Positions 1 to 25,517 of a stretch of DNA of 25,517 nt are shown here, one piece after another; position 1 is the first letter of the stretch, and each line of letters begins with the position of its first letter. Both the position numbers and the translations under genes were made by a program. Origin of the DNA: an uncultured Intestinimonas sp. (GTDB taxonomy: Bacteria > Bacillota > Clostridia > Oscillospirales > Oscillospiraceae); contig NZ_CALXEE010000026.1 of assembly GCF_944387245.1 (NCBI RefSeq), forward strand, positions 1-25,517, given 5' to 3'. The notes under the pieces were generated by a model. The model saw nothing but the letters and a program-made list of their open reading frames with translations. It was not told the DNA's origin and ran no database searches.

Positions 1-75
1 GGGTGAGGGGGTGTTAGAAAAAAGCAAAGGCTGAATCGGCCGTGCCGGCCCACCCCAAAAACAGCAGCGTCACAC

Positions 76-110
76 AAAAAAGGCCGCGCCCGGTCAAGCC
101 GGGCGCGGCC
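76..110 (-). terminator. Rho-independent terminator (minus strand) behind the degV 3' relic
   Basis: Perfect 12-bp GC stem ggccgcgcccgg (82-93) / ccgggcgcggcc (99-110) with a 5-nt loop. The A-run at 76-81 reads as a T-run on the minus strand. Confidence 0.7.
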
Positions 111-122
111 CCATACCTTATT

Positions 123-181
123 TTATTCCTTTACAAAATAGGCGATACCGGTGCAGCCGGGTCCGGCATGCGTGCCGTCTC
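123..181 (-). pseudogene. Relic copy of the last ~19 codons plus stop of a degV gene
   Basis: Minus-strand translation GDGTHAGPGCTGIAYFVKE* matches the C-terminus of the intact DegV at 339-1178 (..GTHAGPGCTGIAYFVKE*). Nucleotide similarity to 342-397 is visible by eye. An in-frame TGA lies ~12 codons upstream and there is no start codon. Confidence 0.6.
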
Positions 182-338
182 CCCAAAAAGTCACGCCTTT
201 TTGGGGACCCCCGATTTCACTTCACATGCTCGGGGCAAATGAATTGCCCCTGCGCCAAGGTCCCGGATAAGCCGGGACTCTTGTACGCCGCTGACGCGGC
301 GGCCCGTGGTCGGTACACCGGCCCCGGGGGAACTCCGG

Positions 339-1178
339 TCACTCCTTTACAAAATAGGCGATGCCGGTACAACCGGGGCCAGCGTGAGTGCCGACCACGG
401 AACCAATGGAGCTCTCCAGAATCTCCGCGCCGGGGACGCTGGCCGCCAGAGCGGCCTCGCACTCGGCCATAACGTCGGGGCTGTCGGCGTTGCCGAAGGA
501 GACAGGCAGGGAAGTGTCCGCCGGCTCGGCCTGGAGCTGCTTCTCCATCCACTGGAAGGCGCCCTTCCGGCCCCGAGACTTGGCCGCCGCCTCCACCACG
601 CCGTCCCGGATGTTCAGGATGGGGGTGATGCCCAGCATGCCGCCCACCACGGCGGCGGTGCCCGAGATGCGCCCGCCCATCTTCAGGTACTTCAGGGTGC
701 TCACCACCGCGTAGAACCGCACCCGCTTGGCCAGCTCCTGCACCTTTTCGGCGATGGTCCGGGCGTCCAGACCCTGGTCCCGCAGACGGGCCGCCATCTC
801 CACCAGCAGCCCCAGGCCAAAGGTCACCGTGGTGGAGTCCACCACAAAGATGCTCTCCTCGTCCACCATGTCCCGGGCAATCATGGCCGACTGGCAGGTG
901 CCCGAGAGCTGGGAGGCGATGAACAGCCCCACCACCTGGTCCCCGGCGTCCACATGGGCCTGGAACCGACGGGCAAACTCCTCCGGGTTCACCTGGGCCG
1001 TGGTAGGCAGGGTCTCCGCCGTCCGCAGCCGGGCGTAAAATTCCTCGTTGCTCAGGTCGATGCCGTCCAGGAAGGACTCCTCCCCAAAGTGGACGGAGAG
1101 AGGGACCACCTCCACCCCCAGGGCCTTCTGCCGCTCCGGGGAGAGATCACAGGTGCTGTCGGTGACGATGCGTACCAT
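339..1178 (-). CDS. DegV family fatty-acid-binding protein
   Basis: 279-aa ORF. The N-terminus MVRIVTDSTCDL and the overall pattern are typical of DegV/FakB-type proteins. A GAGGT RBS precedes the ATG, which lies 15 nt after the marR stop (operon). Confidence 0.9.
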   Translation of the reverse strand: MVRIVTDSTCDLSPERQKALGVEVVPLSVHFGEESFLDGIDLSNEEFYARLRTAETLPTTAQVNPEEFARRFQAHVDAGDQVVGLFIASQLSGTCQSAMIARDMVDEESIFVVDSTTVTFGLGLLVEMAARLRDQGLDARTIAEKVQELAKRVRFYAVVSTLKYLKMGGRISGTAAVVGGMLGITPILNIRDGVVEAAAKSRGRKGAFQWMEKQLQAEPADTSLPVSFGNADSPDVMAECEAALAASVPGAEILESSIGSVVGTHAGPGCTGIAYFVKE

Positions 1179-1193
1179 ACTTCTTACCTCACT

Positions 1194-1658
1194 TTATGCT
1201 TCATTGGGGCTTTCTTCCGGCGCAAAAAACCGGGCCAGCTTCCCCAGGGCCCTCACCAGGGCGTCACACTCCTCCGGCGTCAGCCCCTCCAGGACCTGCT
1301 CCACCATCTGCCGGTGAAATTCCCGGTGGGCTGCGTCCGCCTCACGGGCCAGCGGCGTGGGCAGAATCCGCACCGCCCGCCGGTCCTTCTCGTCCCGCTG
1401 CCGCTCCACGTAGCCCTTCCGCTCCAGCAGGTTCACCGCCGTGGTCAGAGTTCCCGCCGTCACCCCCTGGGCCGCCGCGATGGCCGTGGCACGGTTGTCT
1501 CCGCCGTGGTCCGCCGCCCGGCACACCGTGTCGATCAGATGGATCTCCCGCAGGGACAGCTTGGGGTACTCCGCCGTCAGGACCTCCTCCTCCCGGCGCA
1601 GGATCTGGTCAAAAACCTCCACCAGAAACTGATTGATCTTGGCGCCCCGCACCTCCAT
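1194..1658 (-). CDS. MarR family transcriptional regulator
   Basis: 154-aa ORF with a winged-helix MarR-type core (LSLREIHLIDTV...GVTAGTLTTAVNLLERKGYVERQRDEKDRRAVRI). AAGGAGG RBS upstream of the ATG at 1658. Confidence 0.85.
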   Translation of the reverse strand: MEVRGAKINQFLVEVFDQILRREEEVLTAEYPKLSLREIHLIDTVCRAADHGGDNRATAIAAAQGVTAGTLTTAVNLLERKGYVERQRDEKDRRAVRILPTPLAREADAAHREFHRQMVEQVLEGLTPEECDALVRALGKLARFFAPEESPNEA

Positions 1659-1675
1659 GCCGCCGCCTCCTTTTC

Positions 1676-1748
1676 TTTGAAGTTCAAAACATTGGCATTG
1701 TATCTGGTCTCGCGCCGCTTGTCAAGCATTTTTAGTTTGAATTTCAAA
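1676..1748 (-). promoter_or_regulatory. marR-degV promoter flanked by two palindromic operator candidates
   Basis: Minus strand: -35 TTGACA (1720-1725), 17-nt spacer, -10 TACAAT (1697-1702). The palindromes TTTGAAgTTCAAA (1676-1688) and TTTGAAtTTCAAA (1736-1748) bracket the promoter. Confidence 0.6.
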
Positions 1749-1798
1749 TAAAACCTTGAATTTTTACTTTTTACCAAAAAATGGACCCCTATGGGCAG

Positions 1799-1830
1799 CA
1801 AAAAACCGCCTGCGCATGCAGGCGGTTTTC
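1799..1830 (-). terminator. rpsT terminator (bidirectional shape)
   Basis: Stem accgcctgc (1805-1813) / gcaggcggt (1818-1826) with a 4-nt loop. An A-run lies on one side and a T-run on the other. It sits 20 nt downstream of the rpsT stop. Confidence 0.8.
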
Positions 1831-1849
1831 AGGCGATGATCTGTGCGCC

Positions 1850-2113
1850 TCAGGCCAGCTTGTTCAGCTTGATGGTCATGGCGCTCTTCTTGTTGGCCGC
1901 GTTGTTGCGGTGCAGCAGACCCTTGGCGGCAGCCTTGTCGATGGCCTTCACCGTGGCCTTGTAGACAACATCGGCCTCGCTGCGGTTGCCTTCGGCCACC
2001 ACGGCGTCAAACTTCTTGATCTGGGTCTTCAGCGCAGACTTGGCCGCCTTGTTCCGGGCCGCCTTGGTCTCGTTGACCAGCACGCGCTTCTTGGCAGACT
2101 TGATATTCGGCAA
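1850..2113 (-). CDS. rpsT: 30S ribosomal protein S20
   Basis: The ORF track gives 1850-2149. The canonical S20 N-terminus (M)PNIKSAKKR starts at the in-frame TTG at 2113, preceded by GGAGGAGG, giving 87 aa. Confidence 0.93.
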   Translation of the reverse strand: MPNIKSAKKRVLVNETKAARNKAAKSALKTQIKKFDAVVAEGNRSEADVVYKATVKAIDKAAAKGLLHRNNAANKKSAMTIKLNKLA

Positions 2114-2172
2114 ACCAAACACCTCCTCCGATGGTATAATCATATCCACGGGACCTGCCCGTGCAGGTATCC

Positions 2173-2201
2173 ATTTTAACAGAAGCCTTGAAAAAATGCA
2201 A
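2173..2201 (-). promoter_or_regulatory. Candidate sigma-A promoter of rpsT
   Basis: Minus strand: -35 TTGCAT (2196-2201), 17-nt spacer, -10 TAAAAT (2173-2178). Confidence 0.5.
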
Positions 2202-2312
2202 CCTTTTTTTTAAATTTTTTTGTGCTTTGGATAGAAAATTTGATTTTCGCAAAAAATAGGGGTCAAATGGCGATGCAGACACTATATCTTGCGGAAGGGA
2301 GCGTGGTGATCC

Positions 2313-3224
2313 ATGCTGACGCGGCGGACGGATCTGGCGGTGGAGGCGGAGGCCCTGGCCAGAGCGGGGCAGGAGACCCCGGCGCCGGAGGGGGTGCGGG
2401 TGCAGGAGGAGCGCCGGGAGGGCTGCCCGGTGACCCGGGTGGAGATTTTGAACGGCAGGGGGGAGGAGGCCCTGGGTAAGCCTGTTGGGACCTACGTGAC
2501 GGTGGACCTGACCGGGCTGACGCGCAGGGAGGAGGAGGCCTTTCCCCGGTCCTGCCGGGCCCTGGCGGGGGAGCTCTCCCATCTGCTCCGGCGGTGCCGG
2601 GTGCCGGAAAAGGCCCCGGTGCTGGTGGTGGGCCTGGGCAACCGCGCCATCACCCCCGACGCCGTGGGACCCGGCGCCGCCGACCACACCCTGGTGACCC
2701 GCCACCTCATCGACCAAGCACCGGAGCACTTTGGAGATTTTAGGCCGGTGGCCGCTCTGGCGGCGGGGGTGCTGGGCACCACCGGCGTGGAGAGCGGGGA
2801 GCTGGCCCAGGCGGTGGCGGGGAAGGTAAAGCCGGGCTGCGTCATCGCCGTGGACGCCCTGGCCGCCCGGAGTCTGGACCGCATCTGTGCCACGGTGCAG
2901 CTCTCCGACACCGGCATCGTCCCCGGCTCCGGGGTGGGCAACCACCGCTTCGCCCTCAACGAAAAGACCCTGGGGGTGCCCGTCATCGCCGTGGGGGTGC
3001 CCACGGTGGTGGACGGCGCCACCCTGGCCCTGGACATCCTGGAGGAGGCCGGCCGGGACGACCTGGACCCCGCCGCCCTCCGTGGGGTGGGGGGGAGCCT
3101 CATGGTCACCCCCAGGGACATCGACCAGCGGGTCAAGGACATGGCCAAGGTCATCGGCTTTGGCATCGACCTGGCCCTCCACCCCCGCCTCTCCGTGGAG
3201 GACGTGGAGCTGTTTTTGTCCTGA
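2313..3224 (+). CDS. gpr: Germination protease GPR (spore endopeptidase)
   Basis: 303 aa. It has the N-terminal RTDLAVEA motif, plus VLVVGLGN..ITPDAVGP and LSDTGIVPGSGVGN motifs typical of GPR. It is divergent from rpsT, as in Bacillus and Clostridium. Confidence 0.9.
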   Translation: MLTRRTDLAVEAEALARAGQETPAPEGVRVQEERREGCPVTRVEILNGRGEEALGKPVGTYVTVDLTGLTRREEEAFPRSCRALAGELSHLLRRCRVPEKAPVLVVGLGNRAITPDAVGPGAADHTLVTRHLIDQAPEHFGDFRPVAALAAGVLGTTGVESGELAQAVAGKVKPGCVIAVDALAARSLDRICATVQLSDTGIVPGSGVGNHRFALNEKTLGVPVIAVGVPTVVDGATLALDILEEAGRDDLDPAALRGVGGSLMVTPRDIDQRVKDMAKVIGFGIDLALHPRLSVEDVELFLS

Positions 3225-3265
3225 GGGGGGAATCTGTGGCCGCAGGCGACTGAGAGAGAAACGGT

Positions 3266-3601
3266 CTCCGGCGGGCCCCTTTCTGGATGACCAGAAAGGG
3301 GCGAAAGAGTCAGTCAAAGAGGGGGATTTCGATTTCCCCCCTTCCCGACACCCAACCCCCTTGAAACGACCAAACACAGGCAAAAGGGGACCCAAATGGA
3401 GCCCAGCGAAGCGGGTCCATTTGGGGGAGGAGGGGCAAGGGAGCCGAGCGAGACCTGGCCGTCAGGCCAGGGTGAGCGGTGCGGACTTTGTCCCGACGAC
3501 GGCCCCCCTATTGGAAGTACCCCCCGGGGCTCTTCTACTGTTACGCCACTTGCACCGTCGGCTTACTCCGTAACGCCGCCGGTGCCCGGGCGTAGGGGCG
3601 G
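3266..3601 (+). repeat. Family-A repeat, copy 1 (~336 bp, hairpin-rich)
   Basis: Aligns by eye at roughly 90% identity with 5508-5853 in the same orientation. Contains hairpins cccctttctgg-atga-ccagaaagggg, cccaaatgga..tccatttggg and ctggcc-gtca-ggccag. Starts 42 nt after the gpr stop. Confidence 0.85.
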
Positions 3602-3630
3602 ATAGCATCTACCCTTACCCCAAACCAGCA

Positions 3631-3673
3631 GCGTGGTACCGTGGCGCGTCTGGCAAACCGTGCCCCACAAATG
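3631..3673 (-). repeat. Family-C hairpin, inverted copy
   Basis: The reverse complement reads catttgtggggcacggtttgccagacgcgccacggtacc. This matches the motif TGTGGGGCGCG-GCTTCCCAGA-CGCGCC seen at 5875, 9121, 13893 and 16501. Confidence 0.7.
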
Positions 3674-3766
3674 AAACTTTCCCGTATCGGTGCGGCGGGC
3701 GATCAAAGGCCGCCCCTACACAGGCAAAACAGTGTCCAAAACCGTGCTTTCTTTCCGTCCCAGCCC

Positions 3767-3795
3767 TTGACGGCGGGGTGAAAGGGTGATAAAAT
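3767..3795 (+). promoter_or_regulatory. glyQS promoter
   Basis: -35 TTGACG (3767-3772), 17-nt spacer, extended -10 TGaTAAAAT (3787-3795). Confidence 0.7.
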
Positions 3796-3814
3796 GGCTC
3801 CACATTGGAAAAGG

Positions 3815-4041
3815 CAGTGACCGGGAGAAGTACGCGAGGACCCGGACCGCAGAGAGGAGCCGCTTGGGTGCAAGGCTCCCGACGGTCCCGCGGAAGGCGC
3901 CCGTGAGCCGCGGAGCGGAAATGCTCCGCCGTCTCGTCCCCGTTACGGACTTCGAGTGTGCGCCCCACGGGGCGTAAATTCAGGTGGTACCACGGACCGT
4001 CAGCGTTCGCCCTGAGCCATAAGCTCAGGGCGTTTTCTTTT
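3815..4041 (+). promoter_or_regulatory. T-box riboswitch leader, glycine (GGC) specifier, with intrinsic terminator
   Basis: AGAGAG plus a distal GGTGCAA loop (3851-3875). Specifier loop GAA-GGC-G..GTGAGC, with GGC at 3896-3898. Stem III cgcccc-ac-ggggcg. T-box motif AAATTCAGGTGGTACCACGG (3976-3995). Terminator cgccctgagc/gctcagggcg (4008-4032) followed by a T-run to 4041. Confidence 0.9.
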
Positions 4042-4077
4042 GCTTACCTTTATTTTTGTCATAAGGAGTGTCTCCCC

Positions 4078-5499
4078 ATGAAAAACACCGAAAAGACCAT
4101 GGAACAGATCGTAGCCCTGTGCAAGGGCCGTGGCTTCATCTTCGCCGGCAGCGAGATCTACGGCGGCCTGGCCAACACCTGGGACTACGGCCCCCTGGGT
4201 GTGGAGCTCAAGAACAACGTGAAAAAAGCCTGGTGGAAGAAGTTCGTCCAGGAGAACCCCTACAACGTGGGTCTGGACGCCGCCATCCTCATGAACCCCC
4301 AGGTGTGGGTGGCCTCCGGCCACGTGGGCGGCTTCTCCGACCCCCTCATGGACTGCAAGGAGTGCAAGGAGCGCTTCCGCGCCGACAAGGTCATTGAGGA
4401 CTGGTGCGCCGAGACCGGCTTCACCCTGCCCAAGCCGGTGGACGCCCTGTCCCAGGATGAGATGAAGGCCTTCGTGGAGGAGCACAACATCCCCTGCCCC
4501 TCCTGCGGCAAGCACAACTGGACCGACATCCGCCAGTTCAACCTGATGTTCAAGACCTTCCAGGGCGTCACCGAGGACGCCAAGAACACCGTCTACCTGC
4601 GCCCCGAGACCGCCCAGGGTATCTTTGTCAACTTCCAGAACGTCCAGCGCACCACCCGCAGAAAGCTGCCCTTCGGCGTGTGCCAGGTGGGCAAGAGCTT
4701 CCGCAACGAGATCACCCCCGGCAACTTCACCTTCCGCACCCGTGAGTTCGAGCAAATGGAGCTGGAGTTCTTCTGCCAGCCCGGCACCGAGCTGGATTGG
4801 TTCAAGTACTGGAAGGAGTTCTGCCACAAGTGGCTGCTGGACCTGGGCATGAAGGACGAGAACCTGCGGCTCCGGGACCACGATCCCGAGGAGCTCTCCC
4901 ACTACTCCAACGCCACCACCGACTTTGAGTTCGTCTTCCCCTTCGGCTGGGGCGAGCTGTGGGGCGTGGCCAGCCGCACCAACTTCGACCTGAACGCCCA
5001 CCAGACCACCTCCGGCAAGGACATGACCTACTTCGACCAGGAGAAGAACGAGCACTATATCCCCTACGTCATCGAGCCCTCCCTGGGCGCCGACCGCGTG
5101 ACCCTAGCCTTCCTGGTGGACGCCTACGACGAGGAGGTGGTGGACGCCGAGAAGAACGACGTCCGCACCGTCCTGCGGCTCCACCCCGCCCTGGCCCCCT
5201 TCAAGTGCGCCGTGCTGCCCCTCTCCAAGAAGCTGGGCGACAAGGCCCGGGAGATCCAGGCCGAGCTCTCCAAGTACTTCATGGTGGACTACGACGACGC
5301 CGGCTCCATCGGCAAGCGCTACCGCCGCGAGGACGAGATCGGCACCCCCTACTGCATCACCGTGGACTTCCAGACCGTGGGCGACGACAAGACCCCCGCT
5401 GACAACTGCGTCACCGTCCGCGACCGCGACACCATGGACCAGGTGCGGATTCCCATCGATCAGCTCAAGGACTATATCGCTGAAAGAATGGCGTTTTAA
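4078..5499 (+). CDS. glyQS: Glycine--tRNA ligase (class II, homodimeric GlyQS type)
   Basis: The ORF track starts at 3958 inside the T-box. The real start is ATG 4078 ([22 protein letters not shown]..) after AAGGAG. Class II motifs are present ([29 protein letters not shown]). Confidence 0.96.
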
Positions 5500-5507
5500 G
5501 TAAATGC

Positions 5508-5853
5508 CTCCGGCGGGCCCCTTTCTGAATGACCAGAAAGGGGCGAAAGAGTCAGTCAAGGAGGGGGATTTCGATTTCCCCCTCCTTGACAATCCTCCCC
5601 TTAAAACGACCAAGCACAGGGAAAAGGGGACCCAAATGGAACCCGGCGAAGCGGGTCCATTTGGGAGAGGAGGGGCAAGGGAGCTCAGCGAGACCTGGCC
5701 GTCAGGCCGGGGTGAGCGGTGCGGACTTTGCCCCGACGATGGCCCCCCTATTGGAAGTACCCCCCGGGGCTCTTCTATCGTTACGCTGTCTGCACCGTCG
5801 GCTTACTTTGTAACGCCGCCGGCGCTCAGGCGTAGAGGCGGCCTACGGCCGCC
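5508..5853 (+). repeat. Family-A repeat, copy 2
   Basis: Direct repeat of 3266-3601. Starts 8 nt after the glyQS stop and ends in the hairpin ggcggcc-tac-ggccgcc. Confidence 0.85.
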
Positions 5854-5874
5854 CGTCGCGCCGCTATGGGACCC

Positions 5875-5916
5875 CATTGGCGCGGGGCGCGGCTTCCCAG
5901 ACGCGCCCGGTACCGC
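5875..5916 (+). repeat. Family-C hairpin
   Basis: cattggcgcggggcgcggcttcccagacgcgcccggtaccgc. Stem gggcgcg/cgcgccc with the conserved loop gcttcccaga. Confidence 0.7.
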
Positions 5917-5926
5917 ACCCAATATG

Positions 5927-5974
5927 CCCCCTCATCAGGTTGATTACGCCGCCGCTTCCCCCTGTGTGGGGAAG
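5927..5974 (+). repeat. Solo right-end-like module (CCTCATC + P-type palindrome)
   Basis: ccccctcatcagg ... cttcccc-ctgtgt-ggggaag (5955-5974). Same order as the right ends of the DUF559 element and the D elements, but with no partner left end nearby. Confidence 0.45.
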
Positions 5975-6007
5975 TTTTCCCCTTTCACAGACAAAAAGGA
6001 ATCAGAT

Positions 6008-7864
6008 ATGAAAAAAATCCCCCTCTTTCAGCGCCATGCCGACCAGTCCTGGCCGGTGTGGAAAACCACCCTCTTCTGGGGCTGGAACCTCTTCTGGGGC
6101 CTGTGTTCCGCCCTGGGCGTAGGCCTTGTGAGCCTGGTCTTTGCCGCCGTCATCGACCAGAAGGCCATGCTCCTGAGCTACTTCCAGAACCCCCTCATCG
6201 CCTTTCTGAACCTGGCCCCGGCGGTGCTCCTCTACTTCCTGCTCTATTTCATCCTGGGCCGGGCCTCCCTGGCCTACGCTCTCACCGCCGCCATCACCCT
6301 GGGCTTCACCATGGGCAGCTGGTTCAAGCTCCAGTTCCGCAACGACCCCCTCATGTTCGAGGACCTGCTCCTTCTGAAGGAGGCCGGCAACATGGCGGGG
6401 AAGTACCAGCTCTTCCTCACCAAGACTATGATCCTGGCCCTGGTGGTCCTCATCCTCGGCTGGCTCTTTCTCCACTTCTGCGTCCGGGGCCGCCCCGGCG
6501 CCCGCCTGCGGCTGCTGGGCTTCGCCCTGGCCGTCCTCTGCGCCCTCCCCGTGTGGAATATGACCCAGAGCGACGACATCTACAACAACCGCACCGCCAA
6601 CAACGGCCTCATCAACCAGTGGTCGGCCACTCAGGTCTACGTGTCCAAGGGCTTTGTCTATCCCTTCCTCCACAGCGTGAAGTCGGCCTCCGACGCCCCG
6701 CCGGAGGGCTATGACGCCGCCCGGGCCGAGACCATCCTGGCCGGCTGCGAGGACGCCGACATCCCCGAGAACAAAAAGGTGTCGGTGATCTCCATCATGC
6801 TGGAGTCCTACGACGACTTCTCCAAGTACGGCACCCCCACCCTGGACCCCAAGGTGTACGCCGACTACCACGCCCTGGAGGCCGAGAGCCTCACCGGCGA
6901 CCTCATCACCAACATCTTCGCCGGCGGCACCGTGGACTCGGAGCGGTGCTTCCTCACCGGGTTTGCCGATCTGGGCTCCTTCCGGTCGGCCACCAACTCC
7001 TACCCCTGGTACTTCCGCAGCCAGGGCTACACCGTTACCGGCTCCCATCCCTGCTACGCCTGGTTCTACAACCGGGAGAACATCAACGTGAACCTGGGCT
7101 TTGAGGACTACCGCTTCGTAGAGAACTACTTCTCTCCCATGACCGACGGCGGCGTGGGCTACGACGATCTCTTTTTCCCGGAGCTCATCAAGCTCTGGGA
7201 ACAGGACAAGGCCCTGGGTCAGCCCGTGTTCCAGTACAACCTCACCTACCAGGGCCACGGCCCCTACAACGACGACCAGACCTGGTGGGGCGACGACTAC
7301 GTACACAACGACAAGGGCTACACCCAGGCCGAGCTCAACATCCTCAACAACTACTTTGGCTCCGTCTACAACACCAACCAGAACCTGGTGGAGTTCTTCG
7401 ACTACTTCCGGGCAGAGGAGGAGCCGGTGGTCATCGTGGTCTTTGGCGACCACAACCCCTGGCTGGGGGACGGCAACTCGGTGTATGAGGCCATCGGCCT
7501 GGACCTGGACTTCTCCACCCCCGAGGGCTTTTACAACTACTACTCCACCCGGTACCTCATCTGGGCCAACGACGCCGCCAAGGAGGTTCTGGGCAACGAC
7601 TTCGTGGGGGAGGGCCCCACGGTGAGCCCCAACTTCCTCATGAACGTGGTCTTTGACGCCTGCGGCTGGGAGGGTCCGGCCTACATGCAGGCCACTCAGT
7701 CCGTCATGGAGCAGGTCCCCGTCATGAACACCCCCACCGGCCTCTACATGGAGGACGGCGCCCTCACCGGCACCCTCACCCCCGAGGGACAGGCCCTGGT
7801 CACCGACTACGACATGCTCCAGTACTACTACCGCAAGAACTTCATCTACGACGACCTGCGCTGA
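6008..7864 (+). CDS. LTA synthase family protein (membrane-anchored sulfatase / phosphoglycerol transferase-like)
   Basis: The ORF track starts at 5504 inside repeat A2. The likely start is ATG 6008 (MKKIPLFQ..) after AAAGGA. Several N-terminal TM helices are followed by a sulfatase-type domain (SIMLESYDDF, GGTVDSERCFLTG, VVFGDHNPW). Confidence 0.85.
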   Translation: MKKIPLFQRHADQSWPVWKTTLFWGWNLFWGLCSALGVGLVSLVFAAVIDQKAMLLSYFQNPLIAFLNLAPAVLLYFLLYFILGRASLAYALTAAITLGFTMGSWFKLQFRNDPLMFEDLLLLKEAGNMAGKYQLFLTKTMILALVVLILGWLFLHFCVRGRPGARLRLLGFALAVLCALPVWNMTQSDDIYNNRTANNGLINQWSATQVYVSKGFVYPFLHSVKSASDAPPEGYDAARAETILAGCEDADIPENKKVSVISIMLESYDDFSKYGTPTLDPKVYADYHALEAESLTGDLITNIFAGGTVDSERCFLTGFADLGSFRSATNSYPWYFRSQGYTVTGSHPCYAWFYNRENINVNLGFEDYRFVENYFSPMTDGGVGYDDLFFPELIKLWEQDKALGQPVFQYNLTYQGHGPYNDDQTWWGDDYVHNDKGYTQAELNILNNYFGSVYNTNQNLVEFFDYFRAEEEPVVIVVFGDHNPWLGDGNSVYEAIGLDLDFSTPEGFYNYYSTRYLIWANDAAKEVLGNDFVGEGPTVSPNFLMNVVFDACGWEGPAYMQATQSVMEQVPVMNTPTGLYMEDGALTGTLTPEGQALVTDYDMLQYYYRKNFIYDDLR

Positions 7865-7874
7865 TGGCAGGAGA

Positions 7875-7916
7875 GTGCCACGCCCCGCCGGTCCCGGCGG
7901 GGCGTGGCACTTTTTT
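7875..7916 (+). terminator. Rho-independent terminator of the LtaS-family gene
   Basis: 17-bp arms gtgccacgccccgccgg / ccggcggggcgtggcac, followed by TTTTTT (7911-7916). Confidence 0.85.
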
Positions 7917-7918
7917 GG

Positions 7919-7944
7919 ACCTTCCCCCCTGGTGGGGGAAGGTT
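7919..7944. repeat. Solo P-type palindrome
   Basis: accttccccc-ctggt-gggggaaggt, then tttt. There is no adjacent H hairpin or GGATGAGGG motif. Confidence 0.7.
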
Positions 7945-8091
7945 TTACGGAGGTCTTTCCACATTTCGCTCTTTTTTGTGGAAAGTTTCCCGCTATTTCA
8001 CCCCCCTTTCCCGGTACGCACCCAATTTTTCTCCACATTTCTATTTGAAATGTGGAAGGTTTTTAAAGAAATAAATTGGAGGCATACACCC

Positions 8092-9033
8092 ATGGACAAT
8101 CTTATCTTCTGTCTCAACGCCACGGTACCCGTTTTTCTCATGATGCTGCTGGGCTTTGTGTTCCGGCGGGTGGGCTTTGTGGACAAGGCCTTCGCCGATA
8201 AGATCAACGGCTTTGTCTTTAAGGCCGCCCTGCCCGTGCTCCTCTTCCAGGACATGTCGGGCGCCGACTTCTTCGCCCAATGGGACGGCCCCTTCGTGGG
8301 ACTGTGCTTCGGCATGACAGCGGTGAGTATCCTGGCCATGGTTCTCCTCTCCCACGTGCTCAGCCGGGAGCTCCGGGGCGAATTCGTCCAGGCCTCCTAC
8401 CGCAGCAGCGTGGCGCTGCTGGGGGTGGCCTTCATCCAGAATATCTACGGCACCGCCGGCGCCGCCCCCCTCATGATTATCGGCGCCGTGCCCCTCTACA
8501 ACATCGCCGCCGTCCTCATCCTGGCCCTCATGCATCCCGACCAGGGGGGCCTGAACCGGGACCGGCTCCTGCGCACCCTCAAGAAGGTGGTCACCAACCC
8601 CATCCTCATCGGCATCGGCATCGGCATGCTCTGGTCCCTGCTGCGGATACCACAACCCGTTATCCTCCAGAAGTCGGTGGCCAGCTTCGCCGGGGTGGCC
8701 ACCCCCATGGGCCTCATCGGCCTGGGGGCCTCCGTGGACCCGGAGCAGGCACTGGCCAAACTCAAGCCCTCCCTCCTGGCCGTCTTCTGCAAGCTCTTTC
8801 TCTTTGCCGCCGTATTCCTGCCCCTGGCGGTATGGCTGGGCTACCGCACCGACAAGCTGGTCACCATCCTCATCATGCTGGCCTCCTCCACCACCTCCAG
8901 TTCCTACGTTATGGCCAGAGGCCAGGGCTACGACGGCGCCCTCACCGCCAACACCATCCTGCTCACCACCTTCTTGAGCGCCTTTACCCTTACCGGATGG
9001 CTCTACGTCCTCCGGTCCATGGGACTTATTTAA
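8092..9033 (+). CDS. AEC (auxin efflux carrier) family transporter
   Basis: The ORF track starts at 7864. The real start is ATG 8092 (MDNLIFCLNATVPVFLMMLLGF..) 7 nt after GGAGG. The polytopic membrane protein shows the AEC-family pattern. Confidence 0.85.
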   Translation: MDNLIFCLNATVPVFLMMLLGFVFRRVGFVDKAFADKINGFVFKAALPVLLFQDMSGADFFAQWDGPFVGLCFGMTAVSILAMVLLSHVLSRELRGEFVQASYRSSVALLGVAFIQNIYGTAGAAPLMIIGAVPLYNIAAVLILALMHPDQGGLNRDRLLRTLKKVVTNPILIGIGIGMLWSLLRIPQPVILQKSVASFAGVATPMGLIGLGASVDPEQALAKLKPSLLAVFCKLFLFAAVFLPLAVWLGYRTDKLVTILIMLASSTTSSSYVMARGQGYDGALTANTILLTTFLSAFTLTGWLYVLRSMGLI

Positions 9034-9045
9034 GTACATACAAAA

Positions 9046-9089
9046 GGACCGCCGACGGGCTTTGATGCACCCGCCGGCGGTCCTTTTTT
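9046..9089 (+). terminator. Rho-independent terminator of the AEC transporter gene
   Basis: Stem ggaccgccg (9046-9054) / cggcggtcc (9075-9083) with an inner cggg/cccg pairing, then TTTTTT. Confidence 0.75.
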
Positions 9090-9120
9090 GTCGGATTTTA
9101 TGGACGATAGGGGGCAGCCT

Positions 9121-9152
9121 CGATTGTGGGGCGCGGCTTCCCAGATGCGCCA
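9121..9152 (+). repeat. Family-C hairpin
   Basis: cgattgtggggcgcggcttcccagatgcgcc. Confidence 0.7.
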
Positions 9153-9420
9153 AACCCCGCCCCGAACCATTACCATTCTGTTATGTGTAAGGACGGGGGA
9201 GACGGCTTAAAACCCGTTTTGCTTTCCTGCTGGAAAAAGAACGGTTTTTGGAATCCAAAGAAAAAGGGGCTCCCGTGCGGGTTAAGCGGCTCTAAATAGG
9301 AATCCGGCGGCCCGTCTTTACGCCCCCATAGAGCACCAGCCCCGTCTACGGTAGACTACCTGGGCGGAACAGAGACAAGTTGTGGTTCTATCCAACATTT
9401 TTTCGCCGCCTGCGTGGGTG
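9153..9420 (+). repeat. Family-B repeat, copy 1
   Basis: Aligns by eye (roughly 85-90%) with 13616-13853 and 20003-20272. Shared core: ggacggg.gagacgg..aaaacccgtttt gcttccctgctggaaaaagaacggttttt..atccaaagaaaaagggg..ccaaataggaatccg..tttacgccccc..ttttt.gccgcctgcgtgg. Confidence 0.85.
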
Positions 9421-9461
9421 AAAGTTGCGGCGTAAGTTAGCGGGTGGCCTGCAAAGACGGC

Positions 9462-9501
9462 GCAAAACGAGCGCAGGGGCGGATGGTATCCGCCCCTGCG
9501 C
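9462..9501 (-). terminator. rnhA terminator formed by a G-type hairpin
   Basis: Perfect 14-bp stem gcgcaggggcggat (9471-9484) / atccgcccctgcgc (9488-9501) with a 3-nt loop. On the minus strand it is followed by tcgttttg. It lies 27 nt downstream of the rnhA stop. Confidence 0.7.
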
Positions 9502-9527
9502 TTATCTCCCCACACAGGGAGGTTTTT

Positions 9528-9965
9528 TTACTTGAACTTCTTACTCTCCATCACCGCCAGCTCATCACAGCGGTTGTTGTAGGGATTCTCCGCATGCCCT
9601 TTGACCCAGTGGAGGTTGACGGTATGGTAGTCGCACAGATTCAGGAGCTTCTCCCAAAGGTCGGGGTTGAGGGCGGGCTTCTTGTCGCCCTTCACCCAGC
9701 CCCGGGCCTTCCAGCCCCGGGCCCAGCCCTTCTCCAGGGCATCAATGACGTACTTGGAGTCGGAATAGAGCTCCACGATACAGGGCTCCTTCAGCGCCTC
9801 CAGGGCGGTGATGACCCCGGTGAGCTCCATGCGGTTGTTGGTGGTGTGCCCCTCGCCGCCGGAGAGCTCCTTTTTGAATTTGCCGTACATCAGGATGGCA
9901 CCCCAGCCCCCGGGGCCCGGGTTCCCCGAACAGGCGCCGTCGGTATAGATGGTGACTGTTTTCAT
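9528..9965 (-). CDS. rnhA: Ribonuclease HI
   Basis: 145 aa from ATG 9965: [22 protein letters not shown]...NNRMEL...YSDSKYV...[18 protein letters not shown], the classic RNase HI motifs. GGAAGGAGG lies immediately upstream. In the ORF track it is the C-terminal half of the 9528-10406 ORF. Confidence 0.9.
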
Positions 9966-10373
9966 AGGCCTCCTTCCATACCTTCCCCCCTCAGGGGGGA
10001 AGGTGTCCCCGCAGGGGACGAATGAGGGGGCGCTGCGCTCTGTCTCCTGTCGGATCACAGCGCACACTCCCTCAAATCGTTGTGCGATGTCCAAATTACT
10101 GAACCGGAGCAGCCGTAGATGATGGACCTGCTCCAAATACAGGTCCCGCCGTCGGTCCGCGGCCTGCCCCTGGTCCTCATAGTGCTGAGAGCCGTCCAGC
10201 TCAATGGCCAGTCTGGGCGAATGACAGTAAAAATCCACAATATAGGGTCCGAATACCACTTGACGGCGGAAGGGGAGAGGAAAGGTACGAAGAAACTGAT
10301 ACCACAGCTTTTGCTCCTCTTTTGTGGGGTTTTTTCGGAGCTTCCGGGCATTCTCCCGCATCCATGGGAGCAT
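9528..10373 (-). CDS. DUF559 (Vsr-like endonuclease domain) ORF with no stop of its own, reading in frame into rnhA
   Basis: From ATG 10373 ([65 protein letters not shown]) the DUF559 pattern is clear. No stop codon occurs before the rnhA ATG (linker ..[33 protein letters not shown]..). The GTG at 10406 is an alternative start. Confidence 0.7.
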
Positions 10374-10439
10374 ATCCACACCCCCCTCATCCGCCCCAGT
10401 GGGCACACTGGGGCACCTTCCCCCCTGTGGGGGGAAGGT
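9980..10439 (-). mobile_element. Candidate autonomous element: DUF559 gene bracketed by structured ~50-60-nt inverted ends
   Basis: Left end 9980-10030: ACCTTCCCCCC-tca-GGGGGGAAGGT, GTCCCC-gca-GGGGAC, GAATGAGGGGG. Right end 10381-10439: CCCCCCTCATCC, CCCCAGTG-ggca-CACTGGGG, ACCTTCCCCCC-tgtg-GGGGGGAAGGT. The two ends are inverted counterparts. Confidence 0.6.
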
Positions 10440-10463
10440 TTTTCTTTTCTCCTCCGCTGAACC

Positions 10464-10847
10464 TTACAGCTCCTCCAGGATCTCCTTGCGCTTCTGCTCG
10501 TACTCCTCCTGGGTGATGAGGCGCTGGTCGTAGAGGGTGCGCAGCTCTGTGAGGCGGGCCTGGGTATCGCCGGGGGCGGCGGCGTCATGAGCATGCTCAG
10601 CACCGCCCTCTTCCTCAATGTGAATTTCGGGGCCAATATAGCCCTTGCCAAAGGCCTGGTAGAAGTTGGTCCCGGCGATGACGCCGGCGATGATGGTCCA
10701 AAGGACGCCAAAGATGGCGCCGAAGCCGCCGGTCATGGAAAATGAGGGGATGACCACAAAGAGGCCGATGAGCACAAAGATGATGCCCACCACGCCCCCC
10801 ACGACGGATCCGCTTTTACTGGGGCGGTAAGTCACACGTTTTCTCAT
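10464..10847 (-). CDS. SHOCT-domain membrane protein
   Basis: 127 aa from ATG 10847, with a GGAAAGGAG RBS. The track's 10889 start would overlap the upstream gene. Two predicted TM helices are followed by the C-terminal motif LTELRTLYDQRLITQEEYEQKRKEILEEL, typical of SHOCT. Confidence 0.6.
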   Translation of the reverse strand: MRKRVTYRPSKSGSVVGGVVGIIFVLIGLFVVIPSFSMTGGFGAIFGVLWTIIAGVIAGTNFYQAFGKGYIGPEIHIEEEGGAEHAHDAAAPGDTQARLTELRTLYDQRLITQEEYEQKRKEILEEL

Positions 10848-10851
10848 TCTG

Positions 10852-11066
10852 TCACTGCTCCTTTCCGTCCTCGGCGATTCCCTTTTCACGCCGGGCCTTT
10901 AGGCCCCGCAGGACATAAAACAGGGAGAGCCCGGTGGCCAGTACGAACCACACTAGGGCAAAGGCGCCGGCCAGATCCCACCGGTCGGCCACCGCCAGCA
11001 CCACAAGGGCCACGCCAAATCCGTACATCAGAATACGAAGGGGGGAGATGCACTCCTTCCGGGTGC

Positions 11067-11070
<4 letters not shown>
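10852..11070 (-). CDS. Small two-TM membrane protein, translationally coupled to gyrA
   Basis: 72-aa ORF. Its GTG start overlaps the gyrA TGA (GTGA at 11067-11070). It has two hydrophobic helices, and its stop lies 4 nt before the next gene's ATG. No family was recognised. Confidence 0.4.
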
Positions 11071-13568
<2,498 letters not shown>

Positions 13569-13615
13569 CTATTGTTTCCTCCTTGGGTAGAGGTTCGGTT
13601 GATTTTTACGCTTGG

Positions 13616-13882
13616 GGACGGGAGAGACGCGTTCGAGCTTTCAAAAACCGTTTCGCTTCCCTGCTGGAAAAAGAACGGTTTTTGCAATCCAAAGAAAAAG
13701 GGGCTCCCGTGGGGGTTAGGTGGCTCCAAATAGGAATCCGCCGGCCCGTCTTTACGCCCCCATAGAGCACCGGCACCGTCCACAGGTGACTCCGCCGGTG
13801 GAACAGGGATACGCTGTGGTCCTATCCAACATTTTTTCGCCGCCTGCGTGGATGGGGGGCGGGACGTGGCGCCGCTGCCTGT
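13616..13882 (+). repeat. Family-B repeat, copy 2 (in the gyrB-gyrA spacer)
   Basis: Same core as 9189-9420 and 20041-20272, plus a ~28-nt extension shared with copy 3 (gacgtggcgccgctgcctg). Contains an 11-bp perfect stem caaaaaccgtt / aacggtttttg. Confidence 0.85.
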
Positions 13883-13892
13883 TTTTCCCTCC

Positions 13893-13924
13893 TATTGTGG
13901 GGTGCGGCTTCCCAGACGCACCCC
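13893..13924 (+). repeat. Family-C hairpin (stem variant with a compensated change)
   Basis: tattgtggggtgcggcttcccagacgcacccc. The stem is ggtgcg/cgcacc here and ggcgcg/cgcgcc elsewhere. The loop is identical. Confidence 0.7.
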
Positions 13925-13927
13925 TAA

Positions 13928-14126
13928 ACCTTCTCCCTCGCAGGGAGAAGGTGGCATTTGCGGAGCAAATGACGGATGAGGGTGGGTCGGTATATTTGTT
14001 CTATCCCACGCAACCCGTCCAGCATAGCTGGCCGGGCCTACGCTGAAAATGTGCTACCGCCACATTTTCTTCACGCTGCGGCCTCATCCGGCCCTGCGGG
14101 CCACCTTCCCCCCTCAGGGGGGAAGA
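13928..14126. mobile_element. D element copy 1: ORF-less MITE/REPIN-like element with the DUF559-element ends
   Basis: Left end: ACCTTCTCCC-tcgca-GGGAGAAGGT, gcatttgc-ggag-caaatg.c, GGATGAGGGTG (13974-13984). Right end: GCCTCATCCGG (14081-14091), ggccc-tgc-gggcc, ACCTTCCCCCC-tca-GGGGGGAAG. The interior has an A-run/stem/T-run hairpin aaaatgtg..cacatttt (14046-14068). Confidence 0.7.
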
Positions 14127-14139
14127 TCAAAAAGGTCCC

Positions 14140-16143
<2,004 letters not shown>

Positions 16144-16151
16144 TTACCGAA

Positions 16152-16175
16152 GTAGGGAGCGGATTTATCCGCTCC
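16152..16175 (+). repeat. G-type hairpin
   Basis: gtagggagcgga-ttt-atccgctcc. It has the same leader (GTAGGG) and architecture as the hairpins at 3591, 5831, 9474 and 19978. Confidence 0.5.
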
Positions 16176-16187
16176 GCCGGGTTCGTT

Positions 16188-16448
16188 CTATTCAAAAGTT
16201 CCGCTCTCCACCCGGCCACGGAGGGTGGCGGCGGAGAGCTGGGAGAGGTATGTGAGGGTGCCCAGCTCCGACCGGCAGAGCACCAGGGATTTGGGCAGGT
16301 CCATGGACACATCCACCAGCTCGCCCTCCCGCTCGGCCTTTTTTAAAAATTCCCGGGTGATGCGAGAGTCGGTGGTGGTGTCCAGGTCGAAAATGCCGAT
16401 GACGTCCCGAAAGGGGACCACCACCGACTGTCCCAGATGCAAATACAT
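16188..16448 (-). CDS. remB: DUF370 / RemB (YaaB) family protein
   Basis: 86 aa. It has the expected size and sits between recF and gyrB. The sequence MYLHLGQSVVVPFRDVIGIFDLD...SLVLC is typical of DUF370. Confidence 0.8.
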   Translation of the reverse strand: MYLHLGQSVVVPFRDVIGIFDLDTTTDSRITREFLKKAEREGELVDVSMDLPKSLVLCRSELGTLTYLSQLSAATLRGRVESGTFE

Positions 16449-16480
16449 GGCGGACCTCCTTTCGTTGGGGTGGGGGAGCT

Positions 16481-16573
16481 CTGTTGTGGGGCCGTTTCAT
16501 CTGTGGGGCGCGGCTTCCCAGACGCGCCCATGGCACCACTTGATTTTGTGGGGCGCGACGACCTCGGCACGCC
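16481..16573 (+). repeat. Three tandem family-C hairpin units
   Basis: ctgttgtggggccgtttcat (truncated unit), ctgtggggcgcggcttcccagacgcgccc (canonical unit), tttgtggggcgcgacgacctcggcacgcc (variant loop). Confidence 0.65.
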
Positions 16574-16580
16574 ATATAAA

Positions 16581-16719
16581 ACCTTCCCCCTTCCAGGGGG
16601 AAGGTGGCGGCGTGAGTCGCCGGATGAGGGTGGGCTGGTACGTTGAATTTGGCTTTTGTTCTATCCGGCTCCCCCTAATCCGGCCCTTCGGGCCACCTTC
16701 CCCCCTGTGGGGGGAAGGT
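16581..16719. mobile_element. D element copy 2 (short form, 139 bp)
   Basis: Left end: ACCTTCCCCC-ttcca-GGGGGAAGGT, ggcggc-gtga-gtcgcc, GGATGAGGGTG (16622-16632). Right end: CCCTAATCCGG, ggccc-ttc-gggcc, ACCTTCCCCCC-tgtg-GGGGGGAAGGT (16695-16719). The interior matches D1 and D3 up to ttctatcc, then lacks ~70-80 nt. The right end lies 2 nt from the recF stop. Confidence 0.7.
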
Positions 16720-16721
16720 TT

Positions 16722-17825
16722 TCAGACCAGCTCTCCGCCGTGGATATGGAATACGGCACCGTGGTCCAATCCCTCTAAACCGTCGTCCTCGCAGCAGGTG
16801 ATGAATACCTGGCCGCCGGTGATGCGGTGGAGGACGAACTCCTGCCGCCGCCGGTCCAGCTCGCTGAGCACGTCGTCCAGCAGCAGCACCGGCCACTCCC
16901 CGGTGTCGTGGTAGAAGATCTCCCGGCAGCCCAGCTTCAGGGAGAGGGCCGCCGTCCGGGTCTGCCCCTGGGAGGCGTAGGTCTTGGCCTCCAGGTCGTT
17001 AATCCGCACCACCATATCGTCCTTGTGGGGTCCGGTAAGACACTGCCGGGCTTCCAGCTCGGCCTGGCGGTGGGTGCGCTGGTGCTCAAGCACCGCCTCC
17101 AGGAGGTCCCGGGTGGGGACCAGGGGGTCGGCCACGGTGCTCACCGTAGCGTAGCCCAGGTCCAGCTGCTCCCGCCCACCGGAGAAGTCGGCATGGACGG
17201 CGGCCGCCGTCTCCCGGAGCCGCTTTAAGAAGTGGGCCCGGTAGTGGATGAGCACCGCCCCCGCCTGGGCCATCTGGTAACTGAAGTCGTCCAGGGTGTC
17301 CAGCAGGTCGGGCTTTTCCTCCCAGTCCCGGAGGATGCGGGTCTTGTGCTCATAGAGCCGCTTGTACTGGGACAGGGCGGCGGCGTACCGGGGCCGGAGC
17401 TGGCAGATGCACTCGTCCAGAAACCGCCGCCGCTCGGCGGCCCCCGCCCGGATGAGGGACAGGTCCTCGGGGCAGAAGAGGACGGTTTGCAGCACCCCGG
17501 AGAGCTCCCCGGCGGTCTTGAGGCGTACCCCGTTGGAGAAGAGCTGCCGCCGCTGGCCCCGGTGGAGCCGGGCCTCCAGCCGGAAGGTCCGCTGCCGGGC
17601 CTCCACCGTGGCCTTCACCACGGCGGAGGGCGCCTCCAGCCGGATGAGCTCCCGGTCGTACCGGGCCCGGTGGGAGGAGGCGGTGGAGAGATAGGCCACG
17701 GCCTCCAGCAGATTGGTCTTGCCCTGAGCATTCTCCCCGTAGATCACGTTGACCCCCGGGGAGAAAGCCGCCTCCAGCCGGCGGTAGTTGCGAAAGTCCT
17801 CCAGGGCCAGGGCGTCCACCCTCAT
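16722..17825 (-). CDS. recF: DNA replication/repair protein RecF
   Basis: 367 aa. It has the Walker A motif [13 protein letters not shown] and the signature SQGQ...[11 protein letters not shown]. Its ATG overlaps the yaaA stop (ATGA). Confidence 0.97.
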
Positions 17826-18034
17826 TGGACGGTGAGCTCCACGCCCTCCAGCGCCACCACGTCACCGGGCCGCAGCTTCTTGCCCCGCATGGTGCACACC
17901 TCGCCGTTCACCTGCACCTCACCGGCCTGGATGGCCTCCTTGGCCTCGCCGCCGGTCTCGGTGACCCCGGCGAACTTCAAAAGGGCGTCCAGCTTAATAA
18001 ATTCCGTCTGGATCTTCACTGTCTGCTTCTGCAT
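17822..18034 (-). CDS. yaaA: S4-domain RNA-binding protein YaaA
   Basis: 70 aa, [25 protein letters not shown]....RGKKL..GD. It occupies the conserved position between dnaN and recF. Confidence 0.85.
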
Positions 18035-18046
18035 GGCTGCCTCCCG

Positions 18047-18481
18047 TCACGACTCAGCGTGCTCCCGAAGGAGCCGCTCAAAAAGTTCATAGGCCTCCGG
18101 CAGCACCCGCTTCAGGGCCACCGGCTTGTTGTTCTTCCGGTCGTAGAAGAAGTGGCCGGAGGTACCCTCCGCCCGGAGGACCCCCGTCTCGGCGTCCACC
18201 ATGCGGTAGACCACCTTCATCTTGGCGGGGGAGAGTTTCGTTACAGTCATATGGATGGCCACCGTCTCCCCGAACCGGGTCATGGACCGGTATTTGCAGG
18301 AGATGTCGGTGAGGGCAAAGTCGATGCCCGCCGCCATGGCCCTTTCATAGCCCCAGCCGATCTGGTCCATGAAGTCGGTACGGGCCTCCTCCATCCAATG
18401 GATATAATTCCCATGATAGACCACGCCCATGCCGTCGGTCTCGTAAAACTGGGCCTTTCTCAGATAGGGACGCAGTTCCAT
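18047..18481 (-). CDS. Acyl-CoA thioesterase, hotdog fold (YbgC/4HBT family)
   Basis: 144 aa. The motif ETDGMGVVYHGNYIHWMEEAR is the typical 4HBT/YbgC active-site region. It starts 1 nt after the dnaN stop and ends 12 nt before the yaaA start. Confidence 0.85.
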   Translation of the reverse strand: MELRPYLRKAQFYETDGMGVVYHGNYIHWMEEARTDFMDQIGWGYERAMAAGIDFALTDISCKYRSMTRFGETVAIHMTVTKLSPAKMKVVYRMVDAETGVLRAEGTSGHFFYDRKNNKPVALKRVLPEAYELFERLLREHAES

Positions 18482-18482
18482 G

Positions 18483-19595
18483 TCACTCGCCTGCCTTCAG
18501 CCGAACGGGCAGCACCATATAGAGGAAGTTCTCCTCCCCCTCGGCGGGGAGGATGACGCAGGGGGCCACCCCGGAACTGAGCTCCAGCCGCACCTTGTCG
18601 GTGGGGGCGGCCTTCAGGGCGTCCATGAGGTAGCGGTTGTTGAAGCCGATTTCCAGATTCTGGCCATCCCCGGAGATGGGGCACTGGTCGGCGGCGTCGC
18701 CGATGCCGGTTTTGGTGGTGATGCTCAGCACGTTGTCCCCAAAGACGCAGCGCAGGGGGGACTTGAGCTTGTCGGAGATGATGAGGGAGACGCGGTCGAT
18801 GGAGGTGAGGAGGGTGCGGGTCTCGCCCTCCACCTTGATGGCGTTGTTGCGGGGGATGGCCTGGCGGTAGGCCAAAAACTCACCTTCCAGCCGGCGGGAC
18901 ACCAGCATGGTGTCCCCCATGCGGAACATGACGTGACGGTCGCCCTCGATGACCAGGGCCTCGTCCTGGCTGTCGCCGCAGATCTTTTCCACCTCATTGA
19001 GGGCGGCGCCGGGCACCACGAAGGAGAAGGAGAGGGCGCCGTCCTTTTCCAGAATGGGCTCGTGGCGGAGGGCCAGCCGGTAGCCGTCCACGCTGACCAT
19101 GGTGAGGCCGTCGGCGCTCACCTCGAAGAGGGAGCCGGTGTGGATGGGGCGGGACTCGTTGTCGCTGACGGCGAAAATGGTCTGCCGGATCATGGAGCCC
19201 AGCTTGTCCCGGGAAATGGAGAAGCTGTTCTGGTCCTCCACGGCGGGCAGGTCGGGAAAGTCCTCGGGATCGGTGGCCAGGATGTTAAACTTGCTCATGC
19301 CGCAGGTGATGTTCACCATATAGCCGTCGGCGGAGAAGGACACCACGTCGTCGGGCAGCTTGCGGATGATCTCGCCAAAAAGGCGGGCGGAGAGGACCAG
19401 GCTGCCCTCCCGCTCGATCTGGGCGGGGACAATGGTGCGGATGCCGGTCTCCAGGTTGTAGCCGGTGAGGCGGAGCTGGTCTCCGGCCTCCACCAGAATG
19501 CCCTCCAGGGCGGGAATGGAGCTCTTGAGGGAGACGGCCCGGGCCGTGGTGGCGATGGCCGACTGAAGGAGTGCTTTTTCACAGGAAAACTTCAT
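18483..19595 (-). CDS. dnaN: DNA polymerase III beta subunit (sliding clamp)
   Basis: The ORF track extends to 19913 through the DnaA-box cluster. The real start is ATG 19595 (MKFSCEKALLQSAIATTARAVS..), giving 370 aa. The C-terminal ..YLMDALK.. motif is typical of DnaN. Confidence 0.95.
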   Translation of the reverse strand: MKFSCEKALLQSAIATTARAVSLKSSIPALEGILVEAGDQLRLTGYNLETGIRTIVPAQIEREGSLVLSARLFGEIIRKLPDDVVSFSADGYMVNITCGMSKFNILATDPEDFPDLPAVEDQNSFSISRDKLGSMIRQTIFAVSDNESRPIHTGSLFEVSADGLTMVSVDGYRLALRHEPILEKDGALSFSFVVPGAALNEVEKICGDSQDEALVIEGDRHVMFRMGDTMLVSRRLEGEFLAYRQAIPRNNAIKVEGETRTLLTSIDRVSLIISDKLKSPLRCVFGDNVLSITTKTGIGDAADQCPISGDGQNLEIGFNNRYLMDALKAAPTDKVRLELSSGVAPCVILPAEGEENFLYMVLPVRLKAGE

Positions 19596-19639
19596 GGGAG
19601 TGGGTTCCCTTCCTTTCGTGCTCCGCTCGTTTTTGAGGA

Positions 19640-19818
19640 GAGGAGAGGATAAAAGATAGAAATAGTACTCGTAGTATAAAATATTGTGGAAAAGCGTCGG
19701 AAAGCCTTGGGAGAGAGGACGCGGGGCGTCCACAGGGGTGGTGGACAAATTTCGAGGGTTTCCACACAGGGGAAAAAGGGCGAAAAATTGTCCACAGGGG
19801 ATTATCCACATTTCCACA
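19640..19818 (-). other. oriC module between dnaA and dnaN: AT-rich unwinding candidate plus DnaA-box cluster
   Basis: Boxes relative to TTATCCACA: perfect at 19802-19810; TTGTCCACA at 19788-19796; TTTTCCACA (minus strand) at 19685-19693; 2-mismatch boxes at 19740-19748, 19758-19766 and 19810-19818. The AT-rich stretch 19651-19684 has a 3-nt periodic array TAG AAA TAG TAC TCG TAG TAT AAA ATA directly abutting a box. Confidence 0.75.
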
Positions 19819-19977
19819 AAAACCGGTGGATTTCGACCCTTTGGGTTTTCCAGCGGTAAATGGGTATTTATACAGAAAATGCATAGAGTTGCATGCTGAG
19901 TATGCAGGGCCATGCAGGATTTCCGTCATTTGCAGGAGGGCCGTTTTTCGCCTTCCCTGAAAGGCTGTTTGCCTTGT

Positions 19978-20002
19978 CGTAGGGGCGGACAGCATCCGCC
20001 CG
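19978..20002 (+). repeat. G-type hairpin
   Basis: cgtaggggcgga-cagca-tccgcccg. Confidence 0.6.
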
Positions 20003-20300
20003 TTAAACCACGTACCGGCCCATTGCTTTCTGTTGCGTAAAAGGACGGGAGAGACGGCTCAAAACCCGTTTTGCTTCCCTGCTGGAAAAAGAACGGTTTT
20101 TGAAATCCAAAGAAAAAGGGGCTTCTAAGCGGGTTAGGTGGCTCCAAATAGGAATCCGGCGGCCCGGCTTTACGCCCCCGTTGAGGTCCAGCCCCGTCTA
20201 CGGTAGACTACCTGGGCGGAACAGGGGCAAGCTGTGGTCCTATCCCCACTTTTTTTGCCGCCTGCGTGGGTGGGTGTCGGGGCGTGGTGGCGCTGCCTGG
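20003..20300 (+). repeat. Family-B repeat, copy 3 (in the dnaA-dnaN spacer)
   Basis: Aligns with 9153-9420 including the ~35-nt left linker, and with 13616-13882 including the right extension. Confidence 0.85.
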
Positions 20301-20346
20301 GATTGCCTCATCTGCAACGTGGGGTGGTTTGAGGGGCGGTGCGCTA

Positions 20347-20557
20347 ACCTTCCCCCATCCAGGGGGAAGGTGGCATTTGCGGAGCAAATGACGGATGAGG
20401 GTGCGTTAGTGTGGCGGATTTGGCTTTTTTTCTATCCAGCGAAACCCGTCCAGCATAGCTGGCCGGGCCTACGCTAAAAATGTGGCACCGGCACATTTTT
20501 TTCACGCTGCGGCCTCATCTGCCCCTTCGGGGCACCTTCTCCCCCGGGGGAGAAGGT
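20347..20557. mobile_element. D element copy 3 (long form, 211 bp)
   Basis: Left end: ACCTTCCCCC-atcca-GGGGGAAGGT, gcatttgc-ggag-caaatg.c, GGATGAGGGTG (20393-20403). Right end: GCCTCATCTG, tgcccc-ttc-ggggca, ACCTTCTCCCCC/GGGGGAGAAGGT (20534-20557). The interior is collinear with D1. Confidence 0.7.
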
Positions 20558-20580
20558 TTTTGTGGGGAGTGGGCCTTTGA

Positions 20581-20604
20581 CCTTTCCTCTTCCAGGGGGA
20601 AGGC
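20581..20604. repeat. Degenerate P-type palindrome abutting the dnaA stop
   Basis: cctttcctc-ttcca-gggggaagg (imperfect 5' arm), ending 1-2 nt from the dnaA stop codon. Confidence 0.4.
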
Positions 20605-20605
20605 T

Positions 20606-21934
20606 TTACTCGTACCGGGCGTTGATATTGGCCCGGATGTCCTTGATGACCTCGGAGATCTCGGGGGTGGTCTTTTTGAGCTTTTCGATGCGCTCGATGG
20701 AGTGGAGGACGGTGGTGTGGTCCCGGTTCTCGAATTCCCGGCCGATCTCCTTCAGGGACATGTTGGTCATCTCCCGGATGAGGTACATGGCCACCTGCCG
20801 GGCCAGGGCGGTGTCCTTGGTACGGCCCTGCCCGCGGAGGGCGCTGTTTTCGATGTTATAGAAGTTGCAGACCTCCTCGATGATGACGTCGGAGGTGGGC
20901 ATGATGTCGGAGGGGTCCTTGAACATATCCCGCACGGCCCGGGTGACGGTGGCGGCGTCGATGCTGCTCCCCTCCAGGTCCCGGAGGGCCATGATCTTGT
21001 TGACGGTGCCCTCGATCTGCCGCACGTTGGCGGTGATGTTCTCGGCCACGTACTGCAAAACCGCCTCGGGCAGCTCCACCCCCATGCGGATGGCCTTGTT
21101 TTTGATAATGGCCATGCGGGTCTCGTAGTCCGGGGGCTGGATGTCGGCGATGAGGCCCCACTCGAACCGGGTCTTCAGACGGTCCTCCAGCTTGAGCATC
21201 TCCTTGGGGGGACGGTCGGCGGTAAAGACGATCTGTTTCCGGGTCTCATAGAGGGTATTGAAGGTGTGGAACATCTCCTCCATGGTGGAGTCCTTGCCGG
21301 CGATGAACTGGACGTCGTCCATCAAAAACACGTCGGCGGAGCGGAACTTCTCCCGGAACTCCTGGTTGCGGCCCTCCCGGATGGCCTGGATGAGCTCATT
21401 GGTGAAGGCGTCGCCCTTGATGTAGACGATGCGGTAGTCGGGGTGGTCGTCGTGGATCTTGTGGGCGATGGCGTAGAGGAGGTGGGTTTTGCCCAGGCCG
21501 GACTCGCCGTAGATGAAGAGGGGATTGTAGTTCATGGCGGGGTGGTCGGCCACCGCACGGGCGGCGGCGTGGGCGAACTTGTTGGACGAGCCCACAACGA
21601 ACCGCTCAAAGGTATACTCCTCCGTGCCGGGGAGGAAACTGTCGTCCTTGGGGGCGGTATTGCGCTGCCGGCGCTCCAGATCGCCGTCCCCCAGCACCTC
21701 CACCTGGAAGTCGGCGGAGAAGAGCTCGTGGAGGGCCTTCTGGATGGGGGGCAGGTAGCGGGAGACGATGATGTCCCGCTTGAAGTCGGACGGGGTGTGG
21801 AGGATGAACTTGTCGCCCTCCATGGATACGGCCACCGTATCGTCAAACCAGGTATGGATGGTGGTGGCGGTCATGTCCGCCTCCATGAGGACAAGGACCC
21901 GGGACCAGATGTCGGCGGCGGAATTCATGGCCAT
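20606..21934 (-). CDS. dnaA: Chromosomal replication initiator protein DnaA
   Basis: The ORF track starts at TTG 21958. ATG 21934 (MAMNSAADIWSRV..) lies 8 nt after GGGAGG, giving 442 aa. It has the AAA+ Walker A motif GESGLGKTHLL and the C-terminal DnaA-box-binding helix (..HTTVLHSIERI..). Confidence 0.98.
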   Translation of the reverse strand: MAMNSAADIWSRVLVLMEADMTATTIHTWFDDTVAVSMEGDKFILHTPSDFKRDIIVSRYLPPIQKALHELFSADFQVEVLGDGDLERRQRNTAPKDDSFLPGTEEYTFERFVVGSSNKFAHAAARAVADHPAMNYNPLFIYGESGLGKTHLLYAIAHKIHDDHPDYRIVYIKGDAFTNELIQAIREGRNQEFREKFRSADVFLMDDVQFIAGKDSTMEEMFHTFNTLYETRKQIVFTADRPPKEMLKLEDRLKTRFEWGLIADIQPPDYETRMAIIKNKAIRMGVELPEAVLQYVAENITANVRQIEGTVNKIMALRDLEGSSIDAATVTRAVRDMFKDPSDIMPTSDVIIEEVCNFYNIENSALRGQGRTKDTALARQVAMYLIREMTNMSLKEIGREFENRDHTTVLHSIERIEKLKKTTPEISEVIKDIRANINARYE

Positions 21935-22131
21935 GGCTGAGACCTCCCTTTGTTGCAAAATGCGTTCTCTCTCCCGTTCCAGGGCAGCAAAGCATCACCC
22001 TTAAAGGCGGACCTTCAAGGATGACGCTGGGTGCCCCGTGGACGGGAGCCTCTTTATCTATGGCGCGCAAGGGCGGAAAGTTGTACGTTCGCGTACACAT
22101 TATAACAAAAATAAGCGGGGTAAGCAATAAG

Positions 22132-22236
22132 TTTTCCACAGGGCTATCCACTTTTCCACAGGGAAAAAAGTGGGGCAGGAGGGCCTGTGGCACAACATCT
22201 TGTGTGTAAGGGAAAGTCCTTGACATATGTGGAAAT
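22132..22236. other. oriC module upstream of dnaA: DnaA-box cluster
   Basis: TTTTCCACA at 22132-22140 and 22152-22160, CTATCCACT at 22144-22152, and ATTTCCACA (minus strand) at 22228-22236. Confidence 0.65.
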
Positions 22237-22252
22237 TCCAGCAAAAATATAG

Positions 22253-22282
22253 TTGACAGTGGGGGAAAGCTTGGGCTATAAT
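22253..22282 (+). promoter_or_regulatory. rpmH promoter
   Basis: Consensus -35 TTGACA (22253-22258), 18-nt spacer, consensus -10 TATAAT (22277-22282). Confidence 0.7.
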
Positions 22283-22403
22283 AGTTACCGCGTCCCGAAA
22301 ACAAGGGGGGCGTCTACCCAAATGACGACCTCGGCCGGTTTTCCGGCCGTTGTGGTGGACGGGCTTGCCCGTCTCAAGGAACCGTTACAGGAGGTGTTCA
22401 GAC

Positions 22404-22538
22404 ATGAAGCGTACCTATCAGCCCAAGAAGCTCCAGCGTTCCAAGGTCCACGGCTTCCGGAAGCGGATGGCCGACCGGAATGGCCGGAAGGTCCTCTCCC
22501 GCCGCCGCGCGAAGGGCCGCGCCCGCCTGTCCTACTAA
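22404..22538 (+). CDS. rpmH: 50S ribosomal protein L34
   Basis: 44 aa from ATG 22404 after AGGAGG: [44 protein letters not shown]. Confidence 0.97.
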
Positions 22539-22652
22539 GGAATGCGGCATTTACCGAATAGAGCGTCATGAAGGGGCGGGGGAGCAAATTCCCACCGCCC
22601 CTGCAGTGCATACGGAAGTTTTTCCGGTGCCGTCACACAGGAGGGCCGCACC

Positions 22653-23000
22653 TTGAAGTTCACCGTCACCATGAAACGAAATCATGAGTTCCAGCGCCTT
22701 TACCACAAGGGGAAAAGCGCCGCCAGCCCCTACCTGGCCCTCTACTGCCGCAAGAGCCGGCGGGGTCAGAACCGGCTGGGCTTCACGGTGGGGAAGAAGG
22801 TGGGGTGCGCCGTCAAGCGCAATCGGGTCCGCCGCCGCCTGCGGGAGATCTACCGTCTTCACGAACACGAGCTCACCCCGGGCTATGACATCGTGGTGGT
22901 GGCCCGGGTGAAGGCCGTCTATGCCAAATACGCCCAGCTGGAGAAGTCCTTCCTCTCATTGGCGGACAAGCTGGGCCTGAGAAAGAAGGCGGAGGGGTGA
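22653..23000 (+). CDS. rnpA: Ribonuclease P protein component
   Basis: 115 aa. The TTG start lies 7 nt after AGGAGGG. The basic RnpA pattern is present (..[11 protein letters not shown].....L.LY........[21 protein letters not shown]). ATG 22671 is an alternative start. Confidence 0.88.
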
Positions 23001-23215
23001 AAGCCCTGCTCCTGGCGCTTATCCGGTTCTACCGCGTCCACATTTCGCCCGCCCGACCTCCCTGCTGCCGCTTCATCCCCACCTGCTCGGCCTACGCCCT
23101 GGAGGCGGTGGAGAAATACGGCGCCTGGAAGGGCGGCTGGCTGGCCCTGCGCCGCATCCTCAAGTGCCAGCCGTTCCACAGGCAAAAGAGCATCGAATAC
23201 GACCCGGTGCCTTAG
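22997..23215 (+). CDS. yidD: Membrane protein insertion efficiency factor YidD
   Basis: 72 aa with [11 protein letters not shown]....CRF.PTCS.YA.EA....G...G..L...RI.KC.P. The GTG start overlaps the rnpA stop (GTGA). Confidence 0.9.
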
Positions 23216-23243
23216 GGCCTGAATCTTCTGTGGAGGCAAGCAA

Positions 23244-24677
23244 ATGGATTTCGCATACTATATTCTTACGCCGTTTTCCTGGCTGCTTCAGTTCTTCTAT
23301 GACCTGACCGGCAGCTACGGCTTCGCCCTCATTCTCTTCGCAGTGGTGGTGAAGCTCATCCTCTTCCCCTTCTCCCTGAAGGGAAAAAAGAGCATGATCC
23401 AGATGAACATGCTCCAGGGCAAGATGCAGCAGATCCAGAGAAAGTATGCCAACGACAAGCAGAGACAGAATCTGGAGATACAAAAGCTCTACGAAAAGGA
23501 GAAGGTCAACCCCATGGGCGGCTGCCTGTGGTCCCTGCTCCCCATCTTCATCCTGCTGCCCCTGTACGCCATCATCCGCCAGCCCATGAAGTATATGATG
23601 GGCCTGGACGAGACCCAGATCACCACCCTCATCGACGTGCTCAACCAGTACGCCGCCACCGCCATCGACCCCTCCAAGAACGTCTACTACCAGCTCATCG
23701 CCTCCAACGTGCTCTTTGAGAACTTCGACGCCGTGGTGGCCAACCCCGCCGTTGCCGCCTTCGCCGACAACCTCAAGCAGCTGGACTTCTCCTTCCTGGG
23801 GCTGGCTCTGTCCACCGTCCCCACCTGGAAGATCTGGGCGGGTCCCTTCAACTGGAACGCCATCGGCACCTTCCTCATCCCCATCGTGTCCGCCTGCACC
23901 GGTCTGCTCTTCTCCGTCATCTCCATGCGGACCAACCAGCTCAACAAGAACCAGCCCGAGAACGAGCAGGCCAAGACCACCAGCCGGACCATGATGATTA
24001 TGTCCCCGGTGATCTCTCTGTGGGTGGGTTATTCCATGCCCGCCGCCATGAGTATCTACTGGGTGTCCAACAACGTCCTCTCCCTGGTCCAGGAGCTACT
24101 GGCCGGCCGCATCCTGAAGAAGGACTACGAGGCCGCCGCCGCCGCCCGTGCCGAGCAGGAGCGGCTGGAGAAGGAAGAGGAGAAGCAGCGCCGCCGGGAG
24201 GCCGCCGAGCGCAAGGCGCAGGCCATCGCCGACGCCAAGGCCAACAGAGGCAAGAAGAAGGCCAAGCCCGCCGAGGAGAAGAAGAAGAGCGACGCCTCCG
24301 TCATCGACGTGAGCCGCGTGGGCATCCGCTCCTACGCCCGCGGCCGGGCCTACGACCCCTACCGGTACAGCCCCGACGGCCCCACCCCCTATAAGGACCC
24401 CGGCGCCCCGGTGGACGAGACCGCCGTGGAGAAGGCGCTGGAGAAGAAGTCCGACCACCTCCAGGCCGTGGCCGCCGAGGGCGTGGCCGACGAGCTCATC
24501 GTGAATGAGATCCTGGAGGAGAACGCCGCCGCCGATGCCGCCGCTGAGACCACGGAGACCGTGGAGAGCGCCGCTGCCGATGCCGGCGACGCCGCCGACG
24601 TCCAGGACCCCTGGGCCGGTATCGACGCCGAGGTGGAGGCCATCAACGCCGAGACCCAAGACAAGGATAAGGAATGA
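23244..24677 (+). CDS. yidC: YidC/Oxa1 family membrane insertase with a long charged C-terminal tail
   Basis: 477 aa. The core has the family pattern (GFALILFAVVVKLILFPFS.K..KSM..M..LQ..M..IQ.KY..D....N.E...LY.KE.VNP..GC). About 190 C-terminal residues are Lys/Glu/Ala-rich low complexity. GGAGG RBS. Confidence 0.9.
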   Translation: MDFAYYILTPFSWLLQFFYDLTGSYGFALILFAVVVKLILFPFSLKGKKSMIQMNMLQGKMQQIQRKYANDKQRQNLEIQKLYEKEKVNPMGGCLWSLLPIFILLPLYAIIRQPMKYMMGLDETQITTLIDVLNQYAATAIDPSKNVYYQLIASNVLFENFDAVVANPAVAAFADNLKQLDFSFLGLALSTVPTWKIWAGPFNWNAIGTFLIPIVSACTGLLFSVISMRTNQLNKNQPENEQAKTTSRTMMIMSPVISLWVGYSMPAAMSIYWVSNNVLSLVQELLAGRILKKDYEAAAAARAEQERLEKEEEKQRRREAAERKAQAIADAKANRGKKKAKPAEEKKKSDASVIDVSRVGIRSYARGRAYDPYRYSPDGPTPYKDPGAPVDETAVEKALEKKSDHLQAVAAEGVADELIVNEILEENAAADAAAETTETVESAAADAGDAADVQDPWAGIDAEVEAINAETQDKDKE

Positions 24678-24704
24678 CCCCAACATAAGGAGACGATCAG
24701 ACCT

Positions 24705-25517
24705 ATGTTGCAGTATATCGAGACCACGGGTAAAAACGAGGAGGAGGCCATCAACGCCGCCCTCCGGAAGCTGGGCCTGGACCGGGACGAGGTCTCCGTG
24801 GAGGTGCTGGAGCGGGCCAAGAGCGGCTTTCTGGGCATCGGCGGCAGCCCCGCCAAGGTAAAGGTGTCCTACGAGGTGCCCGACGCGCCCGCCCCCAAGG
24901 CCGAGGAGCCCAAGGCGGAAGAGCCCAAAGCCGAGGCCCCCAAGGTTGAGGCTCCCAAGGCGGAGCCTGTGAAGGCGGAGGAGCCCGCCGCCCCTGTTTT
25001 CCAGCCCAAGACCGAGCCTGACACCCAGGCCGCCGAGTCCGCCCCCGCCGGGGACCGGGCCGAGGCCATCACCACCTTCCTCACCGGCCTCATGGCCCAC
25101 ATGGGCGTGTCCGCTACCCCCCGCATCGCCATGGGGGAGGACGGCAGCTACAAGGTGACCCTGGAAGGGGAGAACCTGGGCGCCCTCATCGGCCGCCGGG
25201 GCGAGACCCTGGACGCCATCCAGCAGCTCACCAGCTACTCCGTCAACCGGGGCCAGTCCAAGCGGGTCCGCATCCACGTGGACGCCGAGGGCTACCGTGC
25301 CAAGCGGGAGGAGTCCCTGGAGCGCCTGGCCCGGAAGGTGGCCGGGAAGGTGGTCAAGTACCGCCGGAACGTCACCCTGGAGCCCATGAACGCCTACGAG
25401 CGCCATGTGATCCACACCGCCCTCCAGGACTACCCCGACGTAACCACCTACTCCACCGGCACCGAGCCCAACCGCCGCACCATCGTGGCCTACTCCAAGG
25501 GCGAGCACCGGAACTGA
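24705..25517 (+). CDS. jag: Jag/KhpB RNA-binding protein (Jag_N + KH + R3H)
   Basis: 270 aa. N-terminus MLQYIETTGKNEEEAINAALRKLGL (Jag_N). KH region G.LIGRRGETLDAIQ. R3H region EPMNAYERHVIH. The stop is at the last base of the window. Confidence 0.9.
   Translation: MLQYIETTGKNEEEAINAALRKLGLDRDEVSVEVLERAKSGFLGIGGSPAKVKVSYEVPDAPAPKAEEPKAEEPKAEAPKVEAPKAEPVKAEEPAAPVFQPKTEPDTQAAESAPAGDRAEAITTFLTGLMAHMGVSATPRIAMGEDGSYKVTLEGENLGALIGRRGETLDAIQQLTSYSVNRGQSKRVRIHVDAEGYRAKREESLERLARKVAGKVVKYRRNVTLEPMNAYERHVIHTALQDYPDVTTYSTGTEPNRRTIVAYSKGEHRN
24894..24983 (+). repeat. In-frame 15-nt tandem repeat in the jag linker
   Basis: Six consecutive 5-codon units: PKAEE PKAEE PKAEA PKVEA PKAEP VKAEE. Confidence 0.8.

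Follow-up and report, generated by a model that had tools for sequence, protein, structure and literature searches.

Intrastrand-triplex repeats of the BoxC/PIT/TMECO type have been catalogued since the 1990s. They are known from E. coli and additional Proteobacteria (Hoyne et al. 2000, cited by Holder et al. 2015, NAR, PMC4666352). The TMECO/BoxC form is CCCTCNCCC-N3-6-GGGNGAGGG-N3-GGGNGAGGG, and formation of a triplex by TMECO was demonstrated in vitro by CD and NMR (PMC4666352). Type A and type B repeats occur as inverted pairs and are tied to local genome instability; Holder et al. assigned no function, mobility mechanism or partner protein to these repeats, and made no mention of a link to DUF559 (PMC4666352). 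We analysed a stretch of 25,517 nucleotides from an uncultured Intestinimonas sp. (GCF_944387245.1 NZ_CALXEE010000026.1:1-25517), referred to as the window, the repeats of which look like a Clostridial cousin of E. coli BoxC. In both types, one strand carries a pyrimidine arm followed by its complementary purine arm and a mirroring G/T/A block (class II purine motif), and the third block of BoxC/PIT/TMECO, GGGTGAGGG, is similar to GGATGAGGG of the window. Both are multicopy and intergenic, with two subtypes pairing as inverted doublets; in both, the genome varies locally around copies, and one copy lies beside a DUF559 gene or is fused to the 3' end of such a gene. The second loop differs, being 3 nt in BoxC/PIT/TMECO and a 13- to 23-nt hairpin with a c(GNA)g loop in the window repeats, which places it outside the ITxF definition (loops of 1 to 6 nt). 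The window arms, CCTTCCCC/GGGGAAGG, i.e., CCTTC[C/T]CCC/GGG[G/A]GAAGG, also depart from the TMECO consensus CCCTCNCCC/GGGNGAGGG. Unlike BoxC/PIT/TMECO, the window repeats occur in Oscillospiraceae and relatives among the Clostridia and in phage contigs of these hosts, and the doublets often enclose a DUF559 gene.

Other described systems resemble this locus in part. REP/REPIN-RAYT likewise has short palindromic units beside a conserved word, inverted doublets and a small nuclease gene, stable in position and vertically inherited, between two inverted units, with gene-less inverted doublets elsewhere (24 gene-containing and 24 empty doublets, all convergent, in the present set), a lineage-dependent unit type and probable action on ssDNA hairpins. 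The RAYT gene is Y1 HUH, whereas the gene enclosed here, known from sequence, is a Vsr-like PD-(D/E)XK DUF559 (PF04480), and REP/REPIN units differ from the window units, which carry a triplex-type third block. IS200/IS605 elements and MITEs share with the window elements subterminal hairpins, strand-specific signals, a very small size and gene-less derivatives with common ends. Both hairpins of IS608 are on one strand. Unlike those of IS200/IS605, the window ends are inverted and the active strand differs per end; no TSD was seen for the window elements, which also differ in involving no known transposase family. Vsr, the homing endonuclease I-Bth0305I (EDxHD) and DUF559 fall into a common PD-(D/E)XK-derived fold group (PMC3424549; PMC9403480). 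The window DUF559 differs from Vsr and I-Bth0305I in that it has no adjacent methyltransferase gene, lies outside any intron or intein and has, within 118 aa, no extra DNA-binding domain.

The window contained eight full units, constituting both ends of four elements, together with one degraded unit and solo palindromes (Table 1). All of the copies listed in a first-pass annotation were present, with coordinates agreeing to within 1 nt, and the H hairpins and 9-mers were as described there. A covariance model (CM) derived from 61 units, applied to the window, recovered precisely eight full units (48 to 60 bits) plus the degraded one. The P palindrome followed the pattern ACCTTC[C/T]CCC..GGG[G/A]GAAGGT. 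Nineteen occurrences of the arm CCTTCYCCC were counted against 2.0 expected, a number reached in 0 of 100 shuffles, and GGATGAGGG with at most one mismatch occurred 37 times against 13.3 expected.

Table 1. Repeat units, palindromes and associated genes in the window
Feature	Position	Strand	Score or match	Parts and context
Degraded single unit	5928-5979	-	CM 23.3 bits; triplet match 7/8	P-like GCTTCCCC..GGGGAAGT (degenerate P 5953-5976), weak H, TGATGAGGG
Solo P palindrome	7919-7943	.	P-only CM matches, both strands	ACCTTCCCCC-CTGGT-GGGGGAAGGT, without H or third block
rnhA (RNase HI)	9528-9966	-	Pfam PF00075 in ORF 9528-10406	Same open frame as DUF559 across unit
E2 left unit	9977-10029	+	CM 53.1 bits; triplet match 8/11	3' side of DUF559 gene; P 9980-10004, H 10005-10019, third block GAATGAGGG 10020-10028
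DUF559 (Vsr-like) nuclease gene	10020-10373	-	Pfam PF04480, E 1.7e-24	ATG at 10373
E2 right unit	10383-10442	-	CM 60.1 bits; triplet match 9/11	5' side of DUF559 gene; P 10415-10439, H 10393-10414, third block GGATGAGGGGGG
E3 left unit	13925-13983	+	CM 52.8 bits; triplet match 10/11, perfect over stem	P 13928-13952, T/A variant (CCTTCTCCC/GGGAGAAGG), H GGCATTTGCGGAGCAAATGAC, third block GGATGAGGGT
E3 right unit	14080-14130	-	CM 48 bits	P 14103-14125; 10-15 nt past gyrB stop codon
E4 left unit	16578-16631	+	CM 55.3 bits; triplet match 9/11	P 16581-16605; H GGCGGC-GTGA-GTCGCC, with G.T pair
E4 right unit	16672-16722	-	CM 54.4 bits	P 16695-16719; P end 2 nt from recF stop codon
E5 left unit	20344-20402	+	CM 52.7 bits; triplet match 9/10	P 20347-20371
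E5 right unit	20511-20560	-	CM 54.4 bits	P 20534-20557, T/A variant without loop
Degenerate solo P	20583-20604	.	Family D3 member 20567-20607	Immediately past dnaA stop codon

Pairing was analysed in a larger sample of 150 units, comprising those of the window and 80 related loci. In the CM alignment of these units, which is biased toward pairing, 93.2% of stem cells were paired, versus 76.7% after shuffling and 45 to 57% after sliding, and the P helix was 98.2% paired. Changes on both sides were found in 12 of 17 pairs, and the covariation score was 0.399, a value reached in 0 of 500 shuffles, versus 0.136; because the units counted share descent, such p-values overstate independence. The proposal that C>T changes in the 5' arm of P are matched by G>A changes in the 3' arm was borne out, with C-G present in 116 units, T-A in 20 and an uncompensated state in 2. 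Of 141 regex-anchored units, 134 indeed had a hairpin with a stem of 4 bp or more at the H position, represented by 112 distinct sequences. This was replicated in an independent sample of viral contigs, for which the 9-mer and the 3' arm of P were the only anchors (84 of 106 units versus 38 of 106 after shuffling). Thus, with more copies, uncompensated arm changes were not as common as compensated ones and H was not often nonpairing.

The first-pass annotation had attributed these patterns to selection on structure and not on sequence, with any hairpin being acceptable at H. A structural constraint on the element ends was upheld, but the sequence of P is also conserved, its 5' arm being invariably polypyrimidine (C/T-rich) and its 3' arm polypurine (G/A-rich). 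Similarly, the constraint on H was mainly structural, but particular closing pairs and loop types were preferred. The closing pair was 5'C-G3' in 88 of 107 distinct H hairpins, triloops were GNA in 52 of 67 cases and TNC in 0 of 67, and tetraloops were GNRA/GNNA in 17 of 34 cases and of the reverse-complement type in none. Loop 1 had a length of 0 to 7 nt, and loop 2 consisted of a T plus the hairpin. Selection is not the sole route to a compensated palindrome, as template-switch correction of quasi-palindromes could also produce one.

The 9-mer had been regarded as a fixed, single-stranded word. This view was not sustained, as the 9-mer was not independent: it and the P purine arm covaried as mirror images, and the covariation obeyed the purine-motif triplet rules G.GC, A.AT and T.AT (rules from PMC2532714). 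The third block was antiparallel to the purine arm and mirrored the purine block: GGAGAAGG reversed is GGWWGWGG, i.e., GGATGAGG, and it is in the C>T/G>A variant of P that the arm and the 9-mer match perfectly. A mirror scan was run without using the 9-mer, allowing the triplets G.GC, A.AT, T.AT and T.CG, and 80 unique arm/motif combinations matched at 7 to 9 of 9 positions. The mean mirror match was 5.67 versus 4.37 for permuted combinations (maximum of 4.74 in 2,000 permutations), while a nonreversed control, at 4.38, was at the permutation baseline. Positions 1, 4, 7, 8 and 9 covaried, the observed value being reached in 0 of 1,000 permutations. An independent replicate with viral contigs detected arm A with motif T in 49 cases, arm G with motif G in 47 and other combinations in 3 (Fisher, 1e-24). 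The main family had one constant triplet mismatch, a third-strand A over G-C at position 6. The covariation between 9-mer and purine arm indicated a unit made up of a pyrimidine arm, a purine arm, an H hairpin linker and a third strand; no precedent for a 13- to 23-nt hairpin as a triplex linker was found described.

The original model had no triplex: a nuclease or transposase (e.g., HUH-like) would bind P and H on ssDNA and read the 9-mer single-stranded, and the resemblance of arm and 9-mer would reflect protein reading or low-complexity purine sequence. Hairpins with a conserved 3' word do resemble REP/RAYT, IS200/IS605 ends and relaxase nic sites, and the strand-specific loops and wobble tolerance would fit. 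This model appeared improbable in view of a position-specific mirror covariation that follows triplet rules at five positions in many lineages, was independently replicated and was lost in the nonreversed control. In addition, TMECO, a homologous design, forms its triplex in vitro (PMC4666352), and no HUH gene was associated with the elements, the embedded gene being DUF559.

We also considered a TIR/MITE family of the ordinary double-stranded kind, without selection on a fold, in which compensation would arise by template-switch correction or by gene conversion (between arms or between copies) and DUF559 would be a passenger or a homing-endonuclease-like invader of a pre-existing doublet spacer. 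The P arms are near-perfect palindromes that templated correction could maintain, and the ends are common to doublets with and without DUF559. Units are abundant where DUF559 was not seen, the DUF559 locus is positionally stable, and DUF559 is grouped with I-Bth0305I. However, templated correction does not account for the 112 H stems, which are unrelated yet have a strand-specific c(GNA)g loop, or for the mirror, noncomplementary covariation of the third block, and fusion of the DUF559 3' end with a unit from Clostridia to Enterobacteriaceae would be hard to obtain by repeated chance invasion, so that we regard this explanation, too, as unlikely.

Wobble tolerance and loops were one-sided. Aligned stems contained 71 G.T/T.G versus 8 A.C/C.A combinations, and internal H mismatches were G.T in 10 cases versus A.C in 3 (6 versus 0 in viral contigs). 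Together with the loop motifs, these counts indicated that the same polarity was selected at both element ends, which are on opposite DNA strands, and hence pointed to single-stranded DNA rather than one RNA. The RNA element that had been offered as an alternative was thereby disfavoured. Such units would act in transcripts as 3'-UTR structures, terminators or mRNA stabilisers, or would form a 5' leader presenting or hiding the DUF559 Shine-Dalgarno (SD) sequence. RNA folding would account for both the G.T tolerance, far above that of A.C, and the GNA/GNRA loops. The third block is SD-like and precedes the start codon of DUF559 by 5 to 9 nt, and pairing of the SD with the 3' copy CCCTCATCC would be possible; furthermore, the proximal unit of each window element lies 2 to 50 nt past a stop codon, so that P, H and the 9-mer would be in sense in those mRNAs. 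Against this, the opposite-strand polarity means that a single transcript would have UNC loops at one end, a type absent from the triloops. An ORF followed 17% of viral-contig units versus 18% of random positions, and no consistent orientation of units relative to flanking ORFs was found. No intrinsic-terminator U-run was present beside P, where only about 3 adjoining nt were A/T-rich before composition returned to background. In Rfam searches, the sole match at gathering score was a T-box at 3808-4017, and nothing relevant was detected at E ≤1 in positions 5500 to 21000. The mirror covariation is not explained by Watson-Crick RNA folding, and, according to PMC4666352, RNA does not form purine-motif triplexes. 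Overall, an RNA element seemed very unlikely.

The suggestion of a structure-specific nuclease acting on ssDNA is a good lead because the elements bracket the DUF559/Vsr-like nuclease gene. Its product, a 118-aa Vsr-like PD-(D/E)XK protein, matched NCBIfam PRK09767 (positions 3 to 116 of 117) and PDB 3HRL (E 1.9e-12), and residues E58, D60, H64 and D73 were invariant across 26 homologues. The unit upstream of the gene contains, in its third block, the SD-like GAGGGGGG of the gene. At the other end, the ORF has no stop across the downstream unit and continues into rnhA, and this DUF559-unit-rnhA read-through was present in six loci. Of the inverted doublets, 24 were empty (113 to 217 bp) and 24, of 444 to 607 bp, enclosed DUF559 alone. 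A triplex-type unit in the expected orientation directly adjoined 58 of 84 DUF559 genes, the background density being 0.083 units per kb per strand. No DUF559 gene was detected in 1.07 Mb of viral-contig stretches bearing at least 166 units, and no published link between DUF559 and triplex repeats was found in the literature.

Strains with RecF proteins 96 to 97% identical carried different units at the same intergenic sites. Breakpoints in near-identical F. plautii-like loci were located at the centre and edge of P and at the edge of the 9-mer, although metagenome assemblies could have produced artefactual breakpoints. Linkage of gyrA and DUF559 was stable across genera; thus, movement of the DUF559 gene itself was not seen. 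Neither a target-site duplication nor a clean empty/filled site pair was found. The elements had inverted ends, and the sole feature of their flanks was an A/T-rich trinucleotide, itself inverted, with no direct duplication seen.

The explanation that we favour, with a probability of roughly 0.6 as judged from sequence patterns, is that the element ends are ssDNA-selected repeats, each combining a hairpin with a predicted triplex, which are arranged in inverted doublets and have DUF559 as a putative cognate nuclease. Along one DNA strand, each unit runs from AAA through a pyrimidine arm, a small loop and a purine arm to T, the variable H and the G/A/T block. Pairing of the pyrimidine and purine arms would generate the P hairpin, and H would act as a compact, stable turn; as the last block mirrors the purine arm, it can fold back on the P stem in a predicted purine-motif (reverse-Hoogsteen) triple helix. 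This would be the BoxC/PIT/TMECO architecture with a hairpin substituting for the 3-nt second loop. The fold is probably selected on ssDNA, in the strand reading from outside to inside at each end. Some doublets are empty and others contain only the ∼118-codon DUF559 gene, with its ribosome-binding site and last codons inside units. DUF559 would act on the folded unit, by recognition or cleavage, and may thereby drive doublet spread, turnover and rearrangement in trans, as RAYT does for REP/REPIN.

In Enterobacter and Klebsiella, the DUF559 ORF terminates in CCCTCACCC-CGG-CCCTCTCCC-TGA, an inverted TMECO, and a C-terminal PSPRPSP was present in ∼20 of 25 enterobacterial DUF559 homologues. TMECO #9 was located 167 nt from E. 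coli ycjD. There were no Salmonella proteins among the top 120 YcjD homologues, and TMECO is reported to be absent from Salmonella (PMC4666352). From Clostridia to Enterobacteriaceae, i.e., in two phyla, the 3' end of DUF559 has stayed fused to an inverted unit. A wider proposal, advanced tentatively, is that DUF559/YcjD proteins might be the cognate nucleases of intrastrand-triplex repeats (BoxC/PIT/TMECO and the Clostridial hairpin-linked variant); the ∼450-bp DUF559 doublet would then be a minimal autonomous selfish element recognising a folded DNA triplex, with empty doublets and single units as its nonautonomous progeny. If this is true, DUF559 activity would explain the genome instability reported around triplex repeats.

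These findings would extend the triplex-repeat design to Clostridia and to phage contigs of these hosts, in a form whose long hairpin second loop puts it beyond the reach of loop-limited triplex searches. The candidate partner, DUF559, is a family of small, experimentally tractable proteins that includes E. coli YcjD and has its gene fused to repeats in two phyla. The units account for spurious tails that recur in peptides, e.g., ...PSPRPSP and ...TFPPQGGR, and the position of DUF559 genes between inverted repeats may account for their enrichment among predicted 'programmed inversion' targets. The units are also flagged as intergenic turnover hot spots beside the core genes dnaA, recF and gyrB.

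The window comes from an Oscillospiraceae-like genome of high GC content and covers its replication-origin region; the closest relatives of the window's DUF559 and RecF proteins were found in Pseudoflavonifractor, Intestinimonas, Flavonifractor and Lawsonibacter. The intergenic spacers are crowded with repeats. All of the palindromes (P, with a pyrimidine and a purine arm), variable hairpins (H) and 9-mers of the first-pass annotation were located to within 1 nt. The P arm CCTTCYCCC occurred 19 times in the window, with 2.0 occurrences expected, and the 9-mer, allowing up to one mismatch, 37 times, with 13.3 expected. The copies were arranged as four inverted pairs, P-H-9mer ... 9mer'-H'-P' (E2 to E5), and a covariance model trained on 61 units (P, H and the third block, or 9-mer, on one strand) picked out exactly the eight full window units, with scores of 48 to 60 bits.

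Features of the window and of loci from other genomes (L numbers); coordinates without a locus refer to the window
Feature	Position	Strand
dnaA, dnaN, recF, RemA-like gene, gyrB, gyrA, rnhA	window	minus
E2 inverted pair	9977-10442	
E3 inverted pair	13925-14130	
E4 inverted pair	16578-16722	
E5 inverted pair	20344-20560	
Single degraded unit	5928-5979	
Solo P	7919-7943	
Degenerate P	20583-20604	
DnaA-box-like cluster	19680-19860	
Open frame shared by DUF559 and rnhA	9528-10406; also L001, L002, L003, L081, L082	minus (window)
TTGTGGGGCGCGGCTTCCCAGACGCGCC hairpin repeat	5880-5908, 9124-9152, 13895-13923, 16501-16529, 16546-16574; inverted copy 3643-3677	
D1 repeat	9176-9433, 13610-13867, 20028-20285; also L081-L085	
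~50-nt mini-element	L001 ~5540-5600; L081 ~130-230; L082 between 3823 and 4830; L085 ~3800-3900	
Duplicated ~85-nt and ~245-nt families	3257-3601, 5499-5841	
T-box leader	3808-4017	
Head-to-tail unit arrays and doublet chains	L025 10455-10633; L066 10458-10638; L036 9558-10563	

Homologues of the DUF559 protein encoded in E2 were used to fetch 80 loci from other genomes, and the same unit architecture was present around DUF559 genes in many Clostridia. The covariance model had 293 matches in 1.08 Mb. In the 150 best matches, 93.2% of stem cells paired, compared to 76.7% after shuffling and 45% to 57% after sliding, and both members had changed in 12 of 17 stem pairs. The covariation score (0.399 versus 0.136), derived from unit copies that are not independent of one another, was reached in none of 500 shuffles. 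The matched C-to-T and G-to-A changes in P, from which selection on hairpin structure had been proposed in the first-pass annotation, were borne out: 116 units had C-G, 20 had T-A and 2 had a broken pair. Another P pair switched between C-G (95) and G-C (41), and covariation was detected in all seven modelled H pairs. When 141 units were anchored without reference to H, 134 of them had a hairpin with 4 or more bp at this position, and 112 different sequences were represented, as the earlier description of H had it. An independent sample from viral contigs contained such hairpins in 84 of 106 distinct segments, compared to 38 of 106 when shuffled. Frequent uncompensated arm changes or a non-pairing H were not found in this enlarged copy set.

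The 9-mer had been regarded as a fixed, single-stranded block, a view that did not hold, as it is not independent of P but co-varies with its purine arm. Without exception, P has a polypyrimidine 5' arm and a polypurine 3' arm; where lineages differ in their arms they differ in their 9-mers as well, each 9-mer being the purine arm in reverse, with T permitted for A (purine arm and block after H: AAAGGGAGC and TGAGGGATTG, AAGGGGAGG and GGAGGGGTTG, TAGGAGAGC and TGAGAGGTTG, TGGGGGAGC and TGAGGGGGTA, AGGGGAAGG and GGATGAGGTG, GGGGGAAGG and GGATGAGGGG). A mirror scan was performed with any perfect 8-bp Py/Pu palindrome plus an adjacent hairpin, the downstream block being left out of the search; G.GC, A.AT, T.AT and T.CG were counted as matching triplets, with T.CG as a putative triplet for the outermost C-to-T correspondence. 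The match between arm and third block was bimodal, with 80 unique combinations at 7 to 9 of 9 positions, and its mean of 5.67 compared with 4.37 for permuted pairs (maximum of 4.74 in 2,000); with the arm not reversed, the mean was 4.38. Covariation was seen at positions 1, 4, 7, 8 and 9, the observed value being reached in 0 of 1,000 permutations. In the viral sample, for which position 9 was unconstrained in the search pattern, there were 49 cases of arm A with motif T, 47 of arm G with motif G and 3 of other combinations (Fisher, 1e-24). Part of the data is explained by hairpins with a free 9-mer, an alternative that this covariation opposes.

G.GC, A.AT and T.AT triplets characterise triple helices of the antiparallel GA/GT (purine-motif) kind (PMC2532714), and the three-block geometry, as read from the sequence, fits such a triplex: with the purine arm ending at the stem base of P, the chain would turn at H and the third block would return along the stem in antiparallel orientation to that arm. 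A constant triplet mismatch at position 6 in main-family units counts against a triplex, and the common window arm GGGGAAGG has one mismatch to the third block GGATGAGG. The variant arm GGAGAAGG clears that mismatch (10 of 11 in E3-left, perfect across the stem), and hence the "compensatory change" seen at first pass is a three-way consistent state.

Repeats known from Proteobacteria as BoxC, and later re-described as PIT elements and TMECO, have the structure 5'-CCCTCNCCC N3-6 GGGNGAGGG N3 GGGNGAGGG and form a class II purine-motif intrastrand triplex, the folding of which was shown by CD and NMR (PMC4666352). There are 23 TMECO in E. coli MG1655 and 3,610 in 262 proteobacterial genomes, whereas Salmonella has none; types A and B pair as inverted doublets, and local genome variability is associated with these repeats (PMC4666352). 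No function was assigned, no link to mobile elements was found, and neither Clostridia nor an endonuclease is mentioned (PMC4666352). The window units have the same three-block design as TMECO but with hairpin H, rather than N3, as the second loop, and since the TMECO search was limited to loops of 1 to 6 nt (PMC4666352), such units were out of its reach. By its sequence, the window element belongs with the BoxC/PIT/TMECO intrastrand-triplex repeats, as a new variant in which a hairpin is the linker. The cluster of DnaA-box-like words TTATCCACA/TGTGGAAA in the dnaN-E5 interval is probably oriC; its distance to nine triplex-type units is 15 kb or less, and for E. coli K-12 Holder et al. noted that TMECO cluster near the origin.

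Strand biases bear on the possibility of an RNA element, which likewise explains part of the data. The H hairpins were closed by 5'C-G3' in 88 of 107 distinct cases; GNA accounted for 52 of 67 triloops and TNC for none, while 17 of 34 tetraloops were GNNA (11 of these GNRA) and none was of the reverse-complement type. Aligned stems had 71 G.T/T.G and 8 A.C/C.A juxtapositions, and mismatches within H were of the G.T rather than the A.C type in a ratio of 10 to 3 (6 to 0 in viral contigs). The one-sided wobble tolerance put forward in the first-pass annotation as a mark of RNA was present, but the closing-pair, loop and wobble biases lay on the strand 5'-P-H-GATGAGG-3' at both element ends, and so on opposite DNA strands, a symmetric polarity that a single transcript cannot satisfy. 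Units did not precede ORFs in excess in viral contigs (20 of 116, or 17%, compared to 18% for random positions), crude ORF calls indicated no clear bias in orientation relative to flanking ORFs, and Rfam searches, window-wide at the gathering threshold and of 5500-21000 at E <= 1, produced no match to the units. A terminator reading was dropped, there being no U-run. As the polarity is the same at both ends and there is no ORF excess, orientation bias, U-run or Rfam family, the unit fold is most simply that of single-stranded DNA. Purine-motif triplexes are stated to be unable to form in RNA (PMC4666352). A hammerhead was also rejected: CTGATGAGG in type B units resembles the CUGAUGA core, but there was no Rfam match and no stem II/GAAA context. 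Apparent UUCG/UNCG tetraloops in 3' hairpins are, in register, triloops that read GNA on the unit strand.

The protein encoded in E2 belongs to DUF559 (Pfam PF04480, E 1.7e-24), is homologous over its full length to E. coli YcjD and PDB 3HRL and falls in the Vsr/I-Bth0305I fold group. Of 138 units, 102 had a G.T juxtaposition closing the P stem at its base (columns 4/34 of unit alignment A3), and 22 units, the window copies among them, had A-T there. Since Vsr-family nucleases naturally act on T:G mismatches, the conserved G.T is a possible cut site for an enzyme of this type. Convergent unit pairs comprised 24 empty doublets of 113 to 217 bp and 24 doublets of 444 to 607 bp with an interior consisting of a DUF559 gene only. 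DUF559 has its Shine-Dalgarno sequence in the third block of its 5' unit; a general role of this kind for the 9-mer was rejected, as viral units precede ORFs at the chance rate. The ORF enters the complement of the third block in the 3' unit, producing recurring protein tails. With a stricter, sequence-agnostic unit detector, 58 of 84 DUF559 genes adjoined a triplex-type unit in the expected orientation, against a background of 0.083 units per kb per strand. Units were also present in at least 120 viral-contig stretches (117 strong matches in 0.68 Mb), none of which carried DUF559, so that DUF559, if it acts on units, would have to act in trans. DUF559 and rnhA share one frame, with no stop across the 3' unit, in 6 of 6 loci from four genera, with linkers of 22 to 42 codons, the one in L001 containing a 50-nt nested insertion; proteins of 277 aa with DUF559 and RNase_H are predicted by gene callers, and a DUF559-RNase HI fusion or read-through protein is possible. 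One literature survey found DUF559 genes enriched among predicted inversion targets, which the flanking inverted units could explain.

A distance of 167 nt separates ycjD from TMECO #9 in E. coli, a proximity listed without comment in the supplement of the TMECO authors (PMC4666352). The DUF559 ORFs of Enterobacter asburiae and Klebsiella quasipneumoniae end in CCCTCACCC-CGG-CCCTCTCCC-TGA, an inverted type-B TMECO, and the translated motif, PSPRPSP, forms the C-terminus in some 20 of the 25 homologues from enterobacteria, which span a dozen genera. No Salmonella protein was among the top 120 YcjD homologues, in agreement with the reported absence of TMECO there. The 3' end of ycjD is partly duplicated ahead of TMECO #9, and its GTG start is overlapped by a 14-bp perfect hairpin, CCTCATTCTGACAA..TTGTCAGAATGAGG, that includes GAATGAGGTG, the Clostridial third-block word; these ycjD and ORF-end features were noted at L209 (E. 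coli NC_000913.3) 8408-8830 and in L210 and L213.

Strains with RecF proteins 96% to 97% identical to that of the window had different units, doublets or nested repeats after recF, gyrB and dnaA; the sites were always occupied, and neither a target-site duplication nor a clean empty site was found among them. In four near-identical F. plautii-like loci (L003, L086, L087 and L088), the gyrA-small ORF-DUF559 segment and its upstream context were constant while four different downstream contexts were present, on contigs that are low-coverage metagenome assemblies. Junctions were located after P, in its centre and where the gene meets the 9-mer'. No movement of the DUF559 element was seen in these loci, only changes in downstream context. 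The head-to-tail unit arrays in other loci have a period of ~64 nt, and the tail of one protein (P0017) is a translation of three tandem P copies.

Further repeats were noted in the window and in loci from other genomes. The GC-rich TTGTGGGGCGCGGCTTCCCAGACGCGCC repeat (stem of 6 to 7 bp, GGCGCG/CGCGCC) shares spacers with the units. The ~50-nt mini-element, ACGGGTYAAGGAAG...GGACAGTCRGA, has two small hairpins and one insertion point in the 5' arm of P (ACC^...CCCCC), and appears to be a nested repeat targeting the palindrome. D1, of ~270 nt, has at least 13 copies in the species group; the copies are 82% to 88% identical, and presence varies between close strains, L082 lacking D1 between gyrB and gyrA. 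It had no Rfam match, and its conservation is too high for covariation to be judged in support of a structured RNA. The ~85-nt and ~245-nt families each occur twice, with 93% and 91% identity, respectively, and with 2.24 kb between the copies, near the T-box leader.

Overall, the data demonstrated three-block covariation, strand polarity, two doublet classes, an association with DUF559 in two phyla and local turnover. The first-pass observation therefore stood, and its interpretation was right in part only. We propose that the unit on single-stranded DNA would fold into a hairpin-linked triple helix and that DUF559 would recognise or cut the folded unit, by which doublets would be spread or destabilised, an action likened to that of RAYT with REPINs. 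The stable position of the DUF559 gene stands against this mechanism, as do the constant triplet mismatch and the failure to find a target-site duplication or an empty site. Passive TIR/MITE behaviour, with templated compensation and DUF559 as a passenger gene, explains part of the data, but neither it nor the RNA or free-9-mer alternative accounts for mirror covariation and symmetric strand polarity together. The conserved link of hairpin-linked triplex repeats to DUF559 nucleases appears to be unreported, no account of it having been found in an incomplete coverage of the literature on DUF559/YcjD and repeats. This link makes DUF559 a specific candidate, amenable to testing, for the missing protein partner of intrastrand-triplex repeats.

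Follow-up and report, generated by a model that had tools for sequence, protein, structure and literature searches.

A 460-bp segment (positions 9980-10439) lies inside the gyrA–SHOCT–rnhA operon of the 25.5-kb stretch of DNA analysed here (the window). It consists of a DUF559 gene on the minus strand that is bracketed by inverted ends with a three-part architecture (Table 1). All of the sequence features by which a preliminary description had delimited this arrangement were recovered at their positions. Each end, which we refer to as a module, combines a hairpin with a pyrimidine and a purine arm (P), a C-GNA-G mini-hairpin (H) and a purine box (G). The other open reading frames listed across the segment are mechanical overlaps.

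Table 1. Features of the 460-bp segment and related sites elsewhere in the window
Feature	Position	Strand	Sequence and remarks
292-aa ORF joining DUF559 to RNase HI	9528-10406	−	rnhA at 9528-9965
DUF559 (Vsr-like PD-(D/E)XK) domain coding region	10032-10373	−	ATG at 10373
P hairpin, gene-distal end	9980-10004	+	ACCTTCCCCCC (pyrimidine arm)-tca (loop)-GGGGGGAAGGT (purine arm); perfect 11-bp palindrome; hairpin in DNA fold
H mini-hairpin, gene-distal end	10005-10019	+	GTCCCC-gca-GGGGAC; C-GNA-G type loop; folds in DNA prediction
G box, gene-distal end	10020-10030	+	GAATGAGGGGG; purine third strand, mirror of P purine arm
G box, gene-proximal end	10381-10392	−	CCCCCCTCATCC on plus strand, GGATGAGGGGGG on minus strand; likely Shine-Dalgarno sequence
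H hairpin, gene-proximal end	10393-10414	−	GCCCCAGTG-ggca-CACTGGGGC on plus strand, GCCCCAGTG-tgcc-CACTGGGGC on minus strand
P hairpin, gene-proximal end	10415-10439	−	ACCTTCCCCCC-tgtg-GGGGGGAAGGT; followed by a T run on the plus strand
E1, ORF-less element	13928-14127		Between gyrB and gyrA; P-H-G left end 13928-13982, C-H'-P right end 14082-14127
E2, ORF-less element	16581-16719		Downstream of recF; ends 16581-16630 and 16674-16719
E3, ORF-less element	20347-20557		Between dnaA and dnaN; ends 20347-20401 and 20513-20557
Solo P hairpin	7919-7943		Without H or G box; directly after a terminator-like hairpin
Degenerate solo P hairpin	20580-20604		Adjoins E3; family D3

The perfect-palindrome pattern occurs three times in the window and not at all in 100 shuffles, while GAAGGT-N10-30-GRATGAGGG occurs five times where none is expected. 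As single-stranded DNA, each end forms the P and H hairpins (z = −3.7 to −5.5) and the G box stays unpaired in ViennaRNA, a program without a triplex model. No target-site duplication is present at the window elements, whose flanks are A or T runs without a direct repeat. The window also holds no transposase and in particular no cognate DDE transposase.

The minus-strand ORF matches Pfam DUF559 (PF04480) with E = 1.7e-24 and 86 bits (cut-off 20.6), the NCBIfam model PRK09767 for DUF559 domain-containing proteins (E = 3.4e-19) and PDB entry 3HRL (E = 1.9e-12). DUF559 and MTES_1575, both of the PD-(D/E)XK type, are its sole family matches, and PADLOC returned weak domain-level matches alone. The AlphaFold2 model (pLDDT 88.2) has the restriction-endonuclease-like fold. 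Its closest structures in Foldseek are 3HRL (TM 0.82) and the homing endonuclease I-Bth0305I (0.75), followed by Vsr (1VSR/1CW0). Asp58 of a VDF motif, Glu69 and Asp71 of an ELDG motif and His75 (numbering of the 292-aa ORF) are invariant across 12 homologues. A set of 48 sequences shows no variation at the residues E, L, D, G, Q and H and little at the VDF aspartate (conserved in at least 90%). These acidic and histidine residues are taken to be catalytic by analogy only. Model, structural search and alignment all agree with the Vsr-like fold and the conserved acidic and histidine residues that had been proposed earlier, and the protein is a predicted nuclease.

The ATG sits 7 nt past GGATGAGGGGGG on the minus strand, and the G box occupies the Shine-Dalgarno position in many homologues too, in support of the earlier suggestion that the end motif can serve this function. 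The DUF559 frame lacks its own stop codon. It passes through the low-coordinate end, where the G box is read as codons for 'PSF' in the DUF559 tail, and runs on into rnhA; the frame is open into rnhA in five distinct alleles.

The modules follow a mirror rule in which G corresponds to G, A to A or T, and C to T, as in the antiparallel triplex code. In at least 13 independent sequence variants, the purine arm of P read backwards gives the G box, which can therefore fold onto the P duplex of single-stranded DNA as an antiparallel purine-motif third strand. Along the purine strand the order is P, H and G, with the very stable H mini-hairpin serving as the turn. Judged from its sequence, GRATGAGGG, previously singled out as a conserved end motif, is this mirror-image third strand of the P hairpin. 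Among asymmetric arms (n = 218) there are 65 mirror matches and eight direct matches, and the mirror rate of 29.8% compares with 6% for permuted partners. This stricter test was used instead of a first, looser one, which had a high shuffle background because the code is permissive. The H hairpins comprise 58 distinct sequences with a stem of at least 4 bp in 75% of cases, compared with 6.7% of shuffles. Across the wider family, GNA accounts for 76 of 96 triloops and C-G for 110 of 120 closing pairs. Such C-GNA-G loops are a signature of DNA mini-hairpins. We infer that the modules fold in vivo.

A pyrimidine arm, a purine arm and a mirror third strand are the three blocks of the intrastrand-triplex repeats BoxC, PIT and TMECO (Bergler 1992, Hoyne 2000 and Holder 2015, as cited in PMC4666352). 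All three blocks are found in our modules, and on these grounds we place the ends in this repeat class and not among the ordinary REPs. BoxC, PIT and TM repeats have been known since 1992 and 2000, and their triplex DNA and unstable loci were shown in 2015. Triplex formation by the isolated TMECO strand was demonstrated using CD and NMR, TMECO loci were found to be unusually unstable, and no mobility gene was found near them (PMC4666352). The likeness covers the order of the parts (pyrimidine arm, loop, purine arm, connector and mirror-image purine third strand), the intergenic position, the high conservation, the frequent inverted ('palindromic') pairs and the strain-variable loci. The window modules are not TMECOs themselves. 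They read CCTTCYCCC...GGRGAAGG-(H hairpin)-GRATGAGGG, whereas the TMECO consensus is CCCTCNCCC-N3-6-GGGNGAGGG-N3-GGGNGAGGG; the arm CCTTCYCCC thus takes the place of CCCTCNCCC, and a C-GNA-G hairpin of 10-24 nt that of the 3-nt second loop. The ITxF search covered loops of 1-6 nt, and the hairpin-loop subclass is therefore absent from its catalogue (PMC4666352). A further difference from the published repeats, described without a mobility gene, is the nuclease-family gene between or beside the modules.

Three further elements in the window have the same end architecture and no ORF (E1–E3 in Table 1), as had been noted before. E1 and E3 are 82% identical over their full length. The H hairpins of E1 are identical to those of DUF559-bearing elements at three other loci (L002, L156 and L127). 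Among the scan matches listed, many genomes have inverted module pairs with a spacing of about 100 nt. The preliminary description regarded the DUF559 segment as an autonomous copy and the ORF-less elements as its non-autonomous derivatives. The shared ends agree with this, but the interiors have no similarity to any DUF559 element, and an origin of the ORF-less elements as DUF559 deletion derivatives is not supported.

A module lies within 200 nt in 52 of 58 non-redundant (dereplicated) DUF559 loci, a count in which the Clostridial loci share kinship and are not phylogenetically independent. Module density is 4.04 per kb near the DUF559 gene and 0.25 per kb further off. With intergenic regions delimited by a crude ORF caller, modules are found in 54 of 89 regions flanking DUF559 and in four of 96 others (odds ratio 35, p = 5e-18). 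The ends are thus enriched near DUF559 genes, one of the points on which the preliminary description had staked its proposal. DUF559–module loci span Clostridia, Alpha-, Beta- and Gammaproteobacteria, Deinococcus and one cyanobacterium. Eleven of 13 independent loci are positive: Sinorhizobium, N. gonorrhoeae, Azospirillum, Sphingomonas, Deinococcus, Shinella, Methylobacterium, Synechocystis, Photobacterium, Klebsiella and E. coli ycjD. Genuine TMECO-type modules adjoin the DUF559 genes of E. coli (ycjD), Klebsiella and Shinella. Homologues that lack the canonical motif are flanked at each end by module variants built in the same way. Gene and modules are in register, with a G box just upstream of the ATG and a C box within the last codons of DUF559. 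Outside the Clostridial subfamily the arrangement is irregular, with modules on one side, in direct orientation or in arrays. The recurrence of gene and ends in many unrelated contexts and phyla upholds the idea that they form one unit.

The ends are conserved across phyla at 84-89% nucleotide identity, a level that suggests constraint on structure and not a recent origin from an IS. Protein clade and module sequence type track each other weakly (61.7% versus 55.2% identity, a significant but small difference); this signal is confounded by host phylogeny and is not taken as evidence for sequence-specific recognition. A scan of the collection for GAAGGT-N10-30-GRATGAGGG gave at least 120 loci, about one third of them chance matches inside genes, and as an incomplete set with such matches it shows distribution and not counts. 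Among the matches listed, just two of about 75 randomly sampled genuine module loci have DUF559 within 8 kb. Literature searches on DUF559, ycjD, BoxC and Vsr-like proteins with REPIN or RAYT turned up no publication that connects the protein with repeats, and searches with module sequence strings returned primers alone.

Presence/absence variation among relatives, on which the preliminary description also relied, is seen at the SHOCT–rnhA site, which is empty, holds another allele or carries an apparently decayed copy. In L206 (GyrA C-terminus 96%, RNase H 93%) the site is empty and the SHOCT stop codon lies 5 nt from the rnhA ATG. In L151 (RNase H 98%) the DUF559 allele at the same site is 61% identical and comes with other H hairpins, and L207 has a DUF559-like remnant, apparently decayed, without a gene call. 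L126 has the same DUF559 allele at the site, and L002 contains an additional DUF559 between gyrA and SHOCT. DUF559 alleles at one locus are old (53-65% amino-acid identity); no near-identical multi-copy DUF559 and no sign of recent transposition were seen. The comparison of filled and empty sites revealed no clean excision footprint and no precise junction, the spacers being 5 nt at the empty site and 24 and 14 nt around the element. Of 5426 complete E. coli genomes, 3378 carry ycjD together with its TMECO; ST131 and O157:H7 have another segment instead.

These features were compared with known systems. The preliminary description likened the segment to a REPtron, and part of this comparison stands: the gene, also in homologues, is flanked by an inverted dispersed repeat, and E1–E3 are REPIN-like ORF-less doublets. 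Further shared traits are a nuclease-type gene, repeats seemingly made for folding of single-stranded DNA and a large excess of repeats over genes. What falls away is the HUH/Y1 RAYT. All family matches of the enzyme are PD-(D/E)XK, a Vsr-like hydrolase in the place of the HUH/Y1 tyrosine transposase of a REPtron, and a REPtron proper was rejected. The repeat here is a hairpin plus triplex, in contrast to the simple REP hairpin, which bears a GTAG or CGTC head. Unlike RAYTs, which are described as single-copy and vertically inherited, DUF559 is polymorphic and replaced between close relatives.

With homing endonuclease genes the element shares the fold of its second-best structural match, the Vsr-like I-Bth0305I (PDB entry 3R3P), the presence/absence and allele polymorphism at a fixed chromosomal site and the proposed break-induced copying. 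Unlike those genes it lies outside any intron or intein, and its presumed target is a dispersed structured repeat and not a unique conserved gene sequence. Vsr and Caulobacter VsrA, which has a DUF559 domain, share the superfamily and the catalytic core; here, in contrast, the gene has no linked methyltransferase, is embedded in inverted structured repeats and is dispensable in close relatives. The ORF-less elements resemble bacterial MITEs (Correia, RUP and ERIC) in their length of 139-211 bp, terminal inverted repeats, intergenic position, multiple copies and terminator-like outward ends, but differ from them in having neither a target-site duplication nor a DDE transposase partner.

The reading that we favour, with a probability of about one half, is that the 460-bp segment is a selfish unit of a nuclease and triplex repeats that spreads by break-induced copying. 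It would act in the manner of a REPtron or a homing endonuclease gene without belonging to either family. The DUF559 protein would recognise the folded structure of the module and not a particular sequence, and would nick or cut at or beside it. The break would be repaired by recombination with another module-bearing locus; in the process the stretch between two inverted modules, be it the nuclease gene or a short non-coding interior, would undergo copying, exchange or loss. The many ORF-less module pairs would serve as non-autonomous partners or targets. The gene-proximal G box would double as the ribosome-binding site, and the frame would be left open into rnhA so that the downstream RNase HI is still made. 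Several observations speak against the selfish unit: modules vastly outnumber DUF559 genes, layouts outside the Clostridial subfamily are irregular, the alleles are old and no near-identical copies were seen, the ORF-less interiors do not resemble the gene, no target-site duplication is seen, protein clade follows module type only weakly, and the genetic data on Caulobacter VsrA have been read as mismatch repair. In addition, to our knowledge a PD-(D/E)XK hydrolase alone cannot perform strand transfer, and insertion at new sites is therefore not accounted for by the selfish unit.

Alternatively, DUF559 could be a structure-specific nuclease of benefit to the host that clears or processes replication-stalling triplexes and hairpins. 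The adjoining module would then regulate the gene, with the G box as ribosome-binding site and the structure as sensor, and the repeats would have spread otherwise. In vitro, polymerases stall at TM and PIT elements, and instability is seen at TM loci (PMC4666352); the G box takes the Shine-Dalgarno position in many homologues, a single module often adjoins the gene in Proteobacteria, and modules are far more numerous than DUF559 genes. TMECO counts are moreover higher in E. coli strains with ycjD than in those without. We nevertheless consider this explanation unlikely, since matched inverted ends stand on either side of each Clostridial element and the gene is dispensable, polymorphic and swapped for divergent alleles at one site, which are selfish rather than housekeeping traits.

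It is still less probable that DUF559 is a Vsr-type T:G mismatch endonuclease of very-short-patch repair and that the repeats are unrelated intergenic passengers. The model does have a fold similar to that of E. coli Vsr, and Caulobacter VsrA, which contains DUF559, causes SOS induction upon deletion of its partner methyltransferase, a genetic result interpreted by its authors as mismatch repair. Against this, none of the sizeable ORFs in the window showed a methyltransferase domain, although linkage to a C5-cytosine methyltransferase is not universal, and 3HRL and a homing endonuclease outrank Vsr structurally. The 35-fold module enrichment, the variant-matched inverted ends and the site polymorphism would all be left unexplained.

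There is little to recommend the view that the modules act as RNA, as outward terminators, mRNA stabilisers or processing sites, with DUF559 processing the transcripts. P hairpins with T runs score as terminator-like, and each ORF-less element lies directly after the stop codon of a minus-strand gene. The fold is common to RAP-domain RNA-binding proteins, Foldseek also matches RAP-like mitoribosomal proteins, and FASTKD4 is described as a Vsr-like RNA-binding protein. The GNA loops point to DNA, however, and the element lies within an operon whose downstream gene needs expression. No Rfam family covers the modules or the neighbouring D1 repeat, in the window or at the proteobacterial loci, at gathering or E-value thresholds; a weak match to MIR1437 was discarded as simply a long hairpin. 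The mirror code fits the purine-motif triplex, which does not form in RNA (PMC4666352), and PIT elements had no promoter or terminator activity in earlier work summarised there.

Chance adjacency, the flanking of a small gene on both sides by accident in a repeat-rich genome, is strongly disfavoured: about six of roughly 20 intergenic regions in the window do carry a module, but the association holds in the near/far and intergenic controls and in distant phyla, the registration is precise, and E. coli has just 23 TMECOs per genome, one of which adjoins ycjD.

DUF559, with 3HRL as a solved structure and YcjD as its E. coli member, ranks among the very large 'endonuclease-like' families without an assigned function. 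We know of no function, origin or mobilising activity for the BoxC, PIT and TM repeats. The pairing of gene and repeat, which recurs from gut Clostridia to E. coli, gives this widespread repeat family its first candidate partner enzyme, and the two long-standing unknowns, triplex repeats and DUF559, would explain each other. More tentatively, and with odds slightly against it, DUF559 proteins may in general be triplex- or structure-specific nucleases, the missing cognate enzymes of BoxC, PIT and TMECO and of the hairpin-loop subclass. Together with these repeats they would then form a new class of selfish element defined by a DNA triplex instead of a transposase-binding sequence. The link between gene and repeat yields a testable hypothesis, namely that YcjD, NGO0050 or the window protein cuts folded triplex modules. 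If true, a nuclease-plus-triplex system would be a second route, beside RAYT–REP, by which structured single-stranded DNA repeats are maintained in bacteria. It would also be relevant to genome instability, to the breaks in gut-metagenome assemblies and to the annotation of spurious 'PSPxxGEG'-type peptides, and E. coli YcjD with the TMECOs would provide a tractable model.

The two ends of the DUF559 element are inverted counterparts of three parts each, as the preliminary description held from the sequence. Each contains P, a perfect palindrome with an 11 bp stem (ACCTTCCCCCC/GGGGGGAAGGT), H, a second G+C hairpin that is unrelated to P, and the G box, a purine box GRATGAGGG(G) that points inward. 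The palindrome pattern is found three times in the window and the composite GAAGGT-N10-30-GRATGAGGG five times, compared with zero for either in shuffled sequences. On folding each end as single-stranded DNA, P and H form while the G box is left unpaired (z = -3.7 to -5.5). The other features described also hold: a DUF559 domain is encoded on the minus strand between the ends (Pfam E = 1.7e-24), its ATG at 10373 lies 7 nt past GGATGAGGGGGG, and the same ends recur on three ORF-less elements, E1, E2 and E3. E1, E2 and E3 directly follow the stop codons of the minus-strand genes gyrB, recF and dnaA, respectively. The overall identity of E1 and E3 is 82%, and it is 89.5% across the 86 nt of alignable interior.

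The window is the replication-origin region of a Firmicute with a G+C content of 62% (see table). The DUF559 and RNase HI sequences form one ORF without an intervening stop codon. The frame into rnhA is open in five distinct DUF559 alleles at this locus (the window, the L127 cluster, L151, L156 and L002), with differing junction lengths, which suggests either a real fusion protein or read-through that may be selected to melt the P hairpin before the rnhA start. A tRNA search of the window found none, and the single Rfam match in the window is a T-box leader. Three other repeats were noted. D1, which is unrelated to the triplex modules and has no match in Rfam, carries a long hairpin (CAAAAACCGTTCTTTTTCCAGCAGGGAAGCAAAACGG..TTTTG); one copy lies upstream of gyrA, another upstream of dnaN and the third downstream of rnhA, each adjoined by a triplex element. 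The short intergenic repeat D10 (GTGGGGCGCGGCTTCCCAGACGCGCC) adjoins D1 or a triplex element in three of its five copies. One copy of the D14/D2 duplication is downstream of the germination-protease gene and the other is at the start of a sulfatase-domain ORF.

Features of the window and of loci fetched from other genomes (L-numbers)
Feature	Position	Strand	Remarks
dnaA	20606-21958	-	
dnaN, recF, gyrB, gyrA, rnhA		-	
SHOCT-domain membrane protein	10464-10889	-	
DUF559-RNase HI ORF	9528-10406	-	
rnpA, yidC, jag			on the other side from the dnaA-rnhA genes
T-box leader	3808-4017	+	RF00230, 95 bits
Class II aminoacyl-tRNA synthetase	3958-5499		downstream of T-box leader
DUF559 element	9980-10439		
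E1	13928-14127		no ORF
E2	16581-16719		no ORF
E3	20347-20557		no ORF
Modules compared with other genomes	14082-14125, 20513-20556		84-89% to L216, L107, L052, L050, L034, L020
D1	9176-9433, 13610-13867, 20028-20285	-	~258 nt, 85-87% identical
D10	3643-3677 (inverted), 5867-5907, 9111-9151, 13882-13922, 16488-16528		
D14, D2	3257-3601, 5499-5841		~345 nt, 91-93% identical
L001, repeated right end	3807-3862, 4341-4396		56 nt
L210, E. coli K-12 sapF-ycjD-fabI	2700-3330		
L212, N. gonorrhoeae	3001-4100		DUF559 gene (3HRL homologue), then three identical modules, 281-nt spacing
L221, Photobacterium sp. GJ3	3429-4978		~18 alternating modules of two types, directly downstream of DUF559 gene

A scan with the composite pattern, using one genome per species, gave at least 120 loci. 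Of the 120 listed, about 75 are genuine, near-identical two-hairpin modules (CCTTCTCCCC-loop-GGGGAGAAGGT-[hairpin]-GGATGAGGGG), found in Rhizobiales, Caulobacter, Xanthomonas and relatives, Legionella, Geobacteraceae, Acidobacteria, Planctomycetes, Armatimonadota and Clostridia. Across ~45 nt, the Intestinimonas module shares 84-89% nucleotide identity with the Rhizobium, Shinella and other proteobacterial modules listed, which is unusually strong across phyla for non-coding repeat DNA.

Many sequence variants came out of a generic search, across the whole of the fetched DNA (1.2 Mb), for hairpins with one pyrimidine and one purine arm that have a second hairpin after them. Without exception, the box that follows H reads as the P purine arm reversed rather than as its complement. 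G is mirrored as G, A as A or T, and C as T: GGGGAGAAGG gives GGATGAGGGG, GGGGAAGC gives TGATGAGGG, GAGGGAGC gives TGAGGGAG (with eight different H sequences), GAGGGGGC gives TGGGGGAG, AAGGGAGG gives GGAGGGAA, GGGAGAGGG gives GGGTGAGGG and GGGGGAG gives GAGGGGGG. Among 218 candidate modules with asymmetric arms there are 65 mirror matches versus 8 direct-repeat matches, a mirror rate of 29.8% compared with 6% for permuted partners. This rule is the one by which bases pair in an antiparallel purine-motif triplex (G·GC, A·AT, T·AT, T·CG). The geometry of the module fits such a triplex: past H, the G box would fold back onto the P stem and run antiparallel to its purine arm. The H hairpin is free in sequence (58 distinct sequences among 87 modules) and constrained to pair, with a stem of at least 4 bp in 75% of cases versus 6.7% of shuffles. 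Its three-base loops are GNA in 76/96 and the closing pair is C-G in 110/120; this is the d(C-GNA-G) DNA mini-hairpin motif. Some proteobacterial H hairpins (L017, L043, L095 and L108) are TGCCGGCA and match YGCCGGCR, a match that may be a coincidence. YGCCGGCR is methylated by Caulobacter ScmA, which is functionally linked to the DUF559 protein VsrA (PMC12907096).

Intrastrand-triplex repeats are known from earlier work, which gave them no partner gene. Holder et al. (2015) catalogued 'intrastrand triplex motifs' across 5246 genomes and plasmids, and the E. coli TMECO forms a stable triplex according to CD, NMR and footprinting (PMC4666352). TMECOs are the BoxC or PIT elements, CCCTCNCCC-N3-6-GGGNGAGGG-N3-GGGNGAGGG, and rearrangement between strains is unusually high at their loci (PMC4666352). 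BoxC was first described in the envM paper (Bergler 1992, as cited in PMC4666352). The ends in the window fall within this class, yet are not TMECOs. The finder of Holder et al. accepted loops of 1-6 nt only (PMC4666352), so modules with a 10-24 nt hairpin as the second loop were invisible to it. What had been called an 'end motif' is present as claimed, but by the mirror rule it is rather the third strand of a triplex repeat, and P, H and this motif together form, as judged from sequence, a hitherto undescribed subclass within a known type of structural repeat.

The expected enrichment of modules around DUF559 genes was found. About 40 of the 120 closest DUF559 homologues end in '...PSS.P.G.TFPP', the translation of the C box (the reverse-strand counterpart of the G box), H and P; in others the last residues are '...LSRGEGVSEADG', encoded by a P-H-G module in the gene direction with the stop codon within GGA-TGA-GGG. 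In a metagenomic sample (80 DUF559 loci, 47 gene clusters) most loci show 'P...G' before the gene and 'C...P' after it. Where the canonical motif is missing, each end has a variant module built in the same way, and terminal inverted repeats are significant in ~36/45 representatives. Independent lineages were found by tblastn on plasmid records and mislabelled chromosome records, with E. coli K-12 added, and in 11/13 of their loci a module lies at most 200 nt from the DUF559 gene (Sinorhizobium, N. gonorrhoeae, Azospirillum, Deinococcus, Shinella, Methylobacterium, Synechocystis, Photobacterium, Klebsiella, E. coli ycjD and Sphingomonas, the last with modules on both sides). The N. gonorrhoeae module reads CTCTCTCCC-tgt-GGGAGAGAG-cta-GAGAGAGGG.

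After dereplication, 52/58 DUF559 loci have a module within 200 nt, with 4.04 modules per kb close to the gene versus 0.25 per kb in the other ~185 kb. With a crude ORF caller and Clostridial loci that are mutually related, modules occur in 54/89 DUF559-flanking intergenic regions versus 4/96 others (odds ratio 35, p = 5e-18), the association being significant in the Clostridial (p = 2e-14) and plasmid/E. coli (p = 7e-4) sets alike. The converse link is weak: DUF559 lies within 8 kb of just 2 of ~75 randomly sampled genuine module loci listed, immediately adjacent in both, so the modules far outnumber the gene, as REPs outnumber RAYTs. In L001 a perfect second copy of a DUF559 element's right end lies upstream of the left end of that same element, and two extra P hairpins stand between the copies; the gene-bearing element seems to lie within or next to an older array without ORFs. 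We found no paper tying DUF559 to any repeat family.

One of the 23 TMECOs of E. coli MG1655 lies 167 nt from ycjD, and Table S2 of Holder et al. gives fabI and ycjD as its flanks without comment (PMC4666352). Both ycjD and this TMECO are present in 3378/5426 complete E. coli genomes (62%). In ST131 and O157:H7 a TetR/RND segment takes their place, the homology breakpoint lying ~55 nt from the TMECO on the side of fabI, the same gene as envM. The Holder tables count 1-2 TMECOs in B2 strains, 10-11 in O157:H7 and 19-30 in K-12-like and B1 strains; that the ycjD-less lineages checked (ST131 and O157:H7) have the fewest is suggestive, and is confounded by phylogeny. In K-12, the C-terminus of ycjD ('SPSP' and stop) overlaps a CCCTCTCCC arm, a duplicated ycjD 3'-end fragment lies between ycjD and the TMECO, and a 16 bp inverted repeat including GAATGAGG is found just upstream of the start codon.

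Presence/absence polymorphism among close relatives, which a mobile element should display according to the preliminary description, is seen at the SHOCT-rnhA junction. Flanking DNA is conserved in the alignment, and the loss of conservation coincides exactly with the interval from the SHOCT stop to the rnhA ATG. L126, from the same species, has the same element. In L206 (GyrA C-terminus 96%, RNase H 93%) the site is empty, with the SHOCT stop 5 nt from the rnhA ATG, and L151 (RNase H 98%, GyrA 96%, SHOCT 87%) carries a DUF559 element with different H hairpins and a protein just 61% identical. The more distant L127 cluster, L156, L159 and L002 have further alleles (53-65% identical), and L207, also more distant, has a module and a DUF559-like remnant (53% identity, tblastn) for which no gene is called. 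In many other close homologues of rnhA, a small membrane peptide is encoded upstream in place of the DUF559 element. L002 contains an additional DUF559 element in the gyrA-SHOCT interval, which in the window is occupied by a 72-residue ORF.

The anticipated Vsr-like fold and conserved acidic residues were likewise found. The sole sequence relative with a solved structure is 3HRL. The AlphaFold2 model (pLDDT 88, with low confidence for the repeat-encoded tail, residues 115-136) matches 3HRL best, then the homing endonuclease I-Bth0305I, then Vsr, and Asp58, Glu69, Asp71 and His75 are invariant among homologues. A defence-system search places the protein in no known system.

We give roughly even odds (about 0.5) to the DUF559 element being a selfish unit of nuclease and triplex modules. 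The module would fold in single-stranded DNA, in line with the in vitro data on TMECO, the mirror code and the GNA loops. DUF559 would recognize the folded module and break the DNA there, and recombinational repair between modules would copy, swap or delete the intervening DNA, a step that agrees with the finding of empty sites, filled sites and other alleles, and with the instability already known at TM loci. That the protein is instead a host enzyme, a 'triplex-resolving' nuclease under the control of its own module, seems unlikely to us. We doubt that it is a repair enzyme of the Vsr type, the role proposed for VsrA of Caulobacter; the window contains no methyltransferase gene. We regard a role at the RNA level as improbable, and according to Holder et al. 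no purine-motif triplexes form in RNA (PMC4666352). Chance is a very improbable explanation.

As a selfish unit, the DUF559 element would work like a homing endonuclease gene and, as the preliminary description proposed, like a REPtron; it is not itself a REPtron, as it is without a RAYT. Structured repeat families that carry an embedded cognate nuclease are already known, and this element would be a variant of that type. The pairing of DUF559 with the module makes two old unknowns directly testable.

Follow-up and report, generated by a model that had tools for sequence, protein, structure and literature searches.

REPIN/RAYT systems are the closest described counterpart of the locus analyzed here. 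Their short palindromic units lie between genes, either singly or in inverted doublets that span about 100-200 bp, and a single enzyme gene lies between two inverted units. The type of repeat follows the lineage of the enzyme, no duplication of the target site is left, and strand-specific hairpin features suggest recognition of single strands. REP sequences also stabilize upstream mRNA and bind gyrase. A second comparable class is formed by MITEs (e.g., Correia, RUP, or Nezha), which are small and non-coding, share their inverted ends with a gene-bearing element, lie dispersed in intergenic DNA, and are present or absent between strains. RIMEs are elements of about 100-150 bp made of large palindromes in rhizobial intergenic regions; to our knowledge, they have been described as Rhizobium-specific and without an associated enzyme.

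On the protein side, Vsr and DUF559 belong to a single family with a homing endonuclease of a group I intron, according to a survey of PD-(D/E)XK enzymes (PMC3424549). The Vsr group includes E. coli Vsr, Caulobacter VsrA, I-Bth0305I, and 3HRL, and its members introduce nicks or cuts into DNA at particular sites that are short or pseudopalindromic. VsrA, a DUF559 protein of Caulobacter, is responsible for DNA damage in vivo and for an SOS response when a cytosine methyltransferase is missing, and it has been interpreted as a T:G mismatch-repair nuclease (PMC12907096). Repair or intron homing are the roles given for the group, and the reports, as far as consulted here (PMC3424549, PMC12907096, PMC3239194), mention neither flanking structured inverted repeats nor gene-less derivatives. 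Among predicted inversion targets, an enrichment of the term 'DUF559 domain-containing protein' has been reported (PMC9881135). Apart from that enrichment, the searchable literature on DUF559 contains no description of flanking repeats or mobility. A literature search for Vsr-like nucleases with inverted repeats found none, and a full-text search for printed sequence fragments of the element returned only unrelated primers. The association of DUF559 genes with the repeat modules described below appears to be undescribed in the searchable literature.

The locus examined here shares the listed REPIN/RAYT features, including the enzyme gene between two inverted units, since 52 of 59 sampled DUF559 genes are flanked in this way. 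It differs in its gene, which encodes a Vsr-like PD-(D/E)XK nuclease (DUF559) instead of an IS200/IS605-type Y1 HUH tyrosine transposase, and in its ends, which are three-part modules of about 45-60 nt (a palindrome P1, a mini-hairpin P2, and a G-rich box). The flank composition contains no GTAG/CGTC tag of the REP kind, the conserved inner box being GGATGAGGG, and no RAYT occurs among the large ORFs of the window. Moreover, REPs are specific to their lineages, and here one module type has almost the same sequence in different phyla. The likeness to MITEs is equally broad, but there is no DDE transposase partner here, no target-site duplication was detected, the ends are themselves hairpins, and the core can invert relative to the arms. 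RIMEs are approached in size and taxonomy, as many of the module matches listed come from Rhizobiales and the elements measure about 145-150 bp; the old RIME and Caulobacter repeats may be proteobacterial versions of these modules. Taken as a whole, the analysis modestly favors reading the segment between gyrB and gyrA as a non-autonomous, gene-less member of a palindromic family, with hairpin ends that a DUF559 nuclease would recognize while acting in trans.

Genomic setting of the gyrB-gyrA spacer

The window is the whole stretch of 25,517 nucleotides analyzed (contig NZ_CALXEE010000026.1). Judged by GyrA names, it is the replication-origin region of an uncultured Intestinimonas. The features that frame the element are as follows.

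20606-21958, minus strand, dnaA
In the window, minus strand, dnaN
16722-17825, minus strand, recF
Between recF and gyrB, minus strand, remA-like gene
14140-16140, minus strand, gyrB
13882-13922, 'C hairpin', an unrelated repeat in the gyrB-gyrA spacer, found among the repeat families
13610-13867, unrelated 258-nt repeat ('B2') in the gyrB-gyrA spacer, three copies with 79-87% identity
11067-13568, minus strand, gyrA
In the window, minus strand, SHOCT-domain gene
9528-9965, minus strand, rnhA (RNase HI), entered in frame by the DUF559 ORF via the 3' module

The gyrB-gyrA spacer measures 571 bp in the window. The original prediction had described this length as an expansion by the element together with B2 and the C hairpin, and all three are found there. 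The 258-nt repeat has a further copy in the recF-remA spacer of Intestinimonas sp. HCP28S3_D6.

Architecture and folding of the gene-less element

Read from the sequence, the segment is a gene-less element of 200 bp at 13928-14127 with compound inverted ends of 47-57 nt each. Every end module consists of P1 (a 25-nt palindrome), P2 (a variable mini-hairpin), and the GGATGAGGG box. The parts are listed from the gyrA side to the gyrB side.

13928-13952, P1, outer 25-nt palindrome, gyrA-proximal, ACCTTCTCCCTCGCAGGGAGAAGGT
13953-13973, plus strand, P2 mini-hairpin, GGCATTTGCGGAGCAAATGAC, with loop GGA on this strand
13974-13984, plus strand, G-box, the inner inverted-repeat box, GGATGAGGGTG
13985-14079, non-coding core of 95 nt
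13999-14006, TTCTATCC box inside the core
14014-14036, core hairpin CCCGTCCAGCATAGCTGGCCGGG
14046-14068, AT-rich 8-bp core hairpin
14080-14089, plus strand, C-box, complement of the G-box, GGCCTCATCC
14090-14102, minus strand, P2' mini-hairpin, GGCCCTGCGGGCC; the minus strand reads GGCCCGCAGGGCC with a GCA loop
14103-14127, P1', outer palindrome, gyrB-proximal, ACCTTCCCCCCTCAGGGGGGAAGAT, with its last stem pair degraded

An ORF-less element of 199 bp with inverted DUF559-type ends had been predicted at 13928-14126. Every described part is present and the start is correct; the end falls one base further on, at 14127. Small size, terminal inverted repeats, and absence of coding capacity, as in MITEs, are all found in the element.

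Predicted folds are exceptionally stable. As single-stranded DNA, the element reaches -58 kcal/mol, compared with -34.2 +/- 3.9 for shuffles (z = -6.2), and an RNA transcript through the spacer reaches -107 kcal/mol (z = -5.5). Both hairpins form at each end in these folds, and the two boxes (13974-13984 and 14080-14089) pair, closing the core. The P2 of this element is the same in copy B, described below, and at the gyrB-gyrA site of relatives.

A small protein was considered as an alternative product, as a 55-aa ORF begins at the ATG within the GGATGAGG box. The frame is shut after four codons in copy B and no conserved ORF is found, which eliminates this candidate. Rfam contains no family at gathering score over the element, with only chance-level hits at E <= 10 in 13560-14160, and a tRNA scan found nothing.

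Additional copies in the window

Three further elements and two solitary palindromes belong to the same family.

20575-20600, degenerate lone P1, directly after the dnaA stop codon and adjoining copy B
20347-20557, copy B, long-core gene-less element in the dnaA-dnaN spacer
16581-16719, copy C, short-core gene-less element directly after the recF stop codon
9980-10439, minus strand, DUF559 element
10415-10439, P1; 10393-10414, P2; 10381-10392, box (5' end of the DUF559 element)
10037-10373, minus strand, DUF559 gene, ATG at 10373, 114 aa
10020-10030, box; 10005-10019, P2; 9980-10004, P1 (3' end of the DUF559 element)
7919-7947, lone P1-type palindrome, found among the repeat families, which we interpret as a remnant or single unit of the end-module family

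The end modules of the gyrB-gyrA element align with 20339-20566, with 16573-16728, and with both strands of 9972-10448. Shared modules are thereby confirmed for the two gene-less copies (20347-20557 and 16581-16719) against which an alignment had been proposed. An end-module pattern finds seven of the eight ends in the window and 0.00 in shuffles. The alignment of the four elements and these pattern matches bear out the earlier idea of a dispersed, MITE- or REPIN-like family that shares its ends with the DUF559 element. Copy B is 82% identical to the 13928 copy over its full length, rising to 88% over 119 nt in the core. The long core of the window equals the short core plus a segment of about 70 nt with two hairpins, which short-core copies do not contain. 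Near one box, short-core copies carry GGATAGAA, where the DUF559 element has GGATATG, including its start codon.

All four elements sit just downstream of stop codons, a placement that bears on whether the element is retained for a host function in gyrBA expression. The element's role would then be to terminate or attenuate transcription, to stabilize mRNA, or to bind gyrase or a nucleoid protein in the manner of E. coli REP/BIME sequences. The precedent of REP sequences in mRNA stabilization and gyrase binding, the strongly structured spacer transcript, and the T-runs that often follow outward-facing P1 copies in Intestinimonas (10439, 16719, and 20557 onward) agree with such a function. The terminator variant in particular had been part of the original prediction, which described 14046-14068 as shaped like a bidirectional terminator and the left P1 exit as terminator-like on the minus strand. 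Neither description holds. The A-run and T-run at 14046-14068 are the 8-bp stem itself (AAAATGTG/CACATTTT, with two G-C pairs), so this AT-rich hairpin has no free T tail, and the exit P1 on the gyrB/gyrA strand is followed only by TTTA. A scan for consensus intrinsic terminators called none on the minus strand in 13400-14300, flagging neither 14046-14068 nor 13928-13952. With the inner runs forming a stem and the scan calling nothing that resembles a terminator, neither termination nor attenuation is supported. Proteobacterial copies, with outer flanks that are T/C-rich on the wrong side for outward termination, also argue against it. Retention for a host function is therefore given a low probability, on the order of an outside chance, and a secondary effect of the stable RNA structure on the operon mRNA is possible.

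Variation of insertion sites among relatives

Regions from related genomes were retrieved by way of their GyrA proteins. Contigs with an exact GyrA match represent the same strain and are uninformative for spacer comparison. Loci are labeled L003 and L004 (both I. timonensis), L006 (I. butyriciproducens), L009 (Intestinimonas sp. HCP28S3_D6), and L333 (I. aquisgranensis), with L331, L332, and L334 to L336 for further relatives. The states observed at three sites are given below.

gyrB-gyrA, no element, unrelated 109-bp spacer: L006
gyrB-gyrA, lone P1: L009 (spacer of 391 bp) and L331/L332 (L331 spacer of 91 bp)
gyrB-gyrA, short-core element: L333
gyrB-gyrA, long core in one orientation: I. timonensis, L334, and L335
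gyrB-gyrA, long core in the other orientation: the window and L336
SHOCT-rnhA, clean spacer of 5-8 bp: L006, L009, L331, and L333
SHOCT-rnhA, lone P1: L003
SHOCT-rnhA, full DUF559 element: the window, L004, L335, and L336
SHOCT-rnhA, gene-less element in tandem with a DUF559 element: L334
recF-remA, no element: L006 and L009
recF-remA, short gene-less element at the site of copy C: the other sampled genomes (L003, L331, L333, L334, and L336)

Presence or absence differs between related genomes at four sites, and additional copies occur at other sites in I. timonensis and L336. The empty site that the original prediction proposed to look for in related genomes exists in I. butyriciproducens. 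Between close relatives, copies have been gained, lost, reduced to a lone P1, and inverted in their core. The two I. timonensis loci have identical GyrA, yet one carries a lone P1 at SHOCT-rnhA and the other a full DUF559 element. At the gyrB-gyrA site, the arms (P1 and P2) are collinear in every long-core copy, and the two groups differ in the direction of the core that lies between the boxes; flipping it gives a match at 105 of 127 bases, compared with 74 of 127 in the same orientation. At SHOCT-rnhA, comparison of the filled with the empty site reveals a direct repeat, AAG(G), the sole site with such a repeat.

Lone P1 copies are better read, from their sequences, as remnants. The lone P1 at the gyrB-gyrA site of HCP28S3_D6 (L009, 9624-9646) is identical to the P1 at 13928-13952. 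A lone P1 always corresponds to the downstream P1 of the full element, and every such state seen is explicable by deletion between two P1 copies rather than by transposition. Support comes from the CTTCTCCCTGCGAGGGAGAAG variant of the lone P1 in L009, which ends other elements in L336, and from I. butyriciproducens, which is free of P1 at all sites. Both observations speak against lone P1 as a native terminator that served as a target. Insertion into the loop of a resident P1 was also rejected, as both arms of the gyrA-proximal P1, with compensating variant bases, stay on one side of the insert.

This variation weighs against a conserved regulatory role as well, given that the spacer of close relatives ranges from nothing over a lone P1 to inverted cores. 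It also addresses the idea that the segment is an ancient, fixed part of the spacer or resembles DUF559 flanks by chance. The gyrA-proximal arm (P2 GTCATTTGCT.CGCAAATGCC and P1) is indeed common to this site down to 95% GyrA identity. Nevertheless, I. butyriciproducens, with 97% GyrA identity, has no element, and L009 and L331 retain only a lone P1. Three more elements with the same ends lie in the window, the pattern has 0 matches in shuffles, and at least 240 module-bearing stretches occur in other genomes and viral contigs, leaving this idea with a negligible probability. Conservation across relatives and lack of further copies had been named as observations that would speak against an insertion; instead, the spacer varies and copies occur in the window and in relatives. 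With content that is neither conserved nor unique, the gyrB-gyrA segment was inserted long ago in part of the genus and is undergoing rearrangement and erosion; it is not a fixed spacer. The same lineage carries such repeats in the recF-remA, dnaA-dnaN, and SHOCT-rnhA spacers, and we infer that the gyrB-gyrA position reflects tolerance of insertions just downstream of stop codons. The lengthening of the spacer by the element is real, but looks incidental.

The DUF559 gene and its flanking modules

The product of 10037-10373 is, by its sequence, clearly assignable to the DUF559/Vsr-like PD-(D/E)XK nucleases. It matches Pfam DUF559 (PF04480) with E = 1.7e-24 and 86 bits, against a cut-off of 20.6, and its nearest solved structure is 3HRL (E = 1.9e-12). 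The putative catalytic D/E/D/H positions are invariant in a three-sequence alignment, in which D47, E58, D60, Q63, and H64 show no variation. A defense-system role was considered and set aside, as the PADLOC matches were weak and none was significant.

A metagenome scan with the three-sequence DUF559 alignment returned 80 loci, 59 of them non-redundant and with enough flanking sequence. Flanking inverted repeats scored above every shuffle in 52 of these 59 genes, and the median score was 50, compared with 19 for mismatched loci. The arms, mostly 35-75 nt long, follow one design. A pyrimidine/purine palindrome is usually followed by a second G+C hairpin and then by a G-rich box adjoining the start codon, with the mirror image after the gene. 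Module types differ by group, for example ACCCTCCCC.../GGGGTGGGGTGA, GACCTCCCCC.../GGGTGGGGGG, CCCTCTCCCC.../GGGTGAGGGG, and CCTTCYCCC.../GGATGAGGGG. DUF559 proteins with the same module type share 58.6% identity versus 48.7% otherwise, a difference reached by 0 of 1000 label permutations. At the level of sequence comparison, module type thus tracks DUF559 lineage.

Almost as a rule, DUF559 genes stand between hairpin modules matched to their lineage, and such modules also build numerous gene-less elements in many phyla. The link between gene and modules is one of association. For the claim that a DUF559-type protein mobilizes the gyrB-gyrA element in trans, the association part stands, through the flanked genes and the lineage co-variation, and the mobilization itself is what we infer.

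In the rnhA-adjacent position, a DUF559 gene is found at the same place, in frame with rnhA, in species whose DUF559 is only 51% identical. A gene that has long resided there or been domesticated would explain this arrangement as well as a mobile gene would.

Distribution of the end module across genomes

The exact module pattern has at least 120 matches in a collection of one genome per species, spread over many phyla, where by our own estimate a handful at most would be expected by chance. Record titles among the matches listed include Caulobacterales, Rhizobiales, Xanthomonas, Legionella, Geobacteraceae, Planctomycetes, Verrucomicrobia, Bacteroidales, a CPR genome, Acidobacteria-type Thermoanaerobaculia, and Oscillospiraceae. 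Viral contigs contribute at least 120 further matches to the module pattern and none to the long-core pattern.

With a relaxed pattern, 185 modules were found in the listed genome loci. Inverted pairs forming elements number 33, of which 29 span 116-215 bp (median near 147) and four span 283-600 bp; the other arrangements are 16 back-to-back pairs, seven tandem arrangements, and 79 solo modules. P1 and the box are nearly constant and P2 is variable, with 96 distinct sequences in 149 modules. A stem of at least 4 bp is nonetheless kept in 51 of the 96 distinct P2 sequences, compared with 5.6% of shuffles. When the module is read from P1 through P2 to the box, GNA accounts for 83 of 100 P2 triloops and the complementary TNC for none. 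C-GNA-G loops form unusually stable DNA mini-hairpins. As the P2 loops are GNA in a strand-specific manner, the bias points to recognition of a folded single strand, and not of plain duplex, as far as sequence statistics can indicate.

No signal of target-site duplication emerged from 82 paired elements, in which direct repeats of 2-8 bp at offsets 0-5 showed no excess. Element flanks are often short inverted complements of each other.

Most modules in the module-bearing loci have no DUF559 gene nearby. Such a gene was found close to the module in 2 of 120 listed module-bearing genome loci. About 2 Mb of these loci contain 7 DUF559 genes, 2 of which have a GGATGAGG-type (type A) module at a distance of no more than 200 bp, and in both the module orientation differs from the Intestinimonas arrangement. 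Cores vary widely in length and sequence, and gene-less cores are unrelated between lineages. Some module pairs (L067 and L099) enclose unrelated ORFs, so the inner slot can carry other cargo.

This picture is also what would be expected if the repeats spread and decay by other means (another transposase, replication slippage, or host recombination) and DUF559 is a selfish, homing-type gene that colonizes the inner slot. The end modules would then serve as target and homology arms for DUF559, and the gyrB-gyrA copy would be an unoccupied repeat instead of a dependant of DUF559. Vsr-fold nucleases include a true homing endonuclease, I-Bth0305I (PMC3239194; PMC3424549). The unrelated gene-less cores, the slots with other ORFs, and the vast excess of modules over DUF559 genes are consistent with this explanation, as are DUF559 versions that are only 51-69% identical at the same site upstream of rnhA, as expected for homing replacement. 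Against it, the alternatives to the DUF559 element at SHOCT-rnhA are an empty site or a lone P1, and a gene-less repeat awaiting invasion is never seen there. The GGATAGAA motif of short-core copies, set against GGATATG, further hints at derivation from a gene-bearing form. Colonization by a homing gene is accordingly judged unlikely, at perhaps one chance in a few.

The co-variation of module type with DUF559 lineage fits mobilization in trans and homing alike.

Proposed mechanism and biological meaning

Under the preferred reading, mobilization in trans by DUF559, the nuclease would recognize the hairpin-forming ends, probably as single-stranded or extruded DNA, a form of recognition suggested by the strand-specific GNA loops. 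It would cut at or near the boxes and, by analogy with REPIN/RAYT, this cutting would cause elements to be copied, excised, or inverted in trans. If gyrBA expression is affected at all, mRNA structure would be the route, and not a built-in terminator. The reported enrichment of DUF559 proteins among predicted inversion targets fits the inverted flanks and core inversion described here.

More tentatively, and from sequence comparisons, DUF559 proteins may be the enzymes of an unrecognized, pan-bacterial class of palindromic elements, in which a Vsr-fold nuclease, recognizing such hairpin ends, would cause its own cassette, along with hundreds of gene-less doublets, to be copied, excised, and inverted in the core; we hold this wider proposal at somewhat less than even confidence. 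Such a class would be a second, mechanistically different counterpart of REPIN/RAYT.

For annotation, the modules yield spurious ORF tails and fusions, such as PSP..GEG-type peptides and DUF559-RNase H fusions. They also inflate spacers in core operons, for example dnaA-dnaN-recF-gyrB-gyrA, the replication-origin region included. A causal link would make the question directly testable with a protein of 114 aa and a 50-nt substrate.

DUF559, a domain of unknown function, is very common in bacteria, and no enzyme is known for many families of intergenic palindromic repeats. If the link is causal, DUF559 would gain a role, a PD-(D/E)XK nuclease would join the short list of enzymes that propagate REP-like DNA, and the scoring of DUF559 genes as inversion targets would be explained. 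If true, the proposal could account for many 'orphan' intergenic repeat families, possibly including those of the RIME type, as well as for many solitary DUF559 genes.

Core orientation at the gyrB-gyrA site

The gene-less palindromic element in the gyrB-gyrA spacer is found at the same chromosomal site in Intestinimonas timonensis (L003, 9738-9946; window, 13928-14127). Between these lineages its arms are collinear, whereas the core, from box to box, is inverted; the comparison of core orientation at this site also takes in three further Intestinimonas relatives (L334, L335 and L336). A flipped core between collinear arms at a single site shows the GGATGAGG/CCTCATCC boxes to delimit an invertible segment.

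Each end module combines an outer palindrome (P1), a mini-hairpin (P2) and a box. Across the genome contigs carrying the module (L011-L130), 83 of 100 P2 triloops are GNA when the strand is read from P1 to the box, and none of the 100 is TNC in that reading. Triloops of the GNA kind are those found in DNA mini-hairpins of very high stability.

Other repeats in the window

The repeat B2 spans 258 nt and occurs in three window copies (79-87% identity). It includes an 11-bp stem (CAAAAACCGTT/AACGGTTTTTG) and matched no Rfam family. Another copy, in the recF-remA spacer of Intestinimonas sp. HCP28S3_D6 (L009), is opposite in orientation relative to the genes. The C hairpin (TGTGGGGCGCGGCTTCCCAGACGCGCC) represents a third repeat family, whose window copies often adjoin the other repeats, and a ~345-bp repeat, 91-93% identical between copies, flanks the glycyl-tRNA synthetase gene on both sides. 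Besides a copy of B2, the dnaA-dnaN spacer (20347-20607), the usual place of oriC elements in Firmicutes, contains one of the gene-less elements and a lone P1 in degenerate form.

Repeats and leader (window unless stated)
9176-9433, B2
13610-13867, B2
20028-20285, B2
L009, about 6905-7215, B2
5867-5907, C hairpin
9111-9151, C hairpin
13882-13922, C hairpin
16488-16528, C hairpin
3643-3677, C hairpin, inverted
3257-3601 and 5499-5841, ~345-bp repeat
3808-4017, T-box leader

The DUF559-rnhA reading frame

On the minus strand of the window, the DUF559 ORF (Vsr-like nuclease domain) is in frame with rnhA and reads through its own 3' end module. The resulting DUF559-linker-RNase HI ORFs are 281-292 aa long.

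DUF559-linker-RNase HI ORFs
window 9528-10406, minus strand
I. timonensis L004, 13188-14036
also in L132, L133, L136 and L137

The arrangement is shared by species in which the DUF559 parts show just 51-69% identity and the linker varies by two codons in length. This suggests a maintained frame, reflecting either a genuine fusion or translational coupling.

Cargo, coexistence and spread of the end module

Several inverted module pairs enclose sequence in which tblastn found no DUF559 match.

Inverted module pairs
L067, 669-1062, around an ORF of 100-130 aa
L099, 1158-1563, around an ORF of 100-130 aa
L073, 5789-6388, around 600 bp of other sequence

Cargo other than DUF559 can therefore occupy the inner slot. 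In Shinella (L038, about 240-290), a module of a different type (CCCTCTCCCCGCTTGCGGGGAGAGGG + GGGTGAGGGG) precedes a DUF559 gene, with a GGATGAGG-type module 110 bp away; distinct module types thus coexist within one intergenic region. The end module is also present in at least 120 viral or prophage contigs from IMG/VR (L211-L330), through which it may have passed from one phylum to another.

What the first reader, a model, noticed from the sequence alone, without database searches (positions are those of the whole stretch)
20003..20604. Replication-origin spacer (dnaA-dnaN) invaded by a composite B + D repeat array
Seen: the dnaA-dnaN spacer is ~1010 bp (19596-20605). Only its dnaN-proximal ~180 bp (19640-19818) looks like functional oriC (DnaA boxes plus an AT-rich stretch). 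The dnaA-proximal ~630 bp is a G hairpin, B copy 3, D copy 3 and a degenerate palindrome. The same B-then-D order occurs in the gyrB-gyrA spacer (13616-14126), so B+D behaves as one composite unit of ~510-555 bp.

Established: in Firmicutes the dnaA-dnaN spacer carries the DnaA boxes, DnaA-trios and unwinding element needed for initiation.

Inference: the origin tolerates, or uses, about 0.6 kb of cruciform-prone DNA between dnaA and the box cluster. Extrusion-prone palindromes next to a supercoiling-sensitive origin could affect initiation or dnaA/dnaN transcription.
Basis: partly seen in the sequence, partly recalled or inferred. Interest (0 to 1): 0.62.

Follow-up and report, generated by a model that had tools for sequence, protein, structure and literature searches.

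The report
Repeat pile-up beside the replication origin
The long gap between dnaA and dnaN in this gut Intestinimonas genome is a normal replication origin plus about 630 bases of lineage-specific repeated DNA that close relatives lack, and the main repeat (B) is unusual in being concentrated around the origin.

Summary
The dnaA-dnaN spacer is 1010 bp. Bases 19596-19975 are unique; 19976-20603 are repeats: G hairpin, B, D, and a degenerate palindrome 2 nt from the dnaA stop.

All DnaA boxes (19685-19818) and the AT-rich stretch (19644-19695) lie in the unique part. That part is conserved in 13 congeneric genomes whose spacers run from 250 to 1010 bp. A close relative (G003, DnaA 98% identical) has a 392-bp spacer without the array. 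G013 has B only, G004 has G+B, and only this genome has D. So the origin tolerates a stepwise pile-up and shows no sign of needing it.

B and D are separate elements, not one composite. At both B-then-D loci, sister species G004 has B without D.

B is a new, ORF-less element of about 250 nt found only in Intestinimonas. It has 28 copies here and at least 37 in G004, and matches no Rfam family. No partner transposase was identified.

B copies cluster around oriC in four species, while a second repeat family in the same genome is dispersed.

The scan has noted repeat insertions in or next to origin regions in other genomes before.

The parts
19596..19830 (-). Conserved oriC core. It holds an AT-rich unwinding-type stretch (19644-19695) with TAG/TAC/TAT trio-like repeats next to the box at 19685. 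The DnaA boxes are at 19685, 19740, 19758, 19788, 19802 (perfect TTATCCACA) and 19810.
   Evidence: Box and AT-content scan. This stretch aligns in all 13 congeneric spacers.
19831..19975 (-). Unique sequence, with 19831-19940 conserved only in the close clade (G003, G004, G007, G012, G013). It holds five TGCAT/TGCAG motifs and a TGTATAAAT extended -10-like site on the dnaN strand. It may be the dnaN promoter region (inference).
   Evidence: Single-copy in the genome. Alignment with relatives. The strict promoter scan found nothing here.
19976..20018 (+). G hairpin module (GTAGGGGCGGACAGCATCCGCCC) with a CAAACCAC-type linker. A G- or C-type hairpin with a GT(A/G)GGG leader lies in front of long-form B copies.
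   Evidence: Nine matches to the motif, all on B-bearing contigs. Present in G004 at this site and absent in G013.
20019..20315 (+). B element (core 20056-20300). It has no ORF and no terminal inverted repeats. It has a long P1 hairpin at 20059-20103 and a central hairpin at 20196-20208.
   Evidence: 28 copies in the genome. Orthologous copies in G004 and G013. Hairpins kept by compensatory changes across subfamilies B, B' and B''.
20346..20557 (+). D element. Left end: P palindrome 20347-20371, then hairpin 20373-20393, then GGATGAGG. Right end: CCTCATC, then hairpin 20518-20532, then a perfect 24-bp palindrome at 20534-20557 followed by a T-run.
   Evidence: Repeat families D3, D4, D6 and D14. 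Inverted repeats. Terminator-like site on the + strand. Absent at this site in G004 and G013.
20580..20603 (.). Degenerate solo P palindrome, ending 2 nt from the dnaA stop codon.
   Evidence: Sequence. Also present in G013, which has no D.
13610..14126 (+). The second B-then-D locus, in the gyrB-gyrA spacer: B, then a C hairpin, then D.
   Evidence: Collinear repeats. At this site G004 has B, the C hairpin and a single P palindrome.
9176..9433 (+). The third B copy in the window, lying between convergent genes.

Best explanation
The spacer is a Bacillus-type origin module (DnaA-box cluster plus an AT-rich unwinding stretch next to dnaN). Non-coding, hairpin-rich interspersed repeats have been added to it stepwise, in the permissive zone just after the dnaA stop codon.

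Shown:
- The origin module is conserved and sufficient in sister species.
- The added DNA differs from species to species: none in G003, B in G013, G+B in G004, G+B+D here.
- The added DNA has no DnaA boxes.
- B and D were gained or lost independently.

Inferred:
- B and D are selfish, non-autonomous elements that spread by block insertion and by gene conversion among copies.
- They survive only downstream of gene 3' ends, where they break nothing.
- dnaN is served by its own promoter in the unique 19831-19975 stretch.

B's concentration around the origin is most simply explained by regionally restricted spread: local copying or conversion, possibly helped by the higher copy number of origin-proximal DNA. 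A role in replication is the less simple reading. The enzyme that moves B is unknown.
For: Spacer lengths across the genus run from 250 to 1010 bp, and 19596-19830 is conserved in all.

No DnaA box lies in the array.

B is present in only some species of the genus. It was not found in G002, G003, G006, G008 or G010, nor in 395 genomes of other genera of the family. The exact core occurs only in Intestinimonas or Intestinimonas-like MAGs among the species genomes scanned.

All 28 copies are intergenic. None lies between divergent genes, and copies occur in both orientations relative to their neighbours.

Across 114 collinear kb, about 9 B sites are shared between this genome and G004, 4-5 are specific to this genome and 4 are specific to G004.

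One clean filled/empty pair exists. A 456-bp composite sits between TAAGG and AGGTG of an operon junction and is flanked by AAGG on both sides.

Private mutations in this genome's copies are not depleted in the blocks that are invariant in other species: 24 in 111 columns against 17 in 124. Single copies are therefore not under strong purifying selection.

Orthologous copies differ by 8-14%, as much as paralogues do (5-15%). The best match of the origin copy is a paralogue at 96%, while its G004 and G013 orthologues match at about 90%. This indicates turnover or conversion.
Against: No terminal inverted repeats. No partner transposase was identified:
- TnpB is absent.
- Y1 transposase fragments are also present in the B-free G011.
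- DUF559 is missing from G013.

Only one clean empty site supports a target duplication.

Sequence blocks and two hairpins are conserved across subfamilies that are about 70% identical. This could also mean a function for the host.

No isolation by distance was seen within the 114-kb contig (Mantel r = -0.05). Very local hopping is therefore not shown, and the confinement to the origin region has no demonstrated mechanism.
Confidence: 0.65

Rival explanations
1. B is a host-used structured RNA or RNA-level cis element, for example a small RNA family or a bidirectional terminator or insulator placed after genes. The origin copy would be one such unit serving dnaA.
For: About 40% of columns are invariant among 62 copies. 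The P1 and central hairpins are kept by double substitutions across B, B' and B'': 90.9% of cells are paired against 36-56% when partners are slid, and 8 pairs change on both sides against 2-4. One-sided changes are mostly G-U compatible on the + strand. B never lies in a divergent promoter region. T-runs follow stems on both strands.
Against: No Rfam match even at E = 10. Both strands fold about equally well, with almost no covariation within subfamily B. Fold energy is not better than shuffles. Orientation relative to genes is mixed (13 antisense and 5 sense among co-directional contexts). The T-run is missing in B' and B''. Private mutations hit the conserved blocks as often as other columns. 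Sister species differ in whether a site is occupied.
Confidence: 0.15
2. The repeats have been recruited for origin or origin-domain function. Examples: landmarks bound by an organiser of the origin-proximal chromosome domain (as parS or RacA ram sites are), or supercoil-sensitive structures that tune initiation.
For: Concentration around oriC: 15 copies lie on the 114-kb dnaA contig of G004. The mapped B contigs of G004 and G013 fall at -170 to +307 kb on a complete congener, apart from G004 contig C30 and single loci on C8 and C2 (C75, found later, was not mapped). The same holds for 11 of 13 mapped contigs of this genome and for 9 of 10 B' contigs of G007. A control repeat family is dispersed. 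B sits at oriC itself in three species.
Against: The origin spacer lacks B in G003 and in the B-free species. The array's content varies between species. Single copies show no constraint. The parS sites (5, all on one contig) have a different and much narrower distribution. B'' copies in G009 are not clearly confined. No binding protein is known.
Confidence: 0.1
3. B+D is a single composite mobile unit of about 510-555 bp that was copied as a whole into both the gyrB-gyrA and dnaA-dnaN spacers.
For: The two loci are collinear, with constant offsets of 6418-6431. A D-type P end starts 288-298 nt after the B start in 5 copies.
Against: In G004, both loci have B without D. G013 has B alone at the origin. 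23 of 28 B copies have no D downstream. D modules often lie upstream of B or on their own.
Confidence: 0.07

Closest known systems
IS6110 insertion hot spot in the dnaA-dnaN (oriC) region of Mycobacterium tuberculosis (Kurepina 1998 and Turcios 2009, as cited in PMC3701491)
   Same: [quoted passage not shown] Occupancy differs between lineages.
   Different: IS6110 is an autonomous 1.35-kb IS with its own transposase. Here the inserts are ORF-less modules of 25-300 nt, nested in a mosaic, and no partner enzyme has been identified.
Bacterial interspersed mosaic elements (REP/BIME of enterobacteria) and pneumococcal BOX elements
   Same: Short hairpin modules are combined in variable order in gene 3' flanks. 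They are non-coding, number tens of copies, and are absent from divergent promoter regions.
   Different: Those families are spread round the whole chromosome (from my own knowledge). B and its companion modules are concentrated round oriC. B is much longer than a REP. No RAYT gene flanked by the repeats was found.
MITEs such as the Neisseria Correia elements
   Same: Non-autonomous, ORF-less and multi-copy, with insertion polymorphism between close relatives. D has structured inverted ends.
   Different: B has no terminal inverted repeats. Only one possible 4-bp duplication was seen. No parent IS was found.
Bacillus subtilis oriC, dnaA-dnaN part (incC: DnaA boxes, DnaA-trios, AT-rich DUE)
   Same: The same order of parts: dnaA, boxes, trio-like repeats, AT-rich stretch, dnaN. 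There is a second box cluster upstream of dnaA.
   Different: The spacer is about 3-4 times the length of the shortest spacers in the genus (250-290 bp), because of the added repeats.
Origin-proximal site families: parS (ParB) and RacA ram sites of B. subtilis
   Same: Tens of copies are confined to a few hundred kb round the origin. This resembles B's distribution only.
   Different: Those are 14-16-bp protein-binding sites under selection. B is a 250-nt element with turnover and no known binder. This is a lead recalled from memory, not a tested membership.

Membership tests
Bacillus-type oriC (dnaA-dnaN part) | Cluster of DnaA boxes (TTATCCACA-like) between dnaA and dnaN | tested here: met
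   Six boxes lie at 19685-19818, one of them perfect. Only 10 boxes with at most 1 mismatch occur in the whole window.
Bacillus-type oriC (dnaA-dnaN part) | AT-rich unwinding stretch with DnaA-trio-like repeats next to the outermost box, on the dnaN side | tested here: inconclusive
   19644-19695 is 70-80% AT in a genome of 62.5% GC. TAG/TAC/TAT triplets are visible next to the 19685 box. No functional test was done.
Bacillus-type oriC (dnaA-dnaN part) | Conservation of the module in relatives | tested here: met
   19596-19830 aligns in all 13 congeneric spacers.
MITE | Terminal inverted repeats | tested here: not met
   B: no inverted ends were seen in the alignment of 28 copies with flanks or in the inverted-repeat scan. 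D does have structured inverted ends.
MITE | Target-site duplication at filled versus empty sites | tested here: inconclusive
   There is one clean pair, with AAGG on both sides of a 456-bp composite. The other polymorphic sites are too scrambled to read.
MITE | Parent autonomous element with the same ends in the genome | tested here: not met
No longer element shares B sequence. This gene is absent from G013, and G004 has only a weak domain hit inside a 1729-aa open frame.
REP/BIME with RAYT | Y1 (RAYT) transposase gene flanked by the repeats | tested here: not met
   Y1 fragments lie on C9 and C83. The C9 copy has an in-frame stop, is not flanked by the modules, and lies far from the origin. 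A Y1 fragment is also present in the B-free G011.
IS200/IS605-derived element or TnpB guide RNA | TnpB gene in the genome, and element orientation tied to the direction of replication | tested here: not met
   No TnpB in G000, G004 or G013. Orientations are mixed on both sides of dnaA on G004:C4.
Described structured RNA family (Rfam 15) | Match to a covariance model | tested here: not met
   No match at the gathering threshold in the window, and no meaningful match at E up to 10 in 19590-20610.

The most novel reading that the evidence does not exclude
B elements, or a motif inside them, mark an origin-proximal chromosome domain of roughly 0.5 Mb in a clade of Intestinimonas. They would act as landmarks for a factor that organises or segregates the origin region. 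Alternatively, they are copied by a replication-coupled mechanism that works only near oriC. In either case the copy inside the dnaA-dnaN spacer would belong to that system and not be a passenger.
Probability: 0.1. Interest if true: 0.8.

Novelty: new variant of a known kind. Interest (0 to 1): 0.42.

Why it matters
On its own, mobile clutter in an origin spacer is ordinary. It shows which part of a firmicute oriC is dispensable: everything between the dnaA stop codon and about 110 bp before the box cluster.

The less ordinary point is that a repeat family of 28 to at least 37 copies stays near the origin in several species, while another family in the same genome is spread evenly. If regional spread causes this, it is a natural marker of how such elements are copied. 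If selection causes it, it points to an unknown origin-domain function.

Two cultured strains carry the family, Intestinimonas sp. HCP28S3_D6 and I. aquisgranensis CLA-AA-H199, so both readings can be tested.

Tried and rejected
- Rfam at the gathering threshold and at E up to 10: nothing relevant.
- A TnpB guide-RNA or IS605-derivative origin for B: no TnpB gene and no strand bias.
- A RAYT/REP system: the Y1 fragments are unlinked to the repeats and are also present in a B-free genome.
- DUF559 nuclease as the general mobiliser: it is the only such gene in this genome and lies in the window. It is absent from G013, and G004 has only a weak domain hit.
- B as a coding sequence: one frame is open in the consensus, but common variants put TAG in that frame and copies differ by 1-nt indels.
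- RNAalifold within subfamily B: the covariation term is only -1.27 and both strands fold about equally. Mutual information is dominated by two linked haplotypes.
- Isolation by distance among the 15 copies on G004:C4: none.
- A link to parS: five sites, all on contig C45.
- Phage and plasmid collections: no match to B. Only the roughly 50-nt right end of D matches unannotated DNA in Rhizobium, Shinella and Xanthomonas plasmids.
- My first gene caller mis-stranded genes and was replaced.

Full report
**1. The locus**

Pfam identifies dnaA (20606-21958), dnaN (18483-19595), recF, gyrB and gyrA, all on the minus strand. The window is contig C26 of a 2.31-Mb, 136-contig assembly with 62.5% GC, rated 82% complete.

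**2. What is unique and what is repeated**

A BLAST of the spacer against the window's own genome shows 19596-19975 as single-copy and 19976-20556 as repeated. Depth reaches 26-29 over 20056-20300. The array reads as follows:
- G hairpin at 19982-20002.
- B at about 20019-20315.
- D at 20346-20557.
- A degenerate P palindrome at 20580-20603, ending 2 nt before the dnaA stop.

DnaA boxes lie at 19685-19818, including one perfect TTATCCACA at 19802. The only strongly AT-rich stretch next to them is 19644-19695. A second box group lies upstream of dnaA at 22132-22228. No box with at most one mismatch lies in the array. The order dnaA, boxes, AT-rich stretch, dnaN matches the Bacillus subtilis incC region (from my own knowledge).

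**3. Relatives**

The genus is Intestinimonas. G004 is Intestinimonas sp. HCP28S3_D6 (identified by its 114,338-bp contig 4), and G013 appears to be I. aquisgranensis CLA-AA-H199.

| Genome | dnaA-dnaN spacer (bp) |
|---|---|
| This genome (G000) | 1010 |
| G004 | 829 |
| G013 | 742 |
| G005 | 701 |
| G012 | 668 |
| G007 | 560 |
| G014 | 459 |
| G003 | 392 |
| G011 | 288 |
| G006 | 287 |
| G002 | 284 |
| G010 | 269 |
| G008 | 250 |

Window 19596-19830 aligns in all 13 genomes, and 19831-19940 aligns only in the close clade.

- G003 (DnaA 98% identical) has no array.
- G013 has B, without the G hairpin and without D.
- G004 (DnaA 100% identical) has G+B but no D.
- G012 and G007 carry other, unrelated inserts at the same end.

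The dnaA-proximal end of the spacer is therefore a dumping ground whose content changes from species to species.

**4. B and D are separate**

In the gyrB-gyrA spacer, G004 has B, a C hairpin and one P palindrome that abuts the gyrB end. This genome has a full D there, with a P palindrome at each end. So at both 'B-then-D' loci the sister species lacks D.

Of the 28 B copies in this genome:
- 5 have a D-type end starting 288-298 nt after the B start.
- About 9 have a D left end 36 nt upstream.
- About 5 have a whole short D upstream.
- The rest have G- or C-type hairpins.

D itself is a mosaic whose pieces have their own copy numbers. Earlier notes of this scan (e1-3804908, e1-3804909) say that D's three-part ends also bracket the DUF559 nuclease gene at 9528-10406. 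I confirmed that this is the only DUF559 gene in the genome. It has no counterpart in G013, and only a weak domain hit in G004.

**5. What B is**

B is found in 28 copies here at 81-96% identity and in at least 37 copies in G004. There are many in G013 and G001. Subfamilies at about 70% identity occur in G007 (B') and G009 (B''). None were found in G002, G003, G006, G008 or G010.

The conserved core pattern was not found in 395 genomes of other genera of the family. The exact 21-mer occurs only in Intestinimonas assemblies and one mislabelled MAG among the species genomes scanned.

B matches no Rfam family, no phage and no plasmid. It has no usable ORF and no inverted ends. TnpB is absent, and Y1 transposase fragments are unlinked to it.

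All copies are intergenic. Contexts, written as (upstream gene, downstream gene) relative to B's orientation, are opp/opp 13, same/opp 6 and same/same 5. None lies between divergent genes.

**6. Structure**

Within subfamily B, RNAalifold gives almost no covariation and both strands fold equally well. The 335-nt unit folds no better than shuffles.

Across B, B' and B'', two hairpins are kept by double substitutions. In the long P1 stem, AA/TT becomes GG/CC. In the central hairpin, GTCTAC/GTAGAC becomes GGCCG/CGGCC. With my structure, 90.9% of cells pair, against 36-56% when partners are slid. Eight pairs change on both sides, against 2-4 in the slid controls. I derived the structure from these same sequences, and the events are few.

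Conserved blocks alternate with a hypervariable stretch of about 35 nt.

**7. Selfish or useful**

Columns that are invariant in the 59 copies from other genomes carry as many private mutations in this genome's copies as the variable columns do: 24 in 111 against 17 in 124. Strong purifying selection on single copies is therefore unlikely. The conserved blocks look like requirements for propagation, not for the host.

Orthologous copies in this genome and G004 differ by 8-14%, as much as paralogues do. The origin copy's best match is a paralogue at 96%. This points to conversion or replacement.

Across 114 collinear kb, about 9 B sites are shared, 4-5 are specific to this genome and 4 are specific to G004. 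One pair is clean. G004 reads TAAGG|AGGTG at an operon junction. This genome has a 456-bp composite there (a D-type end, a C hairpin, B and another C hairpin), flanked by AAGG on both sides, and the ribosome-binding site is kept. Other polymorphic sites are too rearranged to read.

**8. Concentration round the origin (new in this follow-up)**

Direct evidence:
- G004 contig 4 (114 kb, dnaA at 92.7 kb) holds 15 B copies.
- This genome's contigs C50-C15-C45-C117-C59-C26 are collinear with it and hold 13 of the 28 copies.

Mapping evidence. I mapped one protein per contig onto the complete, essentially B-free genome G011, where dnaA is at position 1.
- This genome: the remaining B contigs fall at 24, 49, 95, 121, 157 and 302 kb. 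Two fall at 2069 and 2106 kb and one is unplaced. Seven large B-free contigs fall at 646-2907 kb.
- G004: the mapped B contigs fall between -170 and +302 kb. The exceptions are C30 (2069 kb) and loci on C8 (2100 kb) and C2 (2753 kb). C8 and C2 each also hold a B locus that maps inside the domain (136 and 302 kb), so those distant segments adjoin the origin region in G004. C75 was not mapped.
- G013: all 12 B contigs fall between -80 and +307 kb; one of them (contig 3) rests on a weak 48% match.
- G007: 9 of 10 B' contigs fall between -50 and +307 kb.
- G009: B'' is not clearly confined.

Companion modules. P palindromes (86 of 96 matches), P-hairpin-9-mer ends (38 of 41) and G hairpins (9 of 9) sit on the same contigs, which make up 15% of the assembly.

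Control. Another abundant family (GAGCCTGTCGACAAAGTCGACAGGCTC..., about 50 or more copies) is dispersed, with about 17% of its hits on those contigs.

Limits. Positions are inferred through synteny with another species. No B-bearing genome is closed. Contig sets were partly defined by the feature being counted. No distance effect was seen within the 114-kb contig.

**9. Reading**

The origin tolerates the array; nothing suggests that it uses it. The closest published parallel is the IS6110 hot spot in the dnaA-dnaN region of M. tuberculosis (PMC3701491). This scan has also noted repeat insertions in or next to origin regions in other genomes (e1-2745790, e1-820812, e1-4666622, e1-1220633).

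The mosaic of modules works like BIME or BOX elements. Membership in the MITE, REP/RAYT or IS605-derived families fails on the features that define them.

Why B keeps to the origin region is unexplained. Regional copying is the simpler account. An origin-domain function remains possible at about one chance in ten.

Noticed in passing
window 19876-19936: Five TGCAT/TGCAG motifs lie within 60 nt, in the clade-conserved unique part of the spacer between the box cluster and the repeats. They may be regulator sites or part of the dnaN promoter.
   Followed up: no
L002 (G004:C4) just downstream of dnaA: In G004 the last 13 nt of dnaA, including the stop codon (CCGGTACGAGTAA), occur a second time 10 nt after the real stop. 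This looks like a footprint or a target duplication at the gene end.
   Followed up: no
G000 contigs C64:96-451, C13:12406-12728, C1:101107-101357 and many contig ends: A second abundant repeat family of about 250-350 nt (GAGCCTGTCGACAAAGTCGACAGGCTC..., roughly 50 or more copies) is dispersed over the genome. It often sits at contig ends, so it probably breaks the assembly.
   Followed up: partly
G000:C45:3069-5844: Five parS-like sites (TGTTTCACGTGAAACA, 0-1 mismatch) are clustered on one contig. That contig lies about 25-38 kb upstream of dnaA by synteny with G004.
   Followed up: partly
window 20506-20556: The right end of D (the CCTCATC 9-mer, a hairpin and a P palindrome) matches unannotated DNA in Rhizobium, Shinella and Xanthomonas plasmids at 85-91% over about 50 nt, with up to 8 places per record. 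This end type reaches far beyond Clostridia.
   Followed up: no
G000:C9:9687-9995 (L096): A low-GC Y1 (IS200-like) transposase fragment with an in-frame stop. It is not flanked by the repeat modules and maps far from the origin.
   Followed up: partly
G004 contigs C8 and C2 compared with G011: Synteny breaks. G004:C8 joins G011 positions 136 kb and 2100 kb. G004:C2 joins 302 kb and 2753 kb. The origin region is therefore arranged differently in B-bearing species than in the complete congener.
   Followed up: no
window 16692-16722 and 10414-10442: P palindromes followed by a T-run are oriented so as to stop + strand (antisense) transcription running into the 3' ends of minus-strand genes such as recF. 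They are not oriented to terminate those genes themselves.
   Followed up: no
window 3808-4017: A T-box leader (Rfam RF00230, 95.4 bits) lies upstream of the gene at 3958-5499.
   Followed up: no
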